DNA of 64,000 nucleotides from Thalia democratica (taxonomy: Eukaryota). This document shows positions 1 through 64,000 of this stretch, piece by piece. Positions within the stretch are counted from its first letter, which is position 1, and each line of letters begins with the position of its first letter. The position numbers were made by a program, and so were the translations under genes. Location: contig OZ241832.1 of the NCBI GenBank assembly GCA_965202585.1, positions 23,870,001 to 23,934,000 on the forward strand, in the 5' to 3' direction. The notes under the pieces were generated by a model that saw only the letters and a program-made list of their open reading frames with translations, made no database searches and was not told the origin of the DNA.

Positions 1-94
1 TTCGAGCGCTTTGCCACCAAAGCTACACATTTGGCTCACTACAACAAGCGTATAACCATCAGCAGTCGCAAAAATTAAATCTGGTGTTCGTCTA
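1..94 (+). pseudogene. Histone H2B-like relic (C-terminal half; cut by window start, truncated after VRL)
   Basis: Translates [23 protein letters not shown], then a +1 frameshift in an A-run, then IKSGVRL. This matches the H2B core [31 protein letters not shown]. The LLPGELAKH... tail is absent. Confidence 0.88.
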
Positions 95-511
95 AGAAAG
101 CTGTGTGGTTTTTACCTTATTCAAAAATTCAAAACTTTAGGGTGTCAATTTTCCATCCAAAAATAGATTACTTTGATAAAAAAGGATAAATGAATTTTAA
201 GTTAAATAACCATTGATATTTGCTGTAGGCAGTTGGCAATATCAATTATTTGTAGATGAGCTAGCAATAAGAACCTAATTTTAATTAACTATTAAGGTTA
301 AATTTTTATTTACTTAAAGTCAAGCTAGACAGACTAAAATGTTTTTGCTCTTATGCATTTTCTTTTTTTTTATTCTTAAGTTTTTGTCAAACGACTAAAA
401 TCCTATGTTTTAACTGCTATTTAATTAAATTTTCTTCTATATCTTATTGTATTAAGTGTTTATTTGTATTGTAACTAGTTTAATATTTCAGATACTTAAA
501 CAAAACAAAAT

Positions 512-2101
512 ATGGAAAACGTTTTGAGACTAACCATTGGAAAGAATAACATTGATGAAGGTTTATTAAATGCACTTCTAATAAGCATGTGGCCAAAAGT
601 CGAGAAAGTTCACATTACTCAAAAAGCCAGTTATGTGGTATTCTCAACTGTTGAAGAAGCAAAACAAATGCTGGATTCCAAATCAATGAATCTTGAAGGT
701 TACTTGGTAAAAGTAGAGAAGCTAGATAGAAAGACAAGAAAAGATTTCAAAAGTTTAAGCAAGATTGCTTCAACTGAAAATAAATGTGACACGCTATCAA
801 ATGAACTTACCTGTTTACAAACGCAGATTGAAACAGAGACTGTTCCTGACAAAAGTCATCAACACAATAATAAAAAGAAACGTGCCTACTCATCGGTAAG
901 CATTTATATGATACATTAAAGTATAACAAAGTAAGATAAATCATCATAAAATTGTTTGTAATCTTAATTCTTTACAGTTTTTTAAGTCTATTAGTCTATG
1001 ACTTTGGATAAAATATTAAAAACAGACTAAAAACTTATAATATTATATTTAGCATTTAGTAACGCATAATACTGTCTTATATACAATAGAAATAGGAGTA
1101 TAATTAACATTAATTTATCAAACTATTTATCTTTACAGATTTTACGAAACAATACTAAAACAATGACATCATCCAAAGTTAAGAATAGACGTATAAGTAA
1201 AAACTATACTCAGTTGTTTTCAAAATTAAAAACAAACAAGTATCTTGAAGAAATCGAAACATCAAAATGGTTGAAATATTTAAACAACTCAATGAAACAA
1301 CATACTTGGCACCAAAATGTTATGCAAAGTTTTGTTAAAAAAGACCAATTTGCTTCGATTCAAATGAGTTGCAGTGATCTTTGGTCAATAGCAAACGAAC
1401 AAAGCTACATAGAAGATCCTGTTTTAGACGCAGTCCTAAACGACAGTTTTAAGGATCACAAACAAATAGGGTTTATTGAAACAAGTGTTTTCAATGCAAT
1501 TGAAAACCCTTTTTTCAGTGAAACGACTGTGACTCCTTTCAAAAATGATAAAGACGCGTACGTTGCCGTCAAGAACATAAACAACAATCACTGGATATTC
1601 GTTTTCCTTAATTTTTTAAACAAAACACTTTATGTTGTTGATCCAAGGCGGAGTGATGAGCAGATAGAAACAGCAAGAAAAGTTATGAAAGCTTTTAAAC
1701 AAGTGCACCATAACGAAATCAATGCAAGTGAAACATCGAAATGGAACTTTATGAGCGATGAATGGAACTTTGGTTGTATACAGCACAATATTCAGAGAGA
1801 TTGTGTCAACTGCGGTATTTATTGCATTGAATACGTTTTGAAAATTAAAAATGAATTTCCTGTTATACCTTCGTACTTACTAGTTAAAAGTAACTTTAAT
1901 GATAAAAGGCAGTTTTATACCGCAATGTTACTAAAAGTTTCAAAACCAAAGCTTAAAGTCGATAATGAAACAATAAAAGAAGAAGAAAAAGAATTTATTG
2001 AACATCCTTATTATGTGAGTAAAAGTTTAGATGAAGACGGATCAGGATTGGTTATAACATTAAGAAGAAAAAAAAACTTGAAAAAAGAAAGTAGAATCTG
2101 A
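512..2101 (+). CDS. RRM-like + Ulp1/SENP (peptidase C48) fusion protein, copy 1; join(512..895,1139..2101), 448 aa
   Basis: Donor TCG|GTAAGC after 895 (128 codons, phase 0). Acceptor CTTTACAG| at 1138 reads ILRNNTKT in frame into the ATG at 1163. Exon 1 shows an RRM-like pattern (LRLTIG / VEKVHIT / KASYVVFSTVEEAKQML / YLVKVEK). Exon 2 has the C48 catalytic set NNNHW (H143), VVDP (D160), IQRD (Q211) and NCG (C217), numbered on the 312-aa ORF. AATAAA at 2171. Confidence 0.85.
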
Positions 2102-2380
2102 AAGAGATATTTTTTAACTGGTTTATTTTATTATGTTTTATGAAACTTAATTTTTACTCATTTTCGCTACAATAAACAAAACAGTTTACCAAAATAAACA
2201 ATACTTGTTTTTTTATACTTGTATAGTTTTTTACAGTAAGACAAAGAATTGCACGACATAAAGTATTTTGTTTGGGTTTATAAACGGGTAGTCAAATGTT
2301 TTAGAAAAAAAAAAAGATTAAACTTAAAACTAGAGCTATAGCTTTACTTAATCTAGCTAACTTTTAAATGTACTAGATAC

Positions 2381-2730
2381 CAGTAGCGACGCGGAGTAAT
2401 TTTGATAGGGTCGCGGAAATACTATGCAATCAGGCAAATCCCCAAATAATTGTCTATAGCCTTGAGTGCTTCGGTTCTCGTACTCTGCACTTAATGACTT
2501 GCTTGTTGTGAAGGACTGTTTTATAAATTTCTAGCGTAGCCTGCTTATTTGATTGCTTCCCTACGCCTGCCTGCTAAGTCGCTACTTTTTTAGACTTCTA
2601 GCTGAAACTGTTTAATTTGCGTGTTGCTGCTGCTTAGCTATTAGTTTCACTCGCTCGATCGCTTCTGTTTGATTTTCTGTTTGAATTTAGTACATATTTT
2701 ATATACAACAGCCGAAAACTAATTTTGAAA
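2381..2730. other. GC-richer non-coding block, nearly identical in the second copy (46402-46750)
   Basis: CpG-containing stretch downstream of the protease gene that looks more conserved between copies than its AT-rich flanks. No ORF. Confidence 0.5.
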
Positions 2731-3348
2731 TTCACATGGTGCTAAACTTTATTAAGAATTTTGCTGTTCATAAGCATTCTGTCATGTAAATTACAACACG
2801 TTTAAAATGCAGCTGACACAGACTGAGCTTTTATCAAACAATATGAAAATTTCAAATATAAAGTCAAAAATTTTAACAAAATAGTGTTTAGCAAGAAAAT
2901 TAATGTTTGAGCTTTATAATAAAGTTATTCTAATTTAGCTTGACGAGGTATAGTGAAAGCAGGTCTCTATTTGAAGCAAAGTCCTTAAAAGGTTAAATTC
3001 AACGACTAAAACTTTCTAAAATTTTATTTAATTTTTTTTAAGTGTAGCAACAGCTCTAGCGTTCTGCGCCAGGCTTCTCCATTGATTTTTTAACTAATAA
3101 ATTAAAAATACTTGATTATGCTTCGTAAATTAATAATACTTTTATTTTTTTTATGTTAAAAATTATCTAGAAATCCTTAGTCAAATAACTATGAATTTAT
3201 TTTAGTTTATCAAAATTGTTACTTAAATAGTGACTTAATACTCATTTACTTTTTATACTGGTTCTAAATGTCAAACCTCACTTTTAAAAGGGAACGGGTC
3301 AGAAAAACAGGGCGTCGTTTTAGTACGGGGAGATTTTTTTGCACAAGT

Positions 3349-3506
3349 TTACTTAAGCACAAAGTGACACTTTAGCAAGAAGTAACATTTTAGCACACAT
3401 TTATACTTTATAACAAAATGACACTTTATGTGGGAGTGACACTTTAGCACATAGTAAAACTTCAACATGGAGTGAAACTTTAGCACAAAGTGACACTTTA
3501 GCACGA
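3349..3506. repeat. 18-bp minisatellite (TTTAGCACAAAGTGACAC consensus), about 9 units
   Basis: Direct tandem units are visible. The minus-strand 64-aa ORF with KCHFVL repeats reflects the 18-bp period. A shorter array sits at the same position in copy 2. Confidence 0.85.
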
Positions 3507-4986
3507 ACCGGCTTTCTTCCATAATGCATAAAATTTTTACCATTTTTTTTTTAAATCCTAAAACAAACTATGCAACATGTAGACTAAAAGTTAAAAAACT
3601 TTAATAATGTTACAAGTTAAAGCTAAAACTAGAAATTCATGTTTAATATACAGTACATCATTTTATTTAAAGCAAACCTCAACTTTTAAAGTATAAAATA
3701 AAAATAAATTTACAAATTCTGTTAACTCACTTTAAAATTTAAATAAACTTTAAAATTTTAGGCTTTAGTTCTAATAGTATTAAACTTTTTTAAATTTCAA
3801 AACATGATTTACTTTTATTTAAACGCCAAAATTATTTAGAAACTTTTCTGTCATAATGTTTAGTAAATATAATGTAAGCTGAAATTACATAAACAGCTGC
3901 TAGTGAATAATAACATTGAATAGTTAAAAGAGTAGAAAAATCAAAAAAAAAGATGGTAAAAAATATACTTGAATATTTTCTTTTATAATCAAAGTTAAGT
4001 TATTATTGTTTGTTATTGAATTAAATGTGATTCATTTTTAGGCTTAATAATTTTTCTAAATATCTAAGTATGTTCTTGAGACTAAAGAAATATTAAATTT
4101 ATTAATTTAAGTATAAATGATGCTGTTAAATTAAACTTTTTGTTTTTATTTAGATTTTTTAAAACAAATAAACACTTAAAAGAGTTTTTAACATATGTAC
4201 TTAAAAATCCTTAGATTTAATGCTTAGTAGCTTTAAAATTTAACATAATGATTATAGTTTCTAGTTAAATAGAAAAGATTGATTTAAAATGTTTTTACTT
4301 GTTTAAGTTAGTTTACAACTACAAAATACACATAAATATAAATACTTGTTGACTGTTTAAGTAAGTTTTTAAAAATGTTGATACCAACTACTATTACATA
4401 ACAAAAAAGTATTTAACGTAGTGTGAAATTTTTGAATTGTATTTAAAATTATTTTATCATTAAGTTTCAAATCATTACAATTTGTTCATGTAAGTACAAT
4501 TTATATAACAAAACACTTCTGGAAAGATAAGCTTTGAACTTAATGAACATATTTTCAGTGCACAATTTGCATACATTAACTTAAACTAGTAGAAATAATA
4601 AAATTGAAAGTTGTAGTTTTGTCACTAACAACATTATTACAAAGTAGTGTGGAGAAATTTATTTCTAATGTCAGACGAGTTCATGAGTTATGTATTTTTT
4701 TATTTACACGATCAATACGTTGAAATCATAAACTTTTTGACACTTTCATGGACACATAAATAAAAAGGTGATTTAAATTATTAAAGTTTTTTGCAAGAAG
4801 AGCATGTTTAACTTAAGTTTGGTTAAGTAGTTAATTGTAACTAAAAAAATTTAAACACATTTTTAAATAAAAAAATATATAAAGATTGAATCTTATTTCA
4901 TACTATTGTTTAAAAATTCTATAAAACTCTTTGATAAAATTTATATAGTTTACAAAAAATTTTATCCTTAACTTTTTTATCTAATG

Positions 4987-5080
4987 CAGTGGTCGGCAAG
5001 GTGTACACTGGTGCACACTAGTGTACACGAAATTTTCTTTGGGTGCACGAAACTCATTTAGGGGTGCACGAAATTTTGAA
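4987..5080 (+). mobile_element. hAT-type terminal inverted repeat and subterminal region
   Basis: CAGTGGTCGGCAA followed by repeated GGGTGCACGAAA subterminal motifs. The partner end is uncertain (possibly 12384). Confidence 0.55.
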
Positions 5081-5452
5081 ATAACACAAAAACTTTTTTT
5101 AGTTTTACTGTTATATATATTTAGTTTAAGCGACATAGCTCACTTATTAAGTTAAATCTAGCACTAATGTTTAGTTTAGCTTTTAATTTATTCGCCATTT
5201 TACTCTCATGATATTTTGGCATTAAAAATCACAAATCATTCTGTATATAAACACTGAGGAAATTTAAAAAATAAAGTAAAAGTAGTATCAAAATAGTTAT
5301 AGAGCTGCATGTTATTAATTTTGTATAGTTTTTTGTTAACCACGAAACAATTAATATGATCCAAAGAATAATAATGAGGGACATGAGTGTCGATCAAATG
5401 CGGAACATGAAATGCGAAGGAAGAATTTTAGAAATTTGCAATTACTTTAGAT

Positions 5453-8400
5453 CAGGGGTCGGCAAACTGCGGCCCGCGGGCCAAATGCGGCCCGCGAAGA
5501 GTAAATCTGCGGCCCGCGAGCACGTTATTTTTTTGAATGGAATGCGGCCCGCGAAAGAAAGTTTTGCGGCCCGCGAGCTTGTAAATGTGGCCCGCGAGCA
5601 TGTAAAAATATATTTTAAGTTAAACTTGTTTGATTACTTTAGTTTTAAGTTCGTGTTTAACATTTTAAAACTATTAAAACACATTACTGTTTTAGCTTAA
5701 AATGTGAAAAAGACAGGTTAGCATTTCACCAGGTTTTTTTTCTCAATTTCATAATAACATTCTTCTTACAACAGCAAATCATTTTCTCAAAAAAGAGTGT
5801 AAAAAAAGCTTTGAATTATTAAGATAGTTATATATTACCTATTTGGTAAAGATTAAATGCAAATGTTTTCCGTTTTGTACAAAAGTAATGCACAGTAATT
5901 AACTGAAATGTAATTTGGTTACAGTTTAGTTTTTTTTACACGTTTTTTATACTCAAGTTTTTACTACAGATGTTTTATTACTAAATTTTATATATTTGTG
6001 TGCAGAAAAACATTTAAAATAACATAATAATAATAATAAGAAGAAATAAGGTTAACTTTATTTTGGTTGTGACACCTTTGATTATTTAGAAGTTTTCTTT
6101 GTATTTTAAATTAATTCTTATGCACATTAATGAACAAACATGCTCATATTTTAAACCACTTTTTATTTAATACTTAACGAAATAAAATTTAGTTTATGCA
6201 AAATAATCTAACATTATTATTTTTACATGTAATATATAAATGTGTACAGACATATTAAAACAATATAAATGTCATAAACTAAAAAAATATTGCTAGGTAT
6301 ACTTTTTGATTTTTTAAACAATTTTTTTGACAACATAAGTTAATTTTCATGCGTTGCATACTACTATAAACAGTTGTTGTATTTTAAAACTACCTATTTA
6401 ATACAAACTAGATTTAGAAATGGTAATTTTGTACATTTTAAATCAAAATAGTTCAAACTCGATCAAATAAACAAATAAAAATTGTCACACACTCAGACTA
6501 TGACTATTTGAAGACTTCAAATCTCAGATCAATCATTTTTCAGTTTTTGGCTTGAATTGCTTTTTGTATGCTAAAATATCATGCTAGTTTTGATCACTCG
6601 GACTGACTATTTTGTTTTAAACAGTAGTTTATTAAATTTATGGTGTATATTTTGTGCAATTTACAGTGTTGGTTTAAATTGAAATACATTTTAAATTTTA
6701 AGTCCTGAAGCTGATGTAATTTGAATTATTATTTATATTAGTTGTATACATATAAACATTAACAATTAGTCTTGCCAAAAAATCCCGAAAAATCTTGGAA
6801 TTTGACATTTTATACTTAAAAAATCTGTAAAAGTCTTGAATTTTAAACAATGTTTACATGTCAAGTAATGAAATTTTTGTTTGACACAAAAAATCTACAA
6901 TATAAATATTTTTATTAATAAACAAACTTTAAGAAGCTTAACAGTATCATTTTGATATTGATTATTTGTTATTTAAGACAGTTTTTTTTTACATCTAATT
7001 TAGTTTTAATTCTAAAAGTAGAAGAAAATTTTGTACTTTCAAAAACTTTATATTGGTGCATTGCACTTTTGCTTTTGAAATAGATTTACCTAGTGTTGTG
7101 CTTTGTATTGAACTAAACCTATAAATTCTTCTAAAATGTCAAAATGAGTAAAACCACCTGTAATAAAAATTCTAAAATGAGCAATATCTTTTGTATTAGT
7201 TTTCACATCTTAACATATTGATTTAAGTCCTAATTTTGTTTATGCGGCTTGATAATCTTCAGACATTTCCTAAACACGACTTCTTTTTGATATAGAAGAA
7301 ATAAACAAAAATATTTTACTAACCCCAAGACAAATTTTTAAACAAGTTTTCAACTTTTAAGGTATCTTTTGTAAATGATTACTTTTTTACTTTGTAGGAC
7401 ACTTATGCAAAATTTAATTTTCCCTTATGTGTCCAAATTTTGATAATTTAAAGAAATTAATGTTTTTCACTTGATATTATAGTTTTCGTTTAAAAAAAAC
7501 AACAAATAAATATAGTAAAACTAATTCCCAAAAAATACTATTTTTCACAAACAAAATAAGTGCTAGTTAAAATGATTTATGTTTTTGATTTCTTGATTGA
7601 ACTGGAAATAGCTTGTTTATGGGTGTGGCTAAGGGAAAATGAGAGAATCGAATGAGAGATCAAGTGATCTACAGTCCAAAGTCCAGGAAAATGAGAGAAT
7701 CAAATGAGAGATCGCGTGATTTACGAAAATTCTATAAAAGAATCTGAAAACTATAAATACGCCCAATCAGAGCGTGAAGCAGGTCATTTACCTCGAAACA
7801 AGCACGAAGCGACACTCTGCTGCTCGCAAATTTGAGCGTTAGCCGCCATCTTGGAAAAACTAGCTAATTTTTGGAAAAACCTTCTCTTGGCGCTCTGAAC
7901 ATAAGTCGCCATCTTGGAAAAGCTAGATGACACCCGAGAAAACCTTCTTATTCAACAACGTCGACGGGGCGAACAACTCGATTTGAGTTGTTAACGTGCC
8001 ATACTCATAAGCCTACGCATACTGTAGCAGACAACTTTTTTGGATCAATTTGAACACTGAATTCCACGATTGAGTCCTCAGCATTCAAGGAAACAAACTT
8101 GAACATTCATCTTATCGAGCAAGCCCACACAGACTGTGGCGTCAACCTTAGCTACACTTCTACGAACAAGTTGTTTCGTACTTTTAAATAATTCTGTCGT
8201 AATATTTTTACATATTTATATTATCGTATCTACTTACTATTGTACTTGTATTGTAATATTTATACATATTTATATCATCGTGCCTATTTATATTGTATTT
8301 TATCGCCACGCTCCGTTCACGGAAAGGAAACGAAAGAAGATCAAGCCACGTTCATCAAGATTCTGTAAACGAGACGGACCAACGTCGAGTGCCAGAAACT

Positions 8401-10046
8401 GAGCGACCGGAGACCAGTGACACGTCAAGGAAGGAATCCAGAGCACGTTTTCCTTCTAATTGTTAACTTTAAGTGTTTAGACTTATTGTGAGCTGTCATT
8501 GCGTTTATTTGTACATAATAAAACAATATTACTTAGTTTTATTATATTTAGTTATATAAATTATATAGTTATGTCCTTAAAACCCCTAAAAAAGGCATTA
8601 GTCTTGAAAGTGCCACGCACACCTTCGTGCACCGAAATGAGTTGTTCCGAGACTACTGCTAACCTGGAATCTGATGAGATTGTCGAGCCTGAGACCGAGG
8701 CAATTTCGAAGGAAATCAGTGAGGCTCCTAGTCTGGGTAACAATAACTTTATAATTTGCTCAACGGTTTTTTTGATCAGTCTGTAGTTACTGAAAATAAT
8801 CATGTGCGTTATCAAAACTAACTCAAGCAATTTGTTTTTTGTTTTTTTTTGTTTCTCGCAATAACTCCAAACTAACGTATTATAGTTCTTATAGCTCGTC
8901 TTATAATTCACATATGCTCCTTTTAAATGCAATATTTTTATTGCAAATTAAAGAATTGCTATGATACTCAAAAAAAATAGGTTTTTCAAATTAATAAGTA
9001 GCTTAATAAATTTTTATATATTTGTTAAAAATGTTTAAAAACTCAATTGTCCATTCAAGCTGAATTATAATACTTTTTTCTATTTATATAATTAATTCAC
9101 TGTTTATAAAACTCGGTATTTAATGATTTTGTGAACTTTATTTTAAAAAGGGTTCCAAAAAAAAAGGCTATTTTAAAAATATTTTTAAATTCAGCCTAGG
9201 TTAAGCTGTTTAAGAATTTTTTTTTTAAACTCAGGTGTATCTGAAACTTTTATTTCAAACTCTTTGCATAAATCTTCGAAATCTCAGAATATTTTTTATG
9301 ACTGTAGTGTAGTTTACTAATTGTAATGTTTTTGTCTATTTACATATTGCGAATTTTTATAATAATAATACTTTAGTTTTGTATTTAAGCTTAATTAACA
9401 GAAAGTTTTTAGCTACTTTATTTTTTAATAAACTTTTAATATTATTTAGAAATTTTTGCTATTAAAGTGGCAACCGTGTATAAGACTAATTAATTACTAA
9501 TAAGGTATTTTATTAAAATATTCCAGCATTAATAATGTTAAAAAATTTGACTTAGCTTATTTACAGTATACATAGATTTTAAATTTTTTTAATTTACTAA
9601 TTACTGTATTTTCAAAAGTTATTTTCAATAGTCAACACTTTTTCAAAAATGAAAAGGTGGTTCATAATATAAAAAAGGTATAAAATGACTCATAAATATT
9701 TTTCAAGCTCTGTTTTTAAAGAGAGTTGGGTTGTTAGTAAAATAATATAAATATTTTATTATTTTCAACTTACTAAGTGTTTAAAAAAGTACATATTTTA
9801 TAAAGACTTTAGTATATTAAACAATGTAAATTCTATTCCAATAGATATTTATATATTAAATTAACATTACATGTGTAGCTAAAAGTAATTTATAGCAATA
9901 AAGTGAATAAAATTAAAACTATCTCTAGTGTGCCAAAACTATAGTTAAAAGATTATTCAAGTATCACTAAAACTAAAACTGTGGCCCCCGAAGATTTTGA
10001 AAACTTGAAATTTGGCCCGCGAGCACCAACTGCCTGCCGACCCCTG
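5453..10046 (-). mobile_element. Non-autonomous hAT (Charlie/Buster-like) transposon with perfect 8-bp TSD
   Basis: TIRs CAGGGGTCGGCA (5453) and TGCCGACCCCTG (ends 10046). CTTTAGAT on both sides (5445-5452 and 10047-10054). GCGGCCCGCG subterminal repeats. About 8743-10046 is the reverse complement of 61496 to about 62780. Confidence 0.93.
7561..8742 (+). mobile_element. Probable solo LTR nested in the hAT element
   Basis: GC-richer 1.18-kb island starting TG and ending GGGTAACA, with near-TSD ATAAG/ATAAC. Contains TATA (7752), CCAAT (7763), two CGCCATCTTGG YY1-like motifs (about 7844 and 7907), a 39-bp internal direct repeat (7634/7686) and AATAAA (8517). hAT homology stops exactly at 8743. 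The left boundary is less certain. Confidence 0.55.
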
Positions 10047-12234
10047 CTTTAGATCATACAGTCAAGTAGATATATTAAGTGTTCGCAGAAAAAGAGATAC
10101 TGGTAATTTTTGTTTGTTATGTTTAAAATAATTAAAACTTAAAGTATACTTTAGAAACCTTGACTAAAAAAATGTATGTATGTTTATTGAATGATAAAAA
10201 AGCGCGTAAAACGACCTGGTGTACTGAAAAACCTTTCGGCCATCGAGTCGTACACTACAATAAATAAAATTTAAGAGAAGAAAAGAAAATTATACTTATT
10301 TAACAAAACGTTTGAATCTTTAAAGTAAAAACAAATAAGATTTTTAGTGAAATAAAAAAAAGTTGGAACGTTTTTATTAAAAATTAAAAAAAATCGTTTT
10401 TATTACTAGTTTAAAATTTTAAAAAATAACACTTCATTATTTAACATCAATGTAATGTTTCAGTTGACAAAGAGAAAAACAGCAATTGCAAAATATGCAG
10501 GGAAGTTTGTTACAAAAAAGGTTATTAGATTGTAAACACATTTAAAACAATTTTTGTGATGACTGAAAGATCAACTAATAAAATGTTGTTTATAAATGTT
10601 TACTATTTGTTTTAAAATAATTTGATCAGTAGCTCTATTGTTTTATTTGCATCTAAGTATAATTGACTTTGTTTTTTTTTTTTTTGTAAAATAAACTGTA
10701 AATGGTTACCATTTGTTTCCAAATATAGTTATTTATTCACGTTCATAATTTGCTTATAAGAGAAATAATTTTTGCTTTCAGATGACAACTGTATCAAAAT
10801 ACTTTTCAATTTTTAATTCACTATTTAACTGTAAAACTAAAGTTTTTAACGTAGTTTCTGTAATTTAACTAATTTAAAAAGTTGTTGAAATGTTTTTTAA
10901 TTAGACTATTTAGTTTATACTGAAAAAAGTTTAATACTCTGTTTTAAACTAAAACGTTTCTTTTTGCCTATTCGTAGTAAGACATCAACATTTACTTTCC
11001 ATAACAAAAATCTTAACCACTAGATACTGTTACGAAATTATAAGATAAAAATGTTAAACAACATTTAAGTAAACACTTTTCATTTGTTGTATAAAGTAGT
11101 ACATAATCTGTCGTTAAGTTTTACTAATTAAATCAGGCAAAAAAATATATTTTGATTAAAAAAACTCAACTACGACTGAAAATAAGATAATTTAGCTACA
11201 CAGACTTATTATGAAAAGTTTAATTTTGTTTCTATACATGAGCTAACAATTTGTTTGCTGTTTAGTTTTTGTCTGTAACAAAGTACTATTTGTGTTAGAT
11301 TAAAACAACTTTAAGCCAATTTGGTACCCCTGTTTGAGTTTGAATAATATTTGTAACTAACGTAATGAATTTCATATGCTTTTCAATAGTAAAAATAAGA
11401 GTATTAAGGATTAAGCTTTATAACTGTTATATGTAAATAAAAACATTCGTATATATATGAGTTATTAAACTTTACTTATAATGTAACTAACATATAAAAA
11501 ATTTTTAGTTACCTGTCTTAAATTGTTATACTTTAACTTAGTTAAAGCAAAAAATGACTTAAGTTACTTATATAAAAACATTAATGTTTTACTAACTTTT
11601 AAAAACGTAAGGTAACAGATAAAGGTGGTTGTAACTACAACTACTTTTTTCATTGTATACATATTTAAAAGCTTTAATTTAACACTTGCTAATAAATCTA
11701 CTAAACTAAATGCTGTAGATATTCTTAATAAAAGTCTTATTTTTATTATAACATTTGGTGTAGCTATGCAAAAAGTATTTAATAATTTTTTTTAGTATAA
11801 TTATAGTAGCTAGATGATGATCTATAAATAAATTCAAAACAGAACATTATTATACGTTTGTGCAAAACTAATTTGATAAACAATGTTATAAGCATTATAC
11901 TAGTGTAGAACCAAGTAAAATTAATATGTTTATACAAAAAATGACATTTAAGTTTATACTTTTGTACATAACGGAAATGTTTACGTTTAGTTTAATTATT
12001 AAATAGATATTATATGTATAACCTACTAAATCCAAGCACTTCTTAGACTCTGTTGCAGATAATAACTTGCTGTTATAAAAAGTAAGTTATTATGAAACTG
12101 CGAAAAAAATATTAGTCGAATGCTAATATGTCTTTTTCACAATTCTTAGCCAAAGTAGTAAAGTTTTTTTAATATTTTTTTAGTTTTTACAGGGACTTAA
12201 AACGAAATTAATCAAACTAAATCCAACTACCGAT

Positions 12235-12384
12235 AAAAATTAACTAAAAATAAATTTTTGCTCAGCGGGACCAACTTACATGCTCGCTGGCCACACAATT
12301 TTAATTCGCGGGCCGTATTCAATTCATAAAATAAAGGTGCTCGCGATCCGCAGTTAGCTCGCGGGACACATCTGCCGACCCCTG
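12235..12384. mobile_element. hAT terminal end (element lies to the left)
   Basis: Ends in TGCCGACCCCTG with CTCGCGGG/GCGGGCC subterminal motifs. Confidence 0.7.
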
Positions 12385-12439
12385 TACTAAAATCACTAAA
12401 TTTCATCATTAGTTCTATTTTTTTATTTAAGTGTATTTT

Positions 12440-14310
12440 TTAAATTTTGTTCTATTATTGCTAAGAACATGTGCTGGATAAATTAATATCAAAGAGTTTA
12501 TTTTTAGGTTAAAATTATTTTTAAGTATAAAATTTTTCAATTTGTTCGTTAAAAGTCCATTAATAAACATGAAAACTTATTTAGTTTCTATTTTTCCTTA
12601 TTTCATTAAATCTTAAAATCAAGTCCTATTTTGACTAAATTAAATTTTGTTTTATCTATTGTAGACTAAAGTACTGTAGTCAGATGCAAAAAGTTAAAAA
12701 TTCATTTTGTCATATATGTATCTTATTAAATTAATAGGATAACAAAAATTATTATTAATCAATAATTGATTATTAATGGATTTCATTGATAAGATTGTTA
12801 AGTGTTTGCCGTTATAAGTGCAGAAATAATAAATAATAAAACACTTTTTTTAACACAATTTCTGGATAAAGTTAAAATACAGTGTTTTTACAATACTGAA
12901 GAATTTAGTTGTAATTTTCCGCTTAAAAAAGTTAAGTAGATTAGTAAATATAACTTCATTATAAATTAACTAATTAAAAGTATAAAGTATATTCAATATA
13001 AAAAACTAGAAAATGGTTAAAACCATCAAAAAATCAGTCTAAGTCTTATACTATAGTCTTTATTCTATTGAATAAGATTTGAAAATGTTTGTTTTTTAAT
13101 ATACCAAAGATTTTTTTGAAGTTTTTGTAAAAGACTGATTTTTTTGATAGTTCTGGCCATTTTTTTATTTTTGTTTAGTCAGTATACTTTATATTTCTAA
13201 TCTCACTATAACACAGGCTGACAAAAATAACTTTTTAGCTTTAAATAGTGTAAATTTTGTTCAAATATAGTATTACTTTTATTAGTATAGTCAAATAATT
13301 ATTAAATTTTAGTAATTAGAACTAGCTAAGAATTAGAATTGATCTTAAAATGAAACTGCACTTTAGCTGTATACTATTAGCAATAACAGTTTTATCTAAA
13401 AGAGTTTGAGGTAGAAGCTGATGATTAATAAGAAATTGGGGTTGCACTCTCCGATTATTTTAAAATACTTTTGATGTTAATGTTAAATTTTTTTAAGTAT
13501 TTTAGGAAAATATTAATGTAAAGCAGAACTGTTTTGAGTTGGCTTTTTTTTTTTTGAAATTCAATGTATTAAAACAATTTTATTATATGTTCAATAAGTT
13601 TTTACCCACCTAGATTAAATTTAAGTACTAAAATCTATTGTAAAGACTAAAAAAGGTTATTATAATCAATAGCTTTATTTTAGTAACCTAATGCTTGTTA
13701 AACTTTTTGCCTTATTATAGGAAAAGTTCAATACTATAAATAAACAATAATGAATAAAAATTATTTTTATAACAATTAATGAGGAAAACAAAAAAAACAA
13801 GATTTTTATACAAAGACAATTAGAGTCAGTTCTTTTCTAGATCAGAAATAAAACGAGAGAAAAATGAAGATGAGAGAACATTTTTATCACTAGTGTGCGC
13901 TCTTAATTTCTTCTAGCCGAGATTCGTAACTATAGCTAGGATTCGTAACTATAGAACATGATGAGACACATCTTTAAAATCTTATTCATAGACAATGGCA
14001 GCATCCAAAGGTAGCTAGAAAGTAGTAAACGACGTTCCAGCTAATGTAGCTAGAAAAAGTGTAGGTTTCATTGTAAGGTAAGCTTTAGCATCAACTTGTA
14101 TAAAGTGCTCAAGCAAGTACACACTGATACTGGTTTTCAGCAAAGCCATGTGCATCACAGAGTATTTAGAGGTAGAAGCTAAAGGTTAAAAATATTTAGG
14201 GTAACACTGTCCGATTGTTTGAAAAAAGTTGATGATTTCGAATGTTAAGGTTTGTAGTTTAAGTTTGTTAAGAAGATATTAATGTAAAGCAGAATTGTGT
14301 TTATATGATT
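12440..14310 (+). repeat. Partial third copy of the H2B-bearing block; paralogous to about 41120-43390
   Basis: Shared anchors in the same order: GCTAAGAACATGTGCT, TGTAGACTAAAGTACTGTAGTCAG, TATAGTCTTTATT...GAATAAG, TTTTATCACTAGTG, H2B N-terminal relic, ATTAATGTAAAGCAGAATTGTGTTTA. Copy 2 has an extra 0.5 kb or so near 41700-42200. Confidence 0.85.
13995..14159 (+). pseudogene. Histone H2B-like relic (N-terminal half)
   Basis: ATG GCA GCA TCC AAA GGT ... then [12 protein letters not shown](fs)SKAMCI, matching H2B [18 protein letters not shown]. Contains stops and frameshifts. Confidence 0.8.
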
Positions 14311-16447
14311 TTATAACTTTATAGACTCAAGCCTAAAGAGACAGGAAAAAATAAAACACAATAATCTTTTTTTTTTCTGTTGTTTACAAAAAGTTTACAT
14401 TAAAAGCTTTCGTAATTTTGTTGAGTTCTAAATATTTTTATAAATACAACGTCGTGTCTTAAAAGTTTTATGAATATAATAATTAATGTCAGGGTTTACT
14501 GTGTAAATTTGATAACAATCTTTACTAGTTATGAAGACATAACAATTGATTACACTTTTAATCTAAAGAGTAATACAGTAAAAATGTATTGACTTAAAAT
14601 AAACACAACTTATAAAAATTTAAGCTTTTATTCAGTTACTGCTGATAAAGTTATCTTGTTAACTTGTCTGCTATTGAAAATAAAACAAGTTTTATAAAAA
14701 AATTATTCTATCTATTAGTTCTTGATCTTTGGTACCTTTTAGCTTTATTAATAAAATATATTTAAAACTACAGTTTACTTATGAAACAAATTATCAAAGA
14801 TTAGACTTACTAAACCTTAAAAGGTGTTTACTAATTGTTTTATACTACTTACAATTTTTTTTTTTAAATCAACTTTAAATAAAATATTAAGCAATTAAAG
14901 TTGAACTTATATTTGTATGATAACATAAAAGCACTTACATTCCTTTCTTTAAAAACTTACTTAAACTTCAGGTGATTTTGATAACGTAAAAACGTTTAAG
15001 TTAGTTTAAATGTCAATATTTAAAAGATGTTAACTAAAAAACTTTATATTTAATTAAAGTTTACAGTTTTGCTACTCTAAATAAACAAACTCAGACGAAA
15101 AATCTATATTTTTAATAACAAGTAGGAGTAACTAGTACTCATTTAATATATTAAAAGCTTGTATTTTTTTGTGTAGACGTAGATAAACAATAAACTAGTT
15201 TAAAAAAAATACTAGAAGAAACTAAAAAATTGGATATTTTTAGTAACTGTTGAGGAAAATGTGAAAAATACTTAAAAGTATTCAAGTTTGATACAAGCTA
15301 TTCGTGTTATTTGCACATATAGAAGCATTTCAAATGCTGAGCAATGGTTGGAGCAATATTTGCTAAATTGTTTGCAGCATTTTTAAATTCCTTGTAATGT
15401 TTTACAAAGAATTACATTAAAAGCTTATTTATATTCCTAAAACGCTTCGTTATTTTGAAAATTCCAAGATTATATAATTTTATAACTTTAAAATTTTGTA
15501 ATGTAATTTTTAACTAAAACACCTTCGTCAGTTTCAAAATTTCAAGGTTATATGGTTTTTAATAACTAAATAAGCTGAAATTTTAAAACGGCCTTAGTTA
15601 GTTGTTAGACACATTTTTTATCAAATGCGTACATGATAAACCAAACAACCTAAATAAAACAATTTTAAGGTAGATCTTTTAATTTTTAACCCTAATATTA
15701 AAGAAATTTGTATCAATTCAATGAAGCTACTGGTTTTTAAGTCTTGTCAAGTATTGATGCCAGTCTTAAGTAGTAAAATGTTTATGGGTGTCTCATTTAT
15801 ATATCAATCAATAATAAAAAGTAATTTTAATATTATATCATATAGTTAGTTTTTTATGCTGCATTAACGGTTTTTGACAGACAATTTTAACTTTTAATGT
15901 TTAAAATTAATCACAAAGGATAAAAGAAAACTTTAGTTCGTAACGTTTATTATTTAGAATTAAATAAAGTGTTATAAAAGGATTAAAGTTGTCGCTCTTA
16001 GTTTTCAATACTTTTATCGTTTAATCCCTGACTAAAGTATTTATTAATTATTCTTATAAACTAATTTTTTCATTTACTTTAGAACAAATATTTTAAACAA
16101 AAAGTTATTAAGGAAAGCCGTTATAATTGGGGACTTAAACACATTCCTATCTTAATATCTTAACTAATTATTACTGGCTAATTTATTGTAGCACTAGCTT
16201 ATAAAAGCTTGAAAACAGGCTCTAAATTTAAATACTACGAAGCAATACTTCTCTCGAAAATCGTTTTATTACGAAATTCACAATAAAATACGACGTCACA
16301 GATAGATTTTATTCAAAGAGATTTAATTTTAGTAAAAAAATTAGTTGCGTATTAAACAAGAAAAGCGTACTTAAAAAGTGCAAACTTAACCTCAAGATCA
16401 CTGTAGTATATATGGTTTAATACTTGAATTACAATTTATTTTTACTT

Positions 16448-19335
16448 AAAAGAATTAACTGATTTAGTTACTTTTGCTTTCAATTTTTACAGGTCAGACC
16501 ATTTTCAAATAAATTTAAAACATTTTAAAAATTCAATGGTTTGTTTGCACAACTGAAAGCGTTTGAGAATTTCTACAACAATTGCAGCATTAATTGCAGC
16601 GGTTTAAATTTTGTCATAAAAAACATAAATTCCTAAAGGTCATGAATTTAAGTTGCAATAAAACAAAACACAAAAAGTAAACACAAACCATACGTTTTAT
16701 ACGGCATAAAAACGTATTGTTTCTAACCAGCTATTTTTTCTAAAAAGTATTAAAAATAAGACAAAAAAAATATTAATAAAATTATATCAATTAAGTATAA
16801 CAATCAGTAGAGTTATTTCAACAGATAAAATTTTAAGTTGTCTGTCGTGAAAACTGTTTTTTACGGTTAAATTTCTAGTTTAGTTTTAAACATTTATCAT
16901 TGCTAGTCCTTAAGATGCAAAAGTTTTTCAAACATAAAAGGTTATTGATGTTTTTTAAACACTTAATGCTGACACCGTAGAACAATAACTAAAATTATAA
17001 AAGTATACAATGTTTAAAAGTTATTGCATATAAGTTTTTGTCACATTTTGTTTAATATCTAGGGAGGTATGAATTCAAAAGTTTTTAAAAAACTAGAATG
17101 AAAAATTGTATTGGAGTAAAAATATAAATGTATTCCAAGAGATAATATCCCTTATTTAGAAAACCATGTTTTTTGATAAAAGTAAAATATTTAAAGTTTT
17201 TTTTTATCTAGATAAACTACAAAAAAGTTGTTAAAAAGTGATTATAAGTTCTTCAAATCTTTATAAACAAACTTAAAATTATAAAGTAAAAGTAATTCTT
17301 GTTTCAACCAAAAACTATCAAGCCTAACAAAAAATTATTTTAGTAAACTAATTTTAATTAATATTAAAAATTTATAATGCGCGTTAAAAAATCTTTTTAC
17401 AAACTTGTATAATTAGTTTAAATTCAATGATTTTTAATAAGTATTTTAATTAAATTTACTTAAAGTTAGTCTTAAAGTTTTACAAGTTTTAACTTTTGAA
17501 ATAGAAATACATTTAATCTTACAAAAAAATACAGCTTTACAATGAAATTCGCGTGAGTATTCGCGTTATTTGCACAAATAAAAAATTTTTACAAAACTAA
17601 GCAACAATTGCAGCAATAATTTGCTAAATTGTTTGCAACACTTTTAAATTCCTTGTAGTGTTTAACAAAAAATTACAATAAAAACTTGTTTAAATTCCTA
17701 AAGTGCTTCGTCATTTCTAAAACTTCAAGGTTATATGGCTTAAAATTTCCTATAAAAGCTGGAATTTACAAAAGAATGGCTATCATAAAATTAGCAGCTA
17801 CTAGTTCACTTATGAATAAAACTATAGTTTTATTCATATTTATAACTCTAATTTGTAGCAAGATAGGATAGAAAATACAATAAGTTTATACTATTCTAAA
17901 GGCATAAGCTTTTTTTTTTTTGTTTGTTACCTCTACAAACTAATAGCTGGTTTAGTTTAATGAATTTAGTTTTATTATCATTAGCTGTGTATCGTACACT
18001 TAAATATTTAAATATTTCAAGTTTATAATTTCAACTGATGTAATTAGAAAGTTAGGGTGATAATGAAAGTACTTATGAGTACAAATTAATTTTTTAAAAT
18101 TACTAAAATATAATAAACAAATTACTTTATTATACTAAAAAACATTAGTAAAATAATTTACATGTTGTTTACAATTATGTTTACAACTGTAGTACAATAA
18201 AATTATTAATGAGTTTTAAATATATATATAAATTAAAGCAATGTATATAACATAGCTCATAATTGTTTAAATAGAACTGTTTAACAATAACTTATTTTAT
18301 TTTAAATAAAAAGTAGTTTAAAAAAAAAATATTGTTTATAAATTTTTGTATTTAAAAAATAATTTAGTATGTTCACTGAAAGAGCTGTTATTAAATAAAG
18401 CTTACATTTCATCTTAAAATTAAAACATAAGTTTTAAATGTCTGTTTTAGTTAAAAAGTACTTTAAAATAAAATGACTGATAAAATTAGGGCTAGGAAAT
18501 TTTCAAACACGCTAACGAAATAAATAGTTTTTTTTTAATAGTTATTTGTTTTTTAAGATATTGCATTTGATCTTTCTTTTTTGATAAACAAGTATGTATT
18601 TCAATATGATAAATTTAAACTGATATATACTTTTTCGACTAATGAGCAATTTAAAACCTATATAGTATTACTAAAAAAATTGCTTAACTATATAAAATTT
18701 CAAATTTTGTGCCGATTTAGAAATAAAAAGATTTTGGTTTATTAAGTAAACTTTTATAAACAAAAAAATACTAAGGAAATAAAAAAAAATATTTATACAA
18801 TACTTAAATGCTAGTTGTTTGAATAAGTCATAAGTTTATAGGTGAAACCTTTAAATATTACTAATCATATCACTAGAAAAATTTCAACTATAATTACACT
18901 TTTAAAGACTTAAACTCTAAACTATTAGATAATTTTATGTTTAAATATTCATTTAGCAAACTATTACAGTTCATTGGTAACTATTAGTTATTTTAAAAAT
19001 ATAAAGTTGATTTAAATTGTTTTTTATAAAATTTTTTTTTACAATGCTTTAAAAGTTGTAAAATGTCTGTTATAATTGAACTAAATTAATAAATTTATTA
19101 AAGCAATTAAAAATAAATACTTTTATAGTTATATGATATGCTGCAATCTAGTACAATATAATCATTCATTACAAAAAAAAAAACAGTAATGATCTGTTAG
19201 TTTATTTTTTAACTTTGTTCTAAATAAATATTTTATCCATATTTCAATAGAAATTAAACAAGTGTACAACAGTTTAAACGTTTTTTAAAGTATAAGTTTA
19301 CAAAAATATTAATGTAAGGTAAGAGTAAAACAATG
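16448..19335 (+). repeat. Unit 1 of a 2.9-kb head-to-tail tandem duplication
   Basis: Starts AAGAATTAACTGATTTAGTTAC and ends AAAAATATTAATGTAAGGTAAGAG. Colinear with unit 2 throughout. Confidence 0.93.
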
Positions 19336-19343
19336 AATACTTA

Positions 19344-22225
19344 GAAGAATTAACTGATTTAGTTACTTATGCTTTCAATTTTTACAGGTCAGACCATTTT
19401 CAAATAAATTTAAAACATTTTAAAAATTCAATGGTTTGTTTGCACAACTGAAAGCGTTTGAGAATTTCTACAACAATTGCAGCATTAATTGCAGCGGTTT
19501 AAATTTTGTTGCAAAATTTACAAAAAGCATACGTCATAAAAAACATAAATTCCTAAAGGTCATGAATTTAAGTAGCAATAAAACAAAACACAAAAAGTAA
19601 ACACAAACCATACGTTTTATACGGCATAAAAACGTATTGTTTCTAACCAGCTATTTTTTCTAAAAAGTATTAAAAATAAGACAAAAAAAAATTAATAAAA
19701 TTATATCAATTAAGTATAACAATCAGTAGAGTTATTTCAACAGATAAAATTTTAAGTTGTCTGTCTTGAAAACTGTTTTTTACGGCTCAATTTCTAGTTT
19801 AGTTTTAAACATTTATCATTGCTAATTCTTAAGATGCAAAAGTTTTTCAAACATAAAAGTTTACTGATGTTTTTAAACACTTAATGCTGATAACGTTGAA
19901 CAATAACTAAAATTATAAAAGTATACAATGTTAAAAGTTATTGCATATAAGTTTTTGTCACATTTGGTTTAATATCTAGGGAGGTATGAATTCAAAAGTT
20001 TTTAAAAAACTAGAATGAAAAATTGTATTGGAGTAAAAATATAAATGTATTCCAAGAAATAATATCCCATATTTAGAAAACCATGTTTTTTGATAAAAGT
20101 AAAATATTTAAAGTTTTTTTTTATCTAGATAAACTACAAAAAAGTTGTTAAAAAGTGATTATAAGTTCTTCAAATCTTTATAAACAAACTTAAAATTATA
20201 AGGTAAAAGTAATTCTTGTTTTAACCAAAAACTATCAAGCCTAACAAGGAATTATTTTAGTAAACTAATTTTAATTGATATTAAAAATCTATAATGCGCA
20301 TTAATAAAGCTTTTTACAAATTTGTATAATTAGTTTGAATTCAATGTTTTTCAATAAGTAGTTTAATTAAATTTACTTATAGTTAGACTTAAAGTTTTAC
20401 AAGTTTTAACTTTTGAAATAGAAATACATTTAATGTTACAAAAAAATACAGCTTTACAATGAAATTCGCGTGAGTATTCGCGTTATTTGCACAAATAAAA
20501 AATTTTTACAAAACTAAGCAACAATTGCAGCAATAATTTGCTAAATTGTTTGCAACACTTTTAAATTCCTTGTAGTGTTTAACAAAAAATTATAATAAAA
20601 ACTTGTTCAAATTCCTAAAGTACTTCGTCATTTCTAAAACATTAAGGTTATATGGCTTAAAATTTCCTATAAAAGCTGGAATATACAAAAGAATGGCTAT
20701 CATAAAATTAGCAGCTACTAGTTCACTTATGAATAAAATCATAGTTTTATTCATATTTTTAACTCTAATTTGTAGCAAGATAGAATAGAAAATATAATAA
20801 GTTTATATTATTCTAAAGGCATAGCTTTTTTTTTTGTTTGTTACCTCTACAAACTAATAGCTAGTTTAGTTTAATGAATTTAGTTTTATTATCATTAGCT
20901 GTGTATCGTACACTTAAATATTTAAATATTTCAAGTTTATAATTTCAACTGATTTAATTAGAAAAATAGGATGATAATAAAAGTACTTATGAGTAAAAAA
21001 TTACTTTTTAAAATTACTTAAATATAATAAACAAATTACTTTATTATACTCAAAAACATTAGAAAAATAATTTACATGTTGCTAACAATTATGTTTACAA
21101 CTGTTGTACAATGAATTTATAAATAAGTTTTAAAAATAAATATAAATTAGAGCCATGTATATAACATAGCTCGTAATTGATTAAATAGAATTGTTTAACA
21201 ATAACTTATTTTATTTTAAATAAAAAGTAGTTTTGAAAAAAAAATGTTTAGAAGTTTTTGAGTTTAAAAGATGATTTAATATATTTACTGAAAGAGCTAA
21301 AACTTGCATTTCATCTTAAAATTAAAAAGTAAGTTTTAAATGTCTGTTTTGGTTGAAAAGGTACTTTAAAATAAAATTGTTAATATAATTAGGGCTAGGA
21401 AATTTTCAAACGAAATAAATAGTTTTTTTTATAAATGTTTTGTTTTTTAAAATATTTCATTTAATCTTTCTTTTTTGATAAACAAGTATGTATTTCAATA
21501 TGATAATTTTAAACTGATATATACTTTTTCGACTAATGAACAATTTAAAACCGATATAGTATCACTAAAAAAATTGCTCAACTATATAAAATTTCAAACT
21601 TTGTACCAATTTAGAAAAAAAAAGGTTTTGGTTTGTTAAGTAAACTTTTATAAACAAAAAAAAAACTAAGGAAATAAAATAAATATTTATAAAATACTTA
21701 AGTATTAGTTGTTCGAATAAGTCATATGTTTATAGGTGAAATCTTAAAATACTATTAATCATATCACTAGAAAAATTTCAACTATAATTACACTTTTTTA
21801 GACTTAAACTCTAAACTACTAGATAATTTTATGTTTTAAATATCCATTTAGCAAACTATTACACATTCATTGGTAACTATTGATTATTTTAAAAACATAA
21901 AGTTTTTTTTTATAAAATATATTTTTACAATGCTTTTAAAAGTTGTAAAATGTCTGTTATAATTAAACTAAATTATTCAATTTATTAAAACAACTAAAAA
22001 TAAATACTTTTATAGTCATATGATATAATGCAATCTAGTACAATATGATCACTTATTACAAAAAAAAACAGTAACGATCCAAGCGTTTATTTTTTTTACT
22101 TTTTTCTAAATTAGTATTTTATCTAAAAATTTCAATAGAAATTAAATAAGTGTATAACAATTTAAACGTACTTTAAAGTATAAGTTTACAAAAATATTAA
22201 TGTAAGGTAAGAGTTATTGACAATG
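19344..22225 (+). repeat. Unit 2 of the 2.9-kb tandem duplication
   Basis: Same start and end motifs. The duplicated small ORFs 17686/20603 confirm the period of about 2.9 kb. A more diverged partial copy of an internal segment lies at about 15295-15560. Confidence 0.93.
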
Positions 22226-23580
22226 AAATTTTATAATATTTATATTTAACAGTAACAAAGTTTAGTTTTTGTAACAAAAGAATATAAATATTACTTTAAC
22301 CGTTTGTAATAATTAAAGTTTTTGTTTTTTGTAGAAAACAACAAATAAGCTTATTTAAAAAATAAGTTTTAGTTAACAAGCAGCTGTTTTTTGGTTTTTA
22401 TTTGTTTTGCGTTTAAAGCTAATATTTATTTGCAGTCTCAGATTCAGTTATAAGCAGAAAAATTTCAAGTTTTTGTTTATGGGACTATACTTGGTTGCAC
22501 AATTTTTTCCAAATGTCTGCAATTACTTGTTTAAAATCCTTAATGTGGATAATGTTGAATTTAAAAGTACAGTACTAAGTTTTAAACTATCTGAAGGTTG
22601 TAACTAATCTTTTAGTAAACTTCTTTATTGCAAATCTTTTAATTTGAATATAGCATAGTGTTGTTAAAACTTAACAATTTTTCAAAAATTAAACTAAATT
22701 AAGTTACTTTTTAAACGAAAATAACTGAATTTTAAAATGTTTCAAACACAGATTTATTAATTTTTTATTAATATATTTAATTAAAAACACGACTTAATCA
22801 AATTAGCTTTAACTTATACCTTTACGTTTAAAGCTAATAATGTTATATATTTCAAACTCAAAAGGCTTGTTAAGGGTCGTTGCTAAAGTAATTTATTAAT
22901 GAAAAAATTCAAAAAAAAAATTTAACATAACATAGGTAAGAGGTTTAACTTTCAATTTTTCGTAAACACAATAAAAATGCTTAATTTTCAACTTTCAGTT
23001 TTAATATAAACAAAAAAGTAAAGGTGTTTAGTTAGAAGAAAAATTTTTAAAAGTGTATAAAATTCAACAACATTTGTCATTAAAGCAAATTATACAGACT
23101 AAAATATTATTTAGATACAACAAACATACGTACATTTTTTTTTAAATAATATAATATTATTAAAAACACTTTACAAAATATATAATTTTATAAAAATCGA
23201 AGCAAAAGTAATTAAAATAAACTTTTTGTATCTTATTGAATTTAGTTAAAATTTTTTCAGTTCAAAAATAGTTAAGCACTATTAAAATTGTATTTTATAC
23301 TTGTTTGTTGTAAGTTTGTTTTTACATTAAGACTACACAATAAAATCATGTGAACTTTGTTTATACAATGAAATCAGCCTAAATCGGCTATGCATGTTGT
23401 GCTCAAAAATTACTTATGTACAAAGTACACTAGATTGAAATAAAAGGCAATCAGTGTGATGTAAACAAAATAAATGAAAAAACATAAACAATAAAAGCCT
23501 GGTTTATTTATTTTCCTACGTTTCAAACGACTGCTTCTTTTTTTTTTTTTCTTTTGTAAATAGATGACTGATTTTTGTTG

Positions 23581-23670
23581 TGGTAATTAGCAAGCTCTTC
23601 CAACTGATTAGTGCTGACATTCAAGCAGTTTAGATCACGCTTGAAAACACAACTTTTGCCAGCTTATGCG
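23581..23670 (+). mobile_element. Possible L2/CR1-type LINE ORF2 C-terminal relic
   Basis: Reads W..ALPTD..TFKQFRSRLKTQL, resembling the WNxLP...FKxxLKTxL end of L2/CR1 ORF2. Short and frameshifted. Confidence 0.4.
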
Positions 23671-23829
23671 CCTACCAACTCTCGCTGTACAACAGAGACT
23701 TTTTGGCTCGTTGCCAATTTTCATAAAATGACCGAGGCAGAGAAGCCTGCGCTGGCTGAGAGTAAACAAAGTGGTGAGACCATCTCGTCTCGACATTTTC
23801 TCCTATATGTATCCATATAATTTTAAGGT

Positions 23830-24760
23830 TACGGATGAGATATCGTTAGATGAAATTTTATCCCCTTTTTTTGCACACTCGACACGAGGTAACTATTTAA
23901 GGACTTGGTTTTAAAGTACTGCGTTCACAAACACAATGAATCTTAAACTTTCCGCGAACTCTTAGTTTTAGATTCTCCGAAGCTTTTATTGTTAGGCAGG
24001 CGAACATGCCTGAAGCTTTAACAAAGCAACAACTGGTTTCTGTTTCCAATGATGCACTTGACGAACCAATTGAAGTCAGTAGATGATTTTTTTCATAGTG
24101 AGTTACAAGTGAAGCATTGTTAGCAAATAGGAGGTCAGGTGGTGCGAAACTTTTTCACCTCTTAGATGCGCCATGTCAGGCGATTGTCAGTTCTGGTGTT
24201 GAACTTTAATCCCATACCCGACAATCTGAATGCGCGCTTCACTGGAACTTGAAAGAAAGTTTCTTAATGAGTTGAACAAACTATGCTTAAAATAATTTTT
24301 AACTTAAAATGAGTCAGAAAAGCTACCTTTGTATTGGATGGTTGTCGTTGTAGTTGTTTAAAAACATTTAACAATTTGAATAAACTTGGAGGACACCCAG
24401 TCTTTAAAAATGACGCTAGCAATCCTTTTTAACAACATACATAAGAACTATATTAGCAAGTTAAACAAAGTGCTGTACAAAAGAACGTTTATTGCATTTG
24501 TCTTGTAGTTGTCGTGCAGAGAAATCAACATCAGCAGTATAGCGTTCATACCTGAATTTACATTGCACTTCGACACACACTCTTTCAGATAGTTTCTACA
24601 GTAAATAAAGCAAACCATGAAAAAGCTTAACTACATAAATAATCTGATTTAATATCATGCAGATGAGGTGATAAGAAAAACTTGCAAAGGAGTATCAGGT
24701 CGGCTGGTATTACGACACTGCCTCTTGATTTTCAAGGAGCCGTTTCATTAATAGTTTTTC
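23830..24760 (-). mobile_element. Degenerate RTE-clade LINE reverse transcriptase fragment
   Basis: Minus strand reads LKTGCPPSLFKLLNVF (about 24408-24361), a decayed RGVKQGCVLAP-like segment (about 24165-24135), and LLFANNASLVTHYE (24133-24092, i.e. LLFADDAALV..E with GAC GAT changed to AAC AAT). Confidence 0.75.
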
Positions 24761-25820
24761 AGTAGTTTTATAGTTTAATGTTTTTCAGTAGTTAGTTAGT
24801 AGTTAGTTTGGTGTATAGTTAATCAGTCGTTGGCAGACTATTCGTGTATTAAGTGCATCAAAAGTAAACATTTTCTGTTCATTAAAGAAAAGATAAAATA
24901 GTGTTGAACCCATAAACCTAGCTATTCATTATCATGGTATAAGATTTCAACGGTTTAAAATTTTCGCTTTTTTTTTTGATGATCTGTTTTTCTTAATACA
25001 CCATAAATAGACTTTGCTTAACCTCTGTAAACAGTAATTTAAAGACTACCTTATAACAAAATTATGTAGTGTGTTTTATTGCAGTTCTTTAAAAAGTCTT
25101 TTTAGTTTCACGTAGCCTTTTAACACTTGTGCTACTTGGGTGCTGTTGGTAGTTAAAAGCATTTTATATGCTGTTTAGCTTATAGAAAGCAAATTGGAGT
25201 ACAGATACTTTGCTTATGGCAAAACTCAAATAGCTGTAAACCGCAAGAGTTTAGTTTTGAAACTACAAAAATGTCTTGGACAGGGAGCCAAAAATACGAG
25301 ATCAGATACAAAAAGCTCATTGAAATAGCCTAAAATAACATGTTTGTGTAATTTGTTCCATACTAAAGTTATACACTAAAATTACACTAAAATTTGTTAT
25401 AAAAGTTATCTTTCACTTGCTCGCCAAATATCAATACATGTTGTTTCTGTTAAAGAGTTGATGTTTTTCTTTTGTATGTAAACAAAGAATGGCAGTATGT
25501 GTTACCACCAGACCCAACTTCCACAGGTTGTAGGAAATATCTTCCCTAATTCAATTTCGAAGCCTTTTCAAGTTAAATTAGTGGTTTAAAATGACAAACT
25601 ACTAGTAATAAAACACTTTTACTATTTAAAGTTACACAGCTAGTTAAAATAAAGTCAGTCATTTTAAATATTATCTACTTGTAAGAAAACACTTTTACTA
25701 GTTTAGTTCCCAGGCCATCTAAATTGTAATAATTGGTTCAAAATGACTATCTATTTATAATGAAGTATTTTAAACTTGTAACAAAACATTTTTGTTGGTT
25801 TAATTTCACAGTCATTTAAA

Positions 25821-28800
25821 ATGAAATTAGTCTTTTTACTGTTCTCACTTCTCGCCCACCTCCAATGCGACGGGGACGAAACCCCAACAAGCGGCGGTCT
25901 CCCTTCCCGCGGTCTGCCCGGAAAGCGCGGCCAGAAGGGAGAGAGCGGAGCAGATGGGCTGAGGGGATTTACCGGAAAATCCGGCAAGCAGGGCGTGAAA
26001 AGTCGGTTGAAAATTGGTTTTAGTTTTAGCCAGTTTAAAAGCTTTTTTTTTACACACATGTGTATTTGATAGTTTTCTAAATATGTTTTCAACTTACTTT
26101 TATACTCTAAGTAATTAAAATGTTTTTTGATCTTTTTAAAGTTTTGATTTATACGATATAGTTTAATGTTTGTTCTCTAATATTGTTTTTTACATCAATG
26201 TATACTTGATAGTCTTGTGTTTTTAAACTAATGTGTTGTATTCTAAATGCTTTTAAGCCTATTTTGTTCTTAATACGCTTCGATTTAAAAGGTATAAACA
26301 CAAAATATATGTTTTTAAATAATATATCATAACTAAATCAGGAATAAAAATTATTTAGTTAAGTACAAAAATTTATTATTAAAATACATTTTCAAATCTC
26401 TAAGAAGAGTTATTATGAGTTAGGTCTACCTTTATTTGTAAAACTTTACACTATACTCTACTTTGTTATGATGTCATTTAGCTTAGAAAACTGATCATAA
26501 ATAAAAAGACAAACAAATTGTTGATAATTTTAGCGATTTTTTTGTTTTTAAGTGAGCCTGGTATTATTATAATAAGCTGTAACTTACTGACGATCACAAG
26601 AAATTTTACATTTCATGTGTGAAACAGCTGTATAAATTATAGTTTTTATATAATTAGATAAATACGTATAAATATATACATTAATCAAAATTTTAAGTTG
26701 TAAATAAACAATATTGAAACATTCTCATCTCTAGGAAAGCCTTGTGCTGTAAAAGACATTGAAATCAAGAATGGAAGTATAGGTGACATCATAGGCAATC
26801 TTATCCCAACCGGTACAAAGATATCTGTCGTTTGCGACCCTGGTTACCACCTTGTAGAAGAAAATCCAGTTTGCCAAGACGGAACTTTTTCAAAAACAAG
26901 CAAAGTTATAGATATTTGCCAACGTTCGTAACGTTATTGTTTAAAGTTTAAATAACTATAAGAATTTTGATAAATTTACTATTAAGACAGATTTACAAAT
27001 GGAAAGTCTAAACCAAAAAATTAAAAACTAAATAGTAGTTAACTTGGCTTCATAAGCTAGGTTTTGTAAAATTTGTTAACTTTAAGTTGGAATTTACTTA
27101 CAGTTTTAAAGATAGACATACTTTTCAAAACTTGTAAATATTTTTTAGTTAGTAGAGAATCATGAGTTTCAAATATCATGAGTTTCAAATTTATAATTTC
27201 ATGATAAAAACAATTGTTTTGTAAAATTCATTTATGCAATAAGATTTACAAGACACACATCTTAAAAAAAACTAGATATATTTCGAGCAATTGTCATCAG
27301 TAAGGTACTAAGCACACAAGATATAAGATTTTACAAACTTATATAGTAACTAACTAATCAAACAATCATAAAGTAATCAAGAGTTTAAAAAAAAAGACAA
27401 AGGCAATTAGTAAAAATTAAAATCAATTATGTTAACTTACGTTATAATTAATCAACAGTAAAACTAAACATCGATAGATTTAAAACTGCACTTATAAAGT
27501 ATTACGAAAATAAAGAAACGGTATAGTCAAAATCTTTTTGCTTAAATAAAACATGTTTTCTTAACAAAATACAAATAGCTTACAATTTAATCAAATCGAA
27601 AACATTACTACAAGTTTTAAAATTTTTAAATCTATTTATATTTAAAACTACTTGAACATGTTGAACTATTAACCAAATTTTCTGCAATGTGTGGACGTTT
27701 AGATGCATTTTTAACCTTGACCGGTATATCATTTTTCGTTTCTGAAAAACATAAGTATTTCTATTTTATATAAACAGAAATATATCTAGTTTTATTTAAA
27801 CTTTGTGTCTTGTTTATCTTATTGTATAGTTACTGGTCACTTATGTTCAAATACATTTTACTCGTTCTCAGCATTTGAGTATACAAAAGTAATTTCTAGT
27901 TAAAGGGCTGTAATTAATTACCAACTAATTTTATTTAATTTTTTTAAACCTAACATTTAATTTTATTATAGAAGCATATAAACACATAAAATAATTTTAT
28001 CACTTCAAAAACAACAAAGTATATCGACTAACAACACTTTTATACATTAACTGCACTTAATAAGAAAATATTTATAAACAATCTATAAATTTTTTAATTT
28101 AATTTTAGCTACATTACATGATTGTAATAATGTAAAGAAATTCTACCCTGGCGCTCAAAATGGTGTTTATACTATAAAACCCTATGAAGATGTTACACAA
28201 AACTTAGAAGCTTTTTGTCAGTTCGACTCTGATAATAATGGGTGGATAGTCAGTTTTTTTGATGTTTTCTAAACTAACAAGAAAATCTCATTTTTAGTGT
28301 ACTATTTTTATGCTTCACCCTTTTTTTTCCCAATATTAAAACCGAGCCATTGAAAATCGCAATATAGTTTTATTTAATGAAACTTACACTTTATATACAC
28401 AAATTTAAAACTGCGTAACTGCATAGTTTTTTTTTAGCGTATAACATTATTATGTTTGTAGAAGATTATAAAATTAATGCTAATTCTTTGTACAGTGTTG
28501 TACACTTGTATACAATTAATAGTAATTCGTTTTAATAATTTTAGATCAGTTTAAAATCAGAAGCGACTCATTACATAACTCTGTACACTACTTTTAAAAC
28601 GTTTGTTATATAACCTTGTGTCCAGGTCTTACAAAAAAGGACAGACTCGTCAACGAGCTTCAAAAGAAGATGGTCGGTTTACGTCACGGGGTTCGGTGAG
28701 AAAACAGGAAACTACTGGCTCGGTTTAGTTAACATTAGTGTATTTCGTTTGTACATTAATGCAATATTGCTGTTTGTAACATAAAACAAAGTTGAGCAGT

Positions 28801-30410
28801 TTGTCTATTGGTTTACTTTAACACAAATATGATTCGTTCGTAAATTGTTGCAACAAAACTGTATTTGATGATGAACATGTAGTTGATTAAAATTAAATTT
28901 TATTTAGTTGTTAAAGTTTCAGTATATACACATAATTATTTTAAAACAATATTAATATTGTACAAAACAATGAAAATTTAATTAAAAGGGTTGGAGAACA
29001 TGTACGCACTTCTGAAAGGAAGGGACTTCGTGCTTAGAATCGAGCTTGAAAAACTTAATGGAGAAACTGCATACGCCGAATATGAGTAAGAATTTTTATG
29101 AATTTTAAACACAAACAAAAAATATAAATTAAAACAAACTAGCCTTATAAACTTTTTAAATATAATTAATAATTATTTAAAAATTTCGATCATGCTAAAA
29201 AATGTCATTTTACAGAAAATTTACACAGAACAAAATTTACAAATATAAAGGTTGAAAAATAGTATTTTTAAAATTGATTAATAATACTAAAAAATTTTTT
29301 TATAACTTCAACACACTTAAAAATATTTTTTCGTGTCGAAGACTTAATAATGCGTAAACCAAATCGTACACAGTATTATGCCAGTATTGAAACTTACAAT
29401 TTATACTAGCTTTCTCGTTTGATTATTTCTAACTTAGTAACTTATACCACTAATCGAGGAAAAGAATGTTAGAATAGTTAAAAAAGAATTGTTTAACATT
29501 CCGTTTTAATAGTTTTATTATTTTAGTGAGTTTTACCTAGGAAGTGAATCTGAGAAATTTGCTTTACATGTTGGCCAGTACTCAGGAACTGCCGGTAAAC
29601 ATTTTTATTATATTTTTTAATTTTTACTGACAACTTAAATTCGTTTCACTAAGTTTTGTTCTATAGTTGAATGAATGATCATAAAAAATCATTCCTTTGT
29701 AAAGTTATAGTGTTTGTTCTCAATATAAAGTTTAATTGGTAAATTCTGATATTAAGAATAGACATTTAGCAAAAATATTTTATTTTTTTTTTACAACAGG
29801 CGATTCGCTAGCTTACCACAATGGAATGAGATTTACAACCAAAGATCAGGACAATGACCAGTATTCAGGTAAGTATTATATTGCGTAGTTATAAAATAAC
29901 AATTCAGTATACTCAAATTATTTTGTATGAATCTTATAAATTCATTAGAGTTTTAGATTAAACAATAAAAAAAATAATTTAACTAATAAACTATTTACTA
30001 ATTTGTACTCTAATATAACATGCTAAACAATTTTCTTATATAATCAAACTCTCTAATTTTTAAATCGAATTGTGCCACCGTTTACGGTTTAAAACTTTAA
30101 GATTAAACAAAAAAAAACACTTCAAAAAACAACTTATATACTATTTACTATTTCAAATATTTTTAATATTAATAATAACTAATAACCTTTCAATCAAACT
30201 CATTCCTTTATTTAAAATATTTTTGAAGGTAATTGCGCCACCGTTTCTGGAGGCAGAGGAGGTTGGTGGTTTAAAACTTGCAAGTATTCAAACTTGAACG
30301 GGGAATACCAAGACCCGAGTAAGAATAACTACAGAGGTTTGTATTGGTACCATCTTAATGAACACCATTCCCTCAAAACTTCAGTTATGATGGTGAAGAG
30401 AAAAAACTAA
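25821..30410 (+). CDS. Secreted ficolin-like fibrinogen-related protein: signal peptide + collagen + sushi/CCP + FReD; join(25821..26001,26735..26923,28109..28248,28626..28722,28989..29085,29527..29594,29800..29868,30229..30410), 340 aa
   Basis: All introns GT-AG with compatible phases (1,1,0,1,2,1,1); total 1023 nt = 341 codons. Signal peptide MKLVFLLFSLLAHLQC. Nine Gly-X-Y triplets (GLP GKR GQK GES GAD GLR GFT GKS GKQ). Four-Cys CCP exon PCAV...VVCDPGYHL..PVCQDG...DICQ. FReD motifs DC..GVYTI..FC..NGWI/VLQKR..GFG..YWLG..LRIEL..GTAGDSLAYHNGMRFTTKDQDND..NCA..GGWWFKTCKYSNLNG..MMVK. Confidence 0.93.
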
Positions 30411-30580
30411 TATTTGTGTGCATTTTTAACAGTTTAAATCATTTTACTTTATGTACAGTATTTTTTGCAAATTTTTATAACAATTGTTTTGTATATGTGT
30501 AATTGAATAGATACTTGTTTTACATTAAATAGTTTTACTACAATTGTAAATTATGTACTGTTTTTAATTAGCTTGTTAAA

Positions 30581-30586
30581 AATAAA
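30581..30586 (+). terminator. Candidate polyadenylation signal of the ficolin-like gene
   Basis: First AATAAA after the stop, about 170 nt downstream. The AT-rich background lowers specificity. Confidence 0.35.
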
Positions 30587-31215
30587 TGTTTACAACTTGT
30601 AAATAGATTGCAATTTGTTTTTCAGTTTAAACATTTCTTCTTATAAACTTTTCAGTTTTTCAAATGATTTAGTAATAAATACTATTAGTTATTGCTTTAA
30701 ACATCGTAAATTTTTTGATTGTATCAATAAAAGATAATTTCAAAAAATAAAACTGTAGTATTTGTAGTTATAAGTCTACTTAACTCTCTAGATGTAGTTT
30801 TAAAATAAAGTAAAGATATAAATTGTGTTGTTCATCTTTAAATTTATTTCATACAATTGACTTACTTAATTTAAAAAAATTATTTCAAATACAAAGTTCA
30901 AAAATATAAGGGTTCAATGTTTTCGATAGATTTTAATTAGATAATTTTAAAGCGTCGAAAAGCAGACAAAACAAAATTAAAAAAATACTTCAATACAAGT
31001 TTTATTTAAATCCATACTATAACTTAATTTTTTTTTGAAACAACACAATACCTTTACTTGTAGTCCAAAAACCACTTTAAAATACTGTCTACCCTAAATC
31101 TTTATTAAAATTAAGTTGTATATAAATACAACAGAGATTCATACAAAAACCTAAAAAGAATATTTAAACACGTCATAACACCAAAAACTGTATAAAAAAA
31201 GATTGTTGTAAAATT

Positions 31216-31400
31216 TTGACACGAAAAATGGGTAAAAACCGAAAAGGTTTGAAAAATGTTCCTTCAAACGATCGAAGCGACGATTTTTACACTTACGAGT
31301 ACGTAACAGAAGTCAAGCGATGGTTCGTCAAAGGGTGGCGGGAAAATAAAAATGGCGCCAAAAATAAAGCGAACCGACAGCGACCGCAGGTTGTTTTACT
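31216..31400. promoter_or_regulatory. CpG-rich island, candidate promoter or first exon
   Basis: Retains many CpGs in a CpG-poor background and contains AAAATGGCGCC (YY1-like, 31349). Lies 1.3 kb upstream of the membrane-protein exon. Could instead be a TE end. Confidence 0.3.
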
Positions 31401-32217
31401 TGTAAATATAAATACATCAGTAAATTATTCATCGCAGTTAAGAGTCAGAGTGTTAAGAATATACAGTTTACCTTCAACTAGGGTTTACAAAGAACATTTT
31501 TATAATCAGTAATTTGTTAGAATTAGAAAAATAACACTATTAATAGATATTTGACGTTAAAAGGTATTTAAATTGTGTGCAACTCGATAACCGAATGGTT
31601 CTTCGTGCACCAGTTCCCAGAACTAAACATTTTTGGCGTCTTTTTTTTCGTTTGATAAACTATAGCTACAATACCACCCATTTACTAGTCTAACTAAACT
31701 TAATATTTTGCCTCCTCACTAACTTTTGCCCATGATAGCCAAAGGAGCGTTGTCGATCATTTTGGGAAACACTGCTTCATATAAAACAAGTTTTTTGGAC
31801 TGAAAGTATGGACGCCCACACAAGATGGATTAAATAACTTGTTTAAATATACTTTTATATTTTCGTTACTAGGTAGTTTTGTTTATCGAAAATATTCATA
31901 AGTTTAAAGGTTTAAAGCAGTTTTCAGGCTTATAGTTAAATACATGTTTTTAAACATCATTTGGTCGTATTAATATTGTAAATAACATCAATTTTCTTTA
32001 CAAGCTTTACATAGGCTTTTCAAGATAAATAAGTGAAAACATTTTGCTAATTATATGTTGTCATTAAAATTGTTCTATATCTTAAATGGTGATCTACCGA
32101 ATCCACAGAATAAAAATTCAGCCGAATCCGAGTCCAGTTACCTTAAATCTCTGAAATCCTCATGTTATTTTCACTACTAGTTTATTAATATAAATATGTT
32201 TGTGTGGTAAAGCAAAA

Positions 32218-32557
32218 GTTAAGATTAATTAATATGCCAAATACAGTGATTTACCAAATACAGATCTGATATATAACTATACTTGGCAAATTTTACCCTA
32301 AAACAGAAACGTATCAAGTTGTTTGAAACAAACAAAAAATATTTTATACTTGTAAATACATTTTTATTCAAAGAAACAGTTATACTATAATTAACATATA
32401 AAACATTATTATAAATATTTTTCAAGTAAAAAATAAATTTTGTTTGTTTCAAACAGCTTGATACGTTGCTGTTTTAGGGTAAAATTTGCCAAGTATATCT
32501 ATATACCAGATCTGCTATCAGTAGATCACTGTATTTGGCATATTAACTAATCTTAAC
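32218..32557. mobile_element. Foldback / MITE with about 125-bp inverted arms
   Basis: GTTAAGATTAATTAATATGCCAAATACAGTG...GTTTGAAACAAACAAAA (32218-32340) is the near reverse complement of TTTTGTTTGTTTCAAAC...CACTGTATTTGGCATATTAACTAATCTTAAC (about 32438-32557). Confidence 0.8.
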
Positions 32558-32669
32558 ACTTGTATTACTACACGTACATATTGATATTAATGAACAAATA
32601 GTGAAATATTAATACAGCATATCAATTTAGTAAAAACCTTTAGCAAATTTTGCTTAACGACATTTCTAG

Positions 32670-33039
32670 CCGCAGGCGCAACAATCAACAGCGGCAAGAC
32701 AAGTACCAAGAGAATTGTCACAAAGACACCGTACACCAGAAGAAATGTCACAAGGACAGCAAACACCAGGAGAAATGTTACAAGCACAACAAGCGCAAGA
32801 AGAAACGTCATTAGGACAACAGATACCAGGAGAAATGTCAACGGTAGAAATGTCGCGTGACATAAGAAGAAAAATTGTTAAGGTGTGGTCGATGAAGCAC
32901 TGCGTAGCGCCAATTCTCATCGCATTTCTGCTTGTCGGTGTTGCGGCTGCGGTTTTTTTTTTTTTTGGCGGGAAAAATCATTCTGGCGATTTGAACGTTG
33001 GCAATGCCTTAAACGTCACAGTGGAACAGAACGTTACAA
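32670..33039 (+). CDS. Exon of a type II single-pass membrane protein with 10-aa cytoplasmic repeats (rest of gene not located)
   Basis: Branch-like GCTTAAC and acceptor CATTTCTAG| at 32669. Open frame PQAQQST...; first in-frame ATG at 32745. Basic RRK..K precedes hydrophobic VAPILIAFLLVGVAAAVFFFFGG, followed by NHS/NVT/NVT sequons. Probable donor A|GTCTGA after 33039. Confidence 0.65.
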
Positions 33040-33646
33040 GTCTGAGTTTATTCAAATATTTTTATCATTTTTTTTTCTTTAGATAACGTTGTTAATTCTG
33101 TTTTTATTTTTAATACTTTTTTTTCTGATCGTAACGCAAGTAAATTTTGTTTTTGAACAAGAAAATCTCGCATGGTTGTAATAGTTTTTAATAATGCGTC
33201 AGAGTACAATGATATTTACTATTTTACTTTTACAACTTTATTGTCAATTTTTAAATCAGTACAGCTATGAAGGTTAAAAGTTTATATAAAATTTCCATGT
33301 CTAATCAATTTTATCTCTAGTTTAAACATTTGTTCTACACCAGCCTAAAGCTCAGTTGATATTTAAAAAAATCTATACAACAACAAAAGTACTTAAAATC
33401 AGATAAAATGTAATAATTGTTTCAGACGATGAAATAAACTAAAAGCGTCGATGTTTTACAAGTTCCAACAATTATATCAAAAATCTTAGCAAAAAGAAAA
33501 CTATTTAGAAACTTATACTGTATTTGTATTTCAATTCTAACAAAAAAAATTGACATCAGTCAAGTAAGTAAACTGTTAAAAGTTTACTTTTTGTTTAGAA
33601 TTTTAGTTGTATATCATTTTGATTGTAAGTGTTTAAAATTTTGTTA

Positions 33647-33725
33647 CAGCGCTTATTCACTTATCCGGACATACTGGGAATTTTTTTTGCAAAACATGTC
33701 CAGGTAAGCATTTTTCCGGGTAAGT
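33647..33725 (+). mobile_element. Possible pogo/Tigger-like MITE end
   Basis: TA|CAG...CTTATCCGGAC...TGTCCAGGTAAG...TTCCGGGTAAG resembles Tigger-type ends. No partner end found. Confidence 0.35.
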
Positions 33726-33884
33726 GCAAAAAAACAATGTTTTATTAAGGAATATAACTGCTGTGTATTATACAATACTTAGTAAATGCTCAGCTACTCT
33801 TTTTCTGCTCCGAACTTTTAAAACTTTTATTCACTTTTCAAAACATCGTACAAAGTCGACCTGCCTAAAAAACAGTTGAATCTT

Positions 33885-34335
33885 TTAAATTTATAGTTAA
33901 GTACATATGTTGTTTGTAATATAAAAGTAGAAACAATCACATAAACCAGCGCAACAATATCATAATTAATGGTTAAGTATTATTAAGATTTGAGTGTAAT
34001 TTTAAAAATTAGATTCTTTTATACGCAGCAGTAAAATAACTAAGAGCTAATTGTTTGTATCTGTTTGTTTAATTAAGATACACCTTATCTAATACTTATT
34101 ATGTACATACAATTAGTCTTATTTGAAACTAATTTAATAATTTATAATCCAAAAACTGATATCCATATACAACTAAAGTGTAAGTAAAAATTACTAAGTT
34201 TTTACTGTATGAGACTACAGGGTCATGACGTAATAAATGTAAATAGGTAAAAATAAAAAATATTACAAAACTACCTGAAAAATTGTAGACAAAAACGGTA
34301 TTTTGTAAGTGTCTAATTTAAAAGATGTCCAAACT
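33885..34335 (+). repeat. Dispersed repeat of about 0.4 kb, second copy at about 37450-37795
   Basis: Shared anchors in order: TACATATGTTGTTTGT, TAAACCAGCGCAACAATAT, TTATAATCCAAAA, CTGTATGAGACT, TGACGTAATAA, GTCTAATTTAAAAGATG. Confidence 0.8.
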
Positions 34336-34392
34336 AGAGTAACCGGCACTAAAGTAATGTAAATTGGGATTAATTAAGTAATTATTTTCCAA

Positions 34393-34430
34393 TTAGGGGT
34401 AAAACATGAAAAAACAGTTAAGAACCACTG
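34393..34430. mobile_element. hAT MITE end (element to the left)
   Basis: GGGGTAAA...GTTAAGAACCACTG. A related end CAGCGATTCTTAACCTGGAGTAAATTT starts at 35654, facing away from it. Confidence 0.5.
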
Positions 34431-37400
34431 GTCTGAATTATAATTAAACACTAAACTTAGAATATTTATTTCCTGTTTATGAGACTTGGTAACTTGAATT
34501 AATATAAATTTTTGAATTGCAATAGAATGATACTGATAAAGTAAACTACAACGTAAAACTGTTGTGTTGTTTGATAAACGCAAAGTAAGTATATTATTAT
34601 TATTTAATGTAAAATTTAAGCAGATGTTTATAAAGTTTTGACTGTCATGTATAACTAGCAAACTTAGTAACTTTAAAGATAGAACCAAAACAGTGTATTG
34701 GAAATATAAAAAAAAGAATTAACTACGTCATAATATAAGAAGTGAATAAAAGAAGTGAATAAAAAAGAAAATTAAAATCAGATAGTTAGATTGTTACGTC
34801 ATTTCAACAGTTAAGAACAGTATAAGCCTTTAGTAAAAATTGCATTTAAGTAAGTAATAAAATGGATAATTTACTAATTTATTAACATAACAATATGATA
34901 TACTTTTTAAAAGCAGAGAAACTTGAAACTTTAAACCGAAAATAATTATAAATTAATTGTAGAGTAATTAGTCTAAGGAGTTAAGGTAATTTTAGACAGT
35001 TTTATAAGTAGAATAGAGTACAATATGAAGGTATATCAATAAAAAAATCCGTAATCATCTAGTTTAATAAAGTTAAATAAAAACACAAGCATAGTTTTAT
35101 ACAGATCTATATTATATCGCTGCATACTTAGCAAAACACCGCTAGGATAAATAACGTTTGGTGAAAATTTGTCAAACAAACAAGAAAAAGATTGAGAAAA
35201 TAGTTCTAATAATTAATAAGTAGCCTGAGCAAAACATGAGTAATAATTTTTACACATAAAATTTTTTGTGATGTATTCGATCAGTTTTGGGTTGTTCACA
35301 CTGTACGAAGTAGAAAATAACTAAGCTAGTTTTGTAAGCCAGTGCAACAACAGTATTAGATAACGCGAAGTGTTCTAGGTCTAATAAAAGTTGAATTGTG
35401 TTTAGTTATTTAATATAGATGAAAAACTGAGATTGCAATTACTCCAATAAAGAAAAAATTAAAGCTATATTATAAGGAAAACTAGTGAAAGATATTGGAT
35501 AAACTGAGACAAAAACAAAGTTGTAAGAAACTCTATTTAGTCTTTACTTCACTAAGTTTAAATTAAGCAACTTGTTTGTACAAATATGTTGCAGACATTT
35601 AAAAATCAAGAACTAAAGAACATTTGCCTAAATTAAATATTTTCAGACTTTGGCAGCGATTCTTAACCTGGAGTAAATTTAACCCTTGTTTAATGGAGTA
35701 ATTTTTTTAATTTTAGTTATGTGAATTAATGTTTATAAATTTTCTTTTTAGTTTATATATTAGTGTTTTTTAGTCTTTTCAAAAGCTAAACAAACTCTTA
35801 AAAAATTACGGTTTTTTATATTTAATAAGCGTGAATTTAAAAAAAAAAATTCTATTGAAAGTTACTTAAATCTAGTTTATAATGATTATTGATTTGTGTA
35901 GTACTTAAACAATACTTCATACTAGTATTAAAGAGAACCCTTAGCTGCAATAAACATATGAATAAAAGTTTATACGGACACCAAGGTTTAGCTTAACTTT
36001 ACAAACTGTATTAACACGTGCAAAAGTACTAATGAAACTGTTAGTCAAAGTAAGTAATGTTTATTAACTGTTAAAGAACTAATTAAATTAATATACTTTA
36101 TAAAAAAGTTGTCTTTTTCAAAAAAAGACTGTAGTTATTTAATTTTATGCACATTTTTATGGAACAAAAATGAATGATAATGAACGAGTAAAATATTTTT
36201 TTAGAATTTTTTTCTCTTTCTTTTTAAACTTGCCAATAATTAATAATCAGCATTTCCATCGTTCTTCGCGGAAAACTTTATGCTAAATAAACCCAAAAAA
36301 TTTATTAAAACGATGAAAAATAAGAAAAATGGAGCTTTAAAACTTCAGAGCTTTAAATTTGAACTATTTGGTTTTTCTAATACCTTTCAAACTTGAATGT
36401 TTTTGCACTTGAAAGCCGATGAGCAAATGTTTGACCAACTTTGAAGTCTTCTACTTGCCATAACTTGGAAAAATGTCATATTTCAACACAATTGTCATCT
36501 TCAGCTAGAAGCTTCTTGTATCAACAATGGGGAATTTCCCAGTTTTGTGATTTTTGTTTCTTTTCAGAGATTTCCAACACAAATTTGGAGAAATAACAAG
36601 AGATTTCAAACGAACAATGTTTAAGCGTTGACTGAGTAATTGACGATTTTCAAAATGAGAGTTACTATAAAAGAACTGTTAAGCATATTAATTCTCAATA
36701 TGAATTACTATATTTTTTAGAAGTAATTATAAATTAAACACGAATAACTCGAGCAATTCATCTGAAAGAAATCAGATCAATATCGGTTATAAATTAATTT
36801 TGATCCTTTAAATCAGAAAAAGTAAAAATGACTATTGCGTGCAAACTGATGCAACGATTCGAGAGATGCATAACAAGACACGTGACCTAAGCAAACTCAT
36901 TCGTAAAGCCGACAAGTGTTTGTCGAGCCCGCAGTTTAAACTGGAAAATAGAAGCAGCTATCGATTGCTATCGAAAGCTAGTTTTCGTCTTTCTACTGTG
37001 CTTAAAATTGCTGAAGCTAGCAGTAAGATGTTACAAGAGAGAGAGAGTATGAAAGTCATACATACGTAACTAAAGATACTAGTGTCCTTCAAACTAATTG
37101 ACTTCAGATTTATGTTTGGATATAAGATATTAGAAAACACTGTATATAATATACATCACAGTTCTGTAGACTTAAACCTTGGCTTAAATGGCACTACAAA
37201 AATTTTCATTTAAAACAACTCAAATATAACCTTAAATTTGAACGGTAGTTAGTTGTAGTAACGTTATTTATCTTAATTTATCAAATGTCCAGAGCTTGTA
37301 CCTGCCATTATTTATTTATTTTAACTCACACATTGTTAAATAAAGTTATATATAATGGTTGAATTTAAATGAGACCTCTAAACTCATAAAGGCTATTAAT

Positions 37401-39419
37401 GGGTTCTTTATTTGAGCTGTAATTACTACTTGAAAGTTTCATGTTTTAAACTTTTAATTTGATACATATGTTGTTTGTGATATAAAACTAAAACATTTAT
37501 TTAAACCAGCGCAACAATATGATAACTAATAATTAGTGTTATTCATTAATATATAAGTTGTTTTATCTAACTTAAAAATATATAGGAATTCAAAACAAAT
37601 TTAATTATTTATAATCCAAAACATAGTACGCATATACAACTGAAGTAAAAATTATTAAGTTTATACTGTATGAGACTGTAGGGTGATGACGTAATAATAG
37701 TAAATAGGTATAAATAAAATAAAATTAAAATTACTTGAAAAATTGTGGACAAAAACAGTCTGATTTATTAGAGTCTAATTTAAAAGATGCCCAAGCTTTT
37801 TGATACAAATTAAGATGTAATTATATTACTTATGTAAACGGAATACTTTAGAGTAGAGACAAGCCTAACAAAACTTAAACCTCAGTAAGTAATCTACTCA
37901 AGTACCTCAAATTTATAGAAAATTCTCCTGTATTATTTGAGAGCGTTAAATAGTTCACATAGTATTCGGCGCTGGAAGACGGCTTTCAATGTTTGTGCAA
38001 AAGTTTGCAGTGCGATTACCTCGTAAGGGGACAATCAAATTATAGTATTAAATTACAGTAAGTGGAGTGTTTATTATAAAACAGTACCAGACTGTCTACT
38101 ACAAAACTATGTAATTTGTAGTATGACACCATGGATACATACTATAAAACATAAAACTTTACTGTAATTCAATTATTTTTGATATCAAACATACATCTGG
38201 ATACTTACGAGTATATAGTATTAGATGGTAAGAGAAAAAATAACATACTAAAAGAATGTGCGTAGCTACTCGTACATCAAAAAAAAAATTAGGTGCCGAC
38301 CAGCATAAGAACGTGGCCTAAAGGACGGCTTTCGTTATTTGTGCAAAAGTCTTTAAAAAAATTTATTTTCATTAATCTCAAAAATTTCCCAACAACTTTT
38401 CACTTTAGGGAAATCCCCTATTGTGAAAAAATTGTGTAGCGGGTCTTTATAATTTAGTGCGTACCTTATGCGGGTGCGTACTTATTAAATCGCGTACCTT
38501 ATAGAAATAACGTTAATACATTGTTACAAACTAAACCATACTACTTCATGCGAATAACAAATCATTTTTTGTTCAAAATTTGTAACTACTTTTATCTTAA
38601 GTAGTTTTAAGGTCCGGCTGCAGTTATAACGTCGCTTCTGATTGGCTAATATATTACAATTTTTATCAATTTTAAGTTTGGAGTAATTAAACTTGTTTTT
38701 AATTTTATTTTTATGTATTTTGGTAAATGTTCTTAATTTTATGCTGCATTTTCACTGCACCTCATAATGTTATGAATGAAAACATATACAAAGCCTTACA
38801 ACTGCAGCCGACCCCACTTAAAATATGGCTTAACTTACCTTATTTAATTACTAAGATATTTAAATTTAAATAACCACTGTCTAAAACTATATTGTTTAAC
38901 CAATAAAATACAGTACCACTTGAGTTACTACACAATGTTATGAAATATCCAAAAGAAATATTAGTGATTTTATTTCTAAACAGTTTTTGACAGAGTTTAT
39001 TTGAATAAAATAGTTAACATGCTCGTATATGTATTTATTAATTATCAAAATATTCTTTGTTTAGAGTCTTTATTGTGACACTATCTACTAGTATGAGTGA
39101 TTAAACTACCAAAAAACGCTTGGAAATAATGCTGCACAATACATAGTATCAAGTTTGAGATAAAATAAACACCTATTTTAATTTATAATGTCACAATAGA
39201 AATTCCAGACAATGGTATCAATTTAAACTATTAGTAGTGTTCCAAAATAAAGTTTAGCATGTCTATATAACAATTATGTGTAGTCAGATAAAAGTCTGGT
39301 TTTGTCAGCTAGTCACAGTTTATTTATAATAACTCTGATAAACACTTTAGGGTTATCAACAATTGTTTCTGAATATTATTTTAATATATTTTTCTTTTAT
39401 TAGCTTTTTAATACACTCT

Positions 39420-40165
39420 ATGAAAATCGTCACCAACAAGAATGTCAGCAAAACCTCGTCCATTTTCATCGACACGAAAAAATTTAAATCGATCACTGGC
39501 GAGTAGTAACAAAACGCGATGGAAATAGCTGAAATCTTATCAAGGCTATTTACAAACGATGGAGATGATATTCAAACAGCGTTTATAAAGCTTTTTCGCA
39601 AAGTATTGGTGAAAGTCAGATCTCCTTATTTGGAATACAACAAAAGGATTGTTGAGCTGATGAAACTATGAAGGCGCACCGGCCGACACAAAAGAAGTGG
39701 ACAAGATAATAAAATAAATTTAAAGATTCCAGAACGTTTAACAAAACTTTTATGAAAAAGCAAATCGTGGCAACGGTGCTCAGTCGAACAGTAGTGAACT
39801 CTCGTACATGGACTGCCGCTAAAAAACTTGACGCTAACCTTATACCTTCAGTTGTAAGTAAAGGCCTTAAAAGATTCTAACAGTTCTACCGTAAAGCCGA
39901 AGAGAACAAAAGAGAAAAGCAGTTGTGGAGCTTTTTAACCAGCAAAGTACATTCATTTTCGAATAGTTGTTGAACGAGACTAAGTTTTCGGTGAAGGATT
40001 TAACAAAATACTTCGTTCTCTAACATATAAGTAGTCCAAAGTTCTTTTAACCGTTCCGGGAAAAATTTTTTCATTGATTTCCAGCTTTACAGTTAGCGAA
40101 GGTTTCGATCAGGAATCAGACAAGAATAAGGTCCAAATGGCTCATAAATCCTAAATTTAGCTGAA
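39420..40165 (+). pseudogene. Intronless, decayed cullin-homology (APC2/cullin-like) sequence
   Basis: Across stops and frameshifts: MEIAEILSRLFTNDGDDIQTAFIKLFRKVLVKVRSPYLEYNKRIVELMKL / EGAPADTKEVDKIIK / KDSRTFNKTF / TVVNSRTW / NLIPSVVSKGLKRF*QFY / KREKQLW / LFNQQSTFIFE*LLNETKFSVKDLTKYFVL / WLINPKF. These resemble, in order, APC2 RNVELLKLRFGE..MLKDMADSRRIN..ILSSEFWP..VP....L..Y...Y..R.L.W and cullin LLFN...TFEEI...T.....DL...F.VN..F, as recalled from memory. Confidence 0.62.
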
Positions 40166-43100
40166 AGTATGTTTAGGATATTCAAGGTTTATTTAGTAAT
40201 AGGTCAAATTACTTATGAATAAACTTCTTCATATTTATATAAATTATGTTTTTTATACATACATAACTTCTGTCAAAAAAGTATTTCGTAAGTATAGAAG
40301 TATATTAACTAACAACTCAAGTTATTTTCACTGTCGTGACACAAATATTTATAGTAGTAGCAAGTTTTTAAGAATACTATACTAACTTTATATATAATTT
40401 ATTTGTAGTACTAAAAAATTAATTTAGTTACTAACTTAAACTATCATCTTGTTAACAGGTAAAGAAATACTAAAAAAATAATTAAAAAGTAGACTATAAT
40501 GTTAAACGCTAGAAACATTTTAAAACTATATAATTTTAGATTAATTAGTTCTAAGTTTATTTGATTTTATGAAAAAAACTTTTTTACTTGGTTAAAAAAA
40601 TCAAATCAGTTTATGTATATTTTTAGTATATAAAATAACTTTTTTACGTATAATATCTACTACTCTTTTGATTTTAAAACATTCATTTTTTTACCTTTTT
40701 GATGAATTGTTTAAGTTTTTTTTACAAATTAGATAAAATAATTCACACTTTGTTTGTTTTAGAATTTGTTAGCTTGAACTAACTAAATGCTCAATGAATT
40801 ATAAATATACTGAGTGCATTTATTTTGCTACATAAACACTAAATGCGTTGTAGATCTCATTACCGAACATTTCAACAAACAATTTTAATAGTAAACAAGT
40901 ATAGCAGACTATAAAACTTTGAAGTAAACAAGTACTTTGTAGAAATAAGAGCAAAAATATTTTATTTATTTAATTCTAAGTACTAAGTTTGTATTATGTC
41001 TGTTTATTTCAGTAATGTGTTTAACAAATTTAATATTTTAAATTTTGTAGTAAAAAAATAACTTCAGCAGGCTTCGGCAAACGATTATATAACTATTGTT
41101 CGATATCTATTGATATAAAATTTTGTTTATTTAAGCTAAGAACATGTGCTCGCTAAAATCTAAATCAGAGAGCTTACTTATAGGTTAAAACTATTTTTTG
41201 AGTTTTAAAAAACTTTCCATTGATTGTTAAACGTCAATTAATAAACATAAAAACTTATTGAGTTTCTATGTTTCCTTATTTCATTAAATTTAAAAAATCA
41301 AAAATTATTTTAATTAAATTAATAAAATTATTTTACATTTTGTAGACTAAAGTACTGTAGTCAGTTGCAAAAAATTTAAAATCTATTTTTCATAATATGT
41401 ATATTATTAAATTATCAATAGTCATAACCTGATTATTAATGAATTTTATTTACAGGATTATTAATGTTTGTTCCTTCACAATAGCAGTAATAATAAATAA
41501 TTAAACACTTTTTTGTAACATAATTTCTGTATGAATATTAAAATACAGTGATTTACATAAGTCAAGAATTTAGTTGTAATTTTCCGCATTAAAAAAATTA
41601 AAGTATATAAATAAAAAAACTTTATTGTAAATTAACTAAAATAGTTAAGCATTTTAAATTACTCAATATTTGTAACTACTTGGTCATTTGAATAAGAAAT
41701 AAATCAAAATATACTATTTTTTATCTGAAGGCTCTTAATAAAATCAGTTGTATCTAGAAGAGCTACTAGTAAGAGATTAGAATTAATTTGTTTTTAGGGT
41801 AGAGTATTGTTTTTACTTCAAATGAAATTTAAGTTTTAAATAAAATTTGTGATCTTCATTTTTAGTAATTTTGTATTAAGTTCGTTAAGTATATTAAGGT
41901 GACTAAGGAGGAACTTAATTAATATTACTGTTTAGTATTATTTTTTTAATAAACTTTCTACAAAATTGTATTTATGTTTAAGATTTGACACTGAAGAAAA
42001 AAAATATTATAAAGCATATGGTAAAATTTTTGCTTTCTTATAGCTCAGAATCTAAAAAGTAATGCCTTTTTATAATAATTATGTGCTTATTAAAGGTTGA
42101 ACTTCAATATAAATAATAAAATAAAACGGGATAAAGGTAGACTGCCTCTTTTGATTACAAAAACCAGACATGATTTGACTAAACCGAAATTGTAAAAACG
42201 GTTTAAGCTACCAAAAATTTCAGTCTCAGTTTTTTACTATAGTCTTTATTTTATTGAATAAGAATTGAAAATGTTTGTTTTTTAATAAACGAAAGATCTT
42301 TTTGAAGTGTTTGTAAAATACTGAGACTGATTTTTTTGATGATTCTTATTGTTTTTTATATTTGTTTATTCAATATACTTTATATTTTGAAATTTACTTT
42401 AACGCAGGCTAACAAAAATTTCGTTTTAGCATTAAATAGTGTAAATTTTGTTTAGATGTAATAAAGTTTTTAGTAATACAGTTGAGCAAATTTAAGGTTT
42501 TAGTAGTTAGAACTCGTTAAGAATCAGAAATAATCTGAAAATGAACTTTAGTTGTATATTATTAGCAATATCAGTTCTATCTAAATTAGGTTGAGGTACA
42601 AGCTGTTGGTTAAAATAAATTAGGGTTGCTCTCTCCGATGGTTTTAAAATCTTTTACATAATTCCAAATGTTAATGTTTGTATTTTAAGTATATTAGGAA
42701 AATATAAATGTAAAGCAGATCTGTGTTCAGTTATGTTTTTTTTTTTTTGAACTACAATGTATTAAAACAATTTTATTATATCTTTTTTTAATAATTTTTT
42801 TCTACCTATACCAAATTTAAGTACTAAAATCTGTTGTAAAGACTAAAAAAATTCATTTAAATCATCAGCTTTATTTTTGTAGTCTAATGCTTGTTAAAAA
42901 TTTTACCTCATTATAGGTAAAATTCAATGCTATAAATATACAATAATGAATAAAACTTTTTTTTAATAAAAACTGATGAGGAAAATAAAAAACTTACACT
43001 AGTTTTATTTTAAGATAGTTGGAGCCAGTTCTTTTCAAGTTCTAAATTAAAAAGAGAGACAAAAAAGATGAGAGAAAATTTTTATCACTAGTGGGCGCTC

Positions 43101-43173
43101 TTATTTTCTTCTAGCCGAGGTTCGTAACTTTAGGATATAATGAGACACATCTTCAAAATGTTATTCATAGACA

Positions 43174-43336
43174 GTTGCAGCAAGATAGCTAGAAAGTAAT
43201 AAAGGACGTCCCAGCTAAGGTAGCTAAAGAAAAGTGCAGGTTTCATTGTAAGGAAAGCTTTAGCATCTACGTGTACAAAATACTCAAGCAAGTACACACT
43301 GATACTGGAATCCTCAGCAAAGCTATAAACATCATA
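43174..43336 (+). pseudogene. Histone H2B-like relic (N-terminal half)
   Basis: Reads [45 protein letters not shown], matching H2B [30 protein letters not shown]. Start codon lost. Confidence 0.9.
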
Positions 43337-43846
43337 GATTATTTAGAGGTAGGAGCCGATATTAATGTAAAGCAGAATTGTGTTTATTTAGCAAAGATTT
43401 TCTTTATTTAGAAAGTTTATGAATTTTTATTAAATACTTTTATAATAGTTTTACACCTGTATTAAATTTAGGTACTAAAATCTTTTGTAAAGATAGAAAA
43501 AGTTCATTTTCATCATTAGTTCTATTTTATTTATTTTGCGGAGTTGGCATTTTTTTTTTAAATCAATGTATTAGAAACAATTTTATTACATTTATTTTAA
43601 TAAGTTTATTCCCACCTATATAAAATTTTTGTACTAAAGTCTTTTGTAATTAATAAAAAAGTTCATTCTAACCATTAGCTTAAATTTAGTAGTCTAATAC
43701 TAATAAAATTTTGCTTTAATATAGGGTAAATTTCAATACTATAAATATACAATAGTGAATGAAAATTTTTTTTAATAAGAATTAATGTGGAAAATAAAAT
43801 AATTATACTATCTTGAGACACATCTTGCAAAACTTGTTCATTGACA

Positions 43847-44124
43847 ATGGCAGCATCCAAAGCTAGCAAGAAAGTAGTTAAGGACGTCCCAGCTTTAGGT
43901 AGCTAAAACAAAGTGTAGGTCTCATTGTAAGGAAAGCTTCAGTATCAACGTGTACAAATTTTTCAAGCAAGTACACCTTAGTTACTTGATTTTCAAGCGA
44001 GGCCTTGAACATCATGAAGTCTTTTGTCAACGATATGTTCGAGCGCATTGCAACCAAAGCTACACATTTGGCTCACTACAACAAGCGTTTAGCAGTCGCA
44101 AAAATTAAATCTGGTGTTCGTCTA
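43847..44124 (+). pseudogene. Histone H2B-like pseudogene (near full length, lacks C-terminal helix)
   Basis: MAASKASKKVVKDVPA(fs)..KESFSINVYKFFKQVH(fs)[32 protein letters not shown](del)..IKSGVRL. Confidence 0.9.
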
Positions 44125-44529
44125 AGAAACCTGTTTGGTTTTTACCTAATTCAAAAATTCAAAACTTTAGGGTGTCAATTTTCCATTCAAAAATTGATTA
44201 ATTTGATAAAATAGGATAAATGAATTTTAAGTTAAATAACCATTGATATTTGCTGTAGGCAGTTGGTAATATCAATTGCTTGTAGATGAGCTAGCAATAA
44301 GAACCTAGTTTTAATTAACTATTAAGGGTAGATTTTTATTTAATTAAAGTCAAGCTAGACAGACTAAAATGTTTTAGCTATTATGCATTTTCTTTTTTTT
44401 TATTCTTAAGTTATTGTCAAACGACTAAAATCCTATGTTTTAACTGCTATTTGATTAAATTTTCTTCTATTTAGTGTTTATTTGTATTGTAACTAGTTTA
44501 ATATTTCAGATACTTAAACAAAACAAAAT

Positions 44530-46120
44530 ATGGAAAACGTTTTGAGACTAACCATTGGAAAGAATAACATTGATGAAGGTTTATTAAAGGCACTTCTAAT
44601 AAGCATGTGGCCTAAAATCGAGAAAATTCACATTACTCAAAAAGCCAGTTATGTGGTATTCTCAACTGTTGAAGAAGCAAAACAAATGCTGGATTCCAAA
44701 GCAATGAATCTTGAAGGTTACTTGGTAAAAGTAGAGAAGCTAGATAAAAAGACAAGAAAAGATTTCAAAAGTTTAAGCAAGATTGCTTCAACTGAAAATA
44801 AATGTGACACGCTATCAAATGAACTTACCTGTTTACAAACGCAGATTGAAACAGAGACTGTTCCTGACAAAAGTAATCAACACAATAATAAAAAGAAACG
44901 TGCCTACTCATCGGTAAGCATTTATATGATACATCAAAGTATAACAAAGTAAGATAAAACATCATAAAATTGTTTGTTTTCTTAATTATTTACAGTTTTT
45001 TAAGTCTATATAGTTTATGACTTTGGTTAAAATATTAGAAACAGACTAAAAATTTATAATATTATATTTAGCATATAGTAACGCTTAACACTGTCTTATA
45101 TACAATAGAAATAGGAGTATAATTGATTTTAATTTTTCAAACTATTTATTTTTATAGTTATTACGAAACAATACCAAAACAATGACAACACCCAAAGTTA
45201 AGAATAGACGTATAAGTAAAAACTATACTCAGTTGTTTTCAAAATTAAAAACAAACAAGTATCTTGAAGAAATCGAAACATCAAAATGGTTGAAATGTTT
45301 AAACAACTCAATGAAACAACATACTTGGCACCAAAATGTTATGCGAAGTTTTGTTAAAAAAGACCAATTTGCTTCGATTCAAATGAGTTGCAGTGATCTT
45401 TGGTCAATAGCAAACGAACAAAGCTACATAGAAGATCCTGTTTTAGACGCAGTCCTAAACGACAGTTTTAAGGATCACAAACAAATAGGGTTTATTGAAA
45501 CAAGTGTTTTTAATGCAATTGAAAACCTTTACTTCAGTGAAACGACTGTGACTCCTTTCAAAAATGATAAAGACGCGTACGTTGCCGTCAAGAACATAAA
45601 CAACAATCACTGGATATTTGTTTTCCTCAACTTTTTAAACAAAACACTTTATGTTGTGGATCCAAGGCGGAGTGATGAGCAGATAGAAACAGCAAGAAAA
45701 GTTATGAAAGCTTTTATACAAGTGCACCATAACGAAATCAATGCAAGTGAAACATCGAAATGGAACTTTATGAGCGATGAATGGAACTTTGATTGTATTC
45801 AGAACAATATTCAAAGAGATTGTGTCAACTGCGGTATTTATTGCATGGAATACGCTTTGAAAGTTAAAAATGATTTTCCTATTATACCTTCGTACTTACT
45901 CATTGAAAGTAACTTTAATGATAAAAGACAGTTTTATACCGCATTGTTACTAAACGTTTCAAAACCCAAGCTTTCAGTCGAAAATGAAACAATAAAAGAA
46001 GAAGAAAAAGAATTCATAGAACATCCTTATTATGTGAGTAAAACTGTAGATGAAGACGGATTAGGATTGGTTATAACATTAAAAAGAAAAAAAAACTTGA
46101 AAAAAGAAAGTAGAATCTGA
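44530..46120 (+). CDS. RRM-like + Ulp1/SENP (peptidase C48) fusion protein, copy 2; join(44530..44913,45158..46120), 448 aa
   Basis: Donor TCG|GTAAGC after 44913. Acceptor TTTATAG| at 45157 reads LLRNNTKT in frame into the ATG at 45182. H/D/Q/C catalytic residues intact. 31 aa differences from copy 1 (6 in exon 1, 1 in the linker, 24 in the 312-aa ORF). AATAAA at 46190. Confidence 0.85.
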
Positions 46121-47375
46121 AAGAAATATTTTTTAACTGGTTTATTTTATTATATTTTATGAAATTTAACTCTTACTCATTTTCGCTACAATAAACAAAA
46201 CAATTTACCAAAATAAACAATACTTGTTTTTTTTATACTTTTATAGTTTGTTACAGTAAGACAAAGAATTGCACGACATAAAGTATTTTGTTTGGGTTTA
46301 TTAAACGAGTAGTCAAATGTTTTAGAAGCAAAATAAGTTTAAACTTAAAACTACAGCTATAGCTATAGTTAATCTAGCTAATTTTTATATGTGCTAGATA
46401 CCAGTAGCGACGCCTTGTAATGTTTATAGGGGTCGCGGAAATACTATGCAATCAGGCATATCCCCATATAATTGTCTTTAGCTTTGAGTGCTTCGGTTCT
46501 CGTACTCTGCACTTAATGACTTGCTTGTTGTGAAGGACTGTTTTATAAATTTCTAGCGTAGCCTGCTTATTTGATTGCTTCCCTACGCCTGCCTGCTAAG
46601 TCGCTACTTTTTCAGACTTCTAGCTGACACTGTTTAATTTGCGTGTTGCTGCTGCTTAGCTATTAGTTTCAGTCGCTCGATCGCTTCTGTTTGATTTTCT
46701 GTTTGAATTTAGTACATATTTTATGTATAACAGCCGAAAACTAATTTTGAAATTCACATGGTGCTAAACTTTATCAAGAATTTTGCTGTTCATAAGAATT
46801 CTGTCATGAAAATTACAAAACATTAAAAATGCAGCTGACACAGACTGAGCTTTTATCAAACAATAGGAAAATTTCAAATATAAAGTAAAAAAATTTAACA
46901 AAATAGTATTTAGCAGGAAAATTAATGTTTGAGCTTTATAATAAAGTTTTTCAAAATTAGTTTGACGTGGTATATTAAAAAGCAGGTCTCTATTTGAAGC
47001 AGAGTCCTCAAAAGCTTAAACTAAACGACTAAAACTTTTTAAAACTTTATTTATTTTTTTCAGGTGTAGCAACAGCTGCAGCGTTCTGCGCCAGGCCTCT
47101 CTATTGATTTTTTACATAAAAAATTAAAAATACTTGATTATGCTTCGTAAATTAATAATACTTTTATTTTTTTTAATGTTAAAAAATATCTAGAAATCCT
47201 TAGTCAAATAACTATGAATTTATTTTAGTTTATCAAAATTAATACTTAAATAGTGACTTAATACTCATTTACTTTTTATACTGGTTCCAAATGTCAAACC
47301 TGACTTTTAAAAGGGAACGGGTCAGAAAAGCACGTGCGTCATTTTAGTAAGGGGTAATTTTTTTGCACGAATTTA

Positions 47376-47440
47376 CTTTAGCACAAAGTGACACTTAAGT
47401 ATGGAGTAACATTTTAGCACAAAAAAAAAACTTTAGCACG
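47376..47440. repeat. Shorter copy of the 18-bp TTTAGCACAAAGTGACAC minisatellite
   Basis: About 3-4 units, versus about 9 at 3349-3506. Confidence 0.7.
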
Positions 47441-50400
47441 GCTGTCTTTCTTCCATAATGCATAACATTTTTACTGTTATTTTTAAAAATCTAAAAACAT
47501 ATCATGCAGTATGTAGACTAAAAGTTAAACCACTTTAAATATGTTACAAGTTAAATCTTTAACTGGAAATTCATGTTTAATTGAAAGTAAAACATTTTAT
47601 TTAAAAGCAAACTGATTTTTTTTAATAATAATATAAGACTAAATTATAAGTTATACTAACTCAATTTACACTAGATAATCTGGAGCTAAGAATAAACAGC
47701 AAAAAAAAGTCTAAGGCGTTTGTAAGGTAAATTTGAAAATTATACTATATATTATGGTAAAAAATAGGAAATTTAGGGGGCCACAAACTGTAAAAGGGGA
47801 AGCCACTTGGCCACAATTTAAAACTTATTCTAGAAATTTTGGAGTTGATAACAAAATGCGAAAAAATATTCGTAGGTATTTTTAATTGTATTTTAAAAAC
47901 TTGTACTAAATATCAAGTAAAAATCTTATAAAATTTAGTAGGTCACAAGGAAATAATTTAAAACTTACACTAGATACTTTAGAGTTGATGATGAACATAA
48001 CAAAATGTCTTAAGTGACTTTAGTAATAGTTTTTGGAGAATTTTTTTGATGCGGCTATAGCTTTTTAGTTTCATTAAAGGCCTTAACAAAATAAGTTTAG
48101 GACAACCTAGTTTAGGGTAAAAATTTGTTCACATAATTATACCTACAAAGTGCTAACAACATTCAGCTTTTTTTTGATAAATTTAACAAAATTTTTGTTT
48201 ACTGTCTCAAAATGTTTTGCATTAGAGCTAAAGTTAAAAAAAAAACTGTTAGCTAGTGAATCAAAACAAGCATGCAAACATAAAATATGATTATTTTCAA
48301 GTATTTATTAACAAAAGTCTAAAAGTCGCTATAAACATACTTTTAAAGCTGAAAACCACGTTGCAGATCAGAAATATTTTCGAAACAGAAAGTCTAATAA
48401 ACTGTGACCATGTGCTTTAACCAGGGACGTAGCTAGCTCTAAAAAGTTACAAATCTGCAAAAAAAAATCTAGAATAATGTGTGATGACGTCATGACGGGA
48501 ATAGAGTAGTTTTAACTACCTTTAATTTTATATGAAAGGTAGCAGTTTTGTTATAAGCTTAAAAAAAATAGAATGTTCAAGTATAATGAATAACTGAATA
48601 CAAGGCAAGTTTTACTGCTCTTGACCCCCTCTAATTCTTTATGTGTTGAAACTTTTATTAGCCTATAAAACCGTTCATTTAAAATAAAAATGTTAATTAA
48701 GAAATTAACTTTAATATTATTACTGATAGACCTAAAATATATAACTTTGAAAACAGTTTCCCCACTTCAGAAAATATTTGCAAAAATTGTTGCTTTTATT
48801 AAAACAAAAATTAAAATTTTAGGAGTTGAATAAAAAAGAAAAGGATATAAAATAAAAAATTTCACAACATTAGATAAAATTCAGATGTATAATTACTTTA
48901 TTTTGTCAAAAACGATTCATAAAGAAAAGAAGAGTACACGTCTTTGTAAATGTTATTACTTGCTTTGGATGGATAAAGATTTAAGCTGTAAAAAAAGAAC
49001 TAAATATTTTCTTATTGAAAAAAGTACTTAAATAAAAGCTGTAAACAAGAATCAAACTTTTTTTTACAAAACAAACTTGTTAAATAAAACAAATTGGTTA
49101 AATAACTACAAACCTTGAATGTTAAACATTAATATTTTTTAGATACATTGTGAAACATAAAAATAAATTCAAACATAAACATTTTTAAACATAAAATGTA
49201 TTAGTTTTTTATTTTTTAAACTTGTTATGAATTTATAATACAACTATACACTTGTTAGAATAAATATAACTAACTTATTCTTTTAATCTTAGATTGAAAA
49301 GTTATATAAAACTTATTTTAAAACTTTTTATCATTTATTAAACATTATTTAAAGAATTAAACTGATATACTTTTTTATATAAGTAAACCACTCTAAAATT
49401 TATAAACTTATTTTAAAACAACAGATTCATTCAATATTCTAATACTTTTAAAGAAAATATAAAATAAAATAATCTTCATATTGCAAACAACAATGCTTTT
49501 AGAAAAATAAAATTTACAGTAATATTTAAAAACAAGTTGAAACAAACTTTATTTTTTACATATTTGTCAGAAAACATCATTCAAATAGCTTTTTCTTGAA
49601 GTACTTATCAGAAACTCATTGTAACAAACTGAACTTCAGATTGGTTGACTTTGTTAATAGCTTTGAGTGTCAATGGTATCAAGTGGGTGGTTTTACTTTC
49701 AAATTATAATTGCATAATTTTTACCTTAGAAAACTTAAGTTTTAAACTTAGTTTTAAAAATCTGTGAAACAACTAAATTTGTTAAAATCCACACATAGTG
49801 TACCAAGTATACAGTAGTAATACAAATAAAACTTAAAAACAATTTTCAAAATGTAAAGCTAACTAGAAAATACAAATGTACTAATTTAATGTTTTTTTAA
49901 TTTTGTAAACTACTTAAAAATTGTAAATATAAAGATAAAAAAAGACAGAGATAATGAAAAACCTTTGAAAGTTGGGAATAAAACCAAAAACTCTCAAAAA
50001 ATTCTCATTTAATAAACCAATATGCATAGAAAACAAACTCATTGTAAGCAAATAATATAACAATACAAGTAAAATAGGTATTAACAACAGCTCAACCCTA
50101 TGACCAACACCAATTCCAAGATTTTATTTTTGAATTTTTCTTCTTTTTTTTTAGAATAAGACTCACTTTTCAAATTTATCAATGTTTTTTTTTTACAAAA
50201 TTGGTTATAAAATAAAAATTTATTAAAACTAGCTAGCAAAATCTCATTCAAATATAGAAAAACATCTGTTATGACATTATTAATCTTTAGTTTTTCATAG
50301 ATAAAAAAAAAACTATACTGAGTCAGCCTGAGTTCAAAAATAAAACTCTAAATATCCTAGATTTATCCAGTATACTTTGAGTGTGTGGCTACAATGTACA

Positions 50401-51554
50401 GTTTTAATCTTTTAACTTTGCTAAAAAATGCAATAAAAACTTTAACTAAGGTAAGCATTTATAAATTCTTTAAAATCAGTTTTAATTAAAAAATAAAGTT
50501 CTAAAATACAATAAAAAAACTATAATTTGCTTATATTAATCTTGAAAAATAAAGAATTTAACTTACTAAGCATTTATAGAATTTTTAAAACAAGTTTTAT
50601 TCAAAAAATAAAGTTCTGAAATAAAAAAAATAATAATTTGTTTATATTATTCTTAAAAAAGTGTTCATATTATTGAGTTTTTCAAGTTTTCTTCTTGTTG
50701 CAAGCTATTTGTCTTATTGTGTTATTTTTTTTTATTTAATAGATTCAACTCAGAGAGTCAATTTGATTTAAAACAAAAGTTAATTCTTCATGTTACTTTA
50801 CTTTGAGGTTCATCTGTTCTAAAATTTTTCTTTTCATAAATCTTCTATATGCATTTGCTCTTTTGTAAGACAAAAAAAAATAAATTTCAAAATATGTGAA
50901 GTTCTTATTGACTCACCACAAACAATTCAATAGTACAAGATCCTCTCTCACACCTAGTTTTTTTTATTCTCTCACATCATTAAAACAAAATCTACAGCCT
51001 CAAAATAAATTTTTTACAATAGTTTATTATTTGCTAATAGATTTTTACACCGAGCTATTTGTATACAATTTAGATGTATTCAATATGTTTAATATTTACG
51101 ACACTAAAAGTGCTAGAAATTCGTAAAAATAAAATTATTTTACAAAGTGCAAAACTAAGTATAAACGAATACTTGAAGCTAAAGAAACAAGGTCTTAAAA
51201 GCTGAATAATCGAAAGAAAAGCGAGTTTTTTCGCACAAATTTTTACGTTTCTGTAGATTTGCAGAAACTTACCAAGATACGTGCCTGGCTTTCACTAACA
51301 TATAAAACTTGGTTTAAACATTAATTAAAAAATAGTATTTAATATGTGTTAAAATCTACTAAATGATTGCAGCATTTAAAAAATAGATTAAAATAATTAC
51401 TCAAATTTCATACCTGTGCAAATCCCTATGATATACATTTTTAAAAAGTTTCAATATGTTACTGGTATTTTTATTTTTGTCTTAGTTATTCATAAATATT
51501 GTCTTTTTCTATCACCCCATCAAGTTTTAAGATCCTCACATTTAATCTAAAATG

Positions 51555-51830
51555 AATCATTGTGACTTAAAATTGTTCACCACCTTTTGTGACTTATTTG
51601 TACTAATACATTTTCAGTTTTTTTGTGATTTTTTGTACTAAATTTTGTCACTTTTATTCTACTTTGTTTTCTAAACTTTGTCACTAATTTTCTTTGACTT
51701 TTTTGCTTATATTTTGCCAACATGTTGTTATCTTATTAGCACTTAAATTTTGTCTCCACCTTCTGTTGCTCACTTTGACTTAAATTGTGTCAATAACTTT
51801 CTGTAACCTCTATTGCTTATTGGTTTTCCT
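51555..51830. repeat. Degenerate TTTTGTCACT-type tandem repeat
   Basis: Many imperfect TTTGT(C/G)ACT units. Loosely resembles the reverse complement of the 18-bp array. Confidence 0.45.
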
Positions 51831-54800
51831 AGCTCCCTATTTTTTCTTGATATAGGTACAGTCTCAAATTCTTTTAAATGGGTAGATAGTAATTGAGAGT
51901 ATTGTTTCTTAAAAACTAGATGCAAGATTTATTGTGAATATTCTCTAAATCTACCATTTAATAGGATCGACTGTGTAATAAAGTATTTGCTTTAGCTTTG
52001 TAAATCGTTGTAAACTAAAAGCAAAAGATTATCATAAACTATTCAAGTTTTACACTGGAAAGAACAAACTAATGAATAAAGTAACAAAATATGTTAATGT
52101 AAGGAGGTTAACTAGAAAGAATAGGGCAATTACAGTGACCTATAATTGACGTCTATGGTTGTTTTGTTTTTTGCGATGCTAGGCAGAGATGTCATAATTT
52201 AAGTACTATGAGCTCGTCATGCTCGAAGAAACCGGTAACTAGAGAAAAATGAGTTATGAGAAAGTAGTTACATAAAGCTTCAAAAAACTTGATACAATAG
52301 AAGTTTTCACTACTTGTAAACTGAAAGTTTTAGAATACAAAAAAATTTATAAACAAATACTGACTTGTTAAGCAGAGGTCTATTAACTTATTTATTTAGA
52401 TTTATTTTACAAATATAACTTTTAAACAAAGTAAAATATATAAATTTTATTGTATGTTTACTGTTTTAAATCTTGATTAAATGATTTGTGAAACATGAAT
52501 GCAAACTGTTTTTTAACTACGCTATTTTTTAATAAATTTTATGGACCACAACACAAATTGACATGTAGAAATTTCTATTTAAAGCAAACAGTTTTATTGT
52601 GTAACTTCATATCAAAAATTTAAATTTAATTATTAAAAATTTAAACCAGTTGGTAAGCTTAGTTTAAAAGTATAAATTTAAAAAACATACGATAAAATGC
52701 AATTAAAACTTTTATTTTGAACTGTAAGATATTTTTAAAACATAAAATTACATTCAATAGTTTAATAAACTATACTTTAAAAATAATGAAGCTCTAGGAC
52801 ACAGAAATAGGAAAAAAAAAGTTTGTATCAACTGCAAAATTTATAAACGTTTCAACTTTTATAAACTTAAGTTTTTAGAATAACCAACAAAGACTATTAT
52901 AGTTGACCAAAAAAATTACTTTAATTTTTTTGCCAACTTTTGTAATGTGTTTTTGTTTATCATATAAATGAAAAACATGTACATTACATCTTTTAAAATT
53001 TCGTGCTTTTAATCATAATAATAAATAAAAATCAAATCATAAAACAATTTTTTAAGGTAAATAATTTAAAAGGTTTCATAAAACAAATTAGTTAAAAAAA
53101 TCAAAAACTATTAAGCTGTAATTTTATTATTAAACTTAATCGAAGTAAGGAAAAAAAAATTAAAATTTTAATTGGTGAAAAAATTTGTTGTGTATAAATC
53201 ATTCAAGAGAAAAATTAAAATATAGCTTGATTTTGAAACGGAAACAAAATTTAAAACAAAACTGGATAGTTATGTAAAAAATAAACTGTTTATTCCTATT
53301 TCTCCTAGTTTAAAACAGTTGTTTGTTCTGTTAAAAATAGTGGCAACTCGTGTTTTTTTGTTAGGAATTACCATGGTCAAGTAAAAAATATCCTAGTTTA
53401 ATACATTAAGATGAAACTCATAATGGTTTTATAAAGAAAAAGCAAATTAAGAAATAAACCATTTTTAGCTTTTAAACAAAACTTTCTTGAACATACTAAA
53501 TTAAATACATCTTATTTGAAACATAAGCAAATAAATACATTGAAAAATATTTTTCATGACTTTATATATGAATTTTTAATAATGCGCTCAATTTATTTAA
53601 AAGTATTTTAATACGCGTAAGAATGAAAAATAAATTCAAATGAAGCAAATAAATTATTAGGCTACTAAACATTGTTATGATCATACAGCTTATAAAACAA
53701 AAACGTATCATAGATTGAGAAAACAATCTTAGGAATAAATATAACTTAAATTCAAGAACAAAATAGGTATGATTGTGCAAAGTTAACACTAAAATACTTT
53801 TTACAAACAAATTGAAACAAATATATGTTTCTAAAACCCATAAATCTTTAATTTAGTACAAAACATTTTTGTTTATATAGTATGTATAAATTCTTTTTTC
53901 TTAAATACTTTTTTTTCAGGAAAAAAAAAAGTCAAATTACATGTAATAAATAGTTTACTACCATCCATTTATAAAATAAATTAAAAAACTAAGCTTTTAA
54001 AAGCATTTTATTAACTATAAGCTTGTTAGAAATTGGTTTATTTTACTTAATAATGAAAATCAATCAACGTTGAACATTTAAAAATCGATGAATGTTTAAA
54101 CAAACAAAATTTAAGTAGCTATAGTTGGGTAAAAATAATGAGAAAAATAAACATCAGTAATAATTTTTCGTAGATATAAAGTTGACTTAAAATGTAAAGA
54201 AACTTTTAAAGCAGTTAAAAAAAAACTGCTCTAAACAGTAACTTTTATTTTAAGACACTTAATTCATTTTCAGAAGTTAAAAGTAGCATTCAAAATTGAA
54301 AAAAAAATAACACAAGAAGGAATTTTTGATTGAGACTTTCACCCATTCAACATAAAACTTTTTTAAAGTTAACTACTACAGAAGAATTTTTTTATATGTT
54401 TGATCTTTTTATAAACATGACCATAAAAGAAAAAACACCAAAAACCTACTTCTTTGTTCAAAATAAAATCAATTTAAACGATCTAATAAAACAAAAAATA
54501 GATTTCTTCTTAATACATTTAAACTTAAGTAGATTTTATATTTAATAAAGTTTTTGATGAAACTATAACTCTTAAAACCAGATAAAAAAGAACAACATTT
54601 TCTTAACGGTTTAAACACAACAATTTATCTTTAAAAATTATTTTATTTAAATGACAAAGTTGTTACAAGAACAATTATGTGATAAATATAAATATTTACT
54701 TAACTATGTTAGCATAAAAAAGATTTTATAAAGTTATATTTTTGAAAATTTATCTCAAAAAACATTAAGAACAAATTACTATAGTACTTCAAATATACTC

Positions 54801-54849
54801 TGGCTTTGAAGAATGTTATTTTACAATTAACATTATAAAAAAAATTGCA

Positions 54850-57800
54850 TTGACTTTAGAATATATAATAACTTGGATGCAACAACTATTTTTTATAAGC
54901 ATCAAGACATGTATAAAACCATGACATTTTTTGTCTAAATCTTAAGCATTTAAAGTATTTTTTTAATTAAGAAACTGCAAACCTCTTGCTTTACACCTTT
55001 GTATAATGGTAAAATCTATTGTGATTAAACTGTTTTTAACTTGAACTTTTCAACAGTTGTGTAAGTAAGTTTTTCAGAAAACTTAACTGTGTTTGCTTGA
55101 AAAATGAAGATGGTGAGTTTCTTTTAGTTGGGCATTTATATTTCCTTTCCCATAAGAATATTATTGTGTTCTCCAACTTTAACCATCTATCTGTAAAAAT
55201 TTAGTTATAGAACAGTTAAAAAAAAAATTAGTTCAATTTTAAAAGTTTACTTTATTAATCTCTTAATATCAATTCATTCTCGAATTAATCCATCCAGTAT
55301 TCATGGAGTTCTACAAAAGTTCTTAAAAAATAAAAATAAAAACATAGTCTTAATGATTAGAAAACTATATTAAGTAACAAAAAACTAGAGCTAATTAAAA
55401 AAAAATTACAGTACTATCAATCTCTACTGTTTTAAGTAGTTTTTTTAAGTAATCATACTGAAATAAAAATTTATATATAAAACCTTAAAAGTTTATGATC
55501 AATATTGATTTATAAAAACAAATTATACAGTAATTTTTCTTTATTGTACCAACATATGTTTCTGTGTGTTAACGAATCAAAACACTTCAACTGGTTTTTT
55601 AATGGAAAAAATGTATAGTACAGTAAAAGATATGCAAAATCTTTAAAATTTTATCAATTTGGTTAGTAAATAATTTTATGACAAATAAACTGAACTAAAA
55701 TACTTTCAAAAAGTTACAAATTTAATATTTTTCTTACTTAAATAACTACTACTTCAACTCAATTTTTTTAAATAGGAAATATAAAATAAACTGTTATAAA
55801 TAATTTGACTTGAAAAACTTAAGTTAAAAAATATTTAACTACAAAAGAAGTATGTTACAAAAACTTACAAATCGCAAGTACATTTTGCAATTTATTGTTG
55901 TAAATTTTCAAAACATTTTTAAAACCCTGAGCTATTGCAGCACCGGTATTGTTTTCAACCTTTTCTAAATGTAGAAAAGTTTAAATAGCTTCTTGGGTAG
56001 TGTTGCTTATGTAGCAAATACTAAACCTGTTATCAATCAACAGTGTAAAACTTAAAACATAAAATATTTAATCTTTTTTTTTATCTCACTAAAAAAAGCA
56101 GAATTTTTACAATAATTAAATTAGTTTAGTAAAATTTATATTTTGCACTGAAAAAAAAAATGCTGAAACTGTTTTATTTTTGAAATTCAAAATTTTAATA
56201 ACTACTGAAAACTGATACTTTGCTAAGAAACTCAGCTTAAATAACAAAAACAACTAATTCTAATAAACAAAGTAGTGTTAAACTAGAGACTTTTTAAGTT
56301 TATTAAAGAAATTTTAATACATAAAAACTTTTTTTTTGTAAATCATACAAATAAAATGATTTAACAAAACTCTAGGTAAACTTTGACAAAAAACAGTTTG
56401 TCTATATTTTTCAAGTTCATTTTGAATTCTAATTTTTATTGCAGTACAAATTGGTAAATCATTGTGATTAATATTGTAATTGGAGTAAAATTAGCATCAG
56501 TTAATAGTAAACAAATTTGCAAATACTTAAAAACAATACTTGATAAGTGTATACATTTAAAAAAAACAAAATAACTTAACATATGATAAAACATATACAA
56601 AAAAATCTAAATTTTAGTTATGGTTATAATTATGATAGTATAGAAATACTTGGGCATTTTATACACATTGAATACTAGACAATTTATATTTATGATTTTT
56701 TATTCACCCAAAAAACTTCTTCCTAAAATATCAGTGCATTCGTCTAAGTAGAAAGAGCACTGCTGTAAAATCATGTCACTTATAATAAACTTTCTAAATA
56801 TAGGAGCAAGTACATTGACTGTTATAGAGGTTTATTTTGTACATCGTAGTGTACAACTTTTTGAAGTTTTACCAGTTGCTTTAAAAACATCAAGCAAGTG
56901 GATAGAAGCATTTATGCTATTGTGCAATGCTTGGTACAAGGCAAGTATAACTTCTATTTTGTGTTTCTGTATTTTTTCATCTGTAATGAAACCATCATCT
57001 TTTTCAAAAGATTTTGGTAATAATTGACGCAACAGGTGCTTATTGGTTTTTGCGTGCATTTTTAGTTTATATTTCTTTGGGAGTAACAGAATTTTACACT
57101 TTTTACAGTGAACCATATTCCCACCATGCCATGGCTGAATCCAGTATAAAAGATGCCATGAATATATATGTTAAAAAACAAAATTAAGAATGTTTTTAAA
57201 CAGTTTTTGTTTATTACCTTCACAAAAATAGACCTGATTATTAAAGGAATAAGGGGTCCACTTTCATTTTTAAGCAATCTTCTTCAAATTTTCACAAAAA
57301 GTCAATTATTAAATTCTAAAAAGATTGAATGCAGGAGTATTTTAATTTTGAAAAAAAAAAAAAAATCTTTTATTTGAATTTAAATCACCAGTTTTTTTTT
57401 ACTAAAAACATGTATGATAGTTTTTTGTAAAATTTATTAATTTAGAAAAAAAATTGTAGAAAATTTGATGTAAATAGCTTTAAATATTCTTAAGAGAAGA
57501 AAAAAAGATTGATCAAACTTTTGAGAAAATTGGTTGTGAATAGGTTTATACTTGAAATTAGTAACAAAACTGTTTATATTTCATTAACGAGTTGAAATTT
57601 TTAGTTCATAAAGCTTTTCTTTTAGGATATATTTCAAGCTTAACAATATGGGCCTGAGTTAATTGATAAAACAGTACTCTATTATTGAATTAATAAATTT
57701 TTGATCAACTATGTCTCAAAATTTAGCGGTTATTGGCCAGGCAAACCAGTTTTTTACAATATTTAATTTTAAAGAACTAATAAACATGTATGAACAACAT

Positions 57801-57950
57801 TAAAATTTAGAAAATAGCTGTGTCATAAATTACTTTCAAGTTGTGGATCTGTTTCCCATTCTTTACGATATTTCCTCTTGTATTTCTTATTAAGTTCAGT
57901 TTTCTACATCTTCTTCAACAAAAAATTTCACAGTTAATGGCTGAAAAAGA
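54850..57950 (-). mobile_element. Degenerate hAT transposase gene with zinc finger (different family from the 61496 element)
   Basis: Minus strand: KKYKRKYRKEWETDPQL (about 57880-57835), a probable intron, WIQPWHGGNMVHCKKCKILLLPKKYKLKMHAKTNKH (C2H2-type finger), EVILALYQALHNS..HLLDVFK..CTLRCTK(fs)ITSITVNVLAP, FYLDECTD (catalytic DESTD-like, about 56740) and a GEHNN-like motif (about 55170). TIRs not found. Confidence 0.8.
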
Positions 57951-60900
57951 AATATATCAAAATTAAAAATAATACTTTTCATTACTGGTTTACTTGGTTT
58001 TCAAAAGAATGTTTTATAAGACTTATTTAAAACTACAAGACCGAAACTAAAAATAATTATATCCATAAAATACTCTTGTAAAACCTAAAAAAAACATTTA
58101 TTTTTAATCAATAATAAGTTTTTACTTATTCTAAACTTAACTAAATAGTCTTCATTTTAAACTAATTAGCTTAAAAAAGTAGTATTATTTAGAGTTTTGG
58201 AGCCTGTTTAATGTAATACACTATTTTTTATCTAACCATCTAACTGTTTATTTATTTAAGCTAAAATAAAAAAGAAAATAAAGTCGGATTTACTAAAAAA
58301 GATTTGTAGGAAACTTTTTGTCATATTAAATAATACTATTTCATTAATAGTATTGAAACCTTTGTAGAAAAGTAAAAACAAATGTACTATCGATCTTTTC
58401 TAATTATCAGTCTGTTTTTTACCTTAATGTCTTTTTTTAGTATTTTTAGAATTCTAGTTTCAAGAAAATGTTAAACTTTATAAGTAAAGTTTCTTAAAAC
58501 TTGAGGTAGATAATTTTAAGAAAATATTTCAATATGAGAATTTATAAAGAAATAAAAGTTTGTTTCATGTACTTGTATATGCTCTTATAATATATCAACA
58601 GTCAATTAAATATTTGTTGGTTTATGAAAACTTTCTTACCATTTTTTCTTTAGTTTTTATATAAGATATTATTTTAAGGTGACAAGAAAAATAGTTCAAT
58701 ACTCTTTTAAAACAAAAGTTTTCATAATCTCTTGAATGAAGACTCAAATTAAACAATATAAAATGTTTTTCATTGAATACTTGAATTGTAATTAAGTATA
58801 ACTTAAAGGTTTAGTTTAGTAAAAAGTTTTTGGTACAAACTTATTATGAAGAAGTTTTTTATTTCCAATTTTCAAATATTTCAATCAAATGTAATCAAGA
58901 TCAAACAAATTTAATAAAAAATATTTCTCTACTTACTTTTCAAGAAAATAAATTCAAACTTTTAGGAAAAGTTTCTTCCATTATATCAAAAAAAAAAGGT
59001 AAAAATTTCAAAACATTAAAAAAGTAAATACTTTATAACCAACAAGTAAAAAACAGTTATGTGGTTTTTTTTGTAAGTAAATTTACTCAATTTTTTAAGC
59101 CTAGAACAGGGCTTTTTATTGATAAGTCAATGTTAGACTGAGAATGTCTAAGAATGATTGCTTATAAACTTTGTGAGGATTAATGATTTTAATAAAATGT
59201 TCTACTTTATTTCTCTTTTTAATTTATGACACTGATTTTAATAAGAACTTATGAATTCTCTGACTTTGTTCCTTAAATGTTAAAAACTAGTTTAAGCACA
59301 AGTAAATGTAAAAACTAACTTCTAGCTAAACTGAAAACTTAAAATTTAAACAATTTTTAAAAAACTATCTTACCCCTCTTGGGCCTTAACTATTGTGAAA
59401 AATAGGTTCTTATTACCTTAATAAATTATTTTTTATGAAACTTACTAAAAATTTAACTATTTGTAAAATTTCATCTTATTTAAATTTATGATTCATATTT
59501 ATGATTACTTTTCTCAAATATAAAATGTAAGTTAAGTTTAAAATGCCTAAACTTAAATTTAGTAAAGATATTTATTTAGAACAATGTTTTTTTAATTTTT
59601 ATAAACTTTAGGCAACATAACTATTAACATTTTAATATAAAGCTGTTTTATTTGATTATAAGTTGTTTATTGAATAAATTTTTTTATACAATTTACTGAA
59701 ATTTGTAATGTTTCTAATAATTAAGCAGTTATATTTATTAAAATGAGATTTTGTTATTTAAACAATATAAATTATAAAAAAAACTCTTACACACAACTTT
59801 AGTCAGATGAAATCAATTTTAAAGTAACTTAAGAAAAAACATCAATATACAAAAGTTTAAGGCATGTTTTTAATTATTATAATCAAACTAAAAAAACAAG
59901 ATGTTAATTTAAACTTATGTTTTAGTAAAATTTTATATTTAAAACAAGATATGTCAATATAAGCTAAAAAAACTAATCATTGAAAACTTACAAGTTTTTT
60001 TACTTTGGCTGTACTCATTTTCGAAGAACCCTTTATATAGAAATTTAACTATTTCAATATCTGAAGTCATGTGTATTTTGAAGACAGATTTTAAATTCCT
60101 TCGGTAAATCCCCTTTTCATTGATCTTATATTCGGCCTTGAACCTAAGGTCGGATCCCATCTATGATGCTAGGTGATAAAATTAGGAATTCAAAAAAAAA
60201 AAAAAAATAATTACTTATTGAGATTTAAGAGTACCTTTAGTTAGACTTAAGTATTTTAGTCAAGGTTACTTCTGTACAAAAATGTTAAATACTTTTAATT
60301 TAGACTTTGTAACTAAAACAGAATAAAAGTTTAACTAAAACCTAAAAAAAGTGATTGAAAGTAAAATTTTCAGCCTAGAAATGTTTGAATATCTAACCGT
60401 TTACCACTTAAGTACCTATAAACCTTTGTTTTTCCGCGACTAATCAAAACTCAATAATGAAATTGTGTGTGTTAATTTAAATTGCTTTATATTTCATTAT
60501 TTTTTTGGTATTGTAGACTTTTTATCATGATTAACAAAGTGCTAACTCTTTGTTCCAAATCTCATCAAACGGAATTATAAAGCCTAAAAACTTTTTTATT
60601 TAACCACGTATGAAACGTTGTGAGAGTATTTGTAAATATTGCATAAAAGTTATATTGTGTGGATTGATTATATATGAAATAGTACCTTCAGAAAGTTTTA
60701 AGTCACATATAAAAAGCTATTTTACGCTTCATCTGGCATATTCGAGATATTTATTAGTCTATTTTTAAGGTATATTTAGTTTTAATAAATTTAACTATTG
60801 ATATAAAAATTTCGTTACAAAGCGAGTTTTTTAAATATATTAAATTGAATTCAACATAAAGTTTTTATCTTTATGTTTTTCAGTAGATTCTGAAGTACTT

Positions 60901-61495
60901 AATTCCTAAAATAGTGTTTTTGAAGTAATTTTTCATGTATAATTTGATGACCAACTAAACTTTCTACTTTGTCTTAATTTAAAATTTCTAACAATTACAA
61001 AAAGAACATCTATTGTAAATTTCATAGCAATTATTAAACTTGAGATCTTAATCTAATTCCAAAAAACAAAACATACATAAAGTTAACGTTATAAGCAGAT
61101 CCAGCTTTAACTAAGTTATTGTAAGCAACAAAAATAAATACTTAAAAATTAACACTATTTGCAAGTACATATTTAGTCAAGTTTATTAAAAATTAACTAG
61201 CTCTTTAAAGATTTAACCTAAGTAGTAGTCTTGGAAACAATATAAAGCCAAATCTTTTATTTTCATGCTATATTTAATTTAATTTATAAATTAAACAAAT
61301 CTTTTTCATGCAATCAAAAAAGTTGTAAGCGATATTAAAAACTATTTATTATATTTCTAGCACTATATAAAGATATGAAAGAACGGAAGTACTAAATATA
61401 ATCTAATTTTATAACATTTTTTTAATTAAGTAATATTTGCCATTATAAAAACTTTTTATAAATTTCTCTACCAATAAGATTTGAAAGTACTAAAG

Positions 61496-64000
61496 CAGGG
61501 GTCGGCAGGCGGTTGGTGTTCGCGGGCCAAATTTCAAGTTTCCAAAATCTTTGCGGGCCACAGTTTTAGTTTAAGTGACCTTTAAAAAAATTTTGGTTTT
61601 AGTTTTAGTCACACTAAAGAAAGTTTTACTTTTATTCAGATTATTATTTTAAGTGACTTTTAGCTACACATGAAACGCCTGTTTAAACTATACATATTTA
61701 TTGGAATACAATTTACATTGTAAATATACTTAAGTTTTAACAAACCACGTACTGTCTTTAACAATAAACAAGTTAAACTTGAAGTTTTAATTATTTTACT
61801 TACAATCTAGTTTTCTTTGAAAACGAACTTTAAAAACATTTTTGGGGCACTTCTATATATTTTTTATATAGTGAACCGCTTTTTCATATTTTAAAAATAT
61901 TAATTTTCAAAAAAAAATTTTGCTTTTTAATCTCAAAAATTCAGTAATTAATTGAATAAATAAAATTTATACGTATTTGTATGGTAAAAATCTAAAAAAA
62001 AGTTTTTAACATAATTAACACCCAAATACTTTAATAAAATATCTTATTAATATTAAATTAGTCTTTTACATGGTTGCTATTTAAAAAGCAAAAATGACTG
62101 AGTTATATCACAACTGTCTAAGTTTATTAAAATTTTAAAAAGCTAAAAACTTGCATTTACTCAAATATAAACACCTAACTTAAATGTTATCATTATAAAA
62201 AGTACATAATGTGTAAGTAGGCTAGAAAAAAAGAAGTTAAACTACAGTCATAAAAACTATTATAAGAATTCGAAGATTTAATCAAACTCTTTAAAATAAA
62301 AGTTTTAAACACACCTGAGTTTTGAAAACTTGTCTTAAACAGGTTAACCTAGTCTGAGTTTTTCAAAATTTAAAACTAGCCTGTTTAGAACAAAGTTCAC
62401 AAAATAAAGAGACAAAAATGTTTATCATTAATTAATTAAATATATTTAAAAATGTATATTATAAGTCAGTTTGAATGGACAACTAAGTATTTTAATAATT
62501 TTAACTAAAGTATAAAAATACTTTAAACCATTAATGAAGTAGAAAAACTACTTTTTTATTGAGCATTATAGCAATTGTTTATCTGCAATAAATTTTTACG
62601 TTTAAAAAGAGTAAGTGTGAAATTTAAAGCAATGAGAATTAAAAAACGTTAGTTAAGAGTTATTGCAAGAAACGAAATTTAAAAAAAATTGCCTAAGTCA
62701 GTTTCAACAAAGCACATAACTATCTTTTGATAACTACAGAATCATCAGAAAAAATAGGTTGAGGCAAGATATAAAATAGCAAAAGGCATAACTAAAAGTG
62801 ATATACCGTTTGGTGTTGAAAACCCTTTATTAAGAAAATGTGTTGGCGGTAGTAAAAAAAAGTTTAATTCTTCAATGGCAACAAGAACTCAAGTTTCGTG
62901 TTTAGAAGATGTCTGAAGATTATAAAGCTGCAAAAATCGAATCAATCTGTTAAGATGAGAGCACTGATACAACATAGACTGCTTATCTGAGGATTTTTAT
63001 TAGAGGTGTTTTTAATAATTTTTAAACTTTAGAAGAACTCCAAAGTTTAATTTTAATGCAAAGCACAAAAATAGATAAATACATTTTTTTAGCAAAGGTG
63101 CAATGCACCAGTATAAAGGGTGATTTTAAGTTTTGTAAACAATGTTGCTACTGCAATTATTGCTAGATACATGATGGTAATATGATATTGTTTAAAACTA
63201 GGTCTTGAACTTATGTTGTTTACTAATTAACCTCATTTATTAATAAACCAGGAAGTATTTTGTGCGAAAAGAACATGTTTAAAAAATTATTAAATTAACA
63301 ATTTAAGTAGTGAACACATTTTTGTCAAACAAACTTTATAACCGACAGTTTCAAAAAGTAGTAGAAAAAAAAAAGTCAATACGTTGACCTAGTTTACTTT
63401 TGGCTTGTTCTTTGTTTAGTTTTTATTTGATGTTATAACGATTCAATGAGTTAAGAAATGAAATAGGGTTTTCTCTTAAAGCTAAAAGTATAAATATTAC
63501 TGCTTATAAAGATAAAAACTTGATACTATTTTTAGTATTTCTGAAATGTCTTACATCCCAAGTTAAAAACCTAACTTGGTATTACAAGGAAAAAAAAAGT
63601 TGTTCTATGAGATACGGTTCAATACCATACTTTTGAAACAAAGTTAAGACTATAGGGGTTTCAAATAATAAAAAAAAAACTATACAAAATTCAACAACCG
63701 TTAAAAACATCAAATTAAAAACAGATTCTGACTTTTTAGATGCAATTAAAAACTAATCGGACGAATTTTCCATATGATTTTTTGACCTTCAATTACTAGA
63801 AAATAAACTAAATCCTATAAAACTTCCACAAAAAAGTATGTTGATAAAGTGTAGCGCACATTTACAACCATAGTATAATACCTGCAATAGCTTAATTGAA
63901 ATTGTTTTTTTTTAAGATATTGAATACAATAGTTTATTAAGGACCGCGAAAGATTTACAAAAAAAACAAAAATTTCCAAAAAATAATGTTTGAAAATTAA
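61496..64000 (+). mobile_element. hAT (Charlie/SPIN/GTF2IRD2-like) element with decayed transposase; runs off the window end
   Basis: TIR CAGGGGTCGGCAG at 61496, same end as 10046 but inverted. Transposase relics: EARYKIAKGITKSDIPFGVENPLLRKC (about 62761), SIC*DESTDTT*TAYLRIFIRGV...LEELQSLI (about 62940-63060), PHLLINQEVFCAK (about 63230), RFNELRNEI and an FL..L...N..LQG-like segment. Confidence 0.9.

What the first reader, a model, noticed from the sequence alone, without database searches (positions are those of the whole stretch)
512..2101. Hidden RRM-deSUMOylase-type fusion gene: two ORFs are one spliced 448-aa protein
Seen: both copies keep a phase-0 GT donor after codon 128 and an AG acceptor exactly 24 nt (8 open codons) before the second ATG, although the acceptor itself diverged (CAG vs TAG). 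Known: C48 proteases (Ulp1/SENP/NEDP1) use H-D-C with an oxyanion Q and remove SUMO or NEDD8; transposon-borne Ulp1 domains occur in several DNA transposon groups. Inference: an RRM-like domain fused to an active-looking C48 protease, with basic NLS-like patches (KKKR, RRKKNLKK), is not an architecture I recognise from standard SENP families. It could target deSUMOylation or deNEDDylation to RNA or chromatin.
Basis: partly seen in the sequence, partly recalled or inferred. Interest (0 to 1): 0.85.

Follow-up and report, generated by a model that had tools for sequence, protein, structure and literature searches.

The report
Candidate spliced RRM–Ulp1-like protease gene
Two neighbouring reading frames in a sea-squirt-type (tunicate) genome encode a small RNA-binding-type domain and a divergent SUMO-protease-type enzyme that could be spliced into one 448-residue protein, but no RNA data were available and all relatives of the enzyme stand alone, so the fusion remains a reasonable candidate rather than a finding.

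Summary
The sequence observation holds. Both copies (512-2101 and 44530-46120) have a 128-codon first frame that ends at a phase-0 GTAAGC. A 243/244-nt AT-rich gap follows, then an AG exactly 24 open nt before the ATG of a 312-codon frame.

Both domain calls hold only indirectly:
- **Exon 1:** no Pfam RRM hit. An AlphaFold model (pLDDT 78) has RRM topology, and the 50 best PDB fold matches shown are almost all RRM domains.
- **Exon 2:** no Pfam C48 hit. Three homologues (43-59% identical) pass Pfam's Peptidase_C48 cut-off. The family profile aligns H143, D160, Q211 and C217 with the HW, D, Q and CG motifs of yeast Ulp1.

Both frames look selected. Exon 1 diverges 1.8% between copies against 7.4% in the gap, and there are no indels in 1347 coding nt against 9 in 1946 non-coding nt.

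The fusion itself is untested and partly undercut:
- The only runs holding the sequence look like DNA.
- None of 11 protease homologues has an RRM.
- Every homologue has a splice acceptor 2-33 nt before its ATG, mostly with a closed or out-of-frame leader. This looks like a 5'-leader or spliced-leader acceptor that predates the RRM exon.

The RRM module also heads a PARP-like protein. No transposon hallmarks were found. Earlier notes record a similar unproven in-frame pair (FAF1 fragment plus PARP-like gene) elsewhere in this genome.

The parts
478..491 (+). Acceptor-like site (ttaatatttcAG) 20 nt before the exon-1 ATG. Probably the 5'-leader or spliced-leader acceptor of the unit.
   Evidence: Relatives of the RRM family (L010, L011, L012) have the same feature about 21-23 nt before their ATG.
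512..895 (+). Exon 1 candidate, 128 codons: RRM-type domain (about aa 1-71, nt 512-724), a predicted helix and linker, then the basic patch KKKR.
896..1138 (+). Candidate intron, 243 nt (244 nt in copy 2), GTAAGC...tttacAG. It holds in-frame stops, one indel between the copies, and 7.4% divergence.
1139..1162 (+). 24-nt open leader between the acceptor and the ATG of ORF2. It is either 8 linker codons or 5' UTR. Three of its 24 nt differ between the copies.
1163..2101 (+). ORF2, 312 codons plus stop: divergent Ulp1/SENP-type (clan CE, C48) cysteine protease. His143 is at nt 1589-1591, Asp160 at 1640-1642, Gln211 at 1793-1795 and Cys217 at 1811-1813. The C-terminal tail is basic.
2171..2198 (+). 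Two AATAAA signals 70-95 nt after the ORF2 stop, kept in copy 2 (46190, 46212).
   Evidence: AATAAA and ATTAAA are frequent in this AT-rich DNA, so this is weak evidence.
44530..44913 (+). Copy 2, exon 1 candidate.
44914..45157 (+). Copy 2, candidate intron (244 nt, GTAAGC...tttatAG).
45158..46120 (+). Copy 2, leader plus ORF2 (ATG at 45182).
1..3700 (+). Duplicated unit, copy 1, cut by the window start. It repeats at about 44030-47700 with 94-99% identity. It contains an H2B-like relic (1-75), the two ORFs and about 1.6 kb of downstream non-coding DNA.

Best explanation
This is a young, lineage-specific chimeric gene in a pelagic tunicate.

An intronless Ulp1/SENP-type cysteine protease gene already carried a splice acceptor just upstream of its start codon. 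Its relatives use that acceptor for a 5' leader, most likely the spliced leader. The 5' part of a gene from a lineage-specific RRM-domain family came to lie 243 nt upstream of it. Other members of that RRM family head PARP-like enzymes.

The RRM frame now ends at a strong GTAAGC donor. A transcript started upstream of exon 1 would therefore cis-splice 895 to 1139 in frame. The product would be a 448-aa protein made of an N-terminal RRM-type domain, a basic linker and a C48 protease with an intact H-D-Q-C active site. It would presumably remove a ubiquitin-like modifier from targets selected by the RRM module.

Shown:
- The two frames and their splice signals.
- The RRM fold.
- C48 family membership through homologues.
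- The catalytic residues.
- Purifying constraint on both frames.
- The multi-copy status of the unit.

Inferred:
- Co-transcription.
- Use of the 895/1139 junction.
- Substrate and function.
For: - **Junction geometry:** identical in four genomic copies.
- **Donor unlikely by chance:** a phase-0 GTAAG within 10 codons of an ORF end is expected about 1% of the time.
- **Exon 1 conserved:** it diverges 1.8% between copies against 7.4% in the gap (Fisher p = 0.001) and 6.3% in all non-coding parts (p = 2e-4).
- **Frames kept intact:** no indel in 1347 coding nt against 9 in 1946 non-coding nt (P = 0.002). The diverged gap lies between two conserved coding blocks, which argues against simple gene conversion.
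- **Exon 2 selection:** pN/pS is 0.41, with an excess of synonymous changes (p = 0.011).
- **RRM module heads larger proteins elsewhere:** P0008 joins it to a PARP-like domain in one ORF, and P0007 carries two modules.
- **RRM fold:**
- **C48 membership and catalytic residues:**
- **Splicing rule in tunicates:** acceptors paired with an upstream donor are cis-spliced rather than trans-spliced (PMC1488885).
- **Not a Ciona-type operon:** Ciona operons have no intercistronic DNA (same paper), whereas here the spacing is 219-243 nt.
Against: - **No RNA evidence:** the three runs laid look like DNA. Depth is even over flanks, exons and gap, contigs run from exon 1 into the gap (833-1077), and no 895/1139 joint was seen. 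No listed RNA run holds the sequence.
- **Homologues lack the RRM:** none of the 11 protease homologues has an RRM in its ORF. No RRM-like sequence appears in the available upstream DNA, including 3.7 kb in L013.
- **Conserved start position:** window ORF2, P0002 and P0012 start within about 7 residues of each other, which points to an ancestral start codon at 1163.
- **Acceptor is family-wide and usually non-coding:** the leader has an in-frame stop in L002, L013 and L019, and is out of frame in L014-17 and L018.
- **Exon 1 substitutions:** the few changes between the copies are 6 non-synonymous to 1 synonymous.
- **Leader divergence:** the 24-nt leader diverges like non-coding DNA (3 of 24).
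Confidence: 0.5

Rival explanations
1. These are two separate genes. ORF2 is an ordinary member of the intronless Ulp1-like family. Its mRNA starts at, or is spliced-leader trans-spliced to, the acceptor at 1138 and is translated from ATG 1163 as a 312-aa protease. ORF1 is an independent small RRM protein of 135-140 aa, or the stranded first part of an RRM-family gene. The in-frame geometry is a coincidence.
For: - Every homologue stands alone, with an acceptor 2-33 nt before its ATG and mostly a closed or out-of-frame leader.
- The start codon position is conserved.
- Earlier notes of this scan report a Ciona-type spliced leader in this genome.
- ORF1 has its own leader acceptor 20 nt before its ATG.
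- An analogous unproven pair, a FAF1 fragment upstream of a PARP-like gene, was noted elsewhere in this genome. Such in-frame pairs therefore recur and may partly be picked out by the search itself.
Against: - A consensus donor at phase 0 just before the end of ORF1 is expected only about 1% of the time.
- If both ORFs lie on one transcript, that donor would pair with the acceptor (PMC1488885).
- ORF1's tail after the donor differs in length between the copies (7 against 12 residues) through a stop/CAA change.
- No conserved AATAAA or ATTAAA lies in the gap: the ATTAAA at 915 and 1015 of copy 1 are absent from copy 2.
- A promoter would have to fit within 243 nt.
Confidence: 0.33
2. This is a decaying or selfish multi-copy unit with no host function. 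The ORFs are recent copies of a repeat, possibly cargo of an unrecognised mobile element, that have not yet had time to break. Neither is expressed as a functional protein.
For: - The unit is multi-copy: 165-216 variant contigs at 90-100% identity per run were laid on 3 kb, two copies lie in the window, and further copies were found in metagenomes (L001, L007).
- It travels with an H2B pseudogene piece.
- L001 has a frameshifted C-terminal tail.
- The related RRM-family locus L008 has an in-frame stop.
- Runs X21 and X22, from the same samples as X1 and X3, hold none of the sampled words. Their kind is unknown.
Against: - Coding parts are significantly less diverged than the gap and flanks and are free of indels. 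Exon 2 has pN/pS of 0.41.
- The catalytic residues are invariant across 12 family members down to 32% identity.
- No terminal inverted repeats were found around copy 2.
- No transposase-sized ORF lies beside homologues L013 or L014.
Confidence: 0.15

Closest known systems
Ulp1/SENP family of SUMO-specific proteases (MEROPS C48, Pfam PF02902; yeast Ulp1 1euv, human SENP1/SENP2)
   Same: - The order and spacing of the catalytic His, Asp, oxyanion Gln and Cys match.
- The family profile aligns with the Ulp1 and SENP2 catalytic cores (E = 0.0013 and 0.008).
- Three homologues pass Pfam's cut-off.
- 78 of the 100 nearest ESM Atlas clusters are PF02902.
   Different: - It is very divergent: the window protein itself gets no Pfam C48 hit.
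- The family is intronless, multi-copy and so far seen only in marine plankton metagenomes and this genome.
- N- and C-terminal tails are variable and of low complexity.
- Two members have Asn in place of the Asp.
- The substrate is unknown.
- No canonical SENP has an RRM (from memory of SENP1-8 architectures, not tested).
Transposon-borne Ulp1-like protease genes (plant KI-MULEs and CACTA elements, Ginger1, Hydra Mutator; a Foldback/Mutator element with Ulp1-PHD noted earlier in this genome)
   Same: - A divergent Ulp1-like domain in a multi-copy, fast-evolving, lineage-specific family.
- Fusion to a nucleic-acid or chromatin-type reader domain (PHD there, RRM here).
   Different: - No inverted repeats, transposase or target-site duplications were found here.
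- The two window copies look like a segmental duplication that also carries an H2B relic.
RRM-headed PTM enzymes such as PARP10 and PARP14 (N-terminal RRMs before a mono-ADP-ribosyltransferase domain)
   Same: - The exon-1 module is an N-terminal RRM-type domain.
- Its relative P0008 places it before a PARP-like catalytic domain.
- The proposed logic is the same: one reader domain, one modifying enzyme.
   Different: - There is no detectable sequence relationship to the PARP10 or PARP14 RRMs.
- Here the enzyme would be a protease of ubiquitin-like modifiers.
- The RNP2 aromatic residue is missing.
Tunicate spliced-leader trans-spliced genes and operons (Ciona, PMC1488885)
   Same: - The acceptor sits a few to about 30 nt upstream of the start codon, both in the protease family and in the RRM family.
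- The two ORFs are close together on the same strand.
   Different: - Ciona operons lack intercistronic DNA, whereas here the spacing is 219-243 nt.
- The downstream acceptor is paired with a consensus donor, which favours cis-splicing.

Membership tests
Peptidase C48 (Ulp1/SENP) | Match to Pfam PF02902 above the gathering score | tested here: not met
   The window proteins give no PF02902 hit at E <= 1. Homologues do pass the 20.7-bit cut-off: P0013 at 41.7 bits, P0012 at 30.1 and P0002 (59% identical) at 21.8. Membership is therefore transitive.
Peptidase C48 (Ulp1/SENP) | Catalytic His-Asp-Cys with oxyanion Gln, in that order and alignable to Ulp1 | tested here: met
   H143, Q211 and C217 are invariant in 12 sequences. 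D160 is Asp in 10 and Asn in 2. The profile aligns NHW / YVvDp / Q / NCG with the SHW / yVDS / Q / DCG motifs of yeast Ulp1 1euv.
Peptidase C48 (Ulp1/SENP) | Clan CE papain-like fold | tested here: inconclusive
   The AlphaFold model of exon 2 with 6 sequences reached only pLDDT 36.5, too poor for a fold search. ESM Atlas features point to PF02902 clusters (score 0.94, 177 shared features).
Peptidase C48 (Ulp1/SENP) | Cleavage of SUMO, NEDD8 or another ubiquitin-like modifier | not testable with these tools
   Needs an enzyme assay.
RRM (RNA recognition motif) | Match to PF00076 or related Pfam RRM models | tested here: not met
   Only RRM_fung at E = 0.08 and DUF4283 at E = 0.06, both below their cut-offs. 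The profile against PDB sequences gave nothing significant.
RRM (RNA recognition motif) | beta-alpha-beta-beta-alpha-beta fold superposable on solved RRMs | tested here: met
   The model has pLDDT 77.7 and pTM 0.66, with strands 4-9, 30-35, 40-44 and 58-70 and helices 16-26 and 47-54. The 50 best PDB matches shown are almost all RRM domains (E about 1e-3, rmsd 2-3 A over about 75-80 residues). The Swiss-Prot models agree.
RRM (RNA recognition motif) | RNP1 and RNP2 aromatic residues on beta3 and beta1 | tested here: inconclusive
   Read from alignment A3. Beta1 (VLRLTIG) has no aromatic residue at RNP2 position 2. Beta3 (SYVVF) keeps one aromatic residue (Y41; Y, H or F in relatives) plus F44. 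RNA binding can be neither inferred nor excluded.
Single spliced gene (cis-spliced two-exon mRNA) | Reads or cDNA that join 895 to 1139 (44913 to 45158) | tested here: inconclusive
   Only DNA-like runs were available. No such joint was seen, and contigs cross the donor into the gap. No RNA run holds the sequence.
Single spliced gene (cis-spliced two-exon mRNA) | Fused architecture conserved in more distant relatives | tested here: not met
   11 protease homologues and 4 RRM-module homologues were recovered, and none combines the two. The JGI metagenome and viral contig scans found no relatives.
Transposon-borne Ulp1 gene | Terminal repeats and/or a transposase in the same unit | tested here: not met
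   Only weak AT-rich inverted matches occur around copy 2. There are no transposase-size ORFs in the unit or beside homologues L013 and L014.
Tunicate SL-resolved operon | Downstream cistron with an unpaired acceptor directly abutting the upstream gene's 3' end | tested here: not met
   There are 219 nt between the ORF1 stop and the acceptor, and a consensus donor lies upstream. Use of the spliced leader itself could not be tested.

The most novel reading that the evidence does not exclude
The RRM-type module may be a lineage-specific targeting head that pelagic tunicates have repeatedly joined to different post-translational-modification enzymes. It sits before a PARP-like ADP-ribosyltransferase within one ORF, and here before a Ulp1-like protease through capture of a former spliced-leader acceptor as a cis-splice acceptor. 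This would give a rapidly expanding family of RNA- or partner-guided PTM enzymes, perhaps acting in conflict with viruses or transposons. An RRM-C48 protease would be a domain architecture that has not been described.
Probability: 0.2. Interest if true: 0.65.

Novelty: new variant of a known kind. Interest (0 to 1): 0.42.

Why it matters
If the junction is used, this would be a ubiquitin-like-modifier protease carrying an RRM-type head. I found no such combination among its relatives or among the nearest Atlas clusters.

It would also be a clean, recent example of how a spliced-leader acceptor in front of an intronless gene can capture an upstream exon and create a new multidomain protein.

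If the junction is not used, the locus is simply one more member of a divergent, expanded Ulp1-like gene family lying next to an RRM-family gene fragment. That is of interest mainly for annotating this genome.

Tried and rejected
- **RNA test:** The look-up of sequencing runs returned only runs of unrecorded or DNA kind. Read laying showed even depth over flanks, exons and gap and no splice joint.
- **Structure of exon 2:** AlphaFold with a 6-sequence alignment gave pLDDT 36.5. It was not used for a fold search.
- **JGI metagenome scan with the protease profile:** no relatives. The RRM alignment was too variable to scan with.
- **Viral contig scan:** no relatives. A giant-virus or Polinton origin is not supported.
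- **Transposon hypothesis:** no convincing inverted repeats and no transposase ORFs.
- **Nested-gene idea:** the RRM exon might splice to PARP-like exons lying beyond the protease gene. tblastn of P0006, P0008 and P0009 against the whole window hits only the two exon-1 loci.
- **Non-coding RNA in the conserved block 2392-2830:** no Rfam match and no tRNA.
- **Ciona 16-mer spliced leader:** absent from the window. The claim that this is a tunicate with that leader rests on earlier notes only.
- **Poly(A) signals as a discriminator:** AATAAA and ATTAAA are too frequent in this 25-30% GC DNA to be decisive, and they also occur inside exon 1.
- **Bacterial promoter/terminator scan:** irrelevant for a eukaryote and ignored.

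Full report
**What is in the sequence**

The window is AT-rich eukaryotic DNA (20-34% GC). A unit of about 3.7 kb at the left edge (1 to about 3700) is repeated at about 44030-47700, with 94-99% identity over most of its length. Each copy holds the following, read directly:
- A degenerate 3' piece of a histone H2B gene.
- ORF1: ATG 512 in copy 1, 44530 in copy 2.
- An AT-rich gap.
- ORF2: ATG 1163 in copy 1, 45182 in copy 2.

- Codon 128 of ORF1 ends at 895 (44913) and is followed by GTAAGC.
- ORF1 then closes after 7 more codons in copy 1 and 12 in copy 2.
- An AG at 1137-1138 (45156-45157) lies 24 open nt before the ORF2 ATG.
- The joined product is 128 + 320 = 448 aa.
- The gap is 243 nt in copy 1 and 244 nt in copy 2, so it is not a reading frame.

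Two more near-identical genomic copies from marine metagenomes, L007 and L001, keep the same signals.

**Is it more than chance?**

From the window's own composition, a GTAAG at a phase-0 position within ten codons of an ORF end is expected about 1% of the time.

The acceptor is different. Once the relatives are examined (see "The fusion itself"), an acceptor just before the ATG turns out to be a property of the whole family. Only 2 of 7 lineages have it in frame and open. The acceptor therefore contributes little, and the donor is the real sequence evidence.

**Exon 2 is a divergent Ulp1/SENP-type protease**

Pfam gives no C48 hit for the window's proteins, only a weak YopJ (clan CE) hint at E = 0.005-0.1. 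The sequence searches were nearly empty:
- A search of 5.8 billion proteins found four relatives.
- A profile search raised this to eleven.
- All come from ENA/Tara marine metagenome contigs.

Several lines then tie the family to C48:
- P0013, P0012 and P0002 pass Pfam's Peptidase_C48 cut-off at 41.7, 30.1 and 21.8 bits against 20.7. Four more relatives score just below it.
- In a 12-sequence alignment H143, Q211, N216-C217-G218 and W144 are invariant. D160 is Asp in ten sequences and Asn in two.
- The family profile hits yeast Ulp1 (E = 0.0013) and SENP2 (E = 0.008) across the stretch that holds these residues. NHW, D, Q and CG line up with the corresponding Ulp1 motifs.
- In the ESM Atlas, 78 of the 100 nearest clusters are PF02902, with a score of 0.94.

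The AlphaFold model of exon 2 was too poor to use (pLDDT 36.5). I file ORF2 as a new, very divergent member of C48. The substrate is unknown.

**Exon 1 is an RRM-type domain from a lineage-specific family**

An exhaustive phmmer search of 1.8 billion representatives found only five proteins:
- Its own cluster.
- P0006 and P0009, which are short.
- P0007, with two tandem modules.
- P0008, 685 aa. Here the module is followed in the same ORF by a PARP-like catalytic domain (Pfam E = 1e-4, below the cut-off; most nearest Atlas clusters are PF00644).

With a 7-sequence alignment, AlphaFold gives pLDDT 77.7 and a beta-alpha-beta-beta-alpha-beta core followed by a helix. The 50 best Foldseek matches shown from the PDB are almost all RRM domains, and the Swiss-Prot models agree.

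Sequence-level RRM models do not match. The RNP2 aromatic residue is missing, while one RNP1 aromatic residue (Y41) is kept. This supports "RRM fold" but not "RNA binding".

**Are the frames functional?**

| Region (copy 1 against copy 2) | Divergence | Indels |
|---|---|---|
| Exon 1 | 1.8% | 0 |
| Gap | 7.4% | 1 |
| All non-coding parts | 6.3% | 9 in 1946 nt |
| Exon 2 | 4.3% | 0 |

- Exon 1 is less diverged than the gap (Fisher p = 0.001) and than all non-coding parts (p = 2e-4).
- Finding no indel in the 1347 coding nt has P = 0.002, given the non-coding rate.
- Exon 2 has pN/pS of 0.41 with an excess of synonymous changes (p = 0.011).
- The diverged gap sits between two well-conserved coding blocks. 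That fits selection better than a single gene-conversion tract.
- One caveat: the seven substitutions in exon 1 are 6 non-synonymous to 1 synonymous.

**The fusion itself**

RNA evidence:
- The runs that hold the sequence are of unrecorded or DNA kind.
- When laid, they show even depth over flanks, exons and gap, contigs that run from exon 1 into the gap (833-1077), and no 895/1139 joint.
- This says nothing about splicing, and no RNA run was available.

Relatives:
- None of the eleven protease relatives has the RRM in its ORF.
- tblastn finds no RRM-like sequence in their available upstream DNA, including 3.7 kb in L013.
- Window ORF2, P0002 and P0012 begin within about seven residues of each other, just before the first conserved helix. 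ATG 1163 therefore looks ancestral.

The acceptor:
- Every relative has a pyrimidine-rich AG 2-33 nt before its ATG.
- The leader carries an in-frame stop in L002, L013 and L019.
- It is out of frame in L014-17 (2 nt) and in L018 (19 nt, against 24 nt in its close relative L006).
- The RRM-family genes, and exon 1 itself, have the same feature about 20 nt before their ATG.
- Earlier notes of this scan report a Ciona-type spliced leader in this genome. I did not verify this here, and the 16-mer is not in the window.
- The acceptor at 1138 is thus best read as the family's 5'-leader acceptor, probably for the spliced leader, and it predates the RRM exon.

**How it most likely works**

According to PMC1488885, spliced-leader trans-splicing uses only acceptors without an upstream partner donor. 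Paired acceptors are cis-spliced. Ciona operons also have no intercistronic DNA.

Here a consensus donor lies 243 nt upstream of the acceptor, and the ORF1 stop is 219 nt upstream of it. If transcription starts upstream of exon 1 and runs through, the expected product is the in-frame cis-spliced mRNA.

I therefore favour a young chimeric gene, with confidence 0.5. It would have formed when the 5' part of an RRM-family gene landed in front of an intronless Ulp1-like gene and took over that gene's leader acceptor.

The rivals are:
- Two separate genes, with ORF2 translated from its own ATG (0.33).
- A silent multi-copy unit (0.15).

The unit is multi-copy: 165-216 variant contigs per run were laid on 3 kb. 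I found no inverted repeats, transposase or viral relatives.

**Comparison with the known**

- The enzyme works like, and by transitive homology belongs to, the Ulp1/SENP C48 family.
- The family's habit resembles transposon-borne Ulp1 genes in being intronless, expanded, fast-evolving and variable in its tails. It fails that membership test here.
- The RRM-plus-enzyme logic resembles PARP10 and PARP14, and the module's relative P0008 is literally RRM plus a PARP-like domain.
- An RRM-C48 combination did not appear among the relatives or the nearest Atlas clusters. I know of none, but that is from memory and not from a database query.

**Verdict**

- The domain calls are supported by indirect evidence.
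- The fusion is plausible but unproven, and comparative data partly undercut it.
- Function is speculative.
- Interest is moderate, and a single RNA data set would settle the question.

Noticed in passing
window 2392-2830 and 46414-46850: A GC-richer block downstream of the protease gene is 98-99% identical between the two copies, better conserved than its flanks. It has no long ORF and no Rfam match. It may be a promoter or 5' UTR of a neighbouring gene, or an unknown non-coding element.
   Followed up: partly
window 1-75 and 44000-44090: An H2B-like 3' fragment (…[17 protein letters not shown]) degenerates after HYNKR. Contigs of public runs leave the window sequence at position 73 and continue as intact H2B, and depth there is 3-10 times higher than over the rest of the unit.
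   Followed up: partly
L010:579-2636 / L011:474-2531 (P0008): A 685-aa intronless ORF from Tara metagenomes joins the same RRM-type module to a PARP-like catalytic domain, and probably to a second degenerate one near the C-terminus. The module therefore heads different PTM enzymes.
   Followed up: partly
L012:209-1276 (P0007): This protein has two tandem copies of the RRM-type module. It may correspond to the 'intronless RRM-RRM family X' array noted elsewhere in this genome (s1-306602).
   Followed up: no
L008:27-534 (P0006): An in-frame TAA sits where relative P0009 has Glu, and homology continues after it. This is a pseudogene or null allele of the RRM/PARP-like family.
   Followed up: no
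L019:241-1938 (P0011): This protease homologue has a long C-terminal array of about 30-residue repeats (…EQKTSxSSKDLE…), which illustrates the family's variable low-complexity tails.
   Followed up: no
window 16400-22100: A tandem duplication of about 2.9 kb at 85-99% identity (repeat families D1, D6, D7, D9, D12, D15 and D16).
   Followed up: no
window 12500-13800 vs 41200-43000: Another dispersed repeat family at 78-89% identity, spaced about 29.2 kb apart, lies just upstream of copy 2 of the unit (D8, D13, D19 and D20).
   Followed up: no
runs X21, X22: Two further runs from the same samples as the best holders contain none of the sampled words of the gene. Their kind is not recorded. If they are RNA-seq, the gene is not detectably expressed in those samples.
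   Followed up: no

Follow-up and report, generated by a model that had tools for sequence, protein, structure and literature searches.

A ficolin-like gene with a sushi/CCP module between a collagen-like stalk and a fibrinogen-related domain

Ficolins and collectins, in which a stalk carries a lectin head, are the textbook initiators of complement's lectin pathway. The origin of this design in chordates is still debated, and tunicates are the sister group of vertebrates. The ficolins, both vertebrate (FCN1-3) and ascidian (Halocynthia roretzi), are secreted proteins in which a signal peptide is followed by a Gly-X-Y stalk bearing a Lys-containing P-G-K-X-G motif, and then, after a direct short-linker join, by a C-terminal fibrinogen-related domain (FReD) that has a DxDxD Ca loop and is held by two disulphides. 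Collectins and the ascidian protein GBL likewise consist of a stalk (collagen and/or a coiled-coil neck) and a lectin head, GBL having a coiled coil instead of collagen (PMC8605247); their heads are C-type CRDs.

Lectin heads joined to sushi/CCP modules have also been described. The soluble oyster protein CgCLec-CCP, which has a lectin head and one CCP, attaches to MASPL-1 at the CUB domain of the latter, with cleavage of C3 as the outcome (PMC8605247), and it offers a functional model for lectin-CCP fusions. Its head, however, is a C-type lectin domain rather than a FReD, it has no collagen, and taken as a whole it is no homologue of the protein described here. The combination of CCP and FReD is on record in protostomes: Dreissena polymorpha (zebra mussel) XP_052232783 has six sushi modules and a FReD, a 289-aa 'ryncolin-2-like' protein has one sushi and a FReD, and FreD-C1 of the nemertean Lineus ruber also combines the two. 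In all three, as in our gene, a sushi module stands directly N-terminal to the FReD, and none of them has a collagen or coiled-coil stalk. The CCPs of these proteins, which are predicted or catalogued only, are ~27-30% identical to the CCP of our gene, and it is likely that the two architectures were assembled independently.

The gene that we describe resembles the ficolins in its predicted signal peptide, collagen-like stalk, P-G-K-X-G-type lysine site and FReD, but it does not have the direct join: a CCP module of 63 codons stands between stalk and head. Judged by its domains, the collagen-CCP-FReD arrangement is an unusual form of a familiar class of lectins. When 1.84 billion proteins were searched by phmmer with the CCP exon, no ficolin-sized relative and no collagen-CCP-FReD protein came up, the matches being only multi-sushi proteins, three short ocean-metagenome ORF fragments and one Dreissena protein. 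No protein combining collagen, sushi and FReD occurred among the best 120 of 1946 and the best 120 of 7900 FReD matches, and since the surveys covered only these, absence is not proven. A literature search did not turn up any account of a protein with this architecture.

Exon structure and domains of the gene

The gene lies on the + strand at positions 25821-30410 of the 64-kb stretch of DNA that was analysed (the window). The exon model, built from the sequence, has eight exons with every intron of the GT-AG type, and its coding sequence of 1023 nt predicts a protein of 340 aa and ~36 kDa. Domain identities were taken from a Pfam scan performed exon by exon, and these matches, together with the GT-AG model, bear out the preliminary description of the locus as an eight-exon collagen-CCP-FReD gene. 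All glycines, cysteines and splice sites are intact, and by its sequence the ficolin-like gene is real and intact, protein-coding, with a product predicted to be secreted; its splicing pattern is one that we infer. Three sequencing runs that contain the stretch were found, all of DNA type, and their contigs extend across introns and include no informative exon junction. A search for a second tandem copy within the 64-kb window found none. An AATAAA pattern, a candidate polyadenylation signal, is present at 30581-30586, ~170 nt past the stop codon, with an additional ATTAAA at 30524. The host is an AT-rich marine (tunicate-type) animal.

Exon 1 (E1; 25821-26001) carries the start codon and a predicted signal peptide (residues ~1-16, MKLVFLLFSLLAHLQC). 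A short linker of acidic character separates the latter from a conserved collagen-like run, which has nine uninterrupted Gly-X-Y triplets (nt 25911-25994), and the exon ends in phase 1. Its score against Pfam Collagen, 22.2 bits (E 1.2e-4), lies under the cut-off of 27.2 because the run has just nine triplets. Compared with ficolin collagen the run is short and poor in proline, having a single Pro, and in three close copies of the gene (L013, L015 and L016) the Gly that follows the PGKRG motif in triplet 3 is replaced. For these reasons, the formation of a triple helix is uncertain.

Within this run, LPGKRGQ (residues 32-38, nt 25914-25934) had been likened to the MASP-binding motif of ficolin and MBL collagen, a comparison that holds in part. 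P-G-K-R-G-Q matches that motif at four of its five fixed positions, and the longer SRG(L/I)PGKRG is shared by the window family with L041, a distant paralogue that also has collagen, the remainder of which differs. However, the motif proper has a final Pro and usually an aliphatic residue at Xaa (PMC2856262), whereas our protein has Arg at Xaa, and Gln, as in the window copy, or Lys takes the final Pro position. The window copy also differs from ficolins in lacking an N-terminal Cys segment, its only N-terminal Cys being Cys16, where the signal peptide ends. An 18-residue Cys-rich N-terminal segment is kept in the C5 paralogues (...GECQMRTTFHCG...), L026 and L039, and a more divergent segment with two Cys in L041. 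As it is absent from the window's subfamily, higher-order disulphide-linked oligomers may have been lost there.

Exon 2 (E2; 26735-26923) encodes one sushi/CCP module in 189 nt between two phase-1 introns, so that the earlier account of the CCP as a single phase 1-1 exon stands. It scores 25.4 bits for Pfam Sushi (PF00084), where the cut-off is 20.7, has four cysteines in the 1-3, 2-4 pattern, includes an N-G-S glycosylation sequon, and finds as its PDB sequence matches the CCPs of factor H, CR1, CR2 and DAF. The conserved CCP Trp between Cys3 and Cys4 is absent: the window family has Phe there (DGTF), and relatives have Ile, Leu or Phe; a hydrophobic substitute at this position is tolerated in some CCPs. 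An AF2 model of the exon from an 11-row alignment is all-beta with low confidence (pLDDT 60.5), and in a Foldseek search of the PDB with this weak model nearly all top matches were CCP-module proteins, none of them significant (E >=0.27).

The four Cys are kept in 10 of 11 homologues, the eleventh being a truncated fragment, and the Cys and core residues are invariant in an alignment of these homologues down to 40% identity. Every intact copy in the genome, and paralogues down to 33-44% identity, have retained all four Cys and an open frame, together with the splice sites on either side, while related exons on ocean-metagenome contigs keep the four cysteines and the phase-1 acceptor. Among divergent copies the exon has a dN/dS of 0.29-0.58 (0.29 for the window copy against L024, p=0.0016). 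Purifying selection acts on the CCP exon (dN/dS ~0.3, p=0.002).

The donors of both E1 (AAAA|gtcggt) and E2 (CAAC|gttcgt) are weak. The GT of the E1 donor is found at the identical place in nine of nine close copies, and the acceptor before (G/E)KPC is common to paralogue L026 and three metagenome contigs; because these homologous acceptors are phase 1, we read the weak E1 donor as phase 1. A phase-0 splice between E1 and E2 (GGC|gtgaaa with gaaag|CCT) was considered and rejected, as the homologous acceptor of L026 keeps the frame only in phase 1.

The remaining six exons encode a FReD that is, by its profile matches, complete and C-terminal. Exons E3, E4, E5, E7 and E8 match Fibrinogen_C (PF00147) colinearly over profile positions 3-219 of 221. 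E3 (28109-28248; positions 3-44) begins the domain and holds its first disulphide pair (HDC...AFC), E4 (28626-28722; positions 45-77, 30.5 bits) contains VLQKRTDSSTSFKRRW...GFG...YWLG, and E5 (28989-29085) covers positions 80-109. E6 (29527-29594; EFYLGSESEKFALHVGQYSGTAG, 22 aa), alone too short to score in Pfam, fills positions 110-140; it is placed by its frame and splice sites and is conserved in all paralogues. E7 (29800-29868; positions 141-161) carries the Ca-site-type loop DQDND (nt 29844-29858), and E8 (30229-30410; positions 164-219, 35.2 bits) encodes the ligand-pocket part (NCAT...GGWWFKTCKYSNLNGEY...) and ends in the TAA stop codon (30408-30410). The two disulphide pairs, HDC/AFC in E3 and GNC/KTC in E8, are invariant in the 10 intact paralogues together with DQDND, and the retention of a Ca-binding-type loop noted in the preliminary description is thus confirmed.

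E8 is the most variable exon among the paralogues, with dN up to 0.29 and the variation concentrated around the pocket. Positive selection on this exon is unsupported (pairwise dN/dS 0.25-0.66), and we speak only of concentrated variability. A His after the second pocket cysteine is a feature of ficolin-type FReDs; the C5 copies have this His, whereas the window's subfamily has Lys in its place.

The gene family and its architecture

The gene does not stand alone. Fourteen genomic loci have the eight-exon collagen-CCP-FReD layout, 10 of them intact, with ORFs of 340-358 aa (n=10), and four broken or incomplete. At least four further, divergent loci combine CCP and FReD with a stalk of either coiled coil or collagen plus coiled coil, giving a lineage-specific family of roughly 20 loci. 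In L026/L027 and L039 the Cys-rich N-terminus and a coiled-coil exon precede CCP and FReD, L040 has a coiled-coil stalk, and L041 places collagen and a coiled coil before the CCP-FReD pair, making its stalk collectin-like; in place of the C-type CRD of collectins the head is a FReD, and the CCP is extra. In one subgroup of relatives there is no CCP.

In the tree, the collagen-CCP-FReD genes form one clade, within which the window's cluster is a derived subclade (support 100/99). The window's subfamily has nine copies, three of them pseudogenes. Whole-gene dN/dS is 0.28-0.44, and 0.26-0.42 within this subfamily. The arrangement seen in L026 is also present on an ocean-metagenome contig, where the end of the coiled coil, the CCP and the FReD exons E3 and E4 follow one another as they do in L026; its exons are 85-96% identical to those of L026 without indels, and its introns 64-83% identical with indels.

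The comparison of these loci points to the CCP-FReD pair as the constant core of the family and to the stalk (collagen, coiled coil or both) as its variable part. This bears on the earlier proposal that the gene arose by exon shuffling, with a CCP inserted between the collagen and the FReD of a ficolin. A CCP exon of symmetric phase 1-1 has the form expected of a shuffled module. Modular exon exchange in the family is well supported, because coiled-coil exons of the same phase occupy the stalk position (in L026 such an exon adjoins the CCP exon, both being phase 1-1) and because the CCP-less subgroup exists. The position of the CCP between collagen and FReD is likewise correct, but since CCP and FReD are the constant core of a family of this size, to speak of insertion into a ficolin probably reverses what happened. 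Module shuffling in recognition molecules can be seen clearly in this living family, in which one CCP+FReD head is combined through phase-1 exons with collagen stalks, coiled-coil stalks or both.

Predicted function and competing readings

On present evidence the window gene is, by its sequence, an architectural variant. A lectin-type recognition role is likely from its domains, and we consider it reasonably probable that the protein acts as a humoral lectin in pattern recognition, in the functional class of ficolins and collectins, and as a member of a CCP-FReD family with varied stalks. Oligomerisation, ligand binding and a downstream partner are all steps that we infer. In such a molecule, the collagen-like stretch would zip three chains and the FReD heads would trimerise, as in ficolins; acetylated or carbohydrate ligands would be bound via the Ca-loop and the pocket region, the part most variable among paralogues. 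Between stalk and head, the CCP would serve as a fixed neck or adaptor, and it may offer a protein-binding surface to a partner, which could be a protease, a cell receptor or a thioester protein.

A different role, outside immunity, would place the family among extracellular-matrix, tunic, mucus-filter or signalling proteins of angiopoietin, tenascin or MFAP4-like type. Among the PDB sequence matches of E8, all of them FReDs, angiopoietin-2, tenascin-R and MFAP4 are nearer than ficolins (ficolin-2, TL5A and FIBCD1 are also among the matches), and the nervous system is the site of expression of Lineus FreD-C1, the sole CCP+FBG protein for which expression is recorded (PMC9835746). However, an immune lectin family is usually marked by tandem expansion, many pseudogenes and variability centred on the pocket, and a collagen or coiled-coil stalk with a lectin head is the collectin/ficolin design. 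We judge a non-immune role unlikely.

Coupling of the window protein to complement is plausible from its motifs and domains. The protein would then be an initiator in which the PGKRG lysine motif and/or the CCP recruits either a protease of MASP type or a thioester protein resembling C3, and ligand binding by the FReD directly triggers complement. The conservation of SRG(L/I)PGKRG between the window family and L041, while the other collagen diverged, is consistent with this, as are the typical use of CCP modules as protein-binding units in complement proteins, the oyster precedent (PMC8605247), and the presence in the genome of many CUB genes and of several loci with a thioester domain (C3/A2M/TEP-type). 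Against it stand the departures from the motif at the final Pro (Gln/Lys) and at Xaa, the loss of the Gly past the motif in the three close copies, and the coiled-coil-stalk members, which are without the motif yet keep the CCP; moreover, neither a MASP orthologue nor a true C3 (ANATO + C345C) was identified among the loci examined. We hold this form of coupling to be quite unlikely. Still more doubtful is the broader proposal that pelagic tunicates assembled their own lectin-pathway initiators, with a CCP-FReD core, interchangeable stalks, and SRG(L/I)PGKRG and/or the CCP directly recruiting a MASP-like protease or C3/TEP. If the CCP or the lysine motif does bind a protease or a C3-like protein, lectin-CCP initiators would have arisen more than once, and the family, as the deuterostome equivalent of the CLec-CCP route of the oyster, would amount to an experiment of nature in exchanging the stalk type while preserving the effector link.

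Finally, we consider it very improbable that the CCP exon is normally skipped to give an ordinary collagen-FReD ficolin, which its phase 1-1 symmetry would allow without loss of frame and with which the weak E1 and E2 donors agree, or that the window copy is a decaying, functionless member, as the missing Cys-rich N-terminus and the broken third of its subfamily might suggest, given, on the one hand, the purifying selection on the CCP exon and the preservation of its four Cys, frame and both splice sites in intact copies, distant paralogues and contigs of related organisms, and, on the other, the intact glycines, cysteines and splice sites of the window copy and the constrained dN/dS within its subfamily.

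The eight-exon gene and its copies

The window is eukaryotic and strongly AT-rich (G+C ∼25%). At 25821-30410 of its forward strand, eight open segments separated by canonical GT-AG introns give, by predicted splicing, a frame of 1023 nt (340 codons). Scanning the gene against Pfam exon by exon, we found that exon 1 (25821-26001) has a Collagen match of 22.2 bits, which the shortness of the Gly-X-Y run keeps below the 27.2 cut-off, and that exon 2 (26735-26923; 189 nt, phase 1-1) matches Sushi at 25.4 bits (cut-off 20.7). Exons 3 (28109-28248), 4 (28626-28722), 5 (28989-29085), 7 (29800-29868) and 8 (30229-30410) give colinear Fibrinogen_C matches covering profile positions 3-219 of 221, with the 22 residues of exon 6 (29527-29594) filling positions 110-140. 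The protein, predicted to be secreted from its typical N-terminal signal peptide, carries nine uninterrupted Gly-X-Y triplets (GLPGKRGQKGESGADGLRGFTGKSGKQG), then a sushi (CCP) module with four cysteines, and then the fibrinogen-related domain (FReD), in which both disulphide pairs and a DQDND loop are present. A candidate polyadenylation signal, AATAAA by sequence pattern, lies on the same strand ∼170 nt 3' of the stop. The preliminary description had proposed just such an eight-exon collagen-CCP-FReD gene, with the CCP as a single phase 1-1 exon and a DQDND loop in the FReD, and it is borne out in every detail visible in the sequence.

At least 14 loci of the genome have this eight-exon layout. 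Frames are intact (340-358 aa) in ten of them; the other four are pseudogenes carrying a stop codon (L013) or a frameshift (L018 and L020), or are incomplete (L021, where exon 1 was not found and exon 3 is divergent, with a non-AG acceptor). Seven same-strand copies, 30-220 kb apart, form an array over 560 kb (C8:23.54-24.10 Mb) around the window, which is C8:23870001-23934000, two lie on the unplaced scaffold C34, and contig C5 holds three tandem copies at ∼26-kb spacing (C5:22.94-22.99 Mb) as well as two single copies.

A search of sequencing runs gave three that contain at least half of the sampled window words, introns included; their contigs are genomic DNA and show no joined exons at the predicted splice sites. 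All three agree in showing, over parts of introns 1 and 2 (26520-26683 and 27176-27995), a summed contig depth between ∼10-fold and several hundred-fold that of the flanks, peaking at ∼246,000 against a few hundred in neighbouring sequence, which points to high-copy repeats within these introns. Further downstream, ∼2 kb from the gene, 32587-33086 has overlapping ORFs on both strands with short repeated peptide units (such as TFLLV.VVL on the minus strand and PGEM/QQ on the plus strand); a tandem repeat, either coding or of low complexity, is the probable explanation.

Membership of the CCP exon in the gene

Comparison among copies provides good evidence that the CCP exon belongs to the gene. 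All 14 loci keep this exon with both flanking splice dinucleotides (AG and GT) and the four cysteines of the module. Among the more divergent copies (dS 0.25-0.45), dN/dS is 0.29-0.58 for this exon and 0.28-0.44 for the whole gene, and comparing synonymous with non-synonymous changes in the exon between the window gene and L024 gives p=0.0016 (Fisher test). Introns can still be aligned at 74-80% between these divergent copies, so that the signal of constraint is the synonymous excess, and not conservation confined to exons. CCP exons 33-47% identical lie directly 5' of FReD exons, as in the window gene, at the paralogous loci L026/L027, L039, L040 and L041, which we read as much older relatives that retain the module. 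The exon preceding the CCP in L026 has a phase-1 end, and the frame is kept by the acceptor tag|AA AAG CC only; the weak AAAA|gtcggt donor of exon 1 in the window gene was therefore chosen, by homology.

Relatives also occur in ocean metagenomes. Three short ORF fragments, taken from Tara and further marine metagenomes, represent homologous CCP exons (40-50% identity), and a phase-1 AG acceptor precedes each. Homologous CCP exons are found on L028-L032, AT-rich (27-30% G+C) marine contigs of 0.5-1.4 kb, with adjoining FReD exons on L029 and L030. Judged by sequence, L030 is likely the orthologue of L026: the CCP is 86% identical, the order is the same (end of a coiled-coil exon, CCP exon, FReD exons 3 and 4), and exons are 85-96% identical without indels, whereas introns are 64-83% identical with indels. 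L029 is a second copy of the L030 locus. The DNA of these five contigs is eukaryotic (pelagic tunicate-like) and was gene-called as if prokaryotic, and their 'proteins' therefore include translated intron ends.

Partial alternative skipping of the CCP exon, with the frame preserved, may occur. Complete skipping is unlikely, given the retention of the exon in 14 of 14 copies, its dN/dS, the older paralogues, the metagenome contigs and the phase of L026.

Stalk variants and family history

A genome search that used the final exon of the FReD, followed by reading of the loci, shows that across the family a single type of head sits on several different stalks. In the window cluster (C8/C34) the order is signal, collagen, CCP, FReD. 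The C5 loci L022-L025 have in addition, between signal and collagen, a Cys-rich segment (GQLSNLGECQMRTTFHCG), encoded by 54 nt of exon 1 and bringing two extra cysteines; its site in the window is 25871-25875, and all 18 residues are absent from the entire C8/C34 subfamily. The motif recurs in the distant paralogues L026 (Q.P.LSQCRLRTTLNCG) and L039 (NQCQLRYTVNCDDE), and its absence from the C8/C34 subfamily is therefore a derived deletion. L041 (C9:33175000-33184900, minus strand) has a Cys-rich N-terminus, collagen (SRGIPGKRGKQG...) and a coiled coil before its CCP and FReD, a collectin-like stalk in which the collagen SRGIPGKRGKQGKFGEKGEKGEEGSVGIKG runs on as GDKGERG in the following exon. 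In L026/L027 and L039 the Cys-rich segment is followed by a phase 1-1 coiled-coil exon, then CCP and FReD. The three tandem genes L033-L035 (C5:17.10-17.35 Mb) begin with a coiled-coil exon of ∼110 residues and pass directly to the FReD exons without a CCP, while L040 (C5:7.98 Mb) has a long coiled coil resembling theirs and keeps the CCP.

In a maximum likelihood tree of the FReD only, one clade (support 81/83) unites the collagen-CCP genes, and within it the window cluster is a strongly supported derived subclade (100/99). L033-L035 group with CCP-bearing genes: together with L026 and the collagen clade they make a larger group (89/92), inside which branching order is unresolved. The simplest reading is that CCP-FReD would be the old core of the family, that stalk modules would have been exchanged in front of it via phase-1 exons, that one subgroup would have lost the CCP, and that the window subfamily would later have lost the 18-residue Cys-rich segment. 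On this history exon shuffling is well supported. Thus, of the proposal of an exon-shuffled molecule with an inserted CCP, the shuffling of modules stands, given the phase-1 exons and varied stalks, but 'CCP inserted into a ficolin' probably has the history reversed. With its constant CCP-FReD core and changing stalks, the family is a clear case of stalk exchange in the sister group of vertebrates.

Likely function and relation to known lectins

Vertebrate and ascidian ficolins consist of collagen and FReD (PMC11312191; PMC5465252). The window protein departs from this two-domain layout by its CCP and from ficolins also by the lack, in the window copy, of N-terminal cysteines; we therefore reject a ficolin proper and class it as a ficolin-like FReD lectin, of the known kind that combines an accessory module with a ficolin- or collectin-style stalk. 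CCP with FReD and no stalk is already on record, in Dreissena polymorpha (XP_052232783, with six sushi modules, and a 289-aa protein with one) and in Lineus ruber FreD-C1, mentioned in passing (PMC9835746). We surveyed FReD proteins twice, taking the nearest 120 of suitable length (best 120 of 1946 and of 7900). Among the best 120 of each survey, partner domains were TSP1, EGF, PAN, C-lectin, collagen and sushi; collagen occurred with FReD in three metagenomic proteins and turtle ficolin-1, sushi with FReD in Dreissena, and collagen and sushi together with FReD in none. The only tunicate matches among these were from Clavelina lepadiformis, with FReD as their sole Pfam domain. We did not find the collagen-CCP-FReD architecture described in a non-exhaustive literature search.

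By analogy with ficolins, tachylectin-5A and FIBCD1, the FReD would trimerise and bind acetylated or carbohydrate ligands, and the stalk would keep the three chains together. The window copy is itself intact, as are its FReD structural residues and Ca loop. The family shows expansion, pseudogenes and pocket-centred variability: amino-acid differences cluster in the last exon, near the segments NCAT..GG.GGWWF..C..S.LNG and ..W...... that form the pocket, and pairwise dN/dS in that exon is below 1. Some features of the window subfamily hint at function that is relaxed or altered: the N-terminal cysteines are missing, Lys replaces a His that C5 paralogues keep next to the second pocket Cys, on its C-terminal side, and three close copies have Asp or Cys for the third-triplet Gly. 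The CCP accompanies the FReD on collagen and coiled-coil stalks alike, and so most likely works together with the head, as a rigid neck or docking surface.

In complement, CCPs usually serve as the protein-binding modules, and the preliminary description had suggested complement coupling. While its architecture (exon model, Pfam) and module shuffling (varied stalks) hold, we consider it unlikely that the CCP, the collagen lysine motif or both link the window protein to complement. Circumstantially in favour, the motif is conserved in the distant L041, as SRG(L/I)PGKRG, and several loci with a thioester domain, as well as many CUB genes, occur in the genome; however, the motif is imperfect, coiled-coil members lack it yet retain the CCP, and neither a MASP nor a true C3 was identified in the genome. 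A precedent is the oyster protein CgCLec-CCP, a lectin carrying a single CCP, which attaches to a MASP-like protease at the CUB domain and also promotes the cleavage of C3 (PMC8605247). The window gene is a candidate, open to testing, for a second and independent route of this lectin-CCP kind. Thioester-domain (TED_complement) exons lie at C5:64.66-64.88 Mb, C5:31.10-31.17 Mb, C8:65.02 Mb, C1:71.83 Mb, C5:60.12 Mb and C10:22.19 Mb; these putative C3/A2M/TEP-type loci include two tandem arrays.

Follow-up and report, generated by a model that had tools for sequence, protein, structure and literature searches.

What is a block of DNA in which an intact SUMO-protease-like gene is preceded, on its 5' side, by dead fragments of histone H2B, and which occurs in several copies in the AT-rich genome of a marine animal? 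The window, that is, the whole stretch analysed here, comprises 64,000 nucleotides from Thalia democratica. A sequence-only reading of it took three pieces on the + strand within 8 kb, described as cullin-like, H2B and C48 protease genes, to be the cargo of a large mobile or virus-derived element acting on ubiquitin-like signalling and chromatin. We asked which of these pieces are real, which are copied together and how the block is likely to have spread.

Self-blastn of the window delimits a repeated unit of at least 3.4 kb, which at its fullest spans ~6.5 kb (41118-47668). The proposed recurrence of its parts at ~1-3680 and ~12440-14310 is confirmed: positions 1-3397 correspond to 44038-47421 at 94% identity, with a weaker tail reaching 3734/47668, and 12442-14312 resembles 41118-43356, the left part of the block only, at 79% identity. 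The three window copies have the same orientation and all lie inside 48 kb. The fullest copy, all on the + strand, opens with a non-coding left arm (41118-42701), defined by self-blastn and boundary alignment, in which no stop-free stretch of at least 55 amino acids was found. The old copy shares this arm at 12442-13400 (~79%) and is missing an extra segment of 556 bp within it (41640-42194). Two tandem units follow, with 73-82% likeness between 42702-43297 and 43359-43976 in self-blastn: U1 (42702-43356, ~655 bp) holds an upstream region and the 5' half of H2B, recognised by PDB search, and U2 (43359-44140) continues into a full-length H2B relic, as seen from Pfam, PDB and shared lesions. Beyond the protease gene lies a 3' flank (46121-47421), common to copy 1 at 91-97% and terminating in an array of an 18-nt motif (AGTGACACTTTAGCACA-like; 47336-47421). 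The last part is a tail (47422-47668) whose similarity to copy 1, by self-blastn and alignment, is weaker (~78-82%, then background) and whose right edge is approximate. Copy comparison shows that copy 1 (1-3734, + strand), cut off by the window start, contains the tail of an H2B relic (1-110), both exons, the intron and the 3' flank, with the motif array at 3363-3505. The old, truncated copy, block B (12442-14312, + strand), consists of the left arm, U1 with an H2B relic and the start of U2, without the protease gene. A search of the window with Rfam found no RNA gene.

The protease gene is a separate open reading frame of 448 codons, divided between two exons, that carries no integrase, transposase or PHD finger. 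Exon 1 (44530-44913, 128 codons), delimited by its open reading frame and splice donor and compared with the PDB, encodes a weakly RRM-like N-terminal domain and a Lys-rich linker. A tttcag site at 44504-44509 is a candidate acceptor, either for an intron in the 5'UTR or for trans-splicing. The intron (44914-45157, 244 nt, phase 0) is predicted from the sequence, with its GT donor at 44914 and AG acceptor at 45156-45157, and joins the exons in frame. Exon 2 (45158-46120) contributes 320 codons and the stop. Copy 1 keeps the same intact structure (exons 512-895 and 1139-2101, intron 896-1138), and the intron is also present in two contigs from outside the window (L008 and L009). At ~25-30% G+C, the probabilities of open frames of 128 and 320 codons are estimated at ~1e-5 and 1e-12, which makes their occurrence by chance in such DNA very unlikely. 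Divergence between the two copies is 3.6% in coding sequence versus 4.5-7.4% in the intron and flanks, and exon 1 differs at 1.8% versus 7.4% for the intron. The dN/dS ratio is 0.48 between the two window copies and 0.54 on their private branches (one-sided p 0.049); a value below 1 on these branches would fit host-type genes marginally better than dead transposon copies.

This gene had been described as an intact RRM-C48 gene. That it is intact, has two exons, lies on the + strand and has a C48 fold is upheld, while the RRM label is not: a match of exon 1 to the Pfam RRM or RRM_1 models was sought and none found. The sole RRM-type signals of exon 1 are RRM_fung (E 0.09) and DUF4283 (E 0.07) in Pfam and the nucleolin RRMs (E 0.08) in the PDB, and the exon has no relatives beyond copies in the same species. 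The exon appears, at most, weakly RRM-like. An exact-product look-up returned no record for either of the window protease ORFs.

For exon 2, AlphaFold2 reached a pLDDT of only 35 from the single sequence and required the 47-sequence family alignment, with which the model has a pLDDT of 87.1 and a pTM of 0.80. Foldseek matched this model to SENP2, SENP1, Ulp1 and SENP8 at E values of 3e-9 to 1e-7, with a target-normalised TM-score of ~0.7, and chains of SENP, Ulp1 and Den1 take the first 35 places among the PDB matches. Sequence identity to the cellular SENP/Ulp structures is 12-16%. The catalytic residues are His151, Asp168, Gln219 and Cys225 (codons at 45608, 45659, 45812 and 45830), embedded in the motifs HW, DP and Q.D..CG and in the order His-Asp-Gln-Cys, as in C48. 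H151, W152, D168, P169, Q219, D221, C225 and G226 hardly vary among the 47 aligned sequences and are present in both window copies. Neither window protein matches the Pfam Peptidase_C48 model (PF02902), and the single Pfam signal on the protease is a weak one to YopJ (PF03421, E 0.0045); as 36 of the 47 alignment members do match PF02902 (E<=0.01), C48 membership is assigned through the relatives and the fold. On its predicted structure, exon 2 is a Ulp1/SENP-fold C48 (clan CE) cysteine protease too divergent for the Pfam C48 model. Judging from fold and residues, the product would most likely be a nuclear protease that acts on SUMO or a related ubiquitin-like modifier, either as an isopeptidase or in processing, and the N-terminal module would be a targeting domain. 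The proposed link to NEDD8 and deneddylation is not supported: SENP2, SENP3, Ulp1, SENP1 and SENP7 lead the Foldseek ranking, Den1 stands 26th, and the fold has no special closeness to SENP8.

Two H2B relics had been placed on the + strand upstream of the gene, and both are found there, broken. Relic 1 (~43175-43342), whose piece 43193-43408 matches PDB H2B chains at E ~1e-9, lacks its ATG and breaks off near H2B residue 60, the same truncation point as in the old copy. Relic 2 (43848-44140, end approximate) has its ATG at 43848, and its piece 43990-44211 matches PDB H2B chains at E ~2e-10 and Pfam Histone at E 1e-6; at least two frameshifts and stops make it a pseudogene. The old copy has a third relic (~13995-14160), and the relic tail in copy 1 is a fourth. 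No copy has an intact H2B frame, owing to frameshifts, stops or truncation, and the disabling lesions are common to all copies, including two outside contigs (L010 and L011). As the same lesions recur in all copies, H2B was dead before amplification and its pieces cannot act on chromatin, so that they are passengers rather than the chromatin-acting cargo that had been suggested. Two further proposals agree with the data. The protease gene, open in both of its copies, is the only part still intact, and it travels with the H2B relic as one duplicated unit, the relic adjoining exon 1 in both window copies and in L010 and L011, which contain the same H2B-exon 1 junction.

The third piece of the supposed cargo, a cullin/APC2-like relic at 39420-40200, finds no such backing. 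This stretch occurs only once in the window, ~900 bp to the left of where the repeated block starts (41118); a cullin segment travelling with the H2B and C48 parts is not seen in the window. None of its 16 stop-free + strand pieces matches Cullin or APC2 in Pfam at E<=1, and four pieces gave no cullin match at E<=10 in the PDB, where cullins are well represented. Piece 39510-39668 has no relative among 5.8 billion proteins. A likeness of this piece to importin-alpha (E 0.33) was dismissed as chance. In a positional tblastn search, for which the queries were two approximate plant cullin stretches, the best matches fell elsewhere in the window and not at 39.4-40.2 kb. Within the stretch, colinear sub-threshold matches occur at 39842-39952 (15.4 bits, rank 135) and 40005-40139 (16.9 bits, rank 45), and cullin-like motifs can be lined up by eye (F..FY then R.K.LW; L.RSL then KVLL..PGK). 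These motifs are not counted, because equal or better tblastn matches occur elsewhere in the window. We read the 39.4-40.2 kb stretch as an unrelated neighbour of the repeated unit, outside which it lies.

It is a minority possibility, and a rather doubtful one, that this stretch is a real, independent pseudogene beside the unit, being either, on the + strand, what is left of a heavily frameshifted cullin homology domain or, on the - strand, a MYND-finger relic. Its G+C is raised (0.31 versus 0.22-0.26 nearby), and unusually long open stretches of 86, 73, 55 and 53 amino acids occur on both strands. The - strand gives a zf-MYND signal of E 8e-4, below the Pfam cut-off, and the weak cullin matches are colinear and in the correct order on the + strand. 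However, neither reading is significant, the two are mutually exclusive over 39629-39877, the PDB has neither a cullin nor a MYND match, and no related protein was found.

Outside the window, the protease family is small, with 73 cluster representatives among 1.84 billion, and all its traceable members come from marine-plankton metagenome contigs or sequencing-run assemblies. Five such contigs, L001 and L008-L011, share 95-97% identity with each of the two window copies and may be either alleles or paralogues of a population that has diverged. Over the H2B-exon 1 stretch, five sequences, among them L009-L011, have 14, 12, 11, 10 and 0 private differences versus 1 that is shared; since almost all differences are private, the pattern is a star and not two allele groups, with at least 3-5 lineages. 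Paralogous members of the family likewise occur in metagenomes, where one cluster (P0004) has 7 near-identical variants. Among the more distant relatives, P0049 has a PHD finger and, next to a stretch homologous to the window protease, a MULE transposase domain, and P0083 joins YqaJ to C48; a PHD finger is present in 9 of the 47 alignment members. These transposon-linked relatives are distant, at 26% identity and E 1e-8, and an exact look-up of P0049 returned no record. A scan of JGI metagenome contigs and IMG/VR viral contigs with the family alignment found no relatives, and the 5.7-kb contig of a distant relative (L003) showed no inverted termini, H2B or RRM-like exon.

Marks of mobility were sought around the block itself. 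No terminal inverted repeats or target-site duplication were found, only AT-rich inverted matches at chance level in the flanks at 38-50 kb; for copy 1 the search is incomplete, as its left end lies beyond the window start. No Helitron end (5'-TC ... CTRR-3' with a 3' subterminal hairpin) could be read by eye at the homology borders. Among the window pieces scanned there is no transposase or other mobility gene, no Rep/helicase among the ORF pieces, and no viral hallmark (polB, capsid, packaging ATPase or integrase). The earlier statement that no TIR, TSD or transposase/integrase can be assigned to the block holds for these pieces and homology borders, and the nearby transposase, Rep/helicase, polB or capsid genes that a mobile or viral origin had led one to look for were not encountered in the pieces scanned. 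Right-edge identity declines gradually, without a sharp terminus. Immediately beyond the blocks, the flanks of each copy are unmatched by those of any other in the window, and in the broader stretches downstream, copies 1 and 3 have one inverted repeat pair in common and nothing else. As the flanks are unmatched between copies, the blocks are discrete insertions and not one large tandem duplication.

How, then, did the unit arise and spread? To the history that we favour, a transposon-derived Ulp1-like gene amplified as a young, multi-copy, non-autonomous unit with H2B fragments as passengers, we give about an even chance. The protease would belong to a branch of Ulp1-like domains that DNA transposons of the Mutator-like and Ginger1 kinds carry or have fused to them, often together with a PHD finger, and it is this placement that makes a non-autonomous amplification comparable to that of the KI-MULEs the most likely history. 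An H2B gene beside the ancestor would have decayed, its promoter and 5' half being tandemly duplicated, and the dead H2B sequence would then have been copied together with the protease gene. The unit would have spread at the DNA level, since the intron and flanks are kept. Quite conceivable, though we would not bet on it, is an ordinary lineage-specific host gene family, in which an RRM-like/Ulp1-like gene beside an H2B gene (e.g. at the edge of a histone cluster) underwent local segmental duplication and no transposition. The co-orientation of the window copies inside 48 kb would suit such a family, as would the lack of termini, target-site duplications and transposase, the intactness of both gene copies under some purifying selection, and the gradual fall in identity at the right edge. 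Yet the star-like differences among the five sequences point to more lineages than the two window loci, there is no colinear homology outside the blocks, the nearest non-family relatives are transposon-type Ulp1 proteins, and the near-identical variants of paralogous members in metagenomes also speak against it.

SUMO marks are needed by the host for transcriptional silencing of transposons. A bolder version of the transposon-derived history, which we consider unlikely, would make the unit a non-autonomous animal DNA transposon (Mutator/Ginger-like or of another class) carrying a selected Ulp1-like deSUMOylase, an RNA-binding-like module and a captured H2B fragment, maybe as promoter/5'UTR, with the protease aiding the element, for example by removing silencing SUMO marks. 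The themed cargo of cullin-like, H2B and C48 genes in a large mobile or virus-derived element, from which this work started, is in our estimate highly improbable. Besides the closeness of the three pieces on one strand and the weak colinear cullin-like motifs, by eye and in sub-threshold tblastn, it can draw on Foldseek matches to phaeovirus 'ubiquitin-like cysteine proteases' that align over the full length at E 1.5e-9. These viral matches, however, are no better than those to cellular SENPs, and no relative of the protease was found among the IMG/VR viral contigs. The cullin identity lacks support from Pfam, the PDB and positional tblastn in a segment that is unique and outside the block, H2B was dead before amplification, and the window pieces scanned hold no polymerase, capsid, integrase or transposase. 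The evidence in the window, where the cullin piece is unlinked and the block has 2-3 copies without defined ends, goes against the cassette by the test that the sequence-only reading had itself set; a larger copy number is hinted at by the outside contigs alone. The cullin-NEDD8-H2B theme fails testing. What the locus offers is a small, intact, apparently constrained and recently amplified animal Ulp1-like gene with an RRM-like module. Should the gene prove mobile or expressed, it could serve as a tractable system in which to ask whether deSUMOylases borne by transposons are functional; a host gene that has only been duplicated locally would make this an ordinary lineage-specific family.

Several known systems resemble the unit in part. 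With cellular Ulp1, SENP1/2/3/5/7 and SENP8/Den1 the window protease shares fold and catalytic tetrad, but it differs from these SUMO/NEDD8 proteases in its 12-16% identity, in having no Pfam C48 match and in having no SENP-type N-terminal region. Reports of Ulp1-like proteases on transposons, Mutator and Ginger1 among them, go back to the mid-2000s, with no function assigned to the proteases so far; plant MULEs have Ulp1 and Ulp1+PHD domains, as do the Ginger1/Mutator transposases of hydra and lancelet (PMC2836005). The protease type is the same, and the relatives of the window protein include one with MULE and PHD domains (P0049). Whereas the protease of Ginger1/Mutator is a domain of the transposase, that of the window is encoded by a gene of its own. 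A dead host gene fragment, here H2B, copied along with the repeated unit recalls Pack-MULE/Pack-TIR elements (PMC8277862), although no flanking transposon ends have been identified for the window unit, and the H2B piece may simply be adjacent DNA that was taken along in a duplication and not a captured fragment. No Pack-MULE turned up in a survey of 100 animal genomes (PMC8277862).

A further parallel is with the KI-MULEs (Kaonashi) and the ULP-like genes that transposons have amplified in plants (Hoen et al. 2006, as cited in PMC2836005; PMC8277862). In both cases a multi-copy, diversifying Ulp1-like (C48) gene without a transposase has apparently been amplified at the DNA level. The survey of animal genomes describes KI-MULE as the only MULE-duplicated protease gene to have been characterised, and as probably non-functional itself (PMC8277862). 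KI-MULEs have long terminal inverted repeats of Mutator type and target-site duplications of 9-11 bp, whereas none were found for the window unit, which is in turn set apart by its marine animal host, its lineage-specific RRM-like first exon and the H2B pseudogene that adjoins it.

Self-comparison of the window, which is AT-rich (G+C of 0.20 to 0.34 per 2 kb), resolves three co-oriented blocks of a unit combining a Ulp1/SENP-like (C48) protease gene with H2B sequence, bearing out the recurrence proposed in a sequence-only reading. Copy 3 (41118-47668, + strand) is the fullest. Copy 1 (1-3397, +), whose upstream part lies beyond the window start, is 94% identical to 44038-47421, and a tail of weaker similarity extends to 3734 and 47668. 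Block B (12442-14312, +) ends ahead of the protease gene and shares only ~79% identity with 41118-43356, which makes it much older than copies 1 and 3. Within copy 3 there is a tandem duplication of a ~655-bp unit (42702-43356 and 43359-44014); as block B has the identical junction and the beginning of the second unit, the tandem step predates the split between block B and copy 3. A 556-bp segment of copy 3 (41640-42194) is missing from block B, through insertion or deletion.

Copies 1 and 3 are 91 to 99% identical per 200 bp as far as an 18-nt motif (AGTGACACTTTAGCACA-like) repeated in tandem (~8 units at 3363-3505 and ~4 units at 47336-47421), an array that has no further occurrence in the window. 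Because identity falls directly after the array, to 82% and then to background, it may form the right border of the young duplication. Within the window, the sequence bordering each block resembles the flanks of no other copy, and over a wider range downstream, copies 1 and 3 have one inverted repeat pair in common, with no colinear homology in the self-comparison. A repeat with a G+C-rich core (72%) forms an inverted pair at 5507-5887 and 11957-12353, the second copy touching the left edge of block B.

In copy 3, exon 1 of the protease gene (44530-44913, +) ends at a GTAAGC donor, and exon 2 (+), as read from splice sites and open frame, starts after the AG at 45156-45157 and runs to a stop at 46118-46120. 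Joined in phase, the two exons give 448 codons, and copy 1 has the identical structure. A tttcag acceptor-like site (44504-44509), preceded by a pyrimidine run, lies 20 nt upstream of the exon 1 ATG; it may belong to a 5'UTR intron of a transcript that begins within or close to the H2B relic, or be a trans-splice site.

Pfam recognizes neither exon product: exon 2 gives only a weak YopJ match, and exon 1 only RRM_fung and DUF4283 at E 0.07 to 0.09. Exon 2 has just 73 relatives at E<=0.001 in a full HMMER scan covering 1.84 billion cluster representatives. Across an alignment of 47 sequences, almost no variation is seen in the columns HW, DP, and Q.D..CG (H151, D168, Q219, and C225), and Pfam Peptidase_C48 is matched by 36 of these sequences at E<=0.01. 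AlphaFold2, useless for exon 2 without this alignment, returns with it a model (pLDDT 87, pTM 0.80) whose Foldseek neighbors are SENP2, SENP3, Ulp1, SENP1, SENP7, SENP5, and Den1/SENP8 (E 3e-9 to 1e-7). Viral fold matches, to phaeovirus and giant-virus Ulp1-like proteins, are no better than cellular ones. As the NEDD8-specific enzyme is not the closest by fold, with SENP2, SENP3, and Ulp1 ahead of Den1/SENP8, the proposed cullin-NEDD8 link gains no support from the fold. Exon 1 has no relatives beyond copies at >=90% identity; its best structural-database match, to nucleolin RRMs (E 0.08), makes an RRM-like domain no more than a reasonable guess. Hence, of the RRM-C48 gene first described, the intact frame and C48 portion stand, while the RRM assignment is weak. 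Judged by fold and catalytic residues, the protein would be a nuclear SUMO-type isopeptidase.

Both copies retain 128 plus 320 open codons, which are very unlikely to be open by chance (by our own estimate ~1e-5 and 1e-12 at this base composition). Divergence between copies 1 and 3 is 3.6% in exons, 7.4% in the intron, and 4.5 to 6.6% in flanks, and dN/dS is 0.48 (0.40 for exon 2 alone). With changes polarized by outside contigs, 13 synonymous and 30 nonsynonymous ones fall on the branches private to either window copy (omega ~0.54; one-sided p 0.049), which fits, only marginally, relaxed purifying selection on each copy.

The two H2B relics are confirmed: H2B chains of solved structure are matched by 43193-43408 (E ~1e-9) and by 43990-44211 (E ~2e-10), and the second piece also matches Pfam Histone (E 1e-6). 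In relic 1, as in the relic of block B, the second half of the histone fold is missing from an identical point, the tandem-duplication junction. Relic 2 (ATG 43848) spans the whole histone but has stop codons after an AHYNKR motif and requires two frame changes, which recur in the outside contigs L010 and L011; its downstream stop is common to copy 1, L010, and L011. Since these lesions are shared, the H2B sequence was already dead when the copies separated.

The close relatives of the sequences studied all trace to marine metagenome contigs of Tara Oceans or to assemblies made from two sequencing runs, which points to a marine, probably planktonic, animal as the source. Among these contigs, L001 and L008 cover exon 2 and L009 to L011 cover H2B relic 2 and/or exon 1, each at 95 to 97% identity to both window copies. 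L010 and L011 start inside H2B relic 2 and continue into exon 1, so this linkage holds outside the window. Over ~800 aligned bases, private sites number 14 in L011, 12 in copy 1, 11 in copy 3, 10 in L009, and 0 in L010, with 1 shared site; the outside sequences therefore do not look like alleles of either window copy. They appear to represent additional lineages that diverged from a shared sequence resembling L010, and such a star is what a copying burst gives, whether through transposition or through a source gene duplicated repeatedly. Identical ORFs for P0002, a paralogue or orthologue sharing 57% identity with the protease, occur in L004 to L007, from four ENA assemblies (at least two Tara Oceans); thus, a second family member recurs across samples.

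A cullin/APC2-like relic had also been read at 39420-40200. None of the 16 stop-free + strand pieces of >=20 aa in 39400-40400 matches Pfam Cullin, Cullin_Nedd8, or ANAPC2 at E<=1, four pieces have no cullin match in PDB at E<=10, and for one piece no related protein was found at all. Several short motifs can be aligned by eye to the cullin homology domain, a lead and not a test. When tblastn was run over the whole window with two short stretches of plant cullin, approximate and unreliable in detail, the 9 best matches lay elsewhere in it; the expected colinear matches at 39842-39952 and 40005-40139 ranked 135 (15.4 bits) and 45 (16.9 bits), and such a pair would arise by chance anywhere in the window with a probability, roughly estimated, on the order of 0.2. 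The opposite strand gives zf-MYND at E 8e-4, below the Pfam cut-off and with no PDB support. Because it is somewhat richer in G+C and has long open frames on both strands, the stretch may be some kind of relic. It occurs only once in the window and lies beyond the left border of the repeated unit, at odds with a cullin segment traveling with the H2B and C48 parts.

Elsewhere, a ficolin-like gene (25782-30407, +), which marks the window as animal DNA, has a collagen-like exon (25782-26066), a Sushi exon (26704-26928; Pfam E 3e-5), and fibrinogen-C exons (28078-28269, 28614-28781, and 30216-30407; Pfam E 4e-5 and 3e-9). By Rfam, the window contains no RNA gene. A 2.9-kb unit without coding signal is tandemly duplicated at 92% (16443-22227), with a third-unit fragment upstream (15299-15475). 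Block B, the ficolin-like gene, and copy 3 are flanked by a 1.3-kb inverted repeat pair (8748-10052 and 61490-62775; 73% identity) whose members lie 51 kb from each other and whose ORFs have no Pfam match; the pair probably represents two old copies of a different repeat. A foldback (32169-32606; 188-nt arms, 86% complementary, 62-nt loop) adjoins a 138-aa stop-free stretch with a hydrophobic segment (32670-33083), and a direct repeat pair (33874-34335 and 37435-37797; ~80% identity) is spaced 3.5 kb apart.

These results leave a Ulp1-like protease gene unit that was amplified recently and took an H2B pseudogene along as a passenger. A virus-derived or large mobile cassette with ubiquitin and chromatin cargo, as first suggested, is not supported; we consider it highly improbable, given that the cullin is unverified, that H2B died before amplification and so offers no functional chromatin cargo, and that the scanned stretches contain no viral or transposon hallmark domain. 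Protease relatives are absent from IMG/VR and JGI metagenome contigs, and a 5.7-kb contig with a 34%-identical relative has no H2B, RRM-like exon, or inverted termini.

As the sequence-only reading had noted, there are no terminal inverted repeats or target-site duplication (around 38-50 kb) and no transposase or integrase domain, nor polymerase or capsid, in Pfam-scanned stop-free stretches; the homology borders show no Helitron-type end. Plain local gene duplication, which sits easily with these results and could also yield the star pattern, is a credible account that we rate somewhat on the unlikely side. Set against it are the relatives of the protease branch, which appears to be tied to DNA transposons: P0049 (1401 aa), a distant relative, joins a MULE transposase domain, a region homologous to our query (E 1e-8), and a PHD finger; P0083, also distant, joins a YqaJ-type nuclease to a C48 domain; and PHD fingers occur in 9 alignment members. 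We give an even chance to a transposon-derived, possibly still mobilizable unit. No Pack-MULE, a gene-fragment-carrying MULE, was reported in a survey of 100 animal genomes, which described KI-MULE, a plant element carrying a Ulp1-like gene, as the only characterized case of a MULE-duplicated protease gene, likely nonfunctional (PMC8277862). Ulp1 or Ulp1 plus PHD domains are known from Ginger1 and Mutator transposases of hydra and lancelet and from plant MULEs (PMC2836005), and a plant Ulp1-like gene family has been amplified by such elements, according to that paper and its references.
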